NCBI GenBank assembly: GCA_038087875.1 | Contig: CM075989.1 | Location: 11,346,001-11,410,000, forward strand | Direction of reading: 5' to 3' | DNA: 64,000 nucleotides | From: Malacoraja senta | Taxonomy: Eukaryota | Shown here: positions 1 through 64,000 of the stretch, in pieces | How the letters are laid out: every line of letters starts with the position of its first letter | How positions within the stretch are numbered: position 1 is the first letter of the stretch | Notes under the pieces: generated by a model | Database searches by the model: none | The model's input: the letters and a program-made list of their open reading frames with translations, nothing else | What the model was told of the DNA's origin: nothing | Position numbers and translations under genes: made by a program

Positions 1-1539
1 TCTTCAGGGCCATTCAGCATGAACAACCGGCAGGAATAGAAAATAGTTACTGGAAATGGAAGCCTCAATCTGTAATATTATTTCACGTGAAGCTATGGGA
101 ACAGGAATTTGAGGCTACATCAAATTAATAACGTATAAACGAGGAGGGTGGCAGGAATGAGTAAGAAATAATCACAATATTCTATCAGATGGAATATTTA
201 ACATGAAAAACTAGAAAATCTATTTTTTTTACAGTGCTCATTGAGGTCCCAATGGTCCACTAAGTTATTTTTGAGCTGTTTAATGGGGAAAACATCTATA
301 CAGGTTTCACATGAACAGCAATAAATTGGTTAATATTTTCACAATGTTGAATACAGAATAAATGGGTTATGGGGAGAAGGCAGAAGAATGGGGTTAGGAG
401 GGAGAGATAGATCAGCCATAATTGATTGAGTGGTGGAGTAGACCCGATGGACCGAATGGCCTAATTCGGTTCCTATCACATGAATTTATGAAATATTGAA
501 TAACCCATTCTTTGAAATAGTGTTGCAAGATCTTCAATGTCTCAACTTAGAGATCCCACTTCCAATTAGACCACTCTATCTCTCAGTACTGGGCTAAGTG
601 TCAGCCTAGATTCTGGTATTTAGCATGTGGATTGGGATTTGTATTTGCAAACTCTGACTCAGAAAATTAGCTTCTTCTGAGCCAGCACTAACACAAAAGC
701 AAAACATAGTTGGTGTGGAAGCCTACAAGATCTAGGGAAACGACTCTTGGCCCTATAATCTAATAAATAAGTGTTCTTGCAAACAATTAACAACTTCAGC
801 ACAGAATGGGAAGAAGAAAAACAATACAGGTCAGGTAATTCTGATATAACAAATGTTTCTATGATGCAAATTGGATACAACACATGAATTAGAAAACACT
901 AGATATTTGCCGAATGGCCTAATTCTGCTCCTATGACTTATGAACGTATAATATTATTATGTGCACCACATTGGTTATAATGCAATTGTGATTGAGAACC
1001 ATTTAAAATTTACTTTGGGAATTGACAAGAAGAAAAAAAATGTCTTGGAGGAAGACGGTGATTGATTCCATGTAATCCCAACGCAGTAACTGGATACTCT
1101 CAGAAACACAGTCTGGCAGTTTCACAAGTGGCCATTGGAATTGACAAACAATCACCTCCATATTAACACTTGTGCAACGATACTCTGTAAAAAACTATAA
1201 GATATACGGTCTTCAGTATTTTTTGTTTGCAGTAACAAAGATAAGCTTATAGCTATTAAAAATACCTTTATTTTTGAAAAAAAAGTGTGGAGAATAACTT
1301 TGTTTTTGTGAGTCTGAAGCTCTCTAGACTCTAACCTTATTTTCCCCCTTGATGCAATCATTTCTAATAACATGATTTTTTCTACGACAAACTTTCTTCG
1401 GAACACAACTATTGCATTATGGCAGAACTATGCTGTGTTGGAGCTTCCCTTTTAAAGGGCTGGAATCCACAGGGACAGCAAGCGTGACATATCTGGCTCA
1501 ATATCCTGTGACAATTGATGGAGAAGGTTACACACGTAC

Positions 1540-1637
1540 TGAGAGTTTCTTTGGCGGCAGAGTTGCAATAGCAATAGGGCTGAGTCCTTCAATCTGTTCT
1601 TTGACCAGTGATGAGAGAACCATATCCAGTAGACCAG
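1540..1637 (-). CDS. STRC: Stereocilin exon 26, AGLLDMVLSSLVKEQIEGLSPIAIATLPPKKLS (gene continues beyond window)
   Basis: 98 nt, phase 1-0. Resembles human [33 protein letters not shown]. Confidence 0.94.
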
Positions 1638-2559
1638 CTATTGCAGTGAGAAAAAAGTCAAAACAAAATATGAAGTAAACGGCAGCAAGTACATTTATAA
1701 ACAATAACATATATCCCCTCCCTTTAAAAGCTTCTGCATCCGTTCCCCTCCCTTCTCCCTAATCTGTACTTTCATAAACTGTTGGATCTCTGTTGCACTA
1801 TCATAACCTGGTTATCCAGTATTACTGATTACTGTAATTTACGGTATTATGGATTAGTGTGTATTTATTGTGCTAATGTGCCTGTGAAGTTGCAGCAAGT
1901 AAGAATTGCATTGTTCCTGTCCTGCAGCATATGACAATTGAACACTCTTGACTCCCAAGAGTGCTGGAGCAACTCAGCTGAAGAAGGGTCCCGACCCGAA
2001 ACGTCACCAGTTCATGTTATCCAGAGATGCTGCCTGACGTGCTGAGTTACTCCAGCACTTTGTGACTTTTTTTGTAAACCAGCATCGGCAGTTGCTCATT
2101 TCTACTCCTTACCCCCCAAATGCTGCCATGAAAGGCCTGTGGACTGGACAAAGAAGAACGGAAATGTTGAGTCCTTTGTTGATAAACTGATGCCGCAGAT
2201 CAACTGACACATACGAGGTTTGTGGAGTAAGGATATCAGAGTGCATGGGGCAAACCCAGTAATGGAATGAAGTGCAGATCAACTCAGATCAAATTGACTG
2301 GAAGAATAAGCACAAAGGACTGAATAGTTAAAAGCCATTAGAACTAATGGACTGAGATCGGTTCTGACAGTGAGGGAACGAGCCTTATGAAAGTACTTGC
2401 TGTTATATCACCTTTCGCCGTCTCATTTACTCATGTGACCATTCCCGTAAAGTAGAAGCTCAGCAGCCAAGTTACACGTAACCAGGTCCCAGGACTCGTC
2501 CCAAGAGAAGAATCACCAGATTGTCTAGGGACACAAGACGCTGCAGATACTTCTTCCTC

Positions 2560-3660
2560 TCACGTAGTTGATGGATCCCTCACTCATGTTTCCTCTGTTT
2601 GCCACATGTCTGTTTTCACCCCCATATAGGACAGGGACAGAGTTCCCCTGGTTGTCACCTTTCACCCTGGCAGCCTCCCCATTCAGTGCCATTTCCGCCA
2701 CCTCCATTGTGATCCCAACCACTAGTTGCTCTCTGCAAGAACCACTCTTCCCGTGAGACACTGATCCACTCATACCTCTCTGAACCCTGACACCTTCCCT
2801 GGCAACCACATAATTTGCAACACCTGCCCTACAATTCCTCCCTCACCACCATCCAAGCACCTAAACAGCTCATGTGAACGTCCTCAAACCTTTCCTACTG
2901 CTTTCGGTGCCCCTGTTATAGCCTCCTCTATATTAACTCGGCCAAGTGTAGAATAGGTGGCTGTTTTACAGGGCACCTGCGCTCTGTCCACCACAGCCAT
3001 CCCGATCTTCCCAGTGCAAGTCACTTCAACTCCCCTTCCCACTTCCACACCGAACTGTCAGTCTTCAGCCTACACGACCAGCTGGAGGCTAAATGGATAC
3101 TAGAAGACCAACACATTTTCCACTTTGGTAGCCTGTATCCCAATTGCATGAACATTGAACCTAACCCCAGTGTTCCTTACCCACTCCCACCCGTTCACCC
3201 AACTTCTCTTTCCCTACGTTCATCTTTCCCACTTCCAGCTATCCATCACCCAGGGGTCTATCCACCTGGGTTACTTCATCCCTAGTCTACCCTCCCGTAC
3301 CTAGTTCCATCTGCCCATCTACCCTCTCTTATCTAGTTCCTCTTCTCAACTTCCACCCCTGTTACTACCTCCTTCCTCCCCTTCCCTCACCTGCCACCAT
3401 CTGCCCATACTTTTCCTTATCTGTTTTCAACTATCACCCACCAGCTGGTCTTTATATTCCCCCCCCCCCCCCTATTCCTCCCATCCCTGACTCCACCTGC
3501 ACGTCACCTCTCCTCCTGCCAAGGCCCAATGTTACCCCTCCTTCTCACCTCCTTATACCGGCCTGATGCTGGGTAATGAGCTGAAAGGTCGACCATCCCT
3601 CTGACTCCACAGATGCTGCCTGACCCGAGTTCCTCCAGCGCCTTTTTTTTTTACATCAGA
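2560..3660 (+). mobile_element. Degraded Penelope-like element, 3' part
   Basis: RVPLVVTFHP-like and HFNSPSH/GIY-YIG-like coding relics, a C/T-rich tract, then a degenerate terminal motif. Confidence 0.7.
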
Positions 3661-3746
3661 TAATCTGCTCTTTGGATGTTGATAAAATTCTTCATGTAAA
3701 AATGAGGATAAGCTATATCCTACGAAGGGCCACATTTACACGCTAA

Positions 3747-4064
3747 AAGCCCTGTCCCACTGTACGAGTTCATTCAAGAGTTCTCCCGAGTTTGTCCTGA
3801 TTCGAACTCGAAGATTTACGGTTTATGGCCGCTCGTAGGTACTCAGGGCTCTCGTGGACATTTTTCAACATGTTGAAAAATCTTCACGAGTCTTCCCGAG
3901 CTTACGGCCTTTTCCGAGTACCTGCCGTTAGTGTTACGAGACACTAAGAGACGTCCTCGAGCTCCAACGTACCCGCTACGTACATTCTACGTGCTTCCAC
4001 GAGTTTGATTTTTTTTTAAACTCGGGAGAGCTCTTGAATGAACTCGTACAGTGGGACAGGGCTT
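3747..4064. mobile_element. PIF/Harbinger-type MITE
   Basis: About 45-bp TIRs (AAGCCCTGTCCCACTGTACGAGTTCATTCAAGAG...). TAA target duplication at 3744-3746 and 4065-4067. Confidence 0.87.
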
Positions 4065-4083
4065 TAACTGGGAAGTTGCTTAC

Positions 4084-4232
4084 CTGCAATGGAGCCAATT
4101 TCAATGAACTCTTCAGCTCGCCACCGACTGACGTCTCCGAACGTCTCTGTGCGAGTGACGAGCTTGGCCAGGCCGTGAAGCTGGGACTCTTCACACGACA
4201 GTCTCAGGCTCCCGATCCATAGAACTGCCATG
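4084..4232 (-). CDS. STRC: Stereocilin exon 25, MAVLWIGSLRLSCEESQL...FGDVSRW...EIGSIA
   Basis: 149 nt, phase 2-1. Resembles human LGTLHLQCSEEQL...FGPISNW...EIGTIA. Confidence 0.94.
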
Positions 4233-4621
4233 CTGAGATGCACCAGCACCACGAGTCGTACACCATTCGGGAATCACATTTGTTTGTACACAAGAGTAAA
4301 TGTAAAATTTAAAGTTGTGGAACAGGGAGGACAAAGGAATTTGATATGCACACCATTGCAACATTTCATGACTAATGTTCAGCAGCATTTCTGCAAAATG
4401 TACACACGGAACAGTTGGTGTTTATGCTCCAAAGTGAGCTTTCTCACACCACTCTGAATCTCACCCCATCCGCATACCTTTCCACTCTTCACTTCCTCAG
4501 TTCATTTAACCGAGACCCCTCAAATGCACTTATGCCATTCATTGCCCTGAACAATCCGTGGACTTCCAAAATGAAAGCTTGAGCTTTGATGACAACTCTG
4601 AGTAAGTTTGGCGGTGCCTAC

Positions 4622-4764
4622 CTGAATTCCACTGGGTTTATCACAGCCATGCCAGCCGGTTTGATGCCACAGATGATGTGGCCTAGAGCAACCAGACTGA
4701 CTGAATCCAGCTCCTCCACACTGAGTCTGTTCACACGGAGGAAGGTTGTAAACAATACAGTGAG
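4622..4764 (-). CDS. STRC: Stereocilin exon 24, LTVLFTTFLRV...LDSVSLVALGHIICGI...EFS
   Basis: 143 nt, phase 0-2. Resembles human LDFVHLTALGYTLCGL...EFS. Confidence 0.93.
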
Positions 4765-5577
4765 CTGCAACAAAGATTAAATAGCCCGTTAGTGCAAATC
4801 AGATGTAAGATATTGTATGAGAAGGGCAAAGCTTTATCCATTTGTTATGATGCCAAATTCAAGGTTTGGAGTCATTTATCTACCCAACCCCTGTGGATCT
4901 AAACCCGTTTCAGAGCTGCTAATAGCCTAGGATAACCGTGTTTATGTACGGTAAATTATTTTAAAGTGTTACCCTATCATCCCCACCCTCCGAGTCATTG
5001 TTCACGTTCAAATTTACCCAAATTATTTTGAAAATCACCACCTAATCTCCTTAAATGCAGCACATTCCAATCAAAGAGTATTTGAATCGAGGAGAATGGT
5101 GGGTGGGGTGAGGGTAGTGGAGGGATCTCAAGCTGATGGAGTTCATTCTAGAGCTCAGGATTGAGGCAAGCCACTGATGGTGGCTATTTAGATCGTCCAA
5201 GCCCTCTGATGAATATCGGAGATCAAGACCAGGTTCACTGCTATTTCTTCACTCAGGGCTGATGCCAATCACTGCAGTCGTATTGCCCTGAAATGAGATC
5301 AGCTCACTCAGGGCTGACCAAAGGGTCAAGTCTGGGGCCTCAGCTTATCAATGCAGTTCCGTTTCTCATTGAGCGAACCAGATGAATTCACGGTTTAGGT
5401 GAAAAGACCTGTTGCACACCTGCTTTGCGCACACACATCATAGAACAGGAACAGCTCAGGAACAGGCCTTTTAGCCCACATGTCCCCCACACATCCTTAT
5501 CCATTTCCCCTTCCAGATTCACATGCAGCTTCTCTTTACCGAGCTTCACATTGGCTTCATCAGTTGGGGTCAGATAC

Positions 5578-5733
5578 CTTCCTGTTGGTCCACTCTGCAG
5601 TTTTCCCCAGGGCTGCCACTGCACCCAGATCCGACAGGTCCAGCCTCGCCAAATCCTTTTCTGAGAACTGGGTTGCTATTCGTCCAAGCTGCTCGATCAC
5701 CTGGGGTGGTATCGCTGATACAAGCCTGTAGAT
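5578..5733 (-). CDS. STRC: Stereocilin exon 23, IYRLVSAIPPQVIEQLGRI...ALGKTAEWTNRK
   Basis: 156 nt, phase 0-0. Resembles human QILQLGRL...LGQIDGWS. Confidence 0.92.
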
Positions 5734-5919
5734 CTGACACAGCAGAATCATTCTGTGAGGGAGAACTCCCCACCATGCTTTCTGATCAGATTCCACCATC
5801 TGCACCCTTTAGTCTTCTCCACTTATCAGCTCCATCCTTGGTTACTATCTCCACCCTTCTCTCCCTCACACGACTCATTTGCCAATCAACCCTTCCTAAC
5901 CTGGATCCCAATATCACCT

Positions 5920-6125
5920 AAGATAGAAACAAAATGCTGGAGCAACTCAGCGGAGCAAGGAGCACCTCTGGAGAGATGGAATGGGTCACGTTTTGGGTCG
6001 AGTCCCTTCTTCCCGACTCGAAACGTCACCCATTCCTTCTCTCCAGAGATGCTACCTGTCCCGCTAAGTTACTCCAGCATTATGTGTCTATCTTCGGTGT
6101 AAACCAGCGTATGCAGTTCCTTCCC
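5920..6125. mobile_element. Short Penelope-derived foldback element
   Basis: Inverted copies of the same terminal motif (AGATAGAAACAAAATGCTGGAG... and ...CTCCAGCATTATGTGTCTATCT). Confidence 0.75.
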
Positions 6126-6618
6126 ACTGTCACCTGCCAGCTCTTGTCCCACCCCTTCCCCTCACCCTTTTCTACCATGTGTCTCTCCTGCACTCCAGTC
6201 TTGAAGAAAGGTCCCAATCTGAAATGTCGCCTGTCCATTTCCCTCCAATGATTCTGCCTGACCCTCTGAGTTCTTCCAGAGTTTGTTTTTTTAAATTCTG
6301 TGATGGTTCTGAGATAAAAGCTGAAGGCAACAATAAACTTGCACGTTACCAGAGCTGTGTTCAGAAACCACTTTTAAATGCTGCTGGATAGAACTATACC
6401 CATCTATGACACATATTTTACTTTGATCACTGCAATTCATGTAAATCATTAGTAAAATACATTGAAACAAAATATATGGTGATAAAGCGTGAATAAATAT
6501 GAACTCAGTAGAAAACGCAGGGTTCCCTAATTACAGATTTATCACTGTAATTCACAGTGGGAGACCATTCAACCATACAGTTTTCTGATCTCAATGTTGT
6601 GTTGGGTAACGTTGGTAC

Positions 6619-6788
6619 CTGCTTCACTCTCTCCAGCAGTTGAAACAGTTCGAATGGTTGAAAGTTTGGGTCTTGACCAATCATCTCCAAACAGTTGGTG
6701 AAATCATCGGCCGCCATGCCAGTCAACAAATCAATGGTCCATGCAGAGGGGAGGGTGGTGCGTATAACACTGCAGGTCAAGACAGGGT
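6619..6788 (-). CDS. STRC: Stereocilin exon 22, DPVLTCSVIRTTLPSAW...DFTNCL...QDP...KQ
   Basis: 170 nt, phase 1-0. Resembles human PNCADVRGTFPAAW...DFEDCL...DP. Confidence 0.93.
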
Positions 6789-6992
6789 CTAACACAAAAC
6801 AAGTGCAATTAGGACCTTCCTTTTACCAAGTGCTTTTACCTGGATGTCTGTCTATCCAGTTCAAGATGATGGATGGTTTACCTCTCATGAGGTCCATTTC
6901 CTTTCTCACTGCTGGACTCAGGGAACAGACTTTGTACCCAGTCCCTCTGGACAAGCATTGCTCATCAAAATTAACAGGTAAACTTACTTTCA

Positions 6993-7296
6993 TTTAGTTG
7001 AGAGATACAGCGCAGAAAAAGGCCCTTCGGCCCACCGAGACCGCGCCGACCAGCGATCCCACACACTAACACTATCCAACACACTAGGGACAATTTACTA
7101 TTATACCAAGCCAATTAACCTACAAACCTGTACGTCTTTGGTGTGGGAGAAAACCGGAGATCCCAGAGAAAACCCTCCCACACTGATCTTGGGGAGAACG
7201 TACAAGCTCCGTACAGACAGCACCTTTAGTCAGAATCAAACCCGGGTCTTTGGCGCTGTAAGGCAGCAACTCTACCGCTGCGCCACTGTGCCGCCC
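6993..7296 (-). mobile_element. tRNA-derived HE1/V-SINE-like element
   Basis: GGCGGCACAGTGGCGCAGCGGTAGAG head with A/B-box-like motifs and a CR1-like tail. Related copies at 44830-45136 (-), 14255-14570 (+) and about 53600-53930 (+). Confidence 0.8.
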
Positions 7297-7540
7297 TCTC
7301 TAAGGTTGAATCCCAATGTATAAAACCAGTCCTCAGGTAAAACATAACAGCAATTTTAACATCCCATCGTGCTTCAGACAACTGGACGCAGTTGAAATGG
7401 ACACAAAGCCACAAAAGGAGAAGATCAGGATGTAACCAACACAGTATATCAAAGAGGTTGCTTTAAAGCAGTCAAGAGAGGAAAAGGCTGGGCTGCAGAG
7501 ATGAGGTACAGTAGCCAAGGGCAGGGTCACCCATCCTCAC

Positions 7541-7730
7541 CGTTCCTGGCCTGGCGCTGTCTGGTGTTGAGAAGGCCAACTGCAGTTTGTAATAATATTC
7601 GTTGCTTTCTGAATAGATCATCACGATCAGATTTTTCCATTGCTTGCTGGCAGGTGGAACCAAACTCACTATCCTCCCATTGCCTTTGGCTGTGAAACAA
7701 CATCTCAGTCCTCTCCAAGATCAAAACATC
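7541..7730 (-). CDS. STRC: Stereocilin exon 21, DVLILERTEMLFHSQRQWEDSEFGSTC...RQARN
   Basis: 190 nt, phase 0-1. Resembles human QQSWEQSRVGQLC. Confidence 0.88.
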
Positions 7731-8193
7731 CTGAAAGGGTGAAAAAAGGTTTGGATTTTTGAATCTTCTCACTGCGATGGTCAGGAAGGTTTGCTCGGAT
7801 TAATTCATCTTTTCACTACATACTTTGTCCTCTCCTGATTCTTACTGGACTATTGATTCATGTGATTATATACACCTTTCACAATTCACAAGTACTGTCC
7901 AACTCACCTCCAAACTCCTCTGTGCACTGAGCAAAATACAAACTGCTGGAGGAATTCAGTAGGTCAAGCAGCATCTGGGGAGGTAGTGAAATCATCGATA
8001 TTTCTGGTTGGGACCCTGGCCATATACTGAGATATATAGGGAACAGGCAAGAGTACAACCCATATGCCTGGTATCACTTAGATTATATAATTTAGCCACA
8101 TTTACCCACTTTTCTCCACATCCCTTAACATATTGCTCTACGTAACAAAAACTATCTACCTTAATTTGGACCGCCCCCCCCCCCGACATCAGT

Positions 8194-8221
8194 CTGAAGA
8201 AGGGTCTCGACCCGAAACGTC
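8194..8221 (+). ncRNA. Minimal hammerhead-ribozyme core motif in a Penelope terminus
   Basis: CUGAAGA, stem II (GGGUC-UC-GACCC), then GAAA-CG-UC. The same core occurs at 1978-2005 (+), 15375-15402 (-) and 40655-40682 (-). Activity is unproven. Confidence 0.6.
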
Positions 8222-8678
8222 GCCTATTCCATCTCTCCATAGATGCTGCCTCACCCGCTGAGTTTCTCCAGCATTTTTGTCTACCTTCATTTGGAAAGCA
8301 ACAACTGATCACTGGCTTTCACTGCTCACGAAGGATGGGGAAAGTTTGCCAGATTTCACCTGTCCTTTGGGTAAGGAGATTTATTGATACTTTCTGAGGC
8401 CTACCTAGAGTTATGTTCATATTCTGGATTGCCCATATTAGATTCCTTCTTGCTACCCTGTCAAACCTTTAATCATCTGAAACACATCAATTGGTTCTCC
8501 TTGGACATTCCGGCCTTAAGAAAGGACAAGCCGCCTTCATTGTGTAACGTTCCAAGCCTGTATCGGCTGGAGAATCCATCCAGATGTTCATCTCTTTCCT
8601 GAGATCTGGGAGCAACACTCCAGATGTAGCCTGACCTAGGCTCTACACCAGCGGTTAATAATAATCAGGGAACAGTAC

Positions 8679-8769
8679 CTGTGGAAGTTTTTGTATATCC
8701 TCAATGGAAAGAAAGAAAAGTAGGCGATCCACTTTGTCCAAGATCAGTGAGGTCCAGTTAACGGGATCA
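8679..8769 (-). CDS. STRC: Stereocilin exon 20, DPVNWTSLILDKVDRLLFFLSIEDIQKLPQ
   Basis: 91 nt, phase 2-0. Resembles human KPELWS...GRLVFTLSTEAI. Confidence 0.9.
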
Positions 8770-11168
8770 CTGGAGAAAAGGAAGAACTGTTTAAATTGAT
8801 ACAATTAGAGAGCTGTGAATAAGTCTGGTTGCTTATTTAAAGCAATGTTGTGCCTTGCACGAACATCCAACATTCCCCATGATTTCTGCAACGCGGTTTC
8901 TTCTTAAACTGCTGTCTGATGATCACAGGATGGAAACCACACTCTGTAGCAATTGTAATAGTAATGAATAAAAGTTCCATCCCTGCTATGGTTATGGTGT
9001 TAAACCGTTTATCTTTAGTTTTGTACAGGAAAAGTTCAAACAGAATGTGCCATGGGATTGTTTGAGTTAGCTTGTACTATACTAATGGTAGAATAAGCAC
9101 AGCTTCATTATATAACTCATAGACGTGTTGCAGTTTATTATTAATGTATTAGAATGTCACTCCATGTGTTCTTTCATTATAAAATATATTTGTTATGCAA
9201 AAGGTTTATGTAAACATCATACTACAGCCACCCCTCCTGGCTTTTTGCTGACCTGCACTACCAGGAAAGGTTAAAGGCCCAATCAACTCCACTGCACACG
9301 CTCTAATATGTTTTAATATTTCATGATAACTAATATCAAAATGATGTATTCACTTAAAGTAAGAATAGAATGCATTAATTTAAAATTACTGGTTCATACA
9401 AGTAATTCCCCTGTAATACAAGTTTCACACTGCCTCGGCAAGGCCACCAGCATAATCAAGGATCAAGTCTCACCCTGTTCACTCCCTCTTCTAACTTCAC
9501 CCATCAGGCAAGAGGGACAGATGTTTGAAAATGCACACTTCCAGATTCATGGACTGTTTCTTCCCAGTTGGTATCAGGCAATTGAACAGCCCTCTCCTCA
9601 GCTACAAAGTTATCCTGATCTCACATCTACGTCAATGGAGACCTTTGGATTATCTTTAATCTGACTTTATTGGACTTTATTTTGCACTAATTGTTGTACT
9701 CTTTATCTGAGCACTGTGGACGGCTTGATTGTAATCATATATAGTCGTTTCGACTGGCTAACTTGCGAACAAAAGCTTTTATTTGTACCTCTGTACACGT
9801 GACAATAATAAACTAAACTAAATTGGATATAATACGACCAATAAACTAGGGATGACTAGTTACAATATGCATGCCTATTCCACTATAACATGATTTTGAT
9901 CAGCAACTAGAGAACCATTTAAAAGTTACCTTGAAAACTGACAAGCAGAAAAAATCCTGTCTTGGATTTAAACAGTACAGGAGAAAAACACTTGTTTCCA
10001 TATAGCCACCCCACAGTAATCAGATATCATTGACTCTTACGAGCACAGCCACTACTGTAATCACAGGTGAAATTGAAATTATCAAGCTATGGTATCTATT
10101 GCCATTTGCACAATGATACTTTATTAAGCAAGGTAACAAAATGTTTTTAGTATTTTTGGCTCGTGGTAACAAAAATAAACTTATTCCTAATAAAAAAACT
10201 TTATTTTTTTTCAATCCTGTAGGAAAAATACTTATTATTATGTCTGAAACTCTCTTGCCCCTAACTCCCTTTCTCCTATTGCCACAATTGATTTCTCTAA
10301 CATGAGGTTTCTTAGGAATGCCACGAGGTGAGGGATGAGCTGGAGATCAGTTACCAGGACATTACTGCGGAACTAACTGGGTCTTTCTCTCCCAGCTGTC
10401 ATCAAGCAACTGAACTATCCAATCACCAACTAAAGAGCGGTCCTGAGCTACCTTCTACACCATTGGAGACCCTTGGACTATCGTTTAATCAGACTTTACT
10501 GAACTTTATCTTGCACTAAACGTTATTATCTTTATCCTGTATCTGTACACCGTGGACGGCTTGATTGTAACCATGTATGGTCTTTCCACTGACTGGATAG
10601 CACACAACAAAAAAGCTTTTTACTGAACCTCGGTAGACATGACAATAAACTAAACTGAAAACTGTATCTGTGTATTCTGCCACAAATTACCCCTTTACCC
10701 TTAAGCTCCATTTTGTCTGAAGACCTGGTCTTCATTCATCATGTGCGTGATGCTGCAAATGCTGCAGTTTTACTCCAGCATTTTGTGCTTTTCTTTAGCA
10801 AAAAATACAAAGTACTGGAGTAACACAGCAGGTCTGGCAGCGTCTCTGGAGGACATGGACAGGCGACATGTCAGGTTGAGATCCTTCTTTAAACCCACCC
10901 ATGTCCTCTAGAGATGCTGCCATGACCTGCTGAGTTCCTCCAGCACTTTTTCGATTAATATAAAACTAATATATTTGTGTAAAATCAACATCAGTCATAT
11001 ACAGGCTCCAGGAATGATTGGCAAGAATAATTTTGCAATCATCTCTTCCCTAACTCAGAATAGATTTGTCACTGCTGCAGCCTGCATTTAATCTGGTAAA
11101 TTACATTCCATATTACAGATTAATCCTATCTCTGTGAAACAGGCAACTCTGAGGACGTTGTTACCTAC

Positions 11169-11365
11169 CCAAACATGGTGTCTTTAGTTAACATGTCTCC
11201 CAGCAGCAACTTCTTCTGTCCATCATAACAATAATCTTTCATCTTCACCAGGTTTCCCTTTATCTCTGTCCTAGGGATTGTCATGAATATTTCATCAGCA
11301 ATAAAAGCTATTGCAAATCCCAGTAGATCAAACTCTGCTTTGGTAAATCTTCCGCCGTATAAATT
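11169..11365 (-). CDS. STRC: Stereocilin exon 19, NLYGGRFTKAEFDLLG...YCY...DTMFG
   Basis: 197 nt, phase 0-2. Resembles human LGPLVGFL...IP...GFCL...LG. Confidence 0.9.
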
Positions 11366-13277
11366 CTGAAAAAGGTGCGTATTGGGAAATAATCTGCACC
11401 GGGTAAAACTGACTGTAGTTTAATGCAATGATTAATGTATGAGAAAGTTAATTCATCTTAATCTACTTACAGCCCATCAGTGTGAAATATTTGTGGTTTT
11501 ATTCCGTTTTAAAATCCTAATCAATTTTTCAGAAAGCCCGAAGGATGTTCCAGCCAGCAAACAGAAACATTACTTATTGCTCGTTGTGATAATACCTCAA
11601 CATTCCTCCTTTGACGCACATCAAACTTCCTTGGGAAGTCTGAGCTCAATTCAGAATACTATTGTCATAGAGGCATAGAGTCCCAGAGCACAGAATCAGG
11701 CCATTTGGCCCAACATGTCCCTGTTGACCGTCAAGAACTCATCTCAGAATATCCCATTTACCCAATTAGCCTGTAGCCTTCTCTGCCATGCCAATTTCCC
11801 TGCTCATCCAGACACTTATTAAAAGCTGTGAGTGTAACCTGCCCCCCATCACCCTCTCAGTCAGTGTTTTCCAAATTGAAGCCACCCTCTCAGTGACAGA
11901 TTTTCTAACCCAGATAAAGTCTTAAGATGATTCTATCTCAGAGATTTACCAGATAAATATAAAAATCACCTTATTTTTGACGGGATTACAAAACAAACAA
12001 CAATCTAATAATTGTCTAGTTATAACATCAGAAATAATATCTTCCTTCAAATTTATGATGTGTCACTACTGGTTGTTAAACTGTGGTTCGGAGGGTAGGA
12101 TGCTCACCTCCAACCCAGTAGGTTATGGGTTCAGACTCTAATCCAGAGACTTCTGGTGCAGTGCTGGGAGATTGCTTTGCTGTCGGGGGCTACCAACTTT
12201 CCAATGAGTGATGAAACCAAGCTCTAGTACAAAGTCCCTTGGGAAATGCTGGCGACTACTCCAATGGCAATTTATCCCATTAACACTAAACTAGCTTAAC
12301 TGGTGACTAGTATAACATTGCTTGTAAATATAGAACATATTGAACATAGAATAGTACAGTAACAGTGTCAGACCCTTCAGCCCACAATGCCTGTGTCAAA
12401 CATGATGCTAAACTAAATTAAACTAATCTGAGATAAGGAAAAATGTTTTCAACCAGAGAATTGTGAATCTGTGGAATTCTCTGCCACAGAAGGAAGCGGA
12501 GGCCAATTCACTGGATGTATTCAAGAATGTTTCGATATAGCTCTTAGGGCTAATGGAATCAAGGGATATGGGAAGAAAGCAGGAATGGGGTTATGATTAT
12601 GGATGATCAACCTTGATCATATTGAATGGCGGTGCTGGCTCGAAGGGCCGAATAGCCTACTCCTGCACCTATTTTCTGTTTATATATTTAATCTCTGCCT
12701 GCACATGATCCATCTCTCCATATCCATGTGCCTTTCTAAAAGCCTCTTAATTGCCACCATTGTATCTGCTTCCACCCTGTGTGAAAAAACGTACCCTACA
12801 CATCTCCTTTAAACCTTCTCCCCTCACCTTAAAGCTATGCCCTCTAGATATTTATTTGATATTTCCATCCTGGGAAAAAGGTTCTGACTGTCGATCCTAT
12901 CTATGCCTCTCATAATTTTATATACTTCTGTTAGGTTTCCCCTGAAACTCCCAGAGAATTTTATAGAGAAAATAATCCAAATTTGTTCATCCTCGCCTTA
13001 TTGCTATTCCCCTCCTGGTAGCGTTTTGGTTAAGTGTACAGAAGCTTGTGGTGAGCAAATTGGCAACTATATTCCCTACTTAATATGTTTATCAGACCTG
13101 TGGGAAGTTCTGAGGTTGGGAAGATGTTAAACAACCCTTTAAGGTACTAAATGAATAGTAGTGTTGCTTTTTTTTCATTAAAATATTGCTCTGCTATTAA
13201 AAATTTAGTGTATAGAAATGAGACAAACAGCTTGCTTCCTGCACTGTGAAATTACATAGAGACAGCCAGAATCTTAC

Positions 13278-13413
13278 CAGTACTTGTACAATCCAGTCAA
13301 CCATCAGACTTTGCTTCGAACTCGGGAGCTTTAAGAATGGAATCGGATTTTTCACAATTACTTGCAGCAACTGCTGTGTTATGTTAATGGGAAATCTTCT
13401 AATTTTCAATAGT
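13278..13413 (-). CDS. STRC: Stereocilin exon 18, LLKIRRFP...PIPFLKLPSSKQSLMVDWIVQVL
   Basis: 136 nt, phase 2-0, TTTTTTTGCAG| and |GTAAGA boundaries. Confidence 0.87.
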
Positions 13414-14574
13414 CTGCAAAAAAATAATTGAGAGATTAAGTAGTCAGATCATTTTTTCCAGAATGGAAAAAGGTTAAGGGATGACTGATAGATATCTACA
13501 AGATAATCACAGGATTTGCAGGGGTAAGGAAAGGTGGAATAGTGAGTGGCATGGTGCTGCAGTTAGTAGGGCAATTGATTCACAGCTCCAGCGTCTCAGG
13601 TTCAATCCTGATCTTTGGTGCTGCCTATGTGATGTTTGCACGTTCTCCCTGTGTTTCTTCTCACATCCCAAAGATGCAGGTTAATTGGATATTATTTCTG
13701 GCGTGGATGGGCGGTAGGAGAAACAGGTAAGAGTGTGCATGTGAGGGGGTATTGTTTGTGGAGGAACAGGATCATTTGAGACCTGGCATTGTTTCAACAT
13801 GTTGAATGGCCTCCACTGTCAGACAATATAGAACATAGAACAGAACAGCACATGAACAGACTTGTCTTTGCTAACCATGGTACCAATCTAAACTGCACAT
13901 CTGCCTGCAAATGGTCTGTATCTCTCCATCCCCTGCCTGTTCATGTGTCTATTTTAATGCCTCTTAAGCAGTACGATCCGATCTGCGATTACCACTTCCC
14001 CTGGCAGTGCGTTCCATGCACCTACTACCTCTCTGTGGAAAAAAAAACTTGCTTTTCAAGTCTCATTTACACTTTCACCTTCTCACCGTAAAGCTATGTG
14101 TTCTAGTTCCAAACATTTCTACCCAGGGGGAAAAAAGACTCTGACTATCTAACCTACCTATGCAGCTCATAATTTTATATTCGTTAATCAGCCTCAGCCT
14201 TTCGACACAACAGACAAAACTATCCAAGCTTTTCCAACTGCTCCTTATAACTAAGGGTGACGCAGTGCCGCAGCTGGTAGAGCTGTTACCTCACAACATT
14301 AGAGACCAGGGTTCAATCCTGACCTTGGGTGCTGTCTGCGTGGAGTTTGCACACTTTCCCTGTCACCACGTGGGTTTTCTCTGGGTGCCCTGGTTTCCTC
14401 CCACATCCCAATGATGTGCAGGAATGTGGGTTAATTAGCCTCTGTATTGTGTAGGGAGCGAATGAGAAAGTGGGATACATAGAGCTAGGGTAAATGGGTC
14501 ATCGATATTCAGCAATGGACTCAAGGGGCCAAAGGGCATATTTCCATGCTGTATCTCTAATCTAAATCAAAAAC

Positions 14575-15300
14575 CCTTTAATATGGAAGTCATGATGAAG
14601 CTTTATAGAACTTTGGTAGGGTGGGAGGTTGCAATCTTCACGTGGTCCGCCCTGTTTCGACAAATGCAATCAACCTGGTGTTCACAAACAAATAAGATCA
14701 AATAGAACAAGTTGTCCTACAACTTTAGGCTGTGCACGCCATACGCAAGAAGAAGAGATAGGACTTTGGGTAGGCCGCAAATGGAGTATTGCATGCAGTA
14801 CAAGTTGCCCCATTCCTGGAAGGATGTGGAGGCTTTGGAAAGGGTGTTGAGGAGGTATATCAGAATGATGCCTGGATCAGGGGGTATTAGCTACAGGGAG
14901 AGTTTGGACAGACTCGATTGTTGTCTCTGGAACGCCGGAGGTTGCGGGGTGACCTGATAGAAGTATATAAAATGGTGAGAGGCATAGATAAGGTAGACAG
15001 TCAGAACCTTTTTCCCAGGATAGGAAAATCAAATACTAGAGGGCATAGCTTTAAGGCTTTAATGTGAAAGAAGCAATCTTTAAAGGAAATGCGAGGGGCA
15101 GGTTTTTTCACACAGAGAGTGGTGATTGCCTGGAACACGCAGCCAGGGTTGGTGGTGGAGGCAGATATGATAGTGGCATTTAAGAGCCTTTTGGATAGGC
15201 ATATGAATATGCAGGGAATGGAAGGATATGGATTTTGTGCAGGCAGATAAGAGTTGGGCTTGGCGTTACATTTTGCATAGACATGGTAGACCAAAGGGCC
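14575..15300 (+). mobile_element. CR1 LINE 3' fragment(s)
   Basis: RPQMEYC...KDVEALERV motifs and a CR1-type 3' UTR. Confidence 0.8.
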
Positions 15301-15313
15301 TGTTCTTATGCTG

Positions 15314-15413
15314 ATAGACACAAATTGCTGGAGTAACTCAGCGGGACAGGCAGCATCTCTGGAGAGGAATGGGTGACGTTTCGGGTCGAGACCCTTCTTC
15401 AGACTCATCTTAT
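15314..15413 (-). mobile_element. About 100-bp Penelope-terminus mini-element with hammerhead core
   Basis: 13-bp TSD TGTTCTTATGCTG at 15301 and 15414. CTGAAGAAGGGTCTCGACCCGAAACGTC on the minus strand at 15375-15402. Confidence 0.8.
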
Positions 15414-16020
15414 TGTTCTTATGCTGTACTGTTCTATGTTCTCTGTAATCCAGCCAGCATTCTTCCCAGGTAAACATCTTCTGCACCCTCTTAAATGCCT
15501 CCACATCCTTCCTGAATGTGGTGACCACAACTGCAAATGTGGTGACACAATACTCCAAATGTGTCCGGACCAAACTTTTATGCAGCTGCAACATGATTTC
15601 CTAACTATGATACCCAAGAGGCAATGTTTTGATTTTGGGCTGAAGAAGGGTCATGTCCATTCCCTCCACAGATGCTGCCTGACCTGCTGAGTTCCTTTCA
15701 ACACATTTTGCCCACATCTGATGTGGATTTACCCAATGACACCCGCTCCTGATCTTCTCTCCCAACTCCTGCCTAATACTATTGTTATTAGTCTTTCCCC
15801 AGAGGAAGTGTCATAAAGGAATATGAGGAGATAGTTCCAGGAAATACTGGAAACATCCGACAGACTTGGCAGCAACTAAGGAAACTGGGGGGAAAAAAAC
15901 CCAAACATTGCCTCTCTCTCTCTCTCTCTCTCCACAAATGCTGACTGAGCTGCTGTTTGTTGCCTCAACAAACACAGTATTCCCAACCATCTCCAGGAGT
16001 AACTATGATGGACTACTTAC

Positions 16021-16109
16021 TGGAGGTCAAGCAGTAGTTGAGGTCGCATACTCTGCACAGTTTCCACAGTGAGGACAAAGCTGTTCAGTACTTCCAACAA
16101 ACAACTTCT
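16021..16109 (-). CDS. STRC: Stereocilin exon 17, RSCLLEVL...PQLLLDLQ
   Basis: 89 nt, phase 0-2, ACAG| and |GTAAGT boundaries. Resembles human RACIWAEL...KLLLDLP. Confidence 0.86.
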
Positions 16110-18085
16110 CTGTGTAAATAAGAGCATGTTACTTCAAATGTTTTTAAACATTTCTTTTAATAATCCTGAGTTTTAATAAGAGCAGCTACACTTTTGAGTT
16201 TAATTGAAGAGGGAGCCACATTATTGGTTTAACCAATTGAATGCGATGGTATGGACAGAAGTCGTGTGGTCCATTGCACGAGAATACTTAAAGGGTTTAG
16301 AGTGCTATTTTACAGAGCATTGGAGGAAGATTAAACTAGATTCAGTGTGGTACAGAGAAGATTCACATCATTCAGGTGCAAAAGGCTTGGATGTTTCCCC
16401 AGAACAGAGACTGGAATTGGGGCATCACCTCAGTAGTTTATGGACTGAGATGAAGAGAAATTTATTTATAGAGGACTGTATAACTTTGGAATTCTCTGTC
16501 TCATTGGACTCAATTAATTGTCTCAAAGTGAAGGTTCCCCCAAGAGGCAAAGATGATAATATAATTGAAATTTATATTCAGTTTGGGGAAAGAGTAGAAT
16601 GGCCATAGAAAAGTATTTTGAGTTTATTTAAACTAACTTTGAAAGGGCAAGAGGGTATGAAAACAAAGGTAGCTAAAGTGAATTGGCAGATTAGATTAAT
16701 AGATTGGTCAATTTAAATGCAGTGACTGATATTTAAGGGAATACACAGAATAGATAAATTCCATTGGGAAAAAACATATTCCAGGGGAGGGCCACTGTCC
16801 GTGGCAACTAGAAAAGTTAAAGTAATATCGAACAAACAAACAGTATATTAAATATTTTCTTACAGTATAGAAAATGCTATTTGGCCCATCCAATCTACGC
16901 CAGCATTCAGAACAATTGCATCAATTCTATTCCCCCACTTCCTTTCTCATGCCACTGACATCCCGATGACTCTCCCACTAGCTACCAGCACAAGGGGAAA
17001 TTTTCAGCAGCCAACTCCAACACCAGCCTATTTAATTACACACAGGCAGCTCAGAATATTGGAAGGAACATAACAAAATACACAAAAGAATGACAGAAAG
17101 GTTTGAGAGTGGTAAAGTAACACAGCTATAAATCAGAGATTGGAAGGGAGAGATAAAATCAGGACAATTACAGATACCAGGGAAGCACGGGTTTGTACTG
17201 GACACGTCTCACGGTCCAGACGCACTTCATCCTTGGATCGGAAAAGAAGCGGTTGGTGAGTAGGTCACTTCATTGGTGTCAATTTTCACAATTTCCCAGT
17301 CAGTGTAACATCAGTCCGTAGGAAACTGTTAAAAGCTATTGTTAAAGATGTGGTAGCAGGCACTTAGATTCAGGCAAAGTGAGCAGTGATATGGATAGAG
17401 GGGTGCTGCTGGATGTCCTGCAGGTGGGTGGAAGACAACAATCAGATTGACCATGGGACACTAGAAATGTCTGTCCATTTCCTTTTGCAGATGCTGCCTG
17501 ACTCAATGACTTCCTCCAGCAGTTTGTTTTTTACTCAAGAAGATCAGCCATGATCTTGTTAAACAGTGGAGTAGACTGTAACCCTGCAAATTGGAGGAGC
17601 AGCACCTCATATTTCGCTTGGGTAGTTTACACCACAATGGTAAGGACATTGACCTCCAATTTCAGATAGACCTTGCTTTCTCCCTCCTATTCCTAGCTCT
17701 CCCACAGCCCACTGAATCTGCCTTTTCCTTTCTTCTTCCCCCTCCCCCCCTCCACCCCCACATCAGTCTGAAGAAGGGTCTCGACCTGAAACATCACCTA
17801 TTCCTTCGCTCCATAGATGCTGCCTCACCCGCTGAGTTTCTCCAGCATTTTTGTCTACCTTTGTTAAAAAGTGGTGCGGGACAGAGGGACCAAGTGGTCA
17901 ATTACTGCTCTTAGTTTGTATGTTTGTATCCTCAGCCGCTGATATCAATACATATTTAATATTGCAGGATTCTGGAACTGTTGGGATAAAAGAACAATGT
18001 GACTAGTGTAAGATTGGTTGTGTGCAGGGTAAAGTTGCAGCATGGACTATACCTGCTGCAGTGCCTGGTGCTCTCATAAACTTAC

Positions 18086-18209
18086 CAGAGACACTGGCAA
18101 TTCAATCGGCAGGTCTCGGAAGAATTGCAGCAGCTTCAGGAATGTATTGGGCGTGGAAAGTTGTTTCAGGGTTGCACAGTCTACACCTTGTGCCACAAAA
18201 CCAAGGGAG
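18086..18209 (-). CDS. STRC: Stereocilin exon 16, SLGFVAQGVDCATL...LPVSL
   Basis: 124 nt, phase 2-0. Resembles human ALGTLAGGMSCEFL. Confidence 0.9.
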
Positions 18210-18499
18210 CTAAAGAATGAATGAAGTGTTAAATATGCCAAAAATAAAATCACAAATTCCCACATAATTAAACAGTTTTTGCACAAAACCAGCAAAATGT
18301 GCAAGTGTGCCAGCTTATTGTCCAATTCCTGAACTGAAGAGACAGTTCAGAATCAACCATAGGGAGTCATGTGCAGGCCAGAGTGGGTATGGACAGCAGA
18401 TTTAACCTCCCTGAACGATAACAGTGAACTTATGGGTTTTTACAACAATCCACTAACATTAGCTGTTTCCAAATTCCTGATTTATTTAGCTACTTGAAT

Positions 18500-19270
18500 C
18501 TGCACCGAAGAAGCGTGGTGGAGTACAAACACCATCAGCATAAATGTTGATGAAGTGGAAACGGTTGAGAGCTTCAAGTTTCTTGGCGTAAATATTACCA
18601 ACAATGTGTCGTCAACCAACCACATTGATGCAACAGCCAAGAAGGCACATCAACACCTCTACTTCCTGCAGAGACTGATGACATTCATCATGTCACCGAT
18701 GACTCTTGCAGACTTCTATAGATGCACCATAGAAAACATTACTTTTGGGGTAACGTGGTTTGGGAACAACTCTGCCTAAGATCACAAGAAATTGCAGAGA
18801 GTTGTAGATGTAGCCCAGTCCATCATACAGAGCAGACTCCGCACTTCACTTCTATCTACACTTCATGCCAGCTCAGAAAATCAGCCAGCATAATCAAATA
18901 CTTGTCCCACCTCGGTCATTCCCTCTTACCCCAGCTCCCATCTGGCAGGAGGTACAGAAGCTTGAAAGTGTGCATCACTAGACTCAGAAACAGCTTAATT
19001 CTTTCATTCATCAGGCTTATGTATGGTCCTTCCATAAGCTAGAGTACTGTCCGATCCACCTCTACCTCATCACGGACATTGTCTAAGGAACCAATGCACT
19101 ACAATGCTGAGAACTACATTCTGCACTCTGTATCTTCCCCTTTGCTCTGTCTCTTGTACTTGAGAATTACTTGATTACATTAATGTATAGTATTATCTGA
19201 TCGGATTGAATGGCATGCAAAACAAAGCTTTCACTTTACCTCGATACACATGACAATAAGGATTAAACCT
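18500..19270 (+). mobile_element. Rex1/Babar LINE 3' fragment
   Basis: VESFKFLGVNIT...AKKAHQHLYFLQRL...FYRCTIE and LPSGRRYRSL motifs. Confidence 0.82.
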
Positions 19271-20022
19271 ACAAAGAGTAGTAAATGTGGCAAATGTCAA
19301 CACCTTCAAGTCATGAATTTACATGCATTTCTTCATCGTTCCTGTGTCCAAATCTGTGTAAAACCCAACAGCACTGTGGGAATGGACTAAAGCAATTCAC
19401 AAACCTACAATGGGAATACAGTTCTGGTGCAGGGAAAACCACTTGGTCTCTCAAACCCACACCCACCTTTAATAAGATTGCGGCTGATCTGAATGTGACC
19501 TCAACACCTCGTCCCCACCTTCTCCCAGAAAACCTGTCATCCCCTTACTGATCAAGAATCTATCTACCTCTGTCTCAAAAATGTTCTGAGATTGTTTCTA
19601 CCACCCTTCAAAAACAAGAGTTCAAAAGATTCATAACTCGTTGAGAAAAAGCAAATTGCCTCCTCTTTGTCTTAAATGGATGACTCCTTATTTTTAAATA
19701 GTGACTCGTGGTTTCAGGTTCTCTCACAAGAGGAAATATCCTCGCCACATCCACCATGTTAAGACCCCACAGGATCTTATCTTTCAATCACTTCCTCCTA
19801 TCCTTCTGACCTGCAGTGGATTAATGCCTAGCAACTCAACTTTTACGCATAAAATAATCTGCAGGTTCTGGGTATCAATGTAGTAAATCACATCTGAAAT
19901 GTTTCCATCATATTTACATTCTTCCTTTAAATAAGGAAACACTGAATGGATGCAGATGTGATCTCATCACCACCCAACAAGAAGTAGAATCTCTCTACTT
20001 TGGTATTCAATTCCCCTAACAA

Positions 20023-21125
20023 TCTATCTATACATAACTAAAACTCTGACCTTGTTATTTTCCAGTTTGGCGGTCTTTCTATTTACGTAAAAACAGTTCG
20101 CGATTGCGCTACGATTTTTACCAGTTCACTCACCGTTCTCCTGTGCTGCGAATGCACCAAGATTTGTTCCGATCGGTTGAATGTCGTAAAAGTTAGCGAG
20201 GTTTAAAAATCTTAAAAACCGCACGTGTGCAGATCGATCTCTTCTCCTGCCAGTCAGCGCCGCGCGGATTAGTCTCTTCCCCTGTCACTCTCCGGGACGG
20301 TCCGCCCCTTCCTGCGCCATCGCGTCTTTACTGGAGCCGAAGATGGTCGGCGGAGGTTTCCAACTGGACTGTTGGAGGGACCCGAAGCAGCCCAGCCCAG
20401 CCCCAAGCAGCCCCGCCCCAAGCAGCAGCCCAGCGTCGGAGACCCAACCCAGCGTGGGAGACCCAGCCCAGAGTCGGTGACCCAGCCCTGCCCGGAGTCG
20501 GAGATGTCACCAAACTCTGATCCCGGCAGAGGAGAATGACCAGCGACCAGCGCCCGCTGTGAGTCCCCATCGCACCGCCAATTCCAGCCACAACCCCTCT
20601 GGTCCCCCTCGCTGGCTCCTCCCCCCCTCCCCTGTGATGCCCCCCTCTCCCCCATGGCTCTTCCCCGAGCTACCTCCCTCCCCCCACAACTCCCATCCGC
20701 CCACACCACTCTCCCTCCACACCCCCCGCCCACACACACACTCCACCCCACACACACACCCGCACTAACACTCCACACACACACACACACCCTTGCTCCC
20801 ACAACCCCGCCCCCACAACCCTCTCTTCCCCCCACACCCCGCCACCCACCCACCCACCAACCAACCACACCCGCCTCCCACACACCCCGCCCCCCACACG
20901 CCCTCCCCGCCTCCACAACCCCCCGCCCCCACAACCCCCCGCCCCCACAACCCCCCACCCCCACAACCCCCTCTCCCCCACAACCCGGGGATGAGGGGAA
21001 ATGAGCCGCGCCTGCGCAGTTAGGGACTATCGGGTGAGTAGTGGAATATTGCATTGGGGAATGGGTTGCGTTGGGGGACCAGGCCTCCCGTGTGACTGGG
21101 ACCCAACGGGTCCCACTTAGTCTAG
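20023..21125 (+). mobile_element. Non-autonomous Helitron
   Basis: A|TC 5' end and CTAG|T 3' end. Hairpin TGGGACCC-AAC-GGGTCCCA at 21097-21115, about 10 nt from the end. No TSD. GC-rich interior. Confidence 0.8.
20620..20985 (+). repeat. C/A-rich low-complexity minisatellite (CCCCCACAACCCCCCG-like) inside the Helitron
   Basis: Direct inspection. It explains the spurious Pro/Gly-rich ORFs. Confidence 0.9.
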
Positions 21126-21506
21126 TAAATAATAATTGTTTTAGCTTCACTAATTACTTGCTTAACCTGCCCTATGCAAATTATGCACCAGGTACCAAGA
21201 TCTCTCCCTATCTTAGCCTGAAATCATAACACTGTATAACAGAGTAAAAAATAAGTGTCTGGTTAATATTGAGTGTAGCAGAGACTTTGCAAAGGCTCTC
21301 AGTGTAGATCAGGGGAGAAAAAACTAAGATTCCCAGCAGTGGAAAGATTGAACATCAGGATGAGTCATGATGAGATATTCTGTGCAACCCTCTTATGATT
21401 AGCACCATCTCTAGGTCCAGACATGGTATGTGGCAGATGCCTCATATTCAACCAGCTCTGTGCCTCAGTACAGTTCCACTCCCTCAAAACTAACCAATGC
21501 ACTTAC

Positions 21507-21571
21507 CTTAAGATATCTTCAGTAATATTGTAGCCATTTGCTTCCAAAACTTTTCCAAAGAGCATCTGAGC
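21507..21571 (-). CDS. STRC: Stereocilin exon 15, AQMLFGKVLEANGYNITEDIL
   Basis: 65 nt, phase 0-2. Resembles human AQFLWKK...NLT. Confidence 0.86.
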
Positions 21572-21932
21572 CTGTGATAAGAGATTAAGCATCAGATGTA
21601 ACACAGTAACATGTAGTTTCCAAGTATACTTTCTTTAAACTTTTTTCCCTGGCAGCTAATACGCGCACCTTTTCCATAAACCATTGTTTTTCATGAATAA
21701 ACCCAGAGAGCGAGAGTCAGTCACAGTCTACATTACAAGCAAATCCAATCTTCTCCAAAGCCACAATGTGCCAGATAGCAAGGCTTTCCAGTCAGGAATC
21801 AGGAATGGAAATCCAGTTCCTAAACACAGATGGTTCCTGCCTTACCCCAACCTGCTACTGGGGACAACCTCTTAATATTTTATTTAATGCACAATAAAAA
21901 GCAATAAAAAATGAACAAATGTAAAATATTAC

Positions 21933-22070
21933 CTGTTGCACCGACCACTTCATTTGCGATAAGTCATCGGCATTGGACAATAGTATCTTCACCTTTGACC
22001 TCAAGGATATTAGAGGAATGTCCTTTGTAAGAGAATCCAGTTTTTTGAAGAAATTTATATTGTCTGATTC
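21933..22070 (-). CDS. STRC: Stereocilin exon 14, ESDNINFFKKL...IPLISL...KWSVQQ
   Basis: 138 nt, phase 0-0. End resembles human WELPWSEQQ. Confidence 0.88.
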
Positions 22071-23899
22071 CTGGCAATAAAAGCATAGACGGGTTTAACA
22101 AATGGAAATACACTGGATTTAGAATTAGCTGTAGAATCTTAGAATCAGGGACGATTGAGAGATCAGAATTGGAGAAGAACAGGTACCATGTTAATTAAAG
22201 AGATCATTGAAAGAGGGTGGGATGTGATCACAGAGGCAGGTATAAAGGTTTTGACTCGTAAGCTTGCTTAATTGGGAGACAGCACAGGTGACAAAGCACT
22301 CAAAGCTCTTACACGAACTGGAAATAATTAAGAAATAATATCACTAAATATATTTAACAAAGTAATTGAATGGTCTGATTTAGGAGACTGATTTCTGAGG
22401 TCAGTTTACTGCAGCATCAAGTTACTGTAAACTCAGACTTGTTCTTGGTACAAGTGAGGTGTCGGAATACTTTAACCAATCACTCACCTCGACCCGGTTC
22501 AAATATCATTCATTAATGAAACTTCACACTGCCAAAATCCCTTTACAAACTATAGGTTTATCTATAATTCAGGATCTGTCCAGCCACACAGTCCTTTGCT
22601 CTGCTACACCTTTATCAACTAACACTGATAAAGTAATCAAATATTTAAATTATTTTGAAATGTTAATTCCCTGATGTGATTAATGCAAACGTCATGGTCA
22701 AAATCATTGTTTTTTGATGTGTGGAAGGCTAAATGCCTAAATGCTAAATGCCTGTAGAATGCCTAAATTCTGTCAGTGTTATGGACACTGGAAAAGCAAG
22801 AACCATTTTCTTTAATAACAGGGGACCTCTTGGAGAGGGGCGAACATAAATAGTTCTGCTGGAGTAAATTAAGAGAGAAAATCTGGTGGCAGAAGGATTG
22901 GTAGTCGGCGATTGAAGGTGAGTGGCAAGAGAACAGGATTACATTTCTCAGTAGATTGTGATCTGGAAGAGAACACGTGTTTGGCTGGGACTCTACACCT
23001 CATCTTGGTGCACTGATTCATTCAAGGTCCAATGGAGTAGATTACCATCCTCAAAGGAATTCTCTCCAATTGTTCCCCTTTCCCAGCTTCTGCAGAAGAT
23101 TCAGGTCTGGCACTCTGTGCTTGAAGCTAGAAGATCATCATTTCAGACTACACTTTGCTGATTTGAGGATGTAATCTAGTTTGACATTGCTACACAATGT
23201 TGAGGGAGCACCATCTCTTGAATAAGACATTGAACCAAGCCTTCATCTATCTGTTCAAGTGAATGGAAAAGCAAACTCCCTGGTTCTGTTGTCCTGACCA
23301 ACATTTCCTACTTCTGTGGTACATGACCAACTCCTCAAACGGTGCTGGAATTTGCTTGGGATGAGGACAAAATCTCTTCTGGCATTGATTGTAGTTCAAT
23401 AACTATCAACATTTTATGGTTTGGATCCAAGCAACTTGATTTGATGGACTGTGCCGTGAAAGGAAAGGCAGTTGCAATTCTATTGCATCTTTCATGGACT
23501 CAGAACATCCCAAAACCTCACAACAAATTGAAGAGTAGTCACGGCTGCAATGCTGTATACTCTGCAGCCAATTTTCCTGCAATAAGCTCCTACAAGCAGT
23601 AAAGAGATAATGGTCAGGTCGGCCGTTTTAGTGATTTGACTGATGGATCAAAGACATCAGCTTGGCACAGGTTATATAGAGAGGGCTTCTCTCAAGGTCT
23701 CATCTGAAAGATGGGACCTTTGACTTACAGACTGTTCCTTCAGTGAGTTAAAGGACTGAACTGTAGTCCTTCTCCAGCTATTTGTCACTCCACCCACTGC
23801 AGGGGGACTTGGAAACCCTCGGATGCAAAATTGAAAGCCCCATTGCCTGAGGTATGTGACACAGAGTTAGATGAGTGAGTGAAGGTTTCTAATACCAAC

Positions 23900-24067
23900 C
23901 CAGAGCTTGTTTACAGCCATCAGTTTCTGAACAGGACTCAGTTTCCCCTCGTTTGCTGCCATGCTGGGTAAGATGTGCATGAGTAGAGCAGGTGGAATGA
24001 CTCGCAGTGTGTTCGGCCTGAGGCCAACCACAGTGGAGCCCAGACTGTCCAGCAGCTCCTCCGTAAT
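23900..24067 (-). CDS. STRC: Stereocilin exon 13, ITEELLDSL...GLRPNTLRVIP...LSPVQKLMAVNKLW
   Basis: 168 nt, phase 0-0. Resembles human GLSPQTLQAIP...LSACQ. Confidence 0.88.
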
Positions 24068-24166
24068 CTGCAGAGAGAAAGGAAGAGTGAGCAATGCTTC
24101 AAATCCTGTCCCACCACTGCTGGGGGCAACAGGTCTGGAACCCATTCTAACTGGTGCAATACTCAC

Positions 24167-24205
24167 AGATGTATTCTGTAGAATCTTGTCAATTATTGCC
24201 CTTGC
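24167..24205 (-). CDS. STRC: Stereocilin exon 12, ARAIIDKILQNTS
   Basis: 39 nt, phase 0-0, TTTCAG| and |GTGAGT boundaries. Confidence 0.82.
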
Positions 24206-25040
24206 CTGAAATAGACACAACAGATAGGTTATACAGACAGATACACAAACCCAAGACGTGTTTGACTGGAGTTCTGTTAAATTGAATCTTACACCAATTA
24301 AGAGAGAGAAGATTTGCAACACTAACATCACTTCTATAAATATAGTGAAATTAAATTTGAGATCATTTTACTTAGACTGGGCAGAGAGTTAGTATAGAAA
24401 CGGCACCACGTAAGAAATGGAAGCAGGAGGATGCCATTCAGCTCCATTGCACAGTAATTTTACTTATACTTGCTGACTATGACACCAATAGAGGCTGTTA
24501 GGCCCATCAACTCCATGCTGTTCCTACCTGAACAATCCCATCAATCTCTTTTGCCCTCTTCTTATTTCCCTGCGGTCCAGCCACATTCTCTCTCATGCAC
24601 CCATCTGCTCCCCTTTAGTTTATTAAGGGCAACCAAGGATACATGTTCCATTCCCGGGAATCTACTTTACTGGAGCTCCGTGCTTGTGCCCCCACCGACT
24701 TGTGTCCCTTTTCTTAGACCAGCTTGTGGCAGTCGTATCCACCGTGGACAAGGAGGAGGGGAACAGAAATGTCATTGTAACTTGCTTCATGATTCTAGAA
24801 CCACAACATGGTGTTTAACTAACGTAACCTACTGCTACCGTTAACAAATCCAATGAATCAAAAGTCTCCACCGCAGGCTGAAGCCTGAATTGTCCCAGCT
24901 ATCACAGTCAGAATGGCTGGCAGGTGGTGGACTGTGAAGTTGAAGTGCAGCCCACTCTCCCCAGCTCACTGTTATTGCAATATTTTATCGCCCATCAATC
25001 ATTCTCCTCATTCATAACCCCACAAACTCTGTTTCACTAA

Positions 25041-25291
25041 AGGGCCTGTCCCACTTAGGCGATTTTTTCAGCGACTTGCCGGCACCCGTCATAGTTGCAG
25101 CAGGTCGCCGAAAATGTTCAGAATGTTGAAAATCCAGCGGCGTCCAGAAACAGGTACGACTCTTTGTGCGACTACTTATGACCAAACAGGCATCACCCCC
25201 CGACATGTCGACACGTGACGCCTGTATGGAAAATTTTCGGCGACCTGCTGTGATAGTCGCCGAAGAAAATCGCGTAAGTGAGACAGGCCCT
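25041..25291. mobile_element. PIF/Harbinger-type MITE, second family
   Basis: TIRs AGGGCCTGTCCCACTTAGGCGATTTT and AAAATCGCGTAAGTGAGACAGGCCCT. TAA TSD at 25038-25040 and 25292-25294. Confidence 0.85.
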
Positions 25292-25431
25292 TAATTCAGG
25301 AAATCTTCTGAATCTCTTTTTTTTCTTCCCTCCTCCCAATTACAATTTCAAGAAAATCGGCTATAAACAGAATATTATAAAGATAAAACTGCAATTACGT
25401 GACAGTGCTGAATTAACCATAGAAATTGTAC

Positions 25432-25614
25432 CTGGGCAGAAGAGAGGTTTACTGTACTGAGCTCCGGGAGTATGGATTGGATCTGCACAGGGTGAAGCTG
25501 TTTTATAAAGGACAATCCCAGGATTGGGAGAAGACTAATCATACTCGACAACTCATTCGTTACCAAGAGTCCTTCATTTGTTATACCGTTTGTTCTGACC
25601 AAAAAATCTCTAAG
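25432..25614 (-). CDS. STRC: Stereocilin exon 11, LRDFLVR...LGLSFIKQL...LSSAQ
   Basis: 183 nt, phase 0-0. Resembles human LGLRFLQELSEPQLRAMLP...TPAQ. Confidence 0.88.
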
Positions 25615-25818
25615 CTGCACACACGAAGAGAAAGGGGCAATAATGACATTAGTAATAACATCATCCAGTAATTTCAAGATCATCCATACTGATACTTTTT
25701 CATTCCAGATTAAAATAATTAACATAGACTTCAGAAGCTCAAATGCAAGGCGGCAGATGTTTAAATTAAGCCTCTGGATTCTAGTCCAGCAACTTAGTTG
25801 CCACTGCTGAAGACTCAC

Positions 25819-25951
25819 CAGTTCATTTGGAACAAAAATCTCATCGCCAATGCAGTTCAATAGCTGTTCCTTGATAATAACAAACATTTGAAGATTCTGT
25901 TTGTAGGGTTTCAGATCCTGGGAGGATGCAGAACAAATCAATCTGCCCAGC
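25819..25951 (-). CDS. STRC: Stereocilin exon 10, LGRLICSASSQDL...LLNCIGDEIFVPNEL
   Basis: 133 nt, phase 2-0. Resembles human RLGPLACFLSPEEL...LLEC. Confidence 0.88.
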
Positions 25952-26954
25952 CTGGGAATAAGAGAAACGCAATAAACGCAATAAGAGTGGATCACACACA
26001 GTCTGTTCAACCAGTAAAGGGGAAAGGCATCTACAAGCAACACTCAATCCTTGTCTTCTCAAAAAGAGAGAAAAAAACGGATTGGCAGGAAAATGACAAG
26101 CTATAAAAGATCACAGTGATGAAACTAATTTGTCTGATCCATAATTCTCCCAACCCAGCAGTTCACTGACACCTTCAGCTCAGAAGAAAGCCATTCACCC
26201 CACTGTGTCAATGGCAGCTCTCTGAAACAGCATTCCAGTTGGTCTCACCTCCCTACCCTTACCTCACAGCCCTGTAAATATTTTAACCATTTTTACATTC
26301 TTGTACTTCCTTATAATGTAAGAGGCCATTTAGACCTTCATGTCAATGGTGACCCTCATAGCAATTCCCTTTCCCTACATTTTTCCCTAAAACCTATTTT
26401 TGTCAAGTTTCTCCAGGGGAACTTCCCTCCTTGATAATTCTTCCTTGCATATGAATTATTTTTCACTATCCTTGCTCTAATATCTGACTTTATTTTAATG
26501 CAACACTCAGAATTATCTTATCTTTAAGCATTTTATATAATTAAACTAGCTTGGGCTATCTGAGGTTTCTCACAGCTTGTTCTCCCTGTTCCCCAACATA
26601 GAATATAAAACAGTGAATGTGCTTCCGTCACTTTCCCTGGATGTGGATTCCAGGCCTTCACCCAATCCTCCTGCAGACTATCTGATACCAGATCGGTCTT
26701 GGATGCAGTTTGTTGACGCACGTTTTCCACCAGTCTCCCATGTGAACTGAGGTGGTGAAGGCAGAGACTCTCACAACATTTAAGAACCATCTGGACAAGC
26801 ACTGGAATTGCCATGGCATATGGGGCTACACACCAAGTGCTGGAGAATGGGATTAGAGTAGTTGGGTACTTGATGGTCAGTATGGATATGATGGTCCAAA
26901 GTGCCTATTTCTGTGCTGTGACTCTTAAAGACAATGAACAGTTGCAATACTCAC

Positions 26955-27070
26955 CTCTCAAAGTCAGAAGTTCCAATTGTTTTATCCCCTTTTAGGATGG
27001 TGTGGCTGAGAAACCTTTCCTGGACTGTCGTCAATTTATTGGCCAACAGCATATCCAATGCAGTGAGAAT
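26955..27070 (-). CDS. STRC: Stereocilin exon 9, ILTALDMLLANKL...SDFER
   Basis: 116 nt, phase 0-2, CCAG| and |GTGAGT boundaries, open frame. Confidence 0.85.
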
Positions 27071-28213
27071 CTGGTAAATGACAGAAAAGTTTCTGCCTCA
27101 TTGTGTAAATGTATTTCAGAGATTTCCATCCATTACAAATGAAATTCAAAAGTTAGTTGACTTATAGACACCGGAAGTACAATAGTAAGTGACTGACAAA
27201 AACAGCACAATAAATACTTTTTTTGTGTGTGAAGAAAAGGTGAGGATCCTGAGGATGGCAGCATTTGCGAGGTACGGTGTGGGGGAACATTTACACAAAG
27301 GGCGTTCATGGAGGAGGATTTGCACAGGGATTTGCATTGGAGAGAATTTGTATAAAGTCTATCTTAATCTTTCTCCCGATATTCATTTTTTCTGTTATCT
27401 TGTTTCTCTTAATACAATGTTAAGAGTGGAAAGAATCAAACAAAAGGACCCCAATTCTGAAACTACTTAATTAGTGACATTAGAGTATGTATATCCTGGG
27501 TCCATTGCAGTACCCTGATGATACTTCATTCTCGACTATACTGGTTAATTCCATTGATCGTAGAGATGTGATCAACTTCTTTCATAAAGTCTACAACAGA
27601 GCCAGCCAAGAGGGTGAGTAAACTGGAAAGTTGCCTGTCCAGGGAACCTGAGGTCTACTCTCCCTTGTTCTGTCTGACCATCATGCCTCATATATCATAC
27701 ATCATACTCTCCCACCATGTCTCTGGTTTCTCCCATCCCTGTTCAGATGCAAGTTTCTAAAATAAATCCAGTTAATGAACTGAATCAATTCTGACGGCTG
27801 TCTGAATGACTGGCTTCATGCTTCTTCCGACAGGGGGCCATTCATTCCCTGTTCAGATTTCTGTGTATGTGTCAGCCCTGCCTGAGCAATTTACATTCTC
27901 ATCTCTGGGCAGACAATGCTGCAGCCCACAGGGAATGTTTCCTTAGCACCGTTCAGACGATCTGCCACAATGGCCCAGTGCTTTTTTTTGGATGAGACAT
28001 CCAACTTGCTGTTGTTAAAAGACTTCATCCCACCATTTTAAAAAGCAGGGCGATATAACCTGGGTGTTCGGGCCAAACCACCAGTGAAGCGTGGTTTTTG
28101 TGGAATCTTCCTTCCTAGATTGCTCCCACGTTACGTGCATCAGAAATACTTCATGAACTGCAAAATGCTTTATGAGTCATCCCGAGTAATGCATGTTCCT
28201 TCTCTTACAGTAC

Positions 28214-28400
28214 CTGTGTACGGGACAGAAGCTGAAAGCTCTCAAACGGCAGGTATGCTAGCAGGTTACTGACATGGGTCAGGAACATCAGGGGCCAAGC
28301 CGACACACTGCTATAAGTCCCAGATGCCAGGATCCACTGGACGAAGGCTGCCTTCTGGTCATCAGACAGCTTCCCAGAAATCTGGTTGACCACAGCCATC
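28214..28400 (-). CDS. STRC: Stereocilin exon 8, MAVVNQISGKLSDDQKAAF...LPFESFQLLSRTQ
   Basis: 187 nt, phase 2-0. Resembles human EQKEALA...AWP...LPLENFLQLSPHQ. Confidence 0.92.
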
Positions 28401-29878
28401 CTGGAATAAAAAACATAACAGTGAATGAGAAGGGTGTTGTGCCCTGGATACCAGTCAATATCTCAGCATCATTGCAAAGCATTCGAGTGACCAAAGTAAA
28501 TACATCTGCCTTAAGGCCATAGCATCTAGAGATATACAGCACTGAAGGATGCTATGTAAACCCATCAAATCAGCTACTAGTTGCTAAGGAATATATAAAC
28601 TAATCTAATTCCAAACTCCCTACAACATATCAAGAGTTTTTAAAAAACATGATCAGGGTCTTTATCTCCATCATTGTTCGGGTAAGGTTCCATATCCCTC
28701 CATCTCTGAGTGAAAACATGTAAACCTTTGCTCCCTTCAACATCTCTACCAATTAGGTTAATCTATGCCTCAGTTACTTGTACAACTGGCCCTGAACCAG
28801 CTACCAATAATAAGAGATCACAATTAAGAAGCAAAGAAACCAAGAATTTGAAATAAAAACAGAAAAAAACTGGAGATACTGAGCCGTCCAGGCAGCATCT
28901 GTGGAGGGAGAAAAAGTGAACCTTTCAGGTTGAAGACCTTTCATCAGAACAGACCTGAAGCATTATTTATTTTTATCTTCTCAGATGCCTCCTGACTGAG
29001 AATTTCCATGAATTTCTTCTTTTTATATATAAAAATCACAATAATGCTTTGGTATTGGATGAAACCGGGTTTGAGTTGCAACATGTTCATGGAATATGAA
29101 GCATCTTCACCCCAAGTGCTGCTATAATATATCTTTTAAAATATTTACACCTTATCACATAAAAAACCCACAAAGTGGATCACCACAGACTAAGGAAAAA
29201 TTATGATTCAGAAGGAAACCTGTCTGATCTGTGTCAGTCTAATCCAGCCTTCCAGCATTATATCTGTAATCCTGCAGGTCATGACCAAGTAATATATCGA
29301 AGAACCATTTAAATGAACATTTCTGCCTCTCCCACTCTTTCCTGTCACAAGTTCTCAAGCGCGACAAGGCTGTGTGTGAAAATATTTGTCCTTATCTTTC
29401 TCTAATCCTTTCACCAATTACTTCACTCTGTGCTCCTGTGTTTTAGCCTATCTGCTAAGGGAAATTTACTTTTTCCCTGCTTTTACACATCAACGGTCAA
29501 TTCAAAGTTGTACGATAGTGACAACCCGAATGAAATAGGTAAAATTTTAAAATTCTTCAATGTCAATGTAAAAAAAGTGATCCAGAAAAGCAGTTCATAA
29601 TTAATCTTAATTGCCCTTTGACAGTCTTTTGCACTTGAAATAGACCCAAATTATCTTATGATTTGAATGAAATAACCAAGCCAAATGGGAACTCAATGGC
29701 TAAAAAATTAAATGAATCAGGTAATTTTAATTTGGAAAAGTTAGAATTTTGTTATAAAGCATTAAAGCACTCTGTATGTAACAGTTCCTACAAACAAATG
29801 TTGTGTGAAAAGGAGGGAAATAATCAAACAAAGGCATTAACTAAAGATCTTTAGCTGTTGAAGATACGTGTGACGCAC

Positions 29879-30033
29879 ACTTCCTCCTTGTCCAGGGTCA
29901 GTGGTAGAGCTCTGATTTCAGACGTTGACAAGTGAGGTAGAAAGTGAACAAATTCTTGGAACATATTTGGTTCAACGAGCAGTATTCTGTTGAAGAAGAC
30001 CAATGCCAGAATCCTCTTCAAATCTTCCGGAAT
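29879..30033 (-). CDS. STRC: Stereocilin exon 7, IPEDLKRIL...FLPHLSTSEIRALP...KEEV
   Basis: 155 nt, phase 0-2, donor GTGCGT. Resembles human LIPFLAVSDLMRFP. Confidence 0.85.
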
Positions 30034-31149
30034 CTGAAATTGGAAGACATATTGTAAAACTAGAAATCATTAACAAATCGTATTTACTCCAAAACAAATG
30101 TCTGTTTTTGGTTTACATTTAGTATTTAATAGTTTAATTATTCTTATCATTTTGATAGGCCTCTTTCACTGACTGTAACTCTCCTTACAAATAAAATGTT
30201 CTCATTTTTCTTTGTTGAATAATGTCAATTCCCAGCTTATTCTGCATGCCAGATGTAGCTAGTTCATGACAGAGTAAAGATGTTCATGATCAGTAAACTG
30301 CCAAGTCACTGATGTTCTCTAAGTAAGAGAAACAGCACCTTACAATCCCAAATGCCTATGAGTGTTTTGTTGAAGAATGAAATCTCAAAGGCTATGAAGG
30401 TGGCCAAGATCACATGCAGAAGGTGAGCCATCTGAATGTGCGTTATCTGTGGCTCACAGGAGAGGGGTGTGGGTCAAGTCCCACCTTAGAAACATGATCA
30501 CAAAAATAGAGTCTGACAATCCAGTGAGGGTTCTTGGAATGTCACACAGCTGGAGAAACGTTCTTTAAGATAACACATTGAGGTTCCATCTTGGGTGATT
30601 ATCAAAGACCCAGTGCCACTATTTCAAAGAACAGCAGTGAAAGTCTCTAAGATGTCCAATTTTAATTTCACTAGGAAGGTTCATCTAAAAACTAGAGCCA
30701 GGCCTTTCAGCAGTGGTTAGGCATTACTTCAGCACTGGCGGAAAGAGAACATATTTGTAAACAACAATTCATTTTGGATCACGTGCTAACTTTAGAAGTT
30801 AAATGAATAGATTTTTTGTTCACCAAAGATATCAAGGATTATCGAGAAAGGGTGATCTCAGGTCACGGATTAGCCTTGAGCTCGTTGGATATCTGAACAA
30901 CCTCTAACAGCTGCACAACATCCTTCTGGGTCCAAGATTCTACTTATCCCACAGCCAACTCCACTACAATTCATTAATTGCCATTTGTGGAGTTTGCTCT
31001 GTGCGAGTTAGCTGGTGTTGGGAAGGGCACAATGTAAATGCATTTGCTCTTGTTCTGTCTCCTCTGATAATAGTGGTGCATGATTATGATAAGGTACCTT
31101 TTTGCCTTGAAATACAGTTTGGCACCAAAGTGCATTAAATGGAATAGAT

Positions 31150-32110
31150 TAGTTTATTGTCATAGACATCAGGGTGCAATGAAATTCCTTGCTCACATGA
31201 AGCTCATAAAGTAAAGAGCATACATACAGCAATGATCAATACTACAATAAATACAATGACGAGTACAAAACAGCAGAATGGCGCAAGATTGAAGTGCAAA
31301 ACAATGATGGTAGAATAATGGAAATAACCCAATGAGGTAGAGTTGTGGGTGTGTGGCAGCATCTTTGAGAAAGGTGTGTGAACAAGGTGATTGGCTCTGG
31401 AGTATGATATCAGTGGGGAAGAAGTTGTTCATAAGTCTGAATTTCCAGGCTTTCAAGCTCCTGTATTTTCTCCCAGAAAGTTGAAGAGGGAGTGGCCAGG
31501 GTGGCCACAATACTTCCAGCTTTCCCTGATGCGACGCCCCATGAAGACTGACAAGATGGATGGAAGTGAAAGACTGGGCTGTGTACAGCACTCACTGCAG
31601 GTTCAGGCAGTCAAGAGCAGAGCAGTTGCCATACCAGACTGCGATGCATCCCCCCCAAATACTTTCTATAGTTCATCTGTAGAAGTTCGGGAGAATACTC
31701 ATGGACCTATCCAAATCTTCTTAGATGTCCACAAGAAAGGAACTATACTGACGTGCCTTATTGATCACCACATCGGAGTGAAAGGACAAGGTTACGTTGC
31801 TAATGATATGGATGCCTAGCTGTCCACCATCTCTACAGCAGCTCCGTTAATGAGGATTAGGTGTGTTCACCTCGTTCACTTACTTGGGTCAATAACTAAC
31901 TCTCATCTTGCTGACATCAAGAATTAGATTATTGTTGTAGATCCAACCTTCAACAGTGGTATCATGGGTGAACTCAAAGACTATGTTAGCATTGTATTTG
32001 GCCACACAGTCATGGGTATGCAGGAAGTAGAGCAAGGGGTGAGAACACAACCTTGAGGTACACAAGTGTTGAAATTCAGGGTGGAGGAAATGTTATGACC
32101 AATTCTAACC
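31150..32110 (-). mobile_element. Rex1/Babar LINE fragment
   Basis: Relic RT-region and LSGRKYRSL motifs on the minus strand. Confidence 0.7.
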
Positions 32111-32464
32111 TACTGAGTATGGTATTCAAGTCAACCATGATTCTGTTCATTTGGATTATTGTAATTGGAGATTATTATCATTAAATCTCACCTATCTTTC
32201 ACTTTATTGCAGCCAAACCCTTTTCATAACCCCCCCCCCCTTTCCTTGCCTACAAACATGCTCATAACTTGTATCTTTAACTTTTCCTAATTTTAATGTA
32301 AAAGCATTAATCTGAAGCAACTCTATTTCTTTCTATACTGATGGTGTCTGGGCTGTTGAAAATGTCCAGCATTCTGTGTTTAGTGCAGAAGTTATGTTTC
32401 CATTTAATGGACTGCCAACCTATCTTCAAAGGATTCAAAAGGTTTCAGGTATTAAAGTGTTTAC

Positions 32465-32575
32465 CTGCAAACTCTTCCATCTTGTGTTTAGGAGGTACAG
32501 CAGCTGTTTCAGATTTTGAATGTCAATTGCAAACAGTGCCACTTGAAGATCGCTTGCAGAAAGCTTCATGTATTC
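32465..32575 (-). CDS. STRC: Stereocilin exon 6, EYMKLSASDLQ...RWKSLQ
   Basis: 111 nt, phase 0-0, AG/GT boundaries. Resembles human AYLHMPPENLQQL. Confidence 0.87.
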
Positions 32576-33973
32576 CTGTTTGGAAAAAGGTAAAGAAAGA
32601 CCTCTGAAAAAGCACAGGAGCAGATTTCATTCAACTGGTGAATGAAAAAGATGGCAGCTTTCTATCAGTTGTCTTTTGAAAAATGATCGATGTTGGCAAT
32701 GCCAGTATTTACCATCCACCGTGAACTTAAGAGTCATATAGTCATAGAGCATGGAAACAGGTCCTTCGGCCCAACTTGCCCATGCCGACCAAGATGCCCC
32801 ATCTACCTTAGTCCCACCTGCCCACGCTTGGTCCATATTCCTCCAACGTTCTTTAACAGTCGGTGTAATTAAGAGGCAAGAACCCTGGGGTCACACTTAT
32901 GACAGACGGGAAAGGATGGCTGATACCCTAAAGTGAAGTATGTTCGTGAAACCGATAATTTTATTGTGCCAATCCAATAGATTCATTTTACCATTACTTA
33001 GACGGTGAGTTTAATTCCTCACTTAGTTATTTACTTACTCAATACAATGTGAACTCACTTCTCAGGATCAATGAATCCAGGTGATGCACTGTGCACTAAC
33101 CATTGTGAAGATCATTAGAGTGGAATCTAATATTTCTGTTTTTAGGTGAGTTCTATGGGCATGAACCACATAGCCCCCAGAGCTGTAAGAATATGAGCCA
33201 GTTTACATCATGTGGCACCTTTAATATAGGAAACAATCTCAAGGTTTCGCACAAGAACACAACCAAACTGGAAGTGAAAACAGATATCTGGGCTGATAAG
33301 CACCTCTATATGCCCACTTATACCGTTAACAACAGATCTTGTTCTTAGAATTTATCTATTGATGAGCTGATCCTTTCCAAATCTCCAGTACATTCCAGAA
33401 GATGCAAATAGAGACATGGAACATGAACTTTGCTGGATTGGAAAAGCTCAAAAGCCATGCTTTAGATGGTTAAGGGGGTTTGATAGAATCAAATTAGTTA
33501 CAATATCATGAATCTGGATAGAGAATCCAGATAAATGTCTATTTCCCACCATGGCAGCTGGGAGTCTAAATTTAGTAAATTAAATAATCTGGAATTAAAG
33601 AAAAGGATAATATCAGTAGTGGTGGTCATGAAAATCACTTCAACTAAAAGCCCACCTGGTTCATTGACGTTCTCCAAAGGGAAATGCCATTCTTTCCTGC
33701 TCTATCCTAACAGCCGAAATCTAGCTGACTCCCAATGGTCATGTCAGCAGACGTGATAACCATATGCTATGAACGAATAAATACCCTCCCACTACACATA
33801 TACCTGGCTGGTCCAGGCTGTAATTCAACGAAATATAGGTGGTGTTGGAAACCCACACACTGACCAACTGTGCACGCCAAAGGTCAAAGGCAGCAGCAGT
33901 CTGCCTGTCATACTGGATAGGGATTCAAAGCTACTGAGGTTCAGGTCGTGCTCAGACAACTATCCATGGGCTG

Positions 33974-34063
33974 CAGACACAAAATGCTGGAGTAACTCAG
34001 CGGGACAGACCGCATCTCTGGAGAGAAGGAATGGGTGCGTTTCAGGTCGAGCCCCTTCTTCAG
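33974..34063 (-). mobile_element. About 90-bp Penelope-terminus mini-element
   Basis: Flanked by ACTATCCATG(G/T)GCTG direct repeats. Same terminal consensus as the 15314 element. Confidence 0.72.
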
Positions 34064-34466
34064 ACTATCCATGTGCTGTGTTCACTGAAAAAAACACAAC
34101 AATTCACACTTGTAATTGAGTCTAAATAGCTTGTGTTTCTCTTCTGCACTTTAATAGGAATCCTAGTTGGCAACACTTCAATAAATGACAGCACTGTCTG
34201 ACATGGAATTGATTGTTGCACAGGTTGTACACCATTGAAACAGACCATTCAGCCCAACATTGTACATGCTAGTATTTATGGTCCAAAAGAGCCTTGTCCA
34301 ACCCTAACCATATCTCACGCCATCAACATATTATCCCATTCTTTTCTCTCACTCATGTTTATCTTTCCCTTACATTTTATTTATACCTCTAAATGGAGGG
34401 CTCCTTCTTTAGTGCATATATATGTATTTAACATTGTTAAACATCTGTTTAATGATGATACAATAC

Positions 34467-34526
34467 CTTTACCAGGCCCACACCTGAAGATCCTCCTTCC
34501 TTCTGCACCAAGTCCAATAGCACAGA
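34467..34526 (-). CDS. STRC: Stereocilin exon 5, SVLLDLVQKEGGSSGVGLVK
   Basis: 60 nt, phase 0-0, canonical splice sites. Resembles human PVLWDLLQREK. Confidence 0.85.
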
Positions 34527-35836
34527 CTGAGGAAATAAACAAAAAATAACCCAGTAAAACCAATGGCATGAGTGTAAATATCAGAATGCCTATACATGCA
34601 ACTCCAGTTAGGGGGTGAGGGATATAGCCTTGTGGAAGAACTCACAAAACAAAGAAGAGTTTACAGAGTTTACTTATAAATGTTTCTGTTGACCATGACT
34701 GAAACAATAGCGATGCCTCCCAATTAAAGCAGGCTCACTTTTTCATCAAAATACATGGTGAGAATAGCTGCAAAAAAAAATTAATGCCTGTCGCTTACAA
34801 TAGTGTGGTCTCCAGGTCACCCAATTACCTCCACTCTGGCCAACAAATGCAACCAGTAAATGTCAAGTTAGGAACTGAGGAGCACTGCTCTGCTCTTCTT
34901 TGAATAATACCACATGATCATTCACATTCAGGTGGTGCCTTGGTTTACCATTTAATGTACAAGGTAGCATCTCCAAAGTGTAGCAATACCTTAGATTGAG
35001 CAGGTAGAGTTAGCCTTGAAACTGCACCACATGAGAAATGGAAGCAGCAGCAAGCTATTCAGCCCTTCACCTGCTCCATTACACAGTAAGATCACGTCTG
35101 AACTTTTATCTCAGTGGCACTTTCCTGCATTATCTCCATAAAGATCTCGGTCAAATACTCAGCAATAGGGTCTCCAGAATCCTTCAGAAGATAACTCCAC
35201 AGATTTATTAATCCCTAATGGCCGACCCCTTATTTTAAGACTGTGACCCGGTTCCTGAGCTAGGGGAAACACCAACTCGCATGAACATTGTCAGGTCTGT
35301 TAAGAATGTTTCAGTGAGTTCATTTCTCATTCTTCTACAGTCCAGGGAACAGGCCCAGACTACAATCTCCCTTGATGGGACAAACTAACCATCCTAGGAA
35401 ATGATCTGGTGCACATTTACTGAACTCTATCCCAGGGATATCCTGTGATCCTCCAGCTATTGACCCAGCCACCCACTGGGAAAGCACAAATACCTCAAAC
35501 TAGAGTTTTAAAACTGACTAAAGTCCAGCAAAGGAATTACACAGGAGTGCATCAACAATTTTTACTTTAACTTGGTTACAGGGTCCTACACTAATGATGG
35601 ATGTAACCAGATCCAGAGTCGGTGAACTCAAGTTCTTGAGTAAAACACAAAATGCTAGAGGAATTCAGTGGGTCAGACAGCATCTGGCCATGGAATGGAC
35701 AGGACAGATGATGTTTTGGGTCTGAAGCCTTCTTCAGACTAGAGAAGTTCAAGTTCTTGGATTGAGCAAGACTGTGAGTAGTCAGTGAAAGCAATGCTGA
35801 GTTAACCGTGGTCATTAACAGGGCAGTATCCCTTAC

Positions 35837-38276
35837 CCCAAAACACTGGAGCACCTCTCTTTTGATCCTGTAGCTCTTTTGATGATGCAAATAGTCTATC
35901 ACAGTGTAAAGGACGTGATTCCTTGCATTCTGAAGCAGCTGAAGGGATGAGATTACATCATCCTCCAATGCCACAAGCCCTAAAACGACCTTGTTTATGG
36001 CCTCTGTGAGCCCAGTAGTTAGCTCCTCGGCAGATGTGCTGCCTAATGTGAGGCCGATGTGTTCCAAACCGCAGAGGACCAAGGCAGGAACATCTGCCAG
36101 CCGGAGCAGCTGGTGTGCGCAAGGCCCTGGCGTGCCCTGGCTGCAGGTCCACTCGAGTCTTGAGATGAGATCCTGCACGGGGCAGACTTCGGTCTCCTGA
36201 GGAGTGGTGGAGTTGCTGATCGACAAACAGTCTTGTTCAACCCAGGAGTTGTCCGGGTCGCTGGTCAGGGCGTGAAGCACTCCAGGGTCCCGGCAGACCA
36301 ATGTGTTGAAATTGTCCTGATCGTGGTCGAAGCAGAGGGCCACGGTTGTTGGGTCCACTCGATGCACTGTCCAGGAGCTATATCTACACATGATGTCTGT
36401 GTCTATCCCATCTACTTGGGTGTGGGCACAGTAGGCAGCGAGCCAGGTGCCCTCTCCACTGTTCAGGAGCTCCCACAATCGGGTAGAGTTGTCACACGCA
36501 ACTTGTACAAAATTGTCCACGTCATACTGACTGCAATACTCAACGGTGGCAGGGTCTATGGAGGCGGGTCCCGTCCACTCCTCATAGCGGCAGCTGGTGT
36601 TACCGGTTGCCTGGATGTTACACGGAGACTGCAACCACGCGTTCTCGGGATACTGCAGAAGCTTAATGATCAGCGCCTGGTCTTGACAGACAAGTCGGGA
36701 GAAATTCGCCTGGTCGTTCGACCAGCAGAAGTCCACGAGGTAAGGGTCGACCGGCTCCTCAGCCCACTGACTGTACTGGCAGACCGCCGCCGGCTCGGTC
36801 ACGTTCACCTCCCAAGAGGAAGGAGGGCCGCAGAAGTCAACGAGCCAGAGGTTGTACGGGTCGTTCAACAGCTGCTGGAGAACAGCTGGATTCTGACACA
36901 CCCAGATGTTGAACTGCTGGGCGTCGCTGTTGAAGCACAAGGCGACCACGGTGCTGTCCACGGCCGCCGGGCGCGCCCACGTCCCGTAGTGGCACAGATC
37001 GCCCACGGCTCCGATCAGGTCCCATGGACCGGCGGTGGGAGAGGCCGGCGAGCCCGGCTCCGGGAAGGCGGACACTGCTGGGACGTCGCAGACCTGGCGC
37101 AGCCAAGCGTTGTCCGGGTCGGCCAGCAGTTGCTCCAGGAGCGCGGCAGATGTGCAGACCATCAGGTCGAAGGTGGAGGGGTCAAAGTCCCCGCAGAGGA
37201 CCACCAGGCTGGGGGGGACAGGCGGCGCTCCCAGCCACTCCTCGTAGTGGCAGCGTTGCTGGGCTCCACAGGCGGGGGGCAGCCACTCGTTGTCCGCCTC
37301 CTGGCTCAGCTTGTGCAGGAGGCTGGCGCTGCCACACACCGAGATGTTGAAGTTGGCCGGGTCACTGGTGCGGCACAGGGCCACGATGGAAGGGTCGGGC
37401 AGCTCCTGCTCCCAGCGGCTGTACTGGCAGAAGGCGCTGTAGCTGTAGCCCAGGCCGCCACCGCTGCACAACCAAAGCCCCAGCGGCTTCAGAGCCGAGC
37501 CGGGCCCGCACACGGCGGCCGAGAAGCCGGCACCGTCCTCGCTGGCGCAGAAGGAGAGCAACTGGTGGTCGGCGGGGGGCGAGGATGCCCACTCCTGGTA
37601 GCGGCAGTGAGCGGCCACGCTGAAGGCCGGGGCTGTCCCCGGGCCGAGGACGTCTACAGTCGCGGGGATCGAGGCGAGAGGGTCGGGGGAGAGGGAGCAG
37701 AAGGCTTCCAGCCACGAGTGCGCCGGGTTCTTCATCAGGGCTCCCAGCAGCGATGCATTGCCGCAGATAGCCCTCCTAAAGGCGGCCTCGTCCACCACCG
37801 AGCAGTACCCGACGTCGGTGGAGTTGATGAAGTCGGCGCCGTAGTTGCAGGTCTGCGCTCCCAGCTGGCGGGTCTGGCGGGTAGAAGGGTGGCTCCTGGA
37901 TCCAAGTCCCCTGGACACGCAGTGCTGGAGGAAGAGGTCGGCTCCTTGGGTCACGGATGTGGACACCAGGGCCACGCTCCTGCAAACGCGCTCCATCAGG
38001 GGAGCCGCCCCTCTCGCTGCCAACCCCCGCACGACGCCGCAGACCCCGGGCAGCCAGGCCGGCAGCGACTGCCGCCGCAACGCTTCCCCGCAAACCGTCC
38101 TGTTCGTCCAAAGCCACAGGTCCTGGTCGCAGTTGATGGGGACGTCTGGAAGTTTGGAGATCAGCTGGAAAACGCGAGCAGTTGCCCGGGGCTGGGCTGC
38201 TGAGCCAGACTTGACGATCTCTGCGACATCCAGCGGAACAGCTTCGAAATTCCACGACAGGTTGTGAAGTCGGCCC
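35837..38276 (-). CDS. STRC: Stereocilin exon 4 (2440 nt), GRLHNLSW...REVLQCFG, containing the Cys-repeat array
   Basis: Lies within ORF 35591..38425. Start resembles human RHNLSW and end resembles ELLACFS. CGCAG| acceptor and GGG|GTAAGG donor. Confidence 0.93.
36227..37849 (-). repeat. Array of 8 four-Cys protein repeats within STRC exon 4
   Basis: Units start at 37849, 37606, 37429, 37252, 36994, 36781, 36592 and 36388. Approximate consensus CxYxxW-x(12-13)-C-x3-D-x3-F-x4-C...W[LV]-x3-C; units 1 and 2 are the most divergent. Confidence 0.92.
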
Positions 38277-38594
38277 CTGCGTGGACAAAAGGATGACCAT
38301 TTAATAAACCCTATCCCAGAATCATAGAAGAGTACAGCATAAGTACAGGCCCTTCGACCCTCAATGTATGTGCCAAACACACTGCCAAGTTCATCTCTGC
38401 CTGCACGTGATCCACATCTCACCAATGCCTACATAAGTTCACAAGAGACAGGAACAGAATTAGGCTATTCGGCTCGTACGCCATTCAATCATGGCTGATC
38501 TATCTTTCCCTCTCAACCCCATTCTCCTGCCTTCTCCCCATAACCCCTCACACCAATACACATCCACGTGCCTACCTAAACGCCTCTTAAAAGT

Positions 38595-39000
38595 TTAGTT
38601 TATTGTCCCATGAACCGAGGTACAGTGAAAAGCGTTTTTGTTTTGTTTTGTAGAAAGACTATACATGATTATAATCAAGCCGTCCAGTGTACAGACACAT
38701 GAAAAAGGGAATAACATTTAGTGCAAGATAAAGTCCAGTAAAGATAGTCTGAGGGTCTCCAATGAGGTACATGGGAGGTCAGGAGCACTCTCAATGTGGA
38801 TGGTTCAGTTGCCTGTTGGTAGCTGGGAAGAAACTGTCCCTGAATGTGGAGGTGTACGTTTTCACATTTCTGTATCTGTTGCTTGACAGGAGAGGGGAGA
38901 AGAGGGAGTGAAAGGAGTGAGACACGTCCTTGATTGTGCTGGGGGCCTTGCCCAGGCAAGGCAGCGTGGTGTAGATGGAGTCAATGGAAGAGAGGTTAAA
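38595..39000 (-). mobile_element. Rex1/Babar-derived 3' fragment (related copies at about 9420-9820 and 10380-10660)
   Basis: CLGKA.S.IKD.SH...RYR motif and a shared ACAATAAACTAAAC tail. Confidence 0.7.
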
Positions 39001-39861
39001 GCTACTCTTGTATCTGCTACCACCACCACGCCTGGCAGTGTGCCCATGCACCCACCAATCACTCACTGTGTAAAAAAAAAACACCCTGCGCATGTCCTTT
39101 AAACTCATCCTAAAGCTATGCCCTCTGGTCTTTGATAATTCCACCCTGGGAAAAAGCTCTAACAGTCTACCCTATCTTTACCTCTCATGATTTTATATAC
39201 TTCTATCAGGTCTCCCCTTAACCTCTGACGCTCTTGAGAAAACAATCCAAGTTTGTCCAACCTGTCCTTAGAAATTTCCCTACATTAGAGGGGCAGATGG
39301 CCCCAGTCTGGGGACAGCGCGGAGACACACGTTATCATGAAATATACCCTCTAATCCAGAAACTCTCCATGCCTCCTAAACTCCAAACCTGGAGATATTG
39401 TTGTCAATAGATCAATGACAATCACGCAGGAGAGATAAGCTTTGCATTTCTGTAGCAATAAATGAATCAGCATCTCAGCACTGCTTGTGGGATATCTCAG
39501 AGCAGAAAATGCCTGTTACCTTTTATGCAGCAAAACGGGCCATTTGGCCCATCAACTCTGTGCAATCCCTCGATGCCATTCCCACACTTATTTCCCTGAC
39601 ACCATTCCCTCTCGCAGAATCACACCTCGATTCGCTGATCACTTACACAGGTCACGAGGCTGGCTGTATAGTGGCATTATGTGGGCTTTCTTAAATATGA
39701 TCAAATGCTGTCTAAGTTTTGGATGATATCTCCTCTAATCAGAAATACATTTCTCCTGAGGAGAGTGGCTGTTTCAATTACCGTCACTCACATCCCCCTC
39801 ATCCATATGTCTATATTTCCTTATCACATACAAAAGGGAAGAAGCTTGTTCTGTAACTTAC

Positions 39862-39886
39862 CAGTTGAGAAGCTGGTTCAGATTCC
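39862..39886 (-). CDS. STRC: Stereocilin exon 3, 25-nt microexon GNLNQLLNW
   Basis: CACAG| and |GTAAGT boundaries. Resembles human GNLQQLLLW. Needed to bridge phase 1 to phase 2. Confidence 0.9.
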
Positions 39887-40589
39887 CTGTGAAGATATGA
39901 AATAAGAATTAACAAAATTATATATATGACTGCTAAATCAACACACTCACAACGAGACTTCAACAACGGGAATGCTAGCAGGTTTGGGAAGGGAACGGGG
40001 GGAGTTGCCCAAACAGACTACAGGGAGGTGATTGACGATGGGAGGGACAATCGATGGGTAATGTTACGCTGGGTCCTGTTGGTGGAACAGATCAGAGCTC
40101 AGACCCCCAAAGATTTTGAGTTCAATTCTCCCGCAGGACTCGACTCCACAGCCTTCGGACTCAGAGATAAATTTCACCCACTGAGCCACACCTGAACCCT
40201 GTTGGGATCACACACTTGCAGGCCACCTTGATTTATTTAACAGAAGTTGGGATTAGGACTGATGATTCATCCTCTCTTGCGTGTTCCATCTATTTGCAAT
40301 GACCAGTTTGTCCAGAAATTGACACCTATTATGACAACTAGGTAACAATGATGAATGACTGGACAACTTAGATGGTCATGGAGAAAATTCCATGGTGTAA
40401 CTTAATCCCACCCTCAATAGAGTTTCCCTGAATGGACCACTGTCACTCTGCTCTGTCCTGCAGCCCGACAACCCACCAGTTTACAATCATATTGCAAAAC
40501 CTGGGAGTCTACAAGCTGTAGACCTGGACTATACAGCCCTAGGAAGGAAAAAATCCAGGCAAACAGCAAAGAGACAACAATATTTACTA

Positions 40590-41305
40590 GGTACAGAAAA
40601 ATGCTGGAGAAACTCAGCGGGTGCAGCAGCATCTATGGAGCGAAGGAAACAGGCAACGTTTCGGGCCGAAACCCTTCTTCAGACTGATAGGGGGTGGGGA
40701 GAAGAAAGGAAAAAAGGCGGAGGAGGAGCCCGAGGGCTGGGGGAGGGGAGGAGACAACCAGAGGGCTGATGAAGGGGAGGGGACAACAAGGGCTAGCAGA
40801 ATTGGGAGAATTCAATGTTCAAGCCCCCAGGATGTAGACTGCCCAAGTTGGTTATTGCGGACCGACCGGAGGTGTTCGGCGAAACCTGACCTCCCGGTGG
40901 CTCAGCACTTCAACTCCCCCTCACATTCCGTATCTGACCTCTCTGTCCTGGGTCTCCTCCATGGCCACAGCGAGCAACACCGGAAATTGGAGGAAATGCA
41001 CCTCATATTCCGCTTGGGCAGTCTACATCCTTGGGGCTTGAACATTGAATTCTCCCAATTCTGCTAGCCCTTGCTGTCCCCTCCCCTTCATCAGCCCTCT
41101 GGTCGTCTCCTCCCCTCCCCCAGCCCTCGGGCTCCTCCTCCGCCTTTTTTCCTTTCTTCTCCCCACCCCCTACCAGTCTGAAGAAGGGTTTCGGCCCGAA
41201 ACATTGCCTGTTTCCTTCGCTCCATAGATGCTGCTGCACCCGCTGAGTTTCTCCAGCATTTTTGTGTACCTTCGATTTTCCAGCATCTGCAGTTCCTTCT
41301 TTAAC
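40590..41305. mobile_element. Penelope-like element remnant with inverted termini (foldback)
   Basis: About 258-bp inverted arms (40590-40847 and 41012-41270). The spacer encodes a GIY-YIG-type C-terminal fragment (PDLPVAQHFNSPSH...RKLEEMHLIFRLG). 16-bp TSD ACAACAATATTTACTA at 40574 and 41306. Confidence 0.88.
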
Positions 41306-41412
41306 ACAACAATATTTACTATTTCTCAGCAGGATTTCAATCCAGGTTCTATGGACTCAAATATAATTATGGTCCAGATAGTATTAACTGGCTTAATTCT
41401 GTGGTTGAACAG

Positions 41413-41620
41413 CTGTGTGTGTGTGTCTGTGTGTGTGCCCGCACATGTGCATGTGTATGATTGTATATCAGTGTATGTCTGCATACATGTTTGTGTGTCA
41501 GCATGTGTCTGTTTTTATAGTTATGTGGATGTGTGTACACGTTTGTATGTGTGCATGTTTGTGTGATGTGGAATGTGTATGGGAGGTGAGTATACACGTG
41601 TGTGCATGCATGCATGTATC
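41413..41620. repeat. Degenerate (TG)n microsatellite
   Basis: Direct inspection. Confidence 0.9.
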
Positions 41621-41718
41621 TATCTGGCTTCTCACATGAAGGAAATCAATGCCTTTCGGGGAATGGGGGGGACAAAAAACACTGACAAGAAAGCACTGAA
41701 TGTATTGTAGCGCCTTAC

Positions 41719-42537
41719 CTTGGGGGCATTGTCCCATTCCATCCAATTTAATTATATTGCTTGCAAAGAACATTCCCTCCAAGAAAATGTCCGTTAGCTT
41801 CAATGATATTTGTTTTGCCACTTTACAAAGATAGGAGTCAAAAAATGGAAACATATTCTGACTAAAGAAATGCCAAATAGTCTTTAGCCCAAAATAAAGA
41901 ATCTGTTGCACCTTCCCAATGAAACTTAACAGCAGGTTTGGAATATTAAAGCCATCCTTCCACATTCTGGAGCGATCTTCATGAACACTGGATGAAAGAA
42001 ACACTTGGGCAAAATCACTTAATGATCTTCTATTCATAGATGAAGCAAAATAACACGCTTCCTCCTGCATGGACAGCAATAGAGCTTTCCAATTAACTCC
42101 AAATGAACTCAACAGCTCCTCAGCAAGTGCAAAGAGAGGTCTAAAGTCTTCAGTTTCCTGAAAAATGTACAGAAGTAGCTGAGGTAGCATTCGCTGCAAC
42201 CCCAACCCAATGTCTCCAAGCTGACTATTATATAGAACCTGTAACATTATGGAATACAATTCCCACTTGTTCTCTGGAATGATGTTGGACATTATCATCT
42301 GGATGACCTCTGGGAGAGCAGAATATCCCTGGCGTGTCTGCACACTGAGCTTCTGGTCCAAAATCTTCCATAGTGATTTACTGGAATCATTTAGTTCAGG
42401 AGATAACTGGGGACTCTTCACTTGTGCCTCTATCTGTGATTCTCCTGTTGTGGTCAGTGTTTTAGTGTGTTCCCGGATTGTAGTATTCACAGATCTCTTC
42501 CAGCCTCGAGAAATTTGTAGTTTCTTAGGGAAAGAGC
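41719..42537 (-). CDS. STRC: Stereocilin coding exon 2 (819 nt), GSFPKK...DGMGQCPQ
   Basis: TTTTTCCTTCAG acceptor and AAG|GTAAGG donor, phase 1-1. The end GQCPQG resembles human ...NGQCQG. Confidence 0.88.
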
Positions 42538-43945
42538 CTGAAGGAAAAATAATAACACGCTGAAAAAAACAAGAATATTTCTGGAAATCTAGATGTTGTT
42601 GTAATTTCAATCCTGATACAAAGCCAAATTTAATCAATATCCATTAGAAATCATACTCTTGCTTTGTTATAGAATATTGCCTTAAAAAATATGTGTCTTA
42701 AAAAGCTTGGAGATAGATAGATAGAGGTTTGCTCTATCTATCTATCCAGGAGAAGAGGACAGAAAATTAAAGCCAAGATGTCCAGGATTGGTATCAGATA
42801 CCTCTTCTTCACACCAACAAGACAGTAGCATTCATCCCCACCCACTTGCAACAATTTCATGGATTTTTGACATGAAAATAGAAAATGCTAGAAACATTGA
42901 GCAAATCAGGCAGCATCCTTGGAGAGAGAAACAGTGAACATTACAGGTCAATGACCGTCCATCGGAACAGATGGATATTTTGTTACCTGAGGATTTAAGG
43001 AATATGCAACCAAGTGTGAGGTTCAGGTGCAGATATACATATATGCACAAATAGAATGATGGAGTGGATATGAAAGCAGAAAAACTTATAGGAGACCCAT
43101 GATCCCTGCCACTCATATTTGGGAAACCTTTTAATCCAAATCTTTACTGACAAGGAGCCTTGTTCAAACTGTTGAGAAGGTAATGTTGCATCATTTGCTG
43201 GCTCTTTCACGCAAGTCGAAACATTGAGTTCAAACCTCGCTCCATTCACAATATTTCACTGTTGCATTGAGGGGGTATTTCAGATGAATTAATCACCAAT
43301 TTTCTAGTAACGATGGAATGCAAAATGTCCCTTTGCAATGAAAGGCAGAGAGTGCTGTTCATTGATATTGCACAACAGCGTGAATTTTCCACATAACTGT
43401 GCTGATGTTTTGGACTCCCACATGCAAGTTGAAGCATTAAATATCCACACAGTTGACTCCTAATGGTTCCCCGATTCCAACAGGGGCACAACTTTCACAA
43501 TTTTCCTGGGGAAGAATAGGTGTAAAAGAGAATCGCAAATACACTTCACCAATACATTATTATGAATGATTGTTAATTATTGTAGGTTTCCTATTTAAAC
43601 ATTAAATTTTATTTTTGAATATGACATTCTATTCATGTAATTTTTAATATTATTATTTTTTTTTAATGCCAGAGACACTAAGAAACATTGAATCTCTTTA
43701 GGAAATTAAAAAGAAACTGCAGATGCTGGAGATCTAAAATAAAATCTGAAAATGCTGGAAACATTCAGTGGATCAGGCAGCATCTGTGGAGAGAGACACG
43801 GAGTTAAGGGTTCAAGTCCGTGACCCTTTGTCAAATTGGTGCTTGTTTCTGATGAAGGGGTTTGGCCTGTGATCTTTCCAAAGATCCACAGTTTTCCCAG
43901 CTTTTCTACTCAATCACTTTTATAGTCGATTCACCAAAGGGGGTG

Positions 43946-44163
43946 TTAAAGAAGGAACTGCAGATGCTGGAAAATCGAAGGTACTCAAAAATGTTGGAGA
44001 AACTCAGCGGGTGCAGCAGCATCTATGGAGCGAAGGAGATAGGCAATGTTTCGGGCCGAAACCCTTCTTCAGTCTGAAGGGTTTCGGCCCGAAACGTTGC
44101 CTATCTCCTTCGCTCCATAGATGCTGCTGCACCCGCTGAGTTTCTCCAGCATTTTTGTGTACC
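43946..44163. mobile_element. Short Penelope-derived foldback element
   Basis: About 90-bp near-perfect inverted arms with the same terminus as the 40590 element. Flanking direct repeat TTCACCAAAGGGGGTG at 43930 and 44164. Confidence 0.85.
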
Positions 44164-44642
44164 TTCACCAAAGGGGGTGGGTTTTAAGCACGTTGAAAGA
44201 ATGTCAGGAGAGAGGCTTGTGATTAATCTGCTAGTAGCCAGTTTATCTGCAGGACTCGCTCCAGGTAAGAACCTGCAGATGCTGCTGACCTCAGGCAGCC
44301 TTTGACATGAATCAAAGAGTCATACAGCATGGATGCAGGCCACTCAGCCCACCGTGACTATGCTCATCAGTGAGCACCCATCCACATTAATCCCATCTTC
44401 CTGCACTTGTAGACTTCTTTGCCTGAGTAATTCAAGTCCAGACACCTCAAATGTTCAACTGGGACCCTAGTTTATTGCCTTTGTTTATTCCTTGGTCAAC
44501 TTCATCAAGACAGGTTATTTAGTTAATCTAGTTATTACTTAGGATCTGGCTGACCCCTACAGCACACCTTAAGACAATATAATCGCCCTTGACTGACCCG
44601 ACATGAAAGCTTCTAAAGAAATGCAATTTCCTTGTTTTTTAC

Positions 44643-44700
44643 CTGGTATCGAACACCACAAGAGGATCATCAGAACAATTGTCTTCATCGTTTTGTTCAT
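44643..44700 (-). CDS. STRC: Stereocilin coding exon 1, signal peptide MNKTMKTIVLMILLWCSIP
   Basis: Basic N-terminus plus hydrophobic core. CAG|GTAAAA donor in phase 1 joins in frame to the exon at 42537. The second Met (44688) has the better Kozak context. Confidence 0.75.
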
Positions 44701-44829
44701 CGATGCCACTATTCCCTGACCAGTGAGCTGGTCTTGTTGCTCCTGTCACAGAAAATGGGGCGAGGCTGTAGTTCATGGGCTGGAGACAGGAAATAATTAG
44801 TTATATTTTTCCAATTTTATTTTATTTTA

Positions 44830-45136
44830 TTTTAGTTTAGTTTAGAGATATACCACGGAAACAGGTCATTCTGCCTACTGGGTCCGTGCCAACCAGCGAT
44901 CTCCGTATACTAACACTTTCCTACACACTCTAGGGACAATTTACAAGTATACCAAGCCAATTAGCCTACAAACCTGAACGTCTTTGGAGTGTGGGAGGAA
45001 ACTGGGGCTCCCGGAGTAAACCCACACAGGTCAAGGGGAGAACGTACAAACTCCGCACAGCACAGATAGTCAAGATCGAACCCGGGTCTCTGGCGCTGAA
45101 AGGCAGCAACACTACTGCTGCGCCACCGTGCAGCCC
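44830..45136 (-). mobile_element. tRNA-derived HE1/V-SINE-like element
   Basis: Close similarity to the 6993-7296 copy. GGGTTCGATC B box. Confidence 0.8.
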
Positions 45137-45898
45137 GACAATTGTATTAGTTACAATTGTAAAACACATATAAAAATTTAGTCAGCACATGGATAATATT
45201 ATTCCAACTCTCTACCGCAGAAAAAGACATAAACGCGCATAACTCAATGCAGCTTTAATACACACAATCAATTGACCACATTTTTTAATCTCTTGTTTGT
45301 GCAGAGAACTGGACTCGGTATCCAGTTAGGTCTGTAATCCAGTTCTATGAAGGGCTCAGCATAACTTACTGGCTTTTAGAGCCTCTCCTTATGAAAAGTT
45401 CAGGACCCACGAGCTGCGTGACTGGCGGTGGCAGCAGTTAATGCACCGGTCTCACCGATGCAGTGACTCAGGTTCAGTCCTACCCTTTCTGCCAAATATC
45501 CGCTATAGGATCTTTGCTTTCTGCTGCCTGTATGGAGTTAATGCAGAGAACCATGGAGGTCTCTCTGTCCTGACAGACTTCATGAAACCCCTTCTCATTC
45601 TCATTAGCTCAGTTACATCAACTATGAATCGCAGCTCAGCGGTTTCCCAGCTATGGTTTTGCATTCAAGCCGATAGAATTCCGGTGAATCAGTGCCGAGG
45701 GCTCCACATTATCGGGAGCTCTGCACTTCAGTCAAACAAATAAACCTCTAAGCTTTATGTGGGTAAAATTCATGGGAAAATATAAGGTGTATTTTACGGA
45801 AATGCATTTTCCTCCCATTTCCAGGAACATAAAATAATAAATATTGTTAAGATTTTTTTACACTTAAGTTTAGTTAGCTTAAAATTAATGTGACTCAC

Positions 45899-46180
45899 CC
45901 GCAATATACCGCTTCTGAGACATGTAGAGCGGAAGTGGCAACTGCTCCGAGAAGGAAGACTATGTTTAACCTTGTGCCCCGCTTGCTCCCGATCTGTCTG
46001 GAAGTGTGCAGTTTCCCTTCTTCCACCACCCAGTCCCGTTCAACTCCTCAAATCCTCTTCCTTGTCTGATAATTCTTTCCATCACCATGTAACTCCAAAT
46101 TGTGGATCAAGTCCGACGGCAGGAAGAACAAACACATCCTTTTTAACTCGGACGTAGAGTGGACATTAGTGAAAATAAGC
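45899..46180 (-). other. STRC: Probable non-coding first exon of STRC (5' end uncertain)
   Basis: Consensus donor CGG|GTGAGT at 45899/45898 in repeat-free sequence. The next exon has an acceptor (TTTTCTGTGACAG|, exon start 44742) upstream of the start codon, so an upstream exon is expected. Confidence 0.5.
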
Positions 46181-46207
46181 AACGATCAATGACTGGACAT
46201 GAAGTAA

Positions 46208-46214
46208 TTTTATA
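46208..46214 (-). promoter_or_regulatory. Candidate TATA box (TATAAAA) for STRC
   Basis: TATAAAA on the minus strand about 310 nt upstream of the GTGAGT donor at 45898. Several TAAT/TAATTA motifs lie just upstream. Position-based inference only. Confidence 0.3.
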
Positions 46215-46893
46215 CAGAGCCGTAATTCTAACCTCAGCTAATTAAACCCAGAGGTGAGCTGTAAAGATGGTCTGAATGAGTAGAGCCCGTTACAAAACGC
46301 AACATGTGAATAATACATAGACTTGCCGCTCACCTTCTCAATAGCCTCTTTTCCAGGTATAATGGGAAGGATCTCATATCAAACTGTAACCTAGTCAGTT
46401 TGCAGGATGATTAAAACACAAAAGGAGCCAAATGTCTGGTTCGTGCCAAATATGTGCCCCTTTATGTTAGATGTAGTTCAGTCTAAATGGGAAGTACTGC
46501 GAAGCGTGAAATAATTAGCTTGTGGCATTTTGAAGGATGATTAAGATACAATATCCCAACACGCACTGTCTTACGCTATTCTTCTTAATTATCTCATCTT
46601 CTAGTTGTAATTATTTAAATGTCACTCATTGTGTGTGAATGAGCACATATCAGCATGAATGACTGCAATTCTATCATCATCGTGACCAACTGGCCTTCCT
46701 AAGGGTAAACTGGAAGAGGTAAGTGTAAACAAAGCTGGGTGTGGGAAGGATTTGTCAGGGAAGAGAAGAATTTGACAATATGTTTTTGAAATAGACAAAA
46801 GATAGGAAATTTCAGTGACTATACAGATGTACTGCAAGCTTTCTTGGTTTCCTTATTATGAGAATAACATGAATCAGCGTGCACAACTACTTA

Positions 46894-48260
46894 CAGTGCC
46901 CTCCATAATGTTCGGGACAGACCCATTATTTATTTATTTGCCTCTGTACTCCACAATTTTAGATTTGTAATAGAAAAAAAAAATCACATGTGGTTAAAAT
47001 GCACATTGTCAGATTTTAATAAAGGCCATTTTTATACATTTTGGTTTCACCATGTAGAAATTACAGCAGTGTTTATACATTGTCCCCCCATTTCAGGGCA
47101 TCATAATGTTCGGGGCACAGCAATGTCATGTAAATGAGAGTAGCCATGTTTAATATTTTGTTGCATATCCTTTGCATGCAATGACTGCCTGAAGTCTGCG
47201 ATTCATGGACATCACCAGTTGCTGGGTGTCTTTTCTGGTGATGCTCTGCCAGGCCTCGATTACAGCCATCTTTACCTTATGCTTGTTTTGGGGGCTAGAC
47301 TCCTTCAGTGTTCCCTTCAGCATATAAAAAGCATGATCAATTGGGTTCAGATCGGGTGATTGACTTGGCCACTCAAGAATTGACCATTTTTTAGCTTTGA
47401 AAAACTCCTTTGTTGCTTTAGCAGTATGTTTGGGATCATTGTCTTGCTGTAGAATGAACCGCCGGCTAATGTGATTTGAGGTAATTGTTTGAACTTGAGC
47501 AGATAGGATGTGTCTATACACTTCAGAATTCATTATGCTACTACCATCAGCAGTTGTATCATCAATGAACATAAGTGAGCCAGTTCCTTCCGCAGCCATA
47601 CATGCCCAAGCCATAACACGCCCACCACCGTGTTTCACAGATGAGGTGGTATGCTTTGGATCATGGGCAGTTCCTTCTCTCCTCCATACTTTTCTCTTGC
47701 CATCACTCTGATATGTTAATCTTCGTCTCATCTGTCCAAAAGACCTTTTTCCAGAACTGCGGTTGCTCTTTTAAGTACTTCTTGGCAAATGGTAACCTGG
47801 CAATCCTATTTTTGCAGCTAACCAGTGGTTTGAATCTTGCAGTGCAGCCTCTGTATTTCTGTTCATGAAGTTTCTGCAGACAGTGCTCATTGACAAATCC
47901 ACACCTGACTCCCGAAGAGTGTTTCTGATCTGTCAGACAGGTGTTTGAGGATTTTTCTTTATTATAAAGAGAATTCTTGTCATCAGCTGTGGAGGTCTTC
48001 CTTGGCCTCTTTGCGATTAGTAAGCTCACCAGTGCTCTTTCTTCTTAATGATGTTCAAAACAGTTGATTTTGGTAAGCCCAAGGTTTGGCTGATGTCTCG
48101 AAGTTTTATTAATGTTCTCATAATGGCTTATTTGACTTTCATTGGCATAACTTTGGTCCTCATGTTGATAAACAGCAATAAAAGTTTCCAAATGTGATGG
48201 AAAGACTGGAGGAAAGACTTGGTGCTGAGAGCTCTCTTATACCTGCATTAAGGAGGCAAT
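46894..48260 (-). mobile_element. Tc1/mariner DNA transposon, defective and one-ended
   Basis: TA|CAGTGCCCTCCATAATG terminus at 46894 with an inner repeat near 47094 (IR/DR style). Transposase motifs WTDETK, KHGGG, QQDNDPKH and WPSQSPDLNPI. The other TIR was not found. Confidence 0.92.
47150..48163 (-). pseudogene. Tc1-type DDE transposase pseudogene
   Basis: In-frame TAA after MRTKVMPMKVK. Frameshifts split ORFs 47703..48029 and 47150..47731. The catalytic SPDLNPIE motif reads SPDLNPID. Confidence 0.9.
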
Positions 48261-51200
48261 TAGTGATTAATTGACTCAGATGGACACATGAGCAGCCATG
48301 GAATAGAGGGATACGGACTATGTGCAGACAGATGAGATTAATTTAATTTGGCATAATGGTCGGTACAGACATGTTGGGCTGCAAGGCCTGTTAATGTGCT
48401 ATCATAATCTATGTTCTATTTCTATGAAACACTGAAGGTCACTCTCACACACTCAAGAGTCTCAAACCTCCTGTTATTCCAACTGCACTCAGGTACTAGA
48501 AGCAGAGTCCAGACCACGCTGTGAAATTAGCCTGCTGCTGAACTTGCAGCAGATTCGTTTTGGTGGAGGCTCAGAAACTGCTTCATCCCACTGGGGAGAA
48601 TGGCTCCGAGGGAGCGAGGGAAGCTTCGGGTAACTTACATTGTTTTAATGTATGTAATCAGTAAATTCAATGCATTTAAATATTTTAAAGTAGCTTTTGG
48701 TGTTTCAAAGAATTATATTACTAGTTTTCTTAATAGTATGACTATTTTTCTTTTGTTTTAAATGTTTGTGAATGTTAAGATTTTTAATATTTCGACATCT
48801 GCTAAGACTTGGGCATGGCTGAGCTGGATGTGGGAAGTCTGCTGGCAGCACCAGGACCAGCAGATTGGCAGCATGGACCAGTTGGGCCGAAGGGCCTATT
48901 TTCATGCTGTATAACTCTATGACTTTATTGGGAGCAGATTTTGGTACTGAGCTGCCACAGGATACCACCAGAGATAGGGTTGTGGCAAGCAAGTGGCTTG
49001 CTGCTCACCAATGTGCACACAATGTAATGGCTAGTGGGTGATTGTGACCATGACTTCGTACTGTGTACTGTGGGTATTGAGCCATCAGAAAAGGTACAAG
49101 GATTTACCAGCATGTGAACTGAGAAGTTATGACTATCGGTAATTTATGCACAACCTGGCCTTTTCCCTCTGAAAGAAGAATATCTGGGAGTGACTGGATA
49201 AACATATTTAATGATATGAAGGATATCAACAGATAAGCTACATACACTCCAGGACCGGAGGTCATAGATCTGAGAATCACTGCTAAATTCAATGGGGAAT
49301 TGAGGGAAAAACGTGGGTAAGGTGAAGAAATTGGGTAAGGTGAAGAAATAAGACAAATAGCAGAGATCCCTTAGGGGTGGAGCTGGATAAATAGATGAGG
49401 AATAGAAGGATGCAAGATAAAGATGAATGGGTTTATCTTGAAGGCAAAGGAACAGAAAATGTATAGTTGTAAACAAACGTTCTTCAGACAGTGAGAGGGG
49501 GGAGTTTATAACGATAAAACCATATGGTGTGGGAAAGCAATTATGAAGCAATTGTGGAGAGAAACAAAATTAGTATCTCGGATTGATAACATCTCCTCAG
49601 AATATTAATGCAAATTCATCAGAATTCTACCAAGGCTTAAATAATTAAGTTGTGAGAATAAGTATATAAACCTTGCTGATAAACCACTGAGCTCCCACTC
49701 ACAGAAATAATCTAAAGATAATGTGAATGAAAAGGGTCATGTCTTACAGGTGACAAAGGTGATTGATGATTTGTCACATTTGACATGTAATTCGATGAGT
49801 TGGGAGGATAGTTAAGTCACTGGTAATTAAAATGTTCCAACAATTTTGTGCCAATAGAAAACAAATGAATACATTTACACCTATTAAATTCTCCCAACCT
49901 GCACAGGAGATCGTGATGTGATGGAAAAGACTGACTCAAAGGGATAGACTAAACTGTCCTAGAACTGCTTCCAATTGAAATGAGCCATTGATACACAACT
50001 TGCGCTCAAGTTCTATCGGACAGCATGAAAGGATTCCTGCTCCTGATTATTACTGGGAGATGGCTCTCTATAATTTGAGAATTTATGGAGTCCGATTTGA
50101 TTTTATACACCACCCACTCATGGGCAAGAGTCCTACAGATTGAGAGCCATTGCCGACACTATGTTTGTGTGGGAACAAATAAACATTATGTCAGAGTATT
50201 TGATATGGAGTGTGCATAATCCAGCGCATTCATGGATCCATTCAGCCCATTGGATCCATGCCTGCTGACAGAGGGCAATTCTATTAGTCCTTCTTCTTAC
50301 CCTGTACCCTACTTATTCTTTCCATATTCTATTAATTCCCCTTAAATTAAAAAAAAAATATATGTACATTAAGGTCTAATTTACCGTAGCCAATTAACAA
50401 TCAGCATGTCTTTGGGATGCGGGAAGAAAGCAGAGAAGTTGAAGAAAACCCATTGAGTAACAGGGAGAATGTGCAACCTCCACATAGACAACACCTGGGT
50501 TTCTGGAGCAGGTTACCTTAACTGACACCTGTTTGAAGAATCAACAGGCATAACTGTCTCTGTGCAACAACTGCAAGATAAATCAAGGAGGAGCATCAAC
50601 CACTGTACTTGGCCATTTTTGACCTCACTAAACTTTTTCTGTTAATTGAGAGATTAATACATTTAATGATTGGGCCTCCCTTGTGGTACAGAATTCCAGA
50701 TTCTTCTTTCTTGGGATGGAAATAATCCCCATTTTCAATCCTAAATTACCTACCCAGTATCCTTGGGATGCAGCTGTTGATGGGTCTCACATAGGCTCAT
50801 CAGTCACCTCACAATCCATTGTATGGAGTGTTGCAAGTTATCTTCAATCCCAAGGTTGATAATGGTTCATTTTATTCCACTAGATAGGCCTGAAAGGAAA
50901 CAGGTAACCAAAAACATACAACCACCAGGATCCCAACAGCACATTGAAATTACTTTATTACCCAAGTACATGTCTTTGTATGGCTCATTCAAGTCTCCTG
51001 AATTCCATCTTCATTGGGATTAAACTAAAATATGTGTGTGTCTCTTGTATCATCAACATCCTCAGGACACCTCAAATCAATTTACAGCCAATCAAGTACT
51101 TTTAAGGCAGTCAAATTTAAGCAGGTAATTTAGAAAATACAGCAGCCAATTTGTGCACTGAAACTGCTTTCAGTGAGGAATGAGAATGACCAGTTAACAA

Positions 51201-51519
51201 TGCTGACTACTGGCCAGCAGGTTGGATGAAACCCCTCTGTTCTTCTTCTTCAATATAGTGCATTGAAACGTTTAACATCCTTTCGAGACAGCAGACAGAC
51301 TTAACATCTCATCCAAAAGAAGGCACCTCCAGTGTAGCACTTTGTCAGAACCACAAAATTCTGTATTGATACCTGAACACACAACATAACGGTTCATAGT
51401 AGTGTTACCCATTGAAACGTAGCGCTTTAAATCTCGAGGGAGTGAAGCCTTAAAGAAAGGTAACAATAAAAATAAAATGAAAAACACAATGCAAGAAGCA
51501 AAAACATTTCATTAAAAAA

Positions 51520-51525
51520 TTTATT
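51520..51525 (-). terminator. Candidate distal polyadenylation signal of CTDSPL2
   Basis: AATAAA on the minus strand followed about 15-45 nt later by a U/GU-rich tract (TGTTTTTGCTTCTTGCATTGTGTTTTT). Confidence 0.45.
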
Positions 51526-54198
51526 GATTGTATATACTTTTCAATAGTAACAAAAGCAAACATTGCTCATCATGAGCATTGTTTGATTACTCCAATGTGA
51601 GATAATTGTTCAGAAAGCTATGAGTTTTGCCTATGGTCATTCAACCTTGATTGGTACGTTGCAGTCCACATCAATGGAGTTGATTGATCTTTTCTTATTC
51701 CAGATTTTATATTCACATTTTCCCAAGTTACTACCAAAAAAAACTAGCACAAAGTCAATGATGCTAATTTCAGACTATAGCAGTCTGACATTTATAGCCA
51801 ATTTTACAGGTGTGTAAAGTGAAAGGAATGTAAACTTGGTCAAATATGACTTTGGAGAAATGTAGAACATTTTAAGATTCCAAAATGGAGACAGTGGCAT
51901 TAGAATTAACCAATATATAATTAGAGAAACAATCCTTTCACAAGTTCCGGAGTGTCAAATAAAGGCAGTGCAATCTAAACGATGGGCTTCATTTACAGGT
52001 TTACTTTAGACCTATATTAATATAACGGTGTTGACCCTTCATGCGTTACAACCCCACATTATCTTGCCTAAGTTACATGTGAGCCTGCAGGCTATCTCCA
52101 TTGCCAGCTATCCTGGCAGTCCTGCTCTTTGACATCACAGAGACACCAGATGTTATTACAGCGTGTCATTTATTGCAATGTACATAATCTTCACTATCAA
52201 TTTTTCAAATAAAGATACCCGCATACCTTCTCACTCCCATCCACCACCTAGACCCTGATCTCCTCTATGCTGATGAAACAATTCCTCATCTCTATGGGGT
52301 ACCTTCTCCTAATCAAATATTGGGAGAACTTTGAATAGAGAACATTAAGAGGAGACTTGAGATAATGATGGTTCCAAACAGTATAAATAGCGAGAAGCTG
52401 TTCCCATTAGAAGGTAAGGATTACTGGGAAAATGCTCGGGAAGTATCTTTTTAAAAGATCAAGTGAGCTTCTGGGTTGGAACTCACTGCCTGTATTGATT
52501 GTTAAAAACAGGTTTTTGAGAGGGAAGTGGAAGCACTTGACGGAACGCTGTTCGCAGGCCTGCAGGATAAGAAAAGGTGAATAGCTCTGTGCAGCATGGA
52601 CCTGAGGGCAGAATGGCCTCCTCCTATCCCCTCACAAATATGTGAGTTGAGATTTTCTGCCTAATGTTCACCCCGGTACATTTACAGCTTGCCGGTTTCT
52701 TAACTGTTTGGAGGGGGGGCAGGAGGGGAAGGCACCTACCATTCAATACCTTTGAAGAGCGTCTGTGAAGCTGTGGTGATAGGCCGCAGCCCAGGGTTCA
52801 AGAACTCATTCTGCTAATGTTATAACAATCACAAAAGACTGAACAGCTTGGGGTAATTTTCTCATGGAAACGAAGGCTGAAGGATGGTCTGGCCTTCAGG
52901 TCACAAAATGCTTCGAAAAAACGTATTCAGACGTTTCCACACTTAAATCATATATTCATATTCATATATATTCAAATCAAGCTCTCAGAAATAGAAACTA
53001 AGAAATGAATTCAGGTCATACTTATTTGCCGAGACTGTGGTGGGAATGTGGAAACCTATCCCCCAGGGAGTGGTTGCGGTAATGGCAGTTTAAGGGGGAA
53101 CCGAGTAGAAAGGAACATTGATAGGCTCTGATGAAGTGGGTTGGGAGAATATTAGCATGATGAGTTTGCCAGCAGAGCCAGTTTCAAAACTGCACATTCT
53201 CTGTAATTCAAACAGAACATTTTTTCAATGTTCAGGGACTCCACCTGGCTTGTATGATTACCATGTCAGGTAATATGCTGGCAGAGGATCAATATTCAGA
53301 GACAGGAGAAGATCCAGTGTGAAAATGATAGACAGGGTGCTTTCATGTGCAGCCTGCATGATTCATTTCATGACAAATGTAAACCAGCAAGTTGAAGTCT
53401 GATTTCAGCAGGATCCAAGTACAATCCAAACACTTGCATGAACACAGAGAAGACCTGATACCTCTGCCAGGTGGTCATTAAACAGAGCAGAGTATCAAAT
53501 GGTTGAACACTGACAGTAGTGGAATTAATCACAGCTCTAAAAAAAATCCAGATGCATCCAATTCCAGTTCGAGTTGGTGGCTGGTGGGGAGTAGAGACGG
53601 AGTGCACTGTGGCACTGCTAGCAGCAGCAAAAGCCGGGGTTTCATCCTGACCTCAGGTGCTGCCTGTGTGGAATTTATGTTCTCCCTGTGCTATGTAAGT
53701 TTTTCTGGGTGTTCTAGTTTCCTCTCATATCCTAAGGACTTGCAAGTTGGTAGGTTAGTTGACCACTGTAAATTTCCCACAGTGAGTAGGTAGAATATGA
53801 TGGGAACTGATAGGAATGCGGGGAGAATAAAAATGGGATGAATGTAGGGTCAGTGTAAATGGATGGTTGAAGGGCAGCATGGATGGTGGGATGAAGGATC
53901 TGTTTCCATATTGTTTCTCTCTACGACTCTACTTTGACCATTTCATCAACTGATGAGGGAGGGTAAAATTGAAGCATTGTAATGACTTCTACCACCACAG
54001 CCATGATCAGCTAAATTGACAGTGAACAAGATCACACTATGGGATGTGCTATCTGATTTAGCTGCATACTAAATAAAGTTGGCGCTACAACTGGAACACA
54101 GATACACTAGAACAAGTAGCTGCCAGTAAGTACCTCGAGTTTTTGTTCCTGTTTGAAGAGATCATGGACCATCAATGACAAAACTCCATAAACCCACA

Positions 54199-54267
54199 TT
54201 TGGACGCTGTGCCCTTTTACCTTTGGACGCTGTGCCCTTTTACCTTTGGACGCTGTGCCCTTTTACC
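54199..54267. repeat. Perfect 23-bp tandem repeat, 3 copies (TTTGGACGCTGTGCCCTTTTACC)
   Basis: Direct inspection. No spacers. Confidence 0.95.
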
Positions 54268-54894
54268 TTAGCCTCAATTTATGAATTAATAAATGAAGAA
54301 AAGCAACTGCCATTTTTTAATTTATAGAAATATTTCCTAACTTCAACCCTGAGAAGCCTGGGCCTATTTTGTTAGACGTCTCACAAGTCCTAGTTTCCTA
54401 CCAGTTACCCTTAACATCCTAAAAAACTTTGTTCAAATAACCCTAACCTTCTGAATTCTCGGGCATGCAAAGATTGAGAGAGAGAATTGAAGAAGTTGCC
54501 CATACAACAATATTATCTATATCTTTGAGAATTGCTTCTACTGAAAACAGAACTTCTTAAAAAAGTGAGAAGTACAGGAGGCAAATTCTCTGTTCTCTCC
54601 TGATGAAAATAATGTATTTATCTTGTGTTGACTCTTTGCATTAACCCAAATATAAATATCATTATAATCTTCCTGCTTTTGATGAATTAAGGCATCAAGT
54701 GCAAAACACAAAGTTGGAGCATTTTGTTTTTGTTACAGAAAAGCTGAGGCAGTGATCGCTAATCTTTTGAAAGAAAATCAGATTATTTTGACAGAGGAAG
54801 GTACAGGCTGATGACGAGAGAGCCCAAGTAGAGGGATTAGGTTTGGATTACTTGACGCAGAATTTGCAAAATTTCAAAATGTTTGTAACATTTG

Positions 54895-57099
54895 TAAAAG
54901 TAATGTACTGTACATTTTTTATTTCAATAAAGACAAAATGACAAACAGCATAAAGAAAGATGCCCAGATGCCCTACGGTATTTAAATACATCTCAAAGGT
55001 TATCATTAAAGTGAATCTGTAGTAAATAGATTCCTGCAAGCAAAATACCTTTCTTTAAATACAAAATCAGTATTTCTCTGAAATGCAAACGCTTTTCAAA
55101 TTATTTTCTGCAGAAAAACCTGCCATGATTAAAATATTTAATGGATAAAAGGGTTTTTCTTCCTCCCCACAAAAAACAGGCTTATTTCTACATGCTAGAT
55201 TTTAACATTTCAGTGTCACAATGTGCTAACTACATACACAATAGATAATAGTAAGAAAAACGCTCAACCTGATGAAAAGTTAAAATCTTCATTAATACAC
55301 TGAAAAAGTAGACATAACTCATGCCTTTCATAAAATCAAAAATACAAAAATTAAACCGCTTTCTTTAAAAAGATTTCTCCTTACTTTAAGGATTTTTTTT
55401 AAATGAAGCTGCATGTAGTTTTGTACAAGAAAGTTTTGTACAAGTAAATTGGTAATATACATAAAAAAATTTAACTGCCATCCTCATTCATGTGCTGCTC
55501 ACCTTTGCTACCACACACCTCGTCCTGAACAATCTTCTACAGTTCTAAGGAAATGCACCTAGCTCCTCTCCATAATAAAAAGTGCTGCTTTTTCCAGTTT
55601 CCTTAGAAAATGAGTCCATGGCGATGCCTGTGGCTTATCAATGCAGTCTAGAGGCAATTCATGCAATGCTCCTTCGAGTAAACAATACCGTGGAAAAAGT
55701 AAGCCAGGGGAAGGATTGGGAGAGAGGAGACAATTTTTTTTTTTTTTAAACGGGAATAACAATCTAGTTTACTTTTGGGAAGAATGGCAACAAGAGGGAA
55801 AGAAACGGGAGAGAGCAGTCAGAACACAGTCTCTGTTTGGCTCACACTGTCATTTTCCTGCCACCACTGATCATGCTTCCACCACATTTACCCAAATGAT
55901 GGCAGGTGAAGTATTGTGACAGTGGATATAAAAAGCTGATCAGATATTGAGTCCTGCACCTGTTAGATTTGATCACCTGCAATAATTTCCACCCTACTTC
56001 TTACCAGTCCATTTCCCATTCTTCCCTCTGCCTCGTCCAGGCGAAGACTGTATAATTTATGAATTTAAAATTAAGTTTGTAAAGTTAGAATATCTGTATC
56101 ATGTCTCCCCCTTTGTACTCTCACCCTTTCTCTTAACAGATCACAGCTACTGTGGGTGAAAATTAATTAATATAAATAAACTTGTATGTTACGAAAGTGA
56201 TTTATTTTGACTAACCTATAGATTTATCATTTTATTTTAACAAATATACATTACTTCACAGCCTGTCAAAGCAGGAAGGTGGTGATTCAAATTAGATATG
56301 ATTCTTTCTTGTTTGGAAATTGGAGGTGATCATGGAGGCGGGAGGCATTCTACATTACATTATAGTTAAAAGGAATGCTTTTATAATTGGATATTATTTC
56401 ATATACTAGGAAAACATAAAAGCCTAAAACCTGAACCATAATTTTTTTGTATCTTTTATAATATACTGGCCATTCCTGTTGAAATGAGACCTGCATTTTA
56501 AAAAGTGGGTAAAGTCCACTTTATAAAGCACCACCCAGAGGAAATATAGAGTCAGCATTCTCCTCCTATGTAAACCTGTGATAATACAAGTTAAGCAAAA
56601 TGCTGGTGGCAAAAACAGAAGTACATTTAACAGAAGTACTAACGGTGTTAGTTTTGTGTCACAAAGGAAAGTGCCAACTATTGATAGCTGATATAGTCAA
56701 AGTCTCATCAACATGTATTGCAACAGACCACAGCATTTCACACTTGTTACCAGCAAACTGTCTTTAGAAGCACATTAAACAGGACAACAGAATATCTATT
56801 GCGTGCTGTACATGTGCTATCGGGATCTGCACGTTCAGATTTTTTGACTGCATATACCGTTTCTTATTTTGTTTTGTTTTTAAACCCTGCAATATCCTTT
56901 CCTGTTCCAAACCATCTTAAATCTTTGAGACTGAGTTCACTCTCTGCAACCCCTTGGTTAATTGTGGGTGTCCAAGACAAGAAAAGCAAGACGAGGTACA
57001 AAAATGCAAATTTCAACAGTAATGGCAATGTCTTGTAGTCCAAAGGGTCCTGCTTTTGATTTCTCCGCCCCTTTCCGAGATGGTGTTGGCCACATGTTC
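54895..57099 (-). other. CTDSPL2: CTDSPL2 3' UTR (proximal form)
   Basis: AU-rich stretch with no recognisable transposons following the stop codon. AATAAA on the minus strand at 54918-54923. Confidence 0.6.
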
Positions 57100-57165
57100 T
57101 TAATCCGGAGGGAGCAAATCATGCAAACGAAATTTCTCTCTGATGTGGGGTCGAACATCTTCATT
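57100..57165 (-). CDS. CTDSPL2: CTDSPL2 last coding exon, [21 protein letters not shown]
   Basis: CTCTCTCAG| acceptor and TAA stop at 57100-57102. Matches the recalled human terminus [21 protein letters not shown]. Confidence 0.93.
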
Positions 57166-57506
57166 CTGAGAGAGAAGTATATTAGAAGAGTGAGCTCAAT
57201 TTAAATTTGGTTCTGATGGTTCATTAGCACCCAGTGAAATCTCCAGTGGTGTTACCACAGTGTGTGTCGGGAAGCAGTTTGTGCAATTTTCATCAAAGTG
57301 CGTTCAAGCTGTTTTTAGCACAGATATGAATATCTATAGAAGCACTATCCATTGATCAAACTGTGCAGCAAAGGGCATGACTCTGTGATGTTCCAATAAG
57401 CACATCTGGTATAATAAGTAAATTTAACATCTTATTTCAATATATAAAACTTGCCAAATGCCTGGACTTAAATACAGTTAAGAGTAATTATTTTTCTCTG
57501 CCTAAT

Positions 57507-58703
57507 ATAGAAACATAGAAAATGGGTGCAGGAGTAGGCCATTCAATATGATCATGGCTGATCATCTAAAATCAGTACCCCGTTCCTGCTTTTACCCCAT
57601 ATCCCTTGATTCCTTTAACCCTAAGAGCTAAACCTAACTCTTACTTGCAAACATCCAGTGAATTGGCCTCCACTGCCTTCTGTGGCAGAGAATTCCACAG
57701 ATTCACAACACTCTGGGTGAAAAAGTTTTTCCTCATCTCAGTCCGAAATGGCATACCCCTTATTCTTAAACTGTGACCCCTGGTTCTGGACTCCCCCAAC
57801 ATCGGGAACATTGTTCCTGCATCTAGCCTGTCCAATCCTTTAAGAATTTTATATGTTTCTATAAGATCCCCTCTCATCCAGTGAATACAAGCCCAGTCAA
57901 CCCATTTTTTCATCGTATGTCAGTCCCGCCAACCCGGGAATTAACCTGGTGAACCTACGCTGCACTCCCTCAATAGCAAATATGTCCTTCCTCAAATTAT
58001 GAGACCAAAATTGCACACAATACTCCAGGTGCGGTCTCACCAGGGCCTTGTACAACTGGGGTAGGACCTCCTTGCTCCTACACTCAAACCCTCTTGCAAT
58101 GAAGGCCAACATACCATTAGCTTTCTTCACTGCCTGCTGTACCAGCATGCTTACTTTCAGTGACAAATGTACAGGCACACGCAGGTCTTGTTGCACCTCC
58201 CCTTGTCCTAATCTGACACCATTCAGATAATAATCTGCCTTCCTGTTCTTGCCACCAAAGTGGATAACCTCACATTTATCCACATTATACTGCATCTGCC
58301 ATGCATCTGCCCACTCACCCAACCTATCCCTCACCATGTAGCCTCATATCATCATCCTCGCAGCTCACACTGCCACCTAGCTTTGTGTCGTCAGCAAACT
58401 TGGAGATGCTACATTTAATTTCCTATATATATATAGTAAATTACTGAGGTCCCAGCACTGAGCCTTGAGGTACCTCACTAGTCACTGCCTGCCATTCTGA
58501 AAAGGACCCGTTAATTCCTACTCTTTGCTTCCTGTCTGCCAACCAGTTCTCTATCTATGTCAGTACCCTACCATGTGCTCTAATTTTGCACACTAAGCTC
58601 TTGTGTGGGACCTTGTCAAAGGTTTTTTGAAAGTTCAGATACACCACATCCAATGGTTCTCCCTTACCCATTCTCCTTGTTACATCCTCAAAAAACTCCA
58701 GAT
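57507..58703 (-). mobile_element. CR1 LINE 3' fragment
   Basis: WADAWQMQYNVDKCEVIHFG...YKALVRPHLEYCVQFWS and RGDLIETYKI motifs. Short-repeat tail at 57507. Confidence 0.93.
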
Positions 58704-58962
58704 ATATTCTTTGCCTGCCTGAAAGCTACATTAATTCCAGAGCTGCCCTCATATATCCCAACATGCAATTTCTCCCAGGGGTCACCGGATATAAATTATG
58801 AATGGTGATAATGGAAATGTCCTTGTCATTATAAGCACTCAATTACCAGCCACCTTAGATCAGTTAGTTAGAAAAATCAGGCAATAAATGGGGAACCTTC
58901 CCACAAGAACCTGGAGGAACTACTCTTTAATACACTATTTAATAAAAGCCATCATAACTTAC

Positions 58963-59058
58963 CAGCTCTACTAGTTTCTCTAGAAACGGAATCAGTTTCA
59001 AAAGCTCCATGTCATTCTTATCCATGAACCAGCTTTCAATTGGAATTCCATTGGATAG
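58963..59058 (-). CDS. CTDSPL2: CTD small phosphatase-like 2 (SCP4), penultimate coding exon [32 protein letters not shown]
   Basis: 96 nt, phase 0-0, TTTTCTATCAG| and |GTAAGT boundaries. Near-identical to the recalled human CTDSPL2 C-terminal region. Confidence 0.93.
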
Positions 59059-59418
59059 CTGATAGAAAAGGATTAAAGGTATATTTTACAATGGCTTATA
59101 AACAAAGCTACAGCAAAAGCTGCTGGATCATACTTTCCTATGTTCTCACCAATTAAACTTCAAATTGGGGAAGTCAGGGAGTATATCCATGCACATATAT
59201 ACAAGCACAACATTAAATACCAAAATCCAGTAAATACTTAAGTGACATTAGTTTAAGGATACTCTATTCAATTTTCCTCCATGTAACATCTTTCCTAAAT
59301 TAGGAAGACCGCCCGACATAACACTAAGAGCAAATACAAATGGCCCAGTTTCTTTTTCTCGCAGATACTGATTACACAAAATATCGGGAAAAAATTAGGC
59401 CTTTGGCCAAAATGGTCA

Positions 59419-59920
59419 TTAGAGTCATAGAGTGATACAACGAGGAAACAGGCCCTTCGGCCCAACTTGCCCACACTGGCCAACATGTCCCAGCTACACG
59501 AGCCCCACCTGTCAGCATTTGGTCCATATCCCTCCAAACCTGTCCTATTCTTGTACCTGTCTAACTGCTTCTTAAATGTTTGGCTAATCCCAGCCTCAAC
59601 TACCTCCTCTGGCAGTTTGTTCCATATCCCCACCACCCTTTGTGTGAAAAAGTTACCCTCAGATTCCTATTAAATCTCTTCCCCTTCACCTTAAACCTAT
59701 GTCCTCTGGTCCTCGATTCACCTACTCTGGGCAAGAGACACTGTGCATCTACGTGATCTATTCTTCTCATGATCTTATATACCTCTATAAGATCACCCCT
59801 CATCCTCTTACACTCCAAGGAATAGAGTCTCAGCCTACTCAACCTCTGCCCATAGCTCAGACCCTCAAGTCCTGGCAACATCCTTGTAAATCTTCTCTAT
59901 ACCCTTTCCAGCTTGACAAC
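59419..59920 (-). mobile_element. CR1 LINE 3' fragment
   Basis: MLPGLEGLSY...RGDLIEVYKIM...TRGH motifs and a 3' UTR. Confidence 0.88.
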
Positions 59921-59989
59921 ATGTCAAGTCAATGTTATATTCCACCGGGCTTCCTCATAATTCACTTTATCTAAACCCTTGAGAACATC

Positions 59990-60930
59990 CTCCATTGTTA
60001 CTGTTTCTTCAATCACAGACCTCATTTCTCCTGGAGATCTTTCTTCCCTGTACAGTCTTCAACATCATAGTCCCAACCACGCATAGCCCAATTCTATTTC
60101 TTCTTCAAGATCAACAAGCAGGATGATCCTGGTAGACTCATTGATTTAGCCTGTTTAGTCCTACAGAACTTATTCCTTTCAGTAATTTAGAACTTATTCC
60201 TTTTACTTATTCCTTTCAATTCTTTCTCCTTATGTCCAGTCATTTTTGATTTATTTCAATATCACCTCAGATACCATCTACTTTGGCTTTCAGTTTTCAG
60301 GTCTCCAATGACTTATTTTCACCAGATATCAATTTTCTCTATCCCACTTCAAGGTCCTTTGCTTTTTCTACAAACACAGCGAGTCCCAAAGTGGCTGAAC
60401 TTGTTCTCACATTGAACAACTTTTCCTTTAACACCACTTACTTCTGAGAACCTGCATGGTTTTGAGCTATATCTATCTCTTTTTGTGGGATTTGTGGACC
60501 AGTCCTTAATTTATCCCTTTTCAATCTCTCTCGCTTTCTCCAGCACACTGATGACTGTATATGTAGCTTTAGGCTCTCAATCAGAACACCAGTTTCATCA
60601 TCTTTGTTGCAATTTTCACCTTATCATTTTCATATGATCCACATACATTACTTTTTTGTTCTAGTTCCTGATTTTTCTATCATCATCTCAGAAAATGGGT
60701 TCTCAGAGCAATCAATATCAATTGCATGCCCAGACTCCTATCTTCGCTAAATCTCCTCACATTCTGCTTCTCTTAAGGACTCCGTTCAATTCTCCCAATT
60801 TCTCAAGATCCATATCTATTCTGAAGGCGACATCTTCTATATATGTACTTTGCAGGTATCATCCCTTTTCCCTAACTGTTCCTTCCTCGGTGTCATAGGT
60901 GACAGAGCGTTCAATTACAACTGATATATT
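59990..60930 (+). mobile_element. Degraded Penelope-like RT fragment
   Basis: Relic motifs resembling IHK..PGRPI and AELVLTLNNFSF, with many disruptions. Confidence 0.55.
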
Positions 60931-61999
60931 TTCTGCAATTCTCATAAATTCATAAATCCTAGGAGCGGAATTAGACCATTCGGCCTATTGAGTTTGCTCC
61001 GCCCTTCAATCATGGCCGATCTATCTTTCCCTCTCAACCCCATTCTCATGCCTTCTCCCCATAACCTTTGACACCCTTATATAAATAACAAGAATCCCAA
61101 GGCACAAAATTACTTGGGATTCTGTTTAATATTCCCTGCTTGAGTTCTCTCCTGTTTTCTTTATAATCCTCAATGGCTCTGCCTGATTTCTTAAAACTTA
61201 CAGATGCTTCCTTTTTTTGGACCAAATTTACAACCCCTCTCAACAACAAAGGTTCCATTACCTTGCCATATTTGTCCCTCCTCCTTAATGAAAAATGTTG
61301 CTCTGATAAGCTGCCCATTAAACAACTCCCACATGTCAGGTGTGAATTTACCCAATAACTGCTGCTCCCAATTTACTCTCCCAAGCTCCTGTTTTATAAT
61401 GTTATAATTTACCCTGTCTCAATTTAGTGCTTTCCCTCAGGTTCCAGATGTTTCCTCATTATTATCCCACACCAGTCACTTGATCAGGCTCATTTCCCAA
61501 TATGAGGTCCAATATGATCCCTCGTCTAGTTGAATGATCCAAATACTGTTTCCGGAAACCTTCTTGGATATTCCTCTCACATTCTGCCCCATCTAGGTCT
61601 CTTGCGCTAAGGAAATACTAGTCAAAGTTGAGGAAGTTAAAAAAAGATTAGCCATACAGACACCCCTGCTGTTTATACATGTTTCTACATATCCATTCCT
61701 CTATCTCCCTCTGAATAGATTTTATGAAACGCCATCAATATACATTAATTGCCATTTTCTCACTCCATAGACATTGCCCAACTTGCTGAATAGGTGCAGC
61801 CTGCTCAGCTTTGTTTCAAATTTTCAGCATTTGCAAAGGTTTGTACCTTACAGATCCAATGTTTTGTATTGTTCTGTTTTCATTTGTCTTCTATTTACAG
61901 ACCTTCCAGACAGATCAGCTGTAAAGTACAGGCTTCCAACACTCTCTCAAGCAACACCACCGCCACTTGATTTTCTTCTTCTGCTTCTGCTCCATTGAT

Positions 62000-63620
62000 A
62001 GTCCCTCAGGATCAAGGATGACTTTTTTTTAACTGCAGTTCTGTGGGCTGTGAAGTGACTGATGGGTCAAATGTAAGAAGCAAGAGGAGCTTAAACTTGA
62101 GAGTCACCACTTATGAACAGGTGCCATGTTGGATAGGTTGGCAGAAGGTGATACACTTGCAGGATACCCAGCATCTGACCTTCCCTTGTGGCCATAGTAT
62201 TTATGTGGTTGATCCCACAGAGATGTTGTCCAATGGTAATCTCTGGGATAACAATGGAGGGGAACTCAGCAATGGTAATGCTACTGAATGGTAATGCCTC
62301 TGAAGTGGTAAGATTCTTTATTGCTGGTGATGGACATTGACTGGCACATTTATTACTTGCCCATGAGCCCATGCCCGAATGTCATCTCAGTCTTGCTGCA
62401 AGAAATGCTTCATTGGCTGTGGAATTGTGAATATAATTGAAAATAGACCATGAATGAGCAGCCCAACATCTGACCATAGGATGGAAGGAAGGTCATTGAT
62501 GAAGCAGCAGAAGGTGTTTGAGCCCAGGACATTGTCCCGAGAAGCTCCTGCAGTGAAATCCTGGGATTGGGCCGATTGCTCACCAACAACCACAACAATC
62601 TTCCTTTGTCCAAGTTATAACACAAGCCATTGAAGTGTTTTCCCTTTGATGCCCATTCACCTGCTTTATCAGTGCATCTTGATGCAACTCTTGGACAGTG
62701 CTTGATTTTAAGGGCATTTTCTCTCACACAAGCTCTGTATTTCAGCTCTTTGCACCATGTTTGCGAAGAGATCTGGAACTGAATGATCCTGTGACCATTT
62801 AAATTGGGCATCTCTAAGCAGGTTATTGGTGAGTTAGCAATGTTGCCCATGGTATCATCGACTTGCTGATGACAGAGGTTGGCAGTACAGATCAAGATTG
62901 GAATTGTCTTTCTTTTTGTCGAAAGACCTGCCTGGACAAATTTCCGGGTAGATTCGTATTGTAACTGTCCTGGAACAATTGTTTACAGTTGCAGATAGTT
63001 CTGTAGTAAAGCTATTCAGTGCTCTAGCTGGTATGTTGTCTGGTCCAGTAGACTTTTCTGTATCTAGTATTCTCAGCTGATCTTTGATAACACATGGAAC
63101 GAACTGAAGTAGCTGGTCATGGGCTGCGCACCTCAGGAGTAAAGCAAAATGGCACTTCTCGGTGAACATGTTTACAAAGGTTTCTGGTTTCTCTTTGGCA
63201 ATCACATGCTGGGCCCTGTCATCGTTGAAGATGGGAGATATTCTTGAAAGCCCCTTCTTCCATAAGCTGTTCACCACCATTCACCCATCCTGGTCTCAGC
63301 AGAGTACAGATGGGCAAGTTTCACTGCTGCCCAGTAGACCACAAGTACTGAGCCAAATGTGAGGTCTTTAGCCACAAATGACTAAAAGCTGTGCTGCTGC
63401 ACTGAAGACAATGGTAAATTTCTTCATCAATGCAAGGTGGCTGCTGAGATATGGGAAACAGTCCATGTTTTTTGGAGTTTTATGTCAACCTTTGCATCGC
63501 ACTTCATCTGGGTACTGAAGCTTGATAACTTGATTTTGGTGACCTTGTTTCTAGAGTGGATGAAATGTAGGTTGCTTAGCTCCACTGGAAGTAAGGAACA
63601 TCATTGTGGCAAGAAAGTCT
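62000..63620 (-). mobile_element. Old CR1/L2-clade LINE RT relic
   Basis: KSTGPDNIP and VLG...FCCFINDLP motifs with frameshifts. Confidence 0.7.
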
Positions 63621-64000
63621 GAGAAAAAAGTGCTGGGCCAAAGATGTTTGAACGTGATCTTAACCAAGGGATCTACATTAGATCCAGTCTCAGGGCAAAC
63701 TGGTGTCTTGGTCGGTAATCTGTAACTCTGTAGCCCCTACTCCCTCTCTGTAAGTGAAAACACGTTTCATTTAACTTTCCTTTGTGCCTTTGAAAGACTG
63801 TCTACCTGAGATGTAAACCCTATCTCTTTCTTTACAGACCTGCTGAGAAATGTCAATATTTTATGATTTTATAACATATCCCCTTATTCTTTTCCCCAAA
63901 ACGTGTTTATACAGCTTCCACTGAAAAACATCTTCGTTATTCACCTCAACTATTCCCTGTGGAAATGAGCTGCATGTTATTTATTCTTTGAATAAATACA

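What the first reader, a model, noticed from the sequence alone, without database searches (positions are those of the whole stretch)
36227..37849. Stereocilin with an expanded array of 8 four-cysteine modules in a single exon
Seen: exon 4 encodes 8 tandem units of about 50 aa joined by Pro/Ser/Thr linkers of variable length, for example CQYSQWAEEPVDPYLVDFCWSNDQANFSRLVCQDQALIIKLLQYPENAWLQSPC. All four Cys, the Tyr, the D-x3-F motif and the distal Trp are kept in every unit, and the proximal Trp in units 2-8. Several N-glycosylation sequons occur (NST, NAS, NIS, NVT, NFS, NTS). The units are highly diverged from each other, so the expansion is old and constrained. Recalled knowledge: human STRC has only about 3 degenerate C...F...C...W...C segments here and is about 1775 aa, whereas this protein is already 2080 aa before its last exons. 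Inference: this is a discrete disulfide-bonded extracellular repeat domain, possibly not yet named. Its copy number could set the length or valency of hair-bundle links to the cupula or otoconial membrane in elasmobranch ear, lateral line or electroreceptors.
Basis: partly seen in the sequence, partly recalled or inferred. Interest (0 to 1): 0.8.

Follow-up and report, generated by a model that had tools for sequence, protein, structure and literature searches.

The report
Lateral-line stereocilin paralogue's four-cysteine repeat array
The eight four-cysteine repeats are real, but the gene is a skate copy of strc1, the fish-and-amphibian sister of the human deafness gene STRC, and the same unnamed repeat occurs 3 to 15 times across that protein family.

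Summary
Observation confirmed. On the minus strand, one 2,440-nt exon (38276-35837) encodes eight tandem 47-55 aa modules at exactly 37849-36227. All four Cys, the Tyr, D-x3-F and the distal Trp are present in every unit.

Interpretation only partly right.
- The gene is not the orthologue of human STRC. Two trees put it in a separate old clade with teleost strc1 / "Stereocilin 1", coelacanth and frog genes. STRC proper forms the sister clade, and sharks and rays carry both genes.
- Eight units is not an elasmobranch expansion. A profile search of 1.84 billion proteins found multi-unit arrays only in anamniote stereocilin-family proteins. Most teleosts, sturgeon and coelacanth have 6, sharks, rays and bichir 8, frogs 9-14, Umbra 12 and a salamander 15.
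- STRC proper keeps 6 degenerate units in chondrichthyans and 3 in bony vertebrates, including primates.

The module has no Pfam model, no PDB sequence match and no convincing structural match. AlphaFold2 folds a single unit confidently as a compact all-helical domain (pLDDT 89) and leaves the long linkers disordered.

In zebrafish, strc is ear-specific and the strc-like gene is neuromast-specific, so a lateral-line role is the best inference.

No RNA data were available. Disulfide pairing could not be tested.

The parts
35837..38276 (-). Single large coding exon (2,440 nt, 813 codons plus 1 base, 42 Cys) of the skate strc1-type stereocilin paralogue. It holds an N-terminal Cys-containing stretch, the 8-unit array and the start of the Pfam 'Stereocilin' region.
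   Evidence: ORF; splice sites; tblastn of orthologues; weak PF21058 hit at ORF aa 829-873
37697..37849 (-). Unit 1 (51 aa; lacks the proximal Trp; carries NST and NAS sequons)
   Evidence: (53.5 bits)
37466..37606 (-). Unit 2 (47 aa; shortened C3-C4 segment; the most divergent unit)
   Evidence: (42.9 bits)
37268..37429 (-). Unit 3 (54 aa), joined to unit 4 by only 5 residues
   Evidence: pLDDT about 90 across units 3-4
37088..37252 (-). Unit 4 (55 aa)
36830..36994 (-). Unit 5 (55 aa). This is the unit folded alone.
   Evidence: (74.7 bits)
36620..36781 (-).
36428..36592 (-). Unit 7 (55 aa)
36227..36388 (-). Unit 8 (54 aa). The last unit of several other strc1-clade proteins matches it best.
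1522..42478 (-). Extent of the gene inside the window. There is a large upstream exon at 42478-41699, the repeat exon, and about 20 small C-terminal exons down to 1638-1522. The last exons lie beyond the window start.
   Evidence: tblastn of Mobula, Stegostoma, Amblyraja and Narcine orthologues

Best explanation
The stretch is the core of one large exon of the skate orthologue of strc1 ('stereocilin 1' or stereocilin-like). strc1 is the ancient sister gene of the deafness gene STRC, kept in cartilaginous fishes, bony fishes, coelacanth and amphibians and not found in amniotes.

The exon encodes eight tandem copies of a family-specific module of about 55 aa: C-x-Y-x2-W-x(12-13)-C-x3-D-x3-F-x4-C-x(16-17)-W-L-x3-C. 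Each copy is predicted to fold on its own into a compact bundle of short helices that looks like a single ARM/HEAT-type repeat. The four invariant Cys presumably form two disulfides. The modules are separated by linkers of 5-31 residues, of which the long ones are predicted to be disordered, and the array carries several N-glycosylation sequons.

Shown here: the repeats, their conservation, the gene's clade, the spread and copy number of the module, and its predicted fold.

Inferred: the protein is extracellular, like STRC, which builds the horizontal top connectors and tectorial-membrane attachment crowns of outer hair cells. On that reading the array is a semi-flexible, disulfide-stapled, glycosylated stalk or multivalent binding region in the N-terminal half, ahead of the conserved ARM-like superhelical C-terminal half. 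Because the zebrafish strc-like gene is expressed only in neuromast hair cells and strc only in the ear, the skate gene most likely serves lateral-line hair bundles, for example coupling the bundle to the cupula, and possibly other lateral-line-derived receptors.
For: - Repeats and exon.
- Clade placement: on whole proteins, clade A (window, elasmobranch 8-unit genes, Latimeria, frogs, teleosts including Pygocentrus 'strc1') has SH-aLRT 99 and clade B (STRC of chimaera, sharks, rays, teleosts, amphibians, sauropsids, mammals) 100. With the repeat region removed the values are 100 and 98.
- Both genes occur in Heterodontus, Stegostoma and Narcine.
- Source names of multi-unit hits: 'strc1' in Narcine, Pygocentrus and Amphiprion, and 'Stereocilin 1' in Xiphophorus.
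- Synteny: the last CTDSPL2 exon lies upstream on the same strand, as in the fused Latimeria model P0009. A frog STRC-clade model is fused to CKMT1.
- Module spread: the profile search of 1.84e9 representatives gave 39 hits. All named ones are stereocilin family and the multi-unit ones are all anamniote.
- No named domain: no Pfam family and no PDB sequence match.
- Fold: single unit pLDDT 88.7, pTM 0.73, all-helical. Six units give pLDDT 73 and pTM 0.39, with linkers below 50. Only weak matches to ARM, HEAT or PUF pieces.
- Constraint: units are more conserved than linkers. Indels in two related species' DNA contigs are in frame or compensated.
- Expression precedent: zebrafish STRC is ear only and CR293520.1/strc-like neuromast only (PMC4619078). 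strc1 is listed as a lateral-line marker (bioRxiv 10.1101/2022.09.08.507120). strc is absent from wild-type lateral-line hair cells (PMC12361438).
- STRC link function: PMC12789471 and references therein.
Against: - No RNA evidence for this species. The four runs that hold the exon are genomic, because their contigs also cover the introns.
- The equation 'zebrafish CR293520.1 = strc1 = clade A' rests on gene names given by databases and papers. No zebrafish sequence was placed in my tree.
- Disulfide pairing and extracellular location are inferred. No model coordinates were available, and no signal peptide or GPI signal was examined.
- The low pTM of the six-unit model, made from only 22 aligned sequences, does not decide between beads-on-a-string and a continuous solenoid.
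- Absence from amniotes is absence from a protein library, not from genomes.
Confidence: 0.75

Rival explanations
1. One reading: this is the elasmobranch orthologue of human STRC, in which a 3-unit region was expanded to 8 units in the elasmobranch lineage.
For: NCBI calls several orthologues simply 'stereocilin' (Hypanus, Mobula, Heterodontus, Stegostoma, Amblyraja). Primate and rodent STRC do have 3 degenerate units.
Against: Both trees separate the window's clade from the STRC clade with support of at least 98. Sharks and rays have a second gene that groups with mammalian STRC at about 32% identity, against about 25% for the window's clade. Arrays of 6-15 units occur in bony fishes and amphibians.
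Confidence: 0.04
2. The units are not autonomous domains. They are ordinary ARM-type repeats of one continuous superhelix, like the rest of the mesothelin/stereocilin superfamily, with cysteines as local staples. On this reading 'module' and 'linker' are artefacts of shallow modelling.
For: The weak structural neighbours of both models are all alpha-solenoid pieces such as importin-alpha, Vac8, designed ARM proteins, Puf and AP adaptors. Units 3-4, joined by 5 residues, are modelled with pLDDT of about 80-92, including across the junction. Mesothelin's spiral is also stapled by two disulfides (PMC10035497). Stereocilin was predicted to be ARM-like (PMC2628672).
Against: A single unit folds confidently alone (pTM 0.73). 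The 30-31 aa Pro/Ala/Ser-rich linkers vary in length between species (22-42 and 17-42 aa) and are poorly conserved and predicted disordered. Copy number changes freely between 6 and 15, which is easier for beads than for a packed solenoid. The best structural scores are below significance (Z of 4.3 or less, Foldseek E of 0.1 or more).
Confidence: 0.2
3. The exon is a decaying or non-expressed remnant, that is a pseudogene or an exon skipped in mature mRNA.
For: No RNA run holding the exon was found.
Against: The frame is open for 813 codons with canonical splice sites. All 32 unit cysteines are kept. One-to-one unit conservation holds across sharks and rays. Indels in related species are in frame or compensated. 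The downstream exons are intact and about 93% identical to Amblyraja.
Confidence: 0.02

Closest known systems
Stereocilin (STRC, DFNB16 deafness gene) of mammals and other vertebrates
   Same: Same protein family. The C-terminal half is homologous (Pfam PF21058 in the orthologues; 25-26% identity, E about 1e-135 to 1e-140). The same four-Cys module type sits at the same relative position before the conserved half.
   Different: It is a paralogue, not the orthologue. STRC has 3 units (bony vertebrates, mammals) or 6 units (chimaera, sharks), most of them truncated to three Cys. The window gene has 8 complete units.
strc1 / 'stereocilin 1' / strc-like of teleosts (zebrafish CR293520.1, a neuromast-specific hair-cell gene)
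   Same: Same clade in both trees, represented by Pygocentrus strc1. The architecture is the same: N-terminal region, array of complete four-Cys units, then the stereocilin C-terminal half.
   Different: Most teleosts have 6 units where the skate has 8. Outside elasmobranchs, one-to-one unit correspondence is clear mainly for the last unit. No function or structure of the array is published, as far as the held literature shows.
Mesothelin / otoancorin superfamily (ARM-type superhelix with stapling disulfides)
   Same: All-helical short-helix repeats, extracellular, disulfide-stapled (PMC10035497, PMC2628672). The weak structural neighbours of the unit are ARM/HEAT pieces.
   Different: The unit profile found no mesothelin or otoancorin among 1.84e9 proteins and none in the PDB. 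Those proteins are not reported to have a tandem four-Cys unit separated by linkers.

Membership tests
Stereocilin family (Pfam PF21058 'Stereocilin') | Match to the PF21058 profile in the region after the Cys-rich part | tested here: met
   The window exon holds only the first 45 profile positions (20.6 bits, below the 26.6 cut-off). All orthologues, including the roughly 93%-identical Amblyraja protein, carry PF21058 in the precomputed Pfam column, and their exons map along the window.
STRC proper (orthologue of human DFNB16 gene) | Groups with mammalian, sauropsid and amphibian STRC in a gene tree | tested here: not met
   The window gene falls in the sister clade, with support 99-100 for its own clade and 98-100 for the STRC clade.
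strc1 (stereocilin 1) clade | Groups with genes named strc1 or Stereocilin 1 in teleosts | tested here: met
   It shares a starred clade with Pygocentrus strc1. Narcine strc1 is its batoid orthologue. Amphiprion strc1 and Xiphophorus 'Stereocilin 1' are multi-unit hits of the module profile.
strc1 (stereocilin 1) clade | Array of at least 6 complete four-Cys units before the conserved C-terminal half | tested here: met
   The window has 8 units, and other clade members have 6-15.
strc1 (stereocilin 1) clade | Expression in lateral-line (neuromast) hair cells, as for the zebrafish gene | not testable with these tools
   No RNA run holds the exon. The precedent exists only in zebrafish (PMC4619078).
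   AlphaFold2 on one unit with a 77-sequence alignment gave pLDDT 88.7 and pTM 0.73, with four helices. This is a prediction only.
   The four Cys are invariant in 77 diverse units. Model coordinates are not returned, and the Cys presence/absence patterns were uninformative.
Any named Pfam domain or solved fold for the unit | Significant sequence or structure match | tested here: not met
   Pfam: nothing on the units in the ORF scan at E up to 1, and only scattered chance matches (best E 0.037) among the 46 units scanned singly at E up to 10. PDB sequences: best E 0.23. VIA-align wide: best Z 4.3. Foldseek AFDB clusters: E of 5 or more. Atlas: TM 0.58 or less to unrelated helical pieces.

The most novel reading that the evidence does not exclude
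The four-Cys unit is an undescribed, autonomously folding extracellular domain specific to the stereocilin family. Its tandem copy number (3 in mammalian STRC, 6-8 in fishes, up to 15 in salamander strc1) would tune the reach or valency of hair-bundle links. strc1 would be an ancient lateral-line-dedicated stereocilin that was lost with the lateral line in amniotes.
Probability: 0.3. Interest if true: 0.6.

Novelty: new member of a known kind. Interest (0 to 1): 0.4.

Why it matters
STRC is one of the commonest causes of recessive hearing loss, yet the N-terminal half of the protein has no described domains.

This window shows the clean form of a repeat that is eroded in mammals. That gives a profile that recognises three degenerate units in primate and rodent STRC, which could help in reading missense variants at the conserved Cys, Trp and Phe positions.

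It also shows that vertebrates had two stereocilins before cartilaginous and bony fishes split. One of them is found only in animals with a lateral line. Its repeat number varies 2.5-fold between lineages, which is a natural experiment on link architecture that can be tested in zebrafish or Xenopus.

For the genome scan itself, the result is mostly a correction: a paralogue was mistaken for an orthologue, and the 'expansion' is a family trait.

Tried and rejected
- **Plus-strand reading:** the translation gives no homologues of note. The 656-aa antisense ORF is a by-product of the exon's high GC.
- **First two word-indexed protein searches:** these returned few hits and no tetrapods. Tetrapod STRC appeared only when the other elasmobranch paralogue was used as query.
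- **RNA evidence:** The look-up of sequencing runs listed six holders, none on record as RNA, and the four that were laid proved to be genomic.
- **Structure searches of the six-unit model:** Swiss-Prot AFDB and PDB gave only E of 0.1 or more, to ARM proteins. Mouse stereocilin appeared at rank 25 with E 0.28, which is not usable.
- **Single-unit structure searches:** nothing significant.
- **Protein atlas by features:** no usable hit.
- **Disulfide pairing from Cys loss patterns:** almost all incomplete units are alignment truncations, so the test was uninformative.
- **Literature:** no paper linking Strc to ampullary organs and neuromasts. No paper describing the Cys repeat.
- **Earlier scan notes:** none on stereocilin elsewhere in this genome.

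Full report
**What is there**

Translating 36227-37849 on the plus strand gives nothing recognisable. The minus strand holds a 944-aa open frame, 38425-35591.

The coding exon runs from 38276 (acceptor cgcag|G) to 35837 (donor G|GTAAGG). That is 2,440 nt, 813 codons and 42 Cys, of which 32 lie in the units.

The one correction concerns the linkers. Only the two long ones (30 and 31 aa) are Pro/Ala/Ser-rich. The others are 5-16 aa and of mixed composition.

**Is it more than chance?**

Each unit scores 34-68 bits against an HMM built from the other seven window units. The best of 2000 shuffles of the same unit reaches at most 16 bits. Units are 30-46% identical to each other (mean 37%), so the duplications are old.

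**The gene**

tblastn of orthologues maps a multi-exon gene on the minus strand from 42478 to 1522 and beyond the window start. The exons are about 91-100% identical to the Amblyraja radiata 'stereocilin' fragment, so the genome is a skate.

Pfam finds only the first 45 positions of PF21058 'Stereocilin' at the end of the exon, and nothing on the repeats.

**Which stereocilin?**

Protein searches showed two sets of elasmobranch proteins.
- Set A contains Narcine 'strc1', Hypanus, Mobula, Heterodontus and Stegostoma 'stereocilin' and the window gene. All have eight positionally matching units.
- Set B contains Narcine, Heterodontus and Stegostoma 'stereocilin', Pristis and Rhinoraja 'stereocilin-like', and Callorhinchus. 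These are 25-27% identical to set A but 31-38% identical to turtle, bird and mammalian STRC.

A maximum-likelihood tree of 32 proteins, rooted on a tunicate relative, gives two clades.
- Clade A holds the window gene, elasmobranch set A, Latimeria, three frogs and four teleosts including Pygocentrus 'strc1'. Its SH-aLRT support is 99.
- Clade B holds chimaera, sharks, rays, teleost strc, amphibians, sauropsids and mammals. Its support is 100.

Repeating the tree on the C-terminal part alone, with every repeat column removed, gives the same split at 100 and 98.

The duplication therefore predates the split of cartilaginous and bony vertebrates. The window gene is the strc1-type paralogue, not the orthologue of human STRC.

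Synteny agrees. The last CTDSPL2 exon lies upstream on the same strand, at 59085-58963, matching the fused CTDSPL2-stereocilin model of Latimeria. A frog clade-B model is fused to CKMT1. From my own knowledge, CKMT1 is the neighbour of human STRC.

**How widespread is the module?**

A profile of 46 units (alignment A1) was scored against 1.84 billion representative proteins. It gave 39 hits at E of 0.001 or less.

Every hit that carries a name is a stereocilin-family protein. The unnamed strong hits are nearest to teleost or frog clade A, or to alligator STRC. Three weak metagenomic hits (E about 1e-4) have no similarity to the family.

Units per protein, counted at per-domain E below 1e-3:

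| Lineage | Units |
|---|---|
| Pleurodeles (salamander) | 15 |
| Rhinoderma and Pelobates (frogs) | 13 (14 matched stretches each) |
| Umbra (teleost) | 12 |
| Pyxicephalus (frog) | 9 |
| Sharks, rays, Erpetoichthys (bichir) | 8 |
| Most teleosts, Latimeria, Acipenser | 6 |

No amniote protein has a multi-unit array.

With a profile iterated on clade B, STRC proper shows 6 units in chimaera and shark (5 in the sawfish Pristis and only 2 detected in Narcine). The first and last are complete and the inner ones are three-Cys. Bony vertebrates show 3 units in most models, including gerbil, gibbon and chimpanzee (2 detected in one teleost, one bird and one lizard model).

Within elasmobranchs the eight units correspond one to one. 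Skate units are 43-78% identical to the matching Narcine, Mobula and shark units, against 0-60% for the linkers, whose lengths also vary. Outside elasmobranchs only the last unit matches unit 8 in several clade-A proteins.

DNA contigs of two related species carry only in-frame or compensated indels inside the exon.

**Is it a known domain?**

- The 46 units scanned singly against Pfam at E up to 10 give only scattered chance matches.
- The profile finds nothing in PDB sequences (best E 0.23).
- AlphaFold2 on one unit, with a 77-sequence alignment (A3), gives pLDDT 88.7 and pTM 0.73. The model has helices at residues 18-27, 29-37, 40-46 and 55-59.
- Six units (alignment A2, 22 sequences) give pLDDT 73 and pTM 0.39. 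Units 3-4 are at about 90, and the long linkers are below 50.
- Structure searches give nothing significant. The weak neighbours are pieces of ARM, HEAT, PUF and TPR solenoids. This fits the ARM-type prediction for the family (PMC2628672) and the disulfide-stapled spiral of mesothelin (PMC10035497).

I found no paper that describes this repeat. InterPro, SMART and CDD could not be queried.

**Function**

STRC, together with otogelin, otogelin-like, tubby and TMEM145, builds the horizontal top connectors and tectorial-membrane attachment crowns of outer hair cells (PMC12789471).

In zebrafish, STRC transcripts are ear-only and the second gene, CR293520.1/strc-like, is neuromast-only (PMC4619078). 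Later work lists strc1 as a lateral-line marker and strc as an ear marker (bioRxiv 10.1101/2022.09.08.507120). strc appears in lateral-line hair cells only in prdm1a mutants (PMC12361438).

Clade A is found only in vertebrates that have a lateral line. Together with the zebrafish data, this makes a lateral-line role the best-supported reading for the skate gene.

The array itself is most simply a glycosylated, disulfide-stapled stalk or multivalent binding region. These steps are inference. No RNA data exist here, because the runs that hold the exon are genomic. Disulfide pairing could not be examined either.

**Verdict**

The module is real, discrete in prediction and unnamed in Pfam. But the 'expansion relative to human STRC' compares paralogues, and eight is an ordinary count for strc1-type genes.

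The gene is a new member of a known, annotated family. The modest novelty lies in defining the repeat and in the two-paralogue history. Interest 0.4.

Noticed in passing
window 36000-38200 (inside the repeat exon): A sharp GC island is confined to this one exon. GC is 0.55-0.705 and GC3 of the array is 0.81, against 0.42-0.47 in the flanking introns and GC3 of 0.33-0.66 in every other exon of the same gene. Batoid units look richer in Ala, Gly, Pro and Arg than shark units. The cause is unknown; GC-biased gene conversion is one possibility.
   Followed up: partly
window 36233-38203, + strand: A 656-aa stop-free ORF lies antisense to the repeat exon. It is most likely a by-product of the exon's GC3 bias. 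No homology search was done on it.
   Followed up: no
window 58963-59085, - strand: This is the last coding exon of CTDSPL2, 83% identical to aa 425-465 of the Latimeria fused model P0009. CTDSPL2 therefore lies head-to-tail upstream of the strc1-type gene, as in coelacanth.
   Followed up: partly
window 38039-38101, - strand: A possible degenerate half unit (RTVC...AWLPGVC) lies upstream of unit 1. It resembles the C3-to-C4 part of the module. The Mobula counterpart scored only iE=5 against the unit HMM.
   Followed up: partly
window 32650-32850, 33850-34250, 35050-35250, 35450-35836, 38250-38420: Intron segments have contig depths thousands to millions of times the single-copy level in all four genomic runs, which points to very high-copy interspersed repeats. 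Many joints at 33975 and 34037 mark element ends.
   Followed up: no
window 37445-37455 (linker between units 2 and 3): One related species (run X3) has a +1 insertion and a -1 deletion 10 nt apart. This is a compensated frameshift confined to a linker. Other indels in the exon are 6, 12 and 21 nt.
   Followed up: no
P0075 (Umbra pygmaea) and P0074 (Pleurodeles waltl): Lineage-specific re-expansions of the array. Umbra shows a duplicated block of about four units, and the salamander has 15 units. These are gene models and were not checked against DNA.
   Followed up: partly
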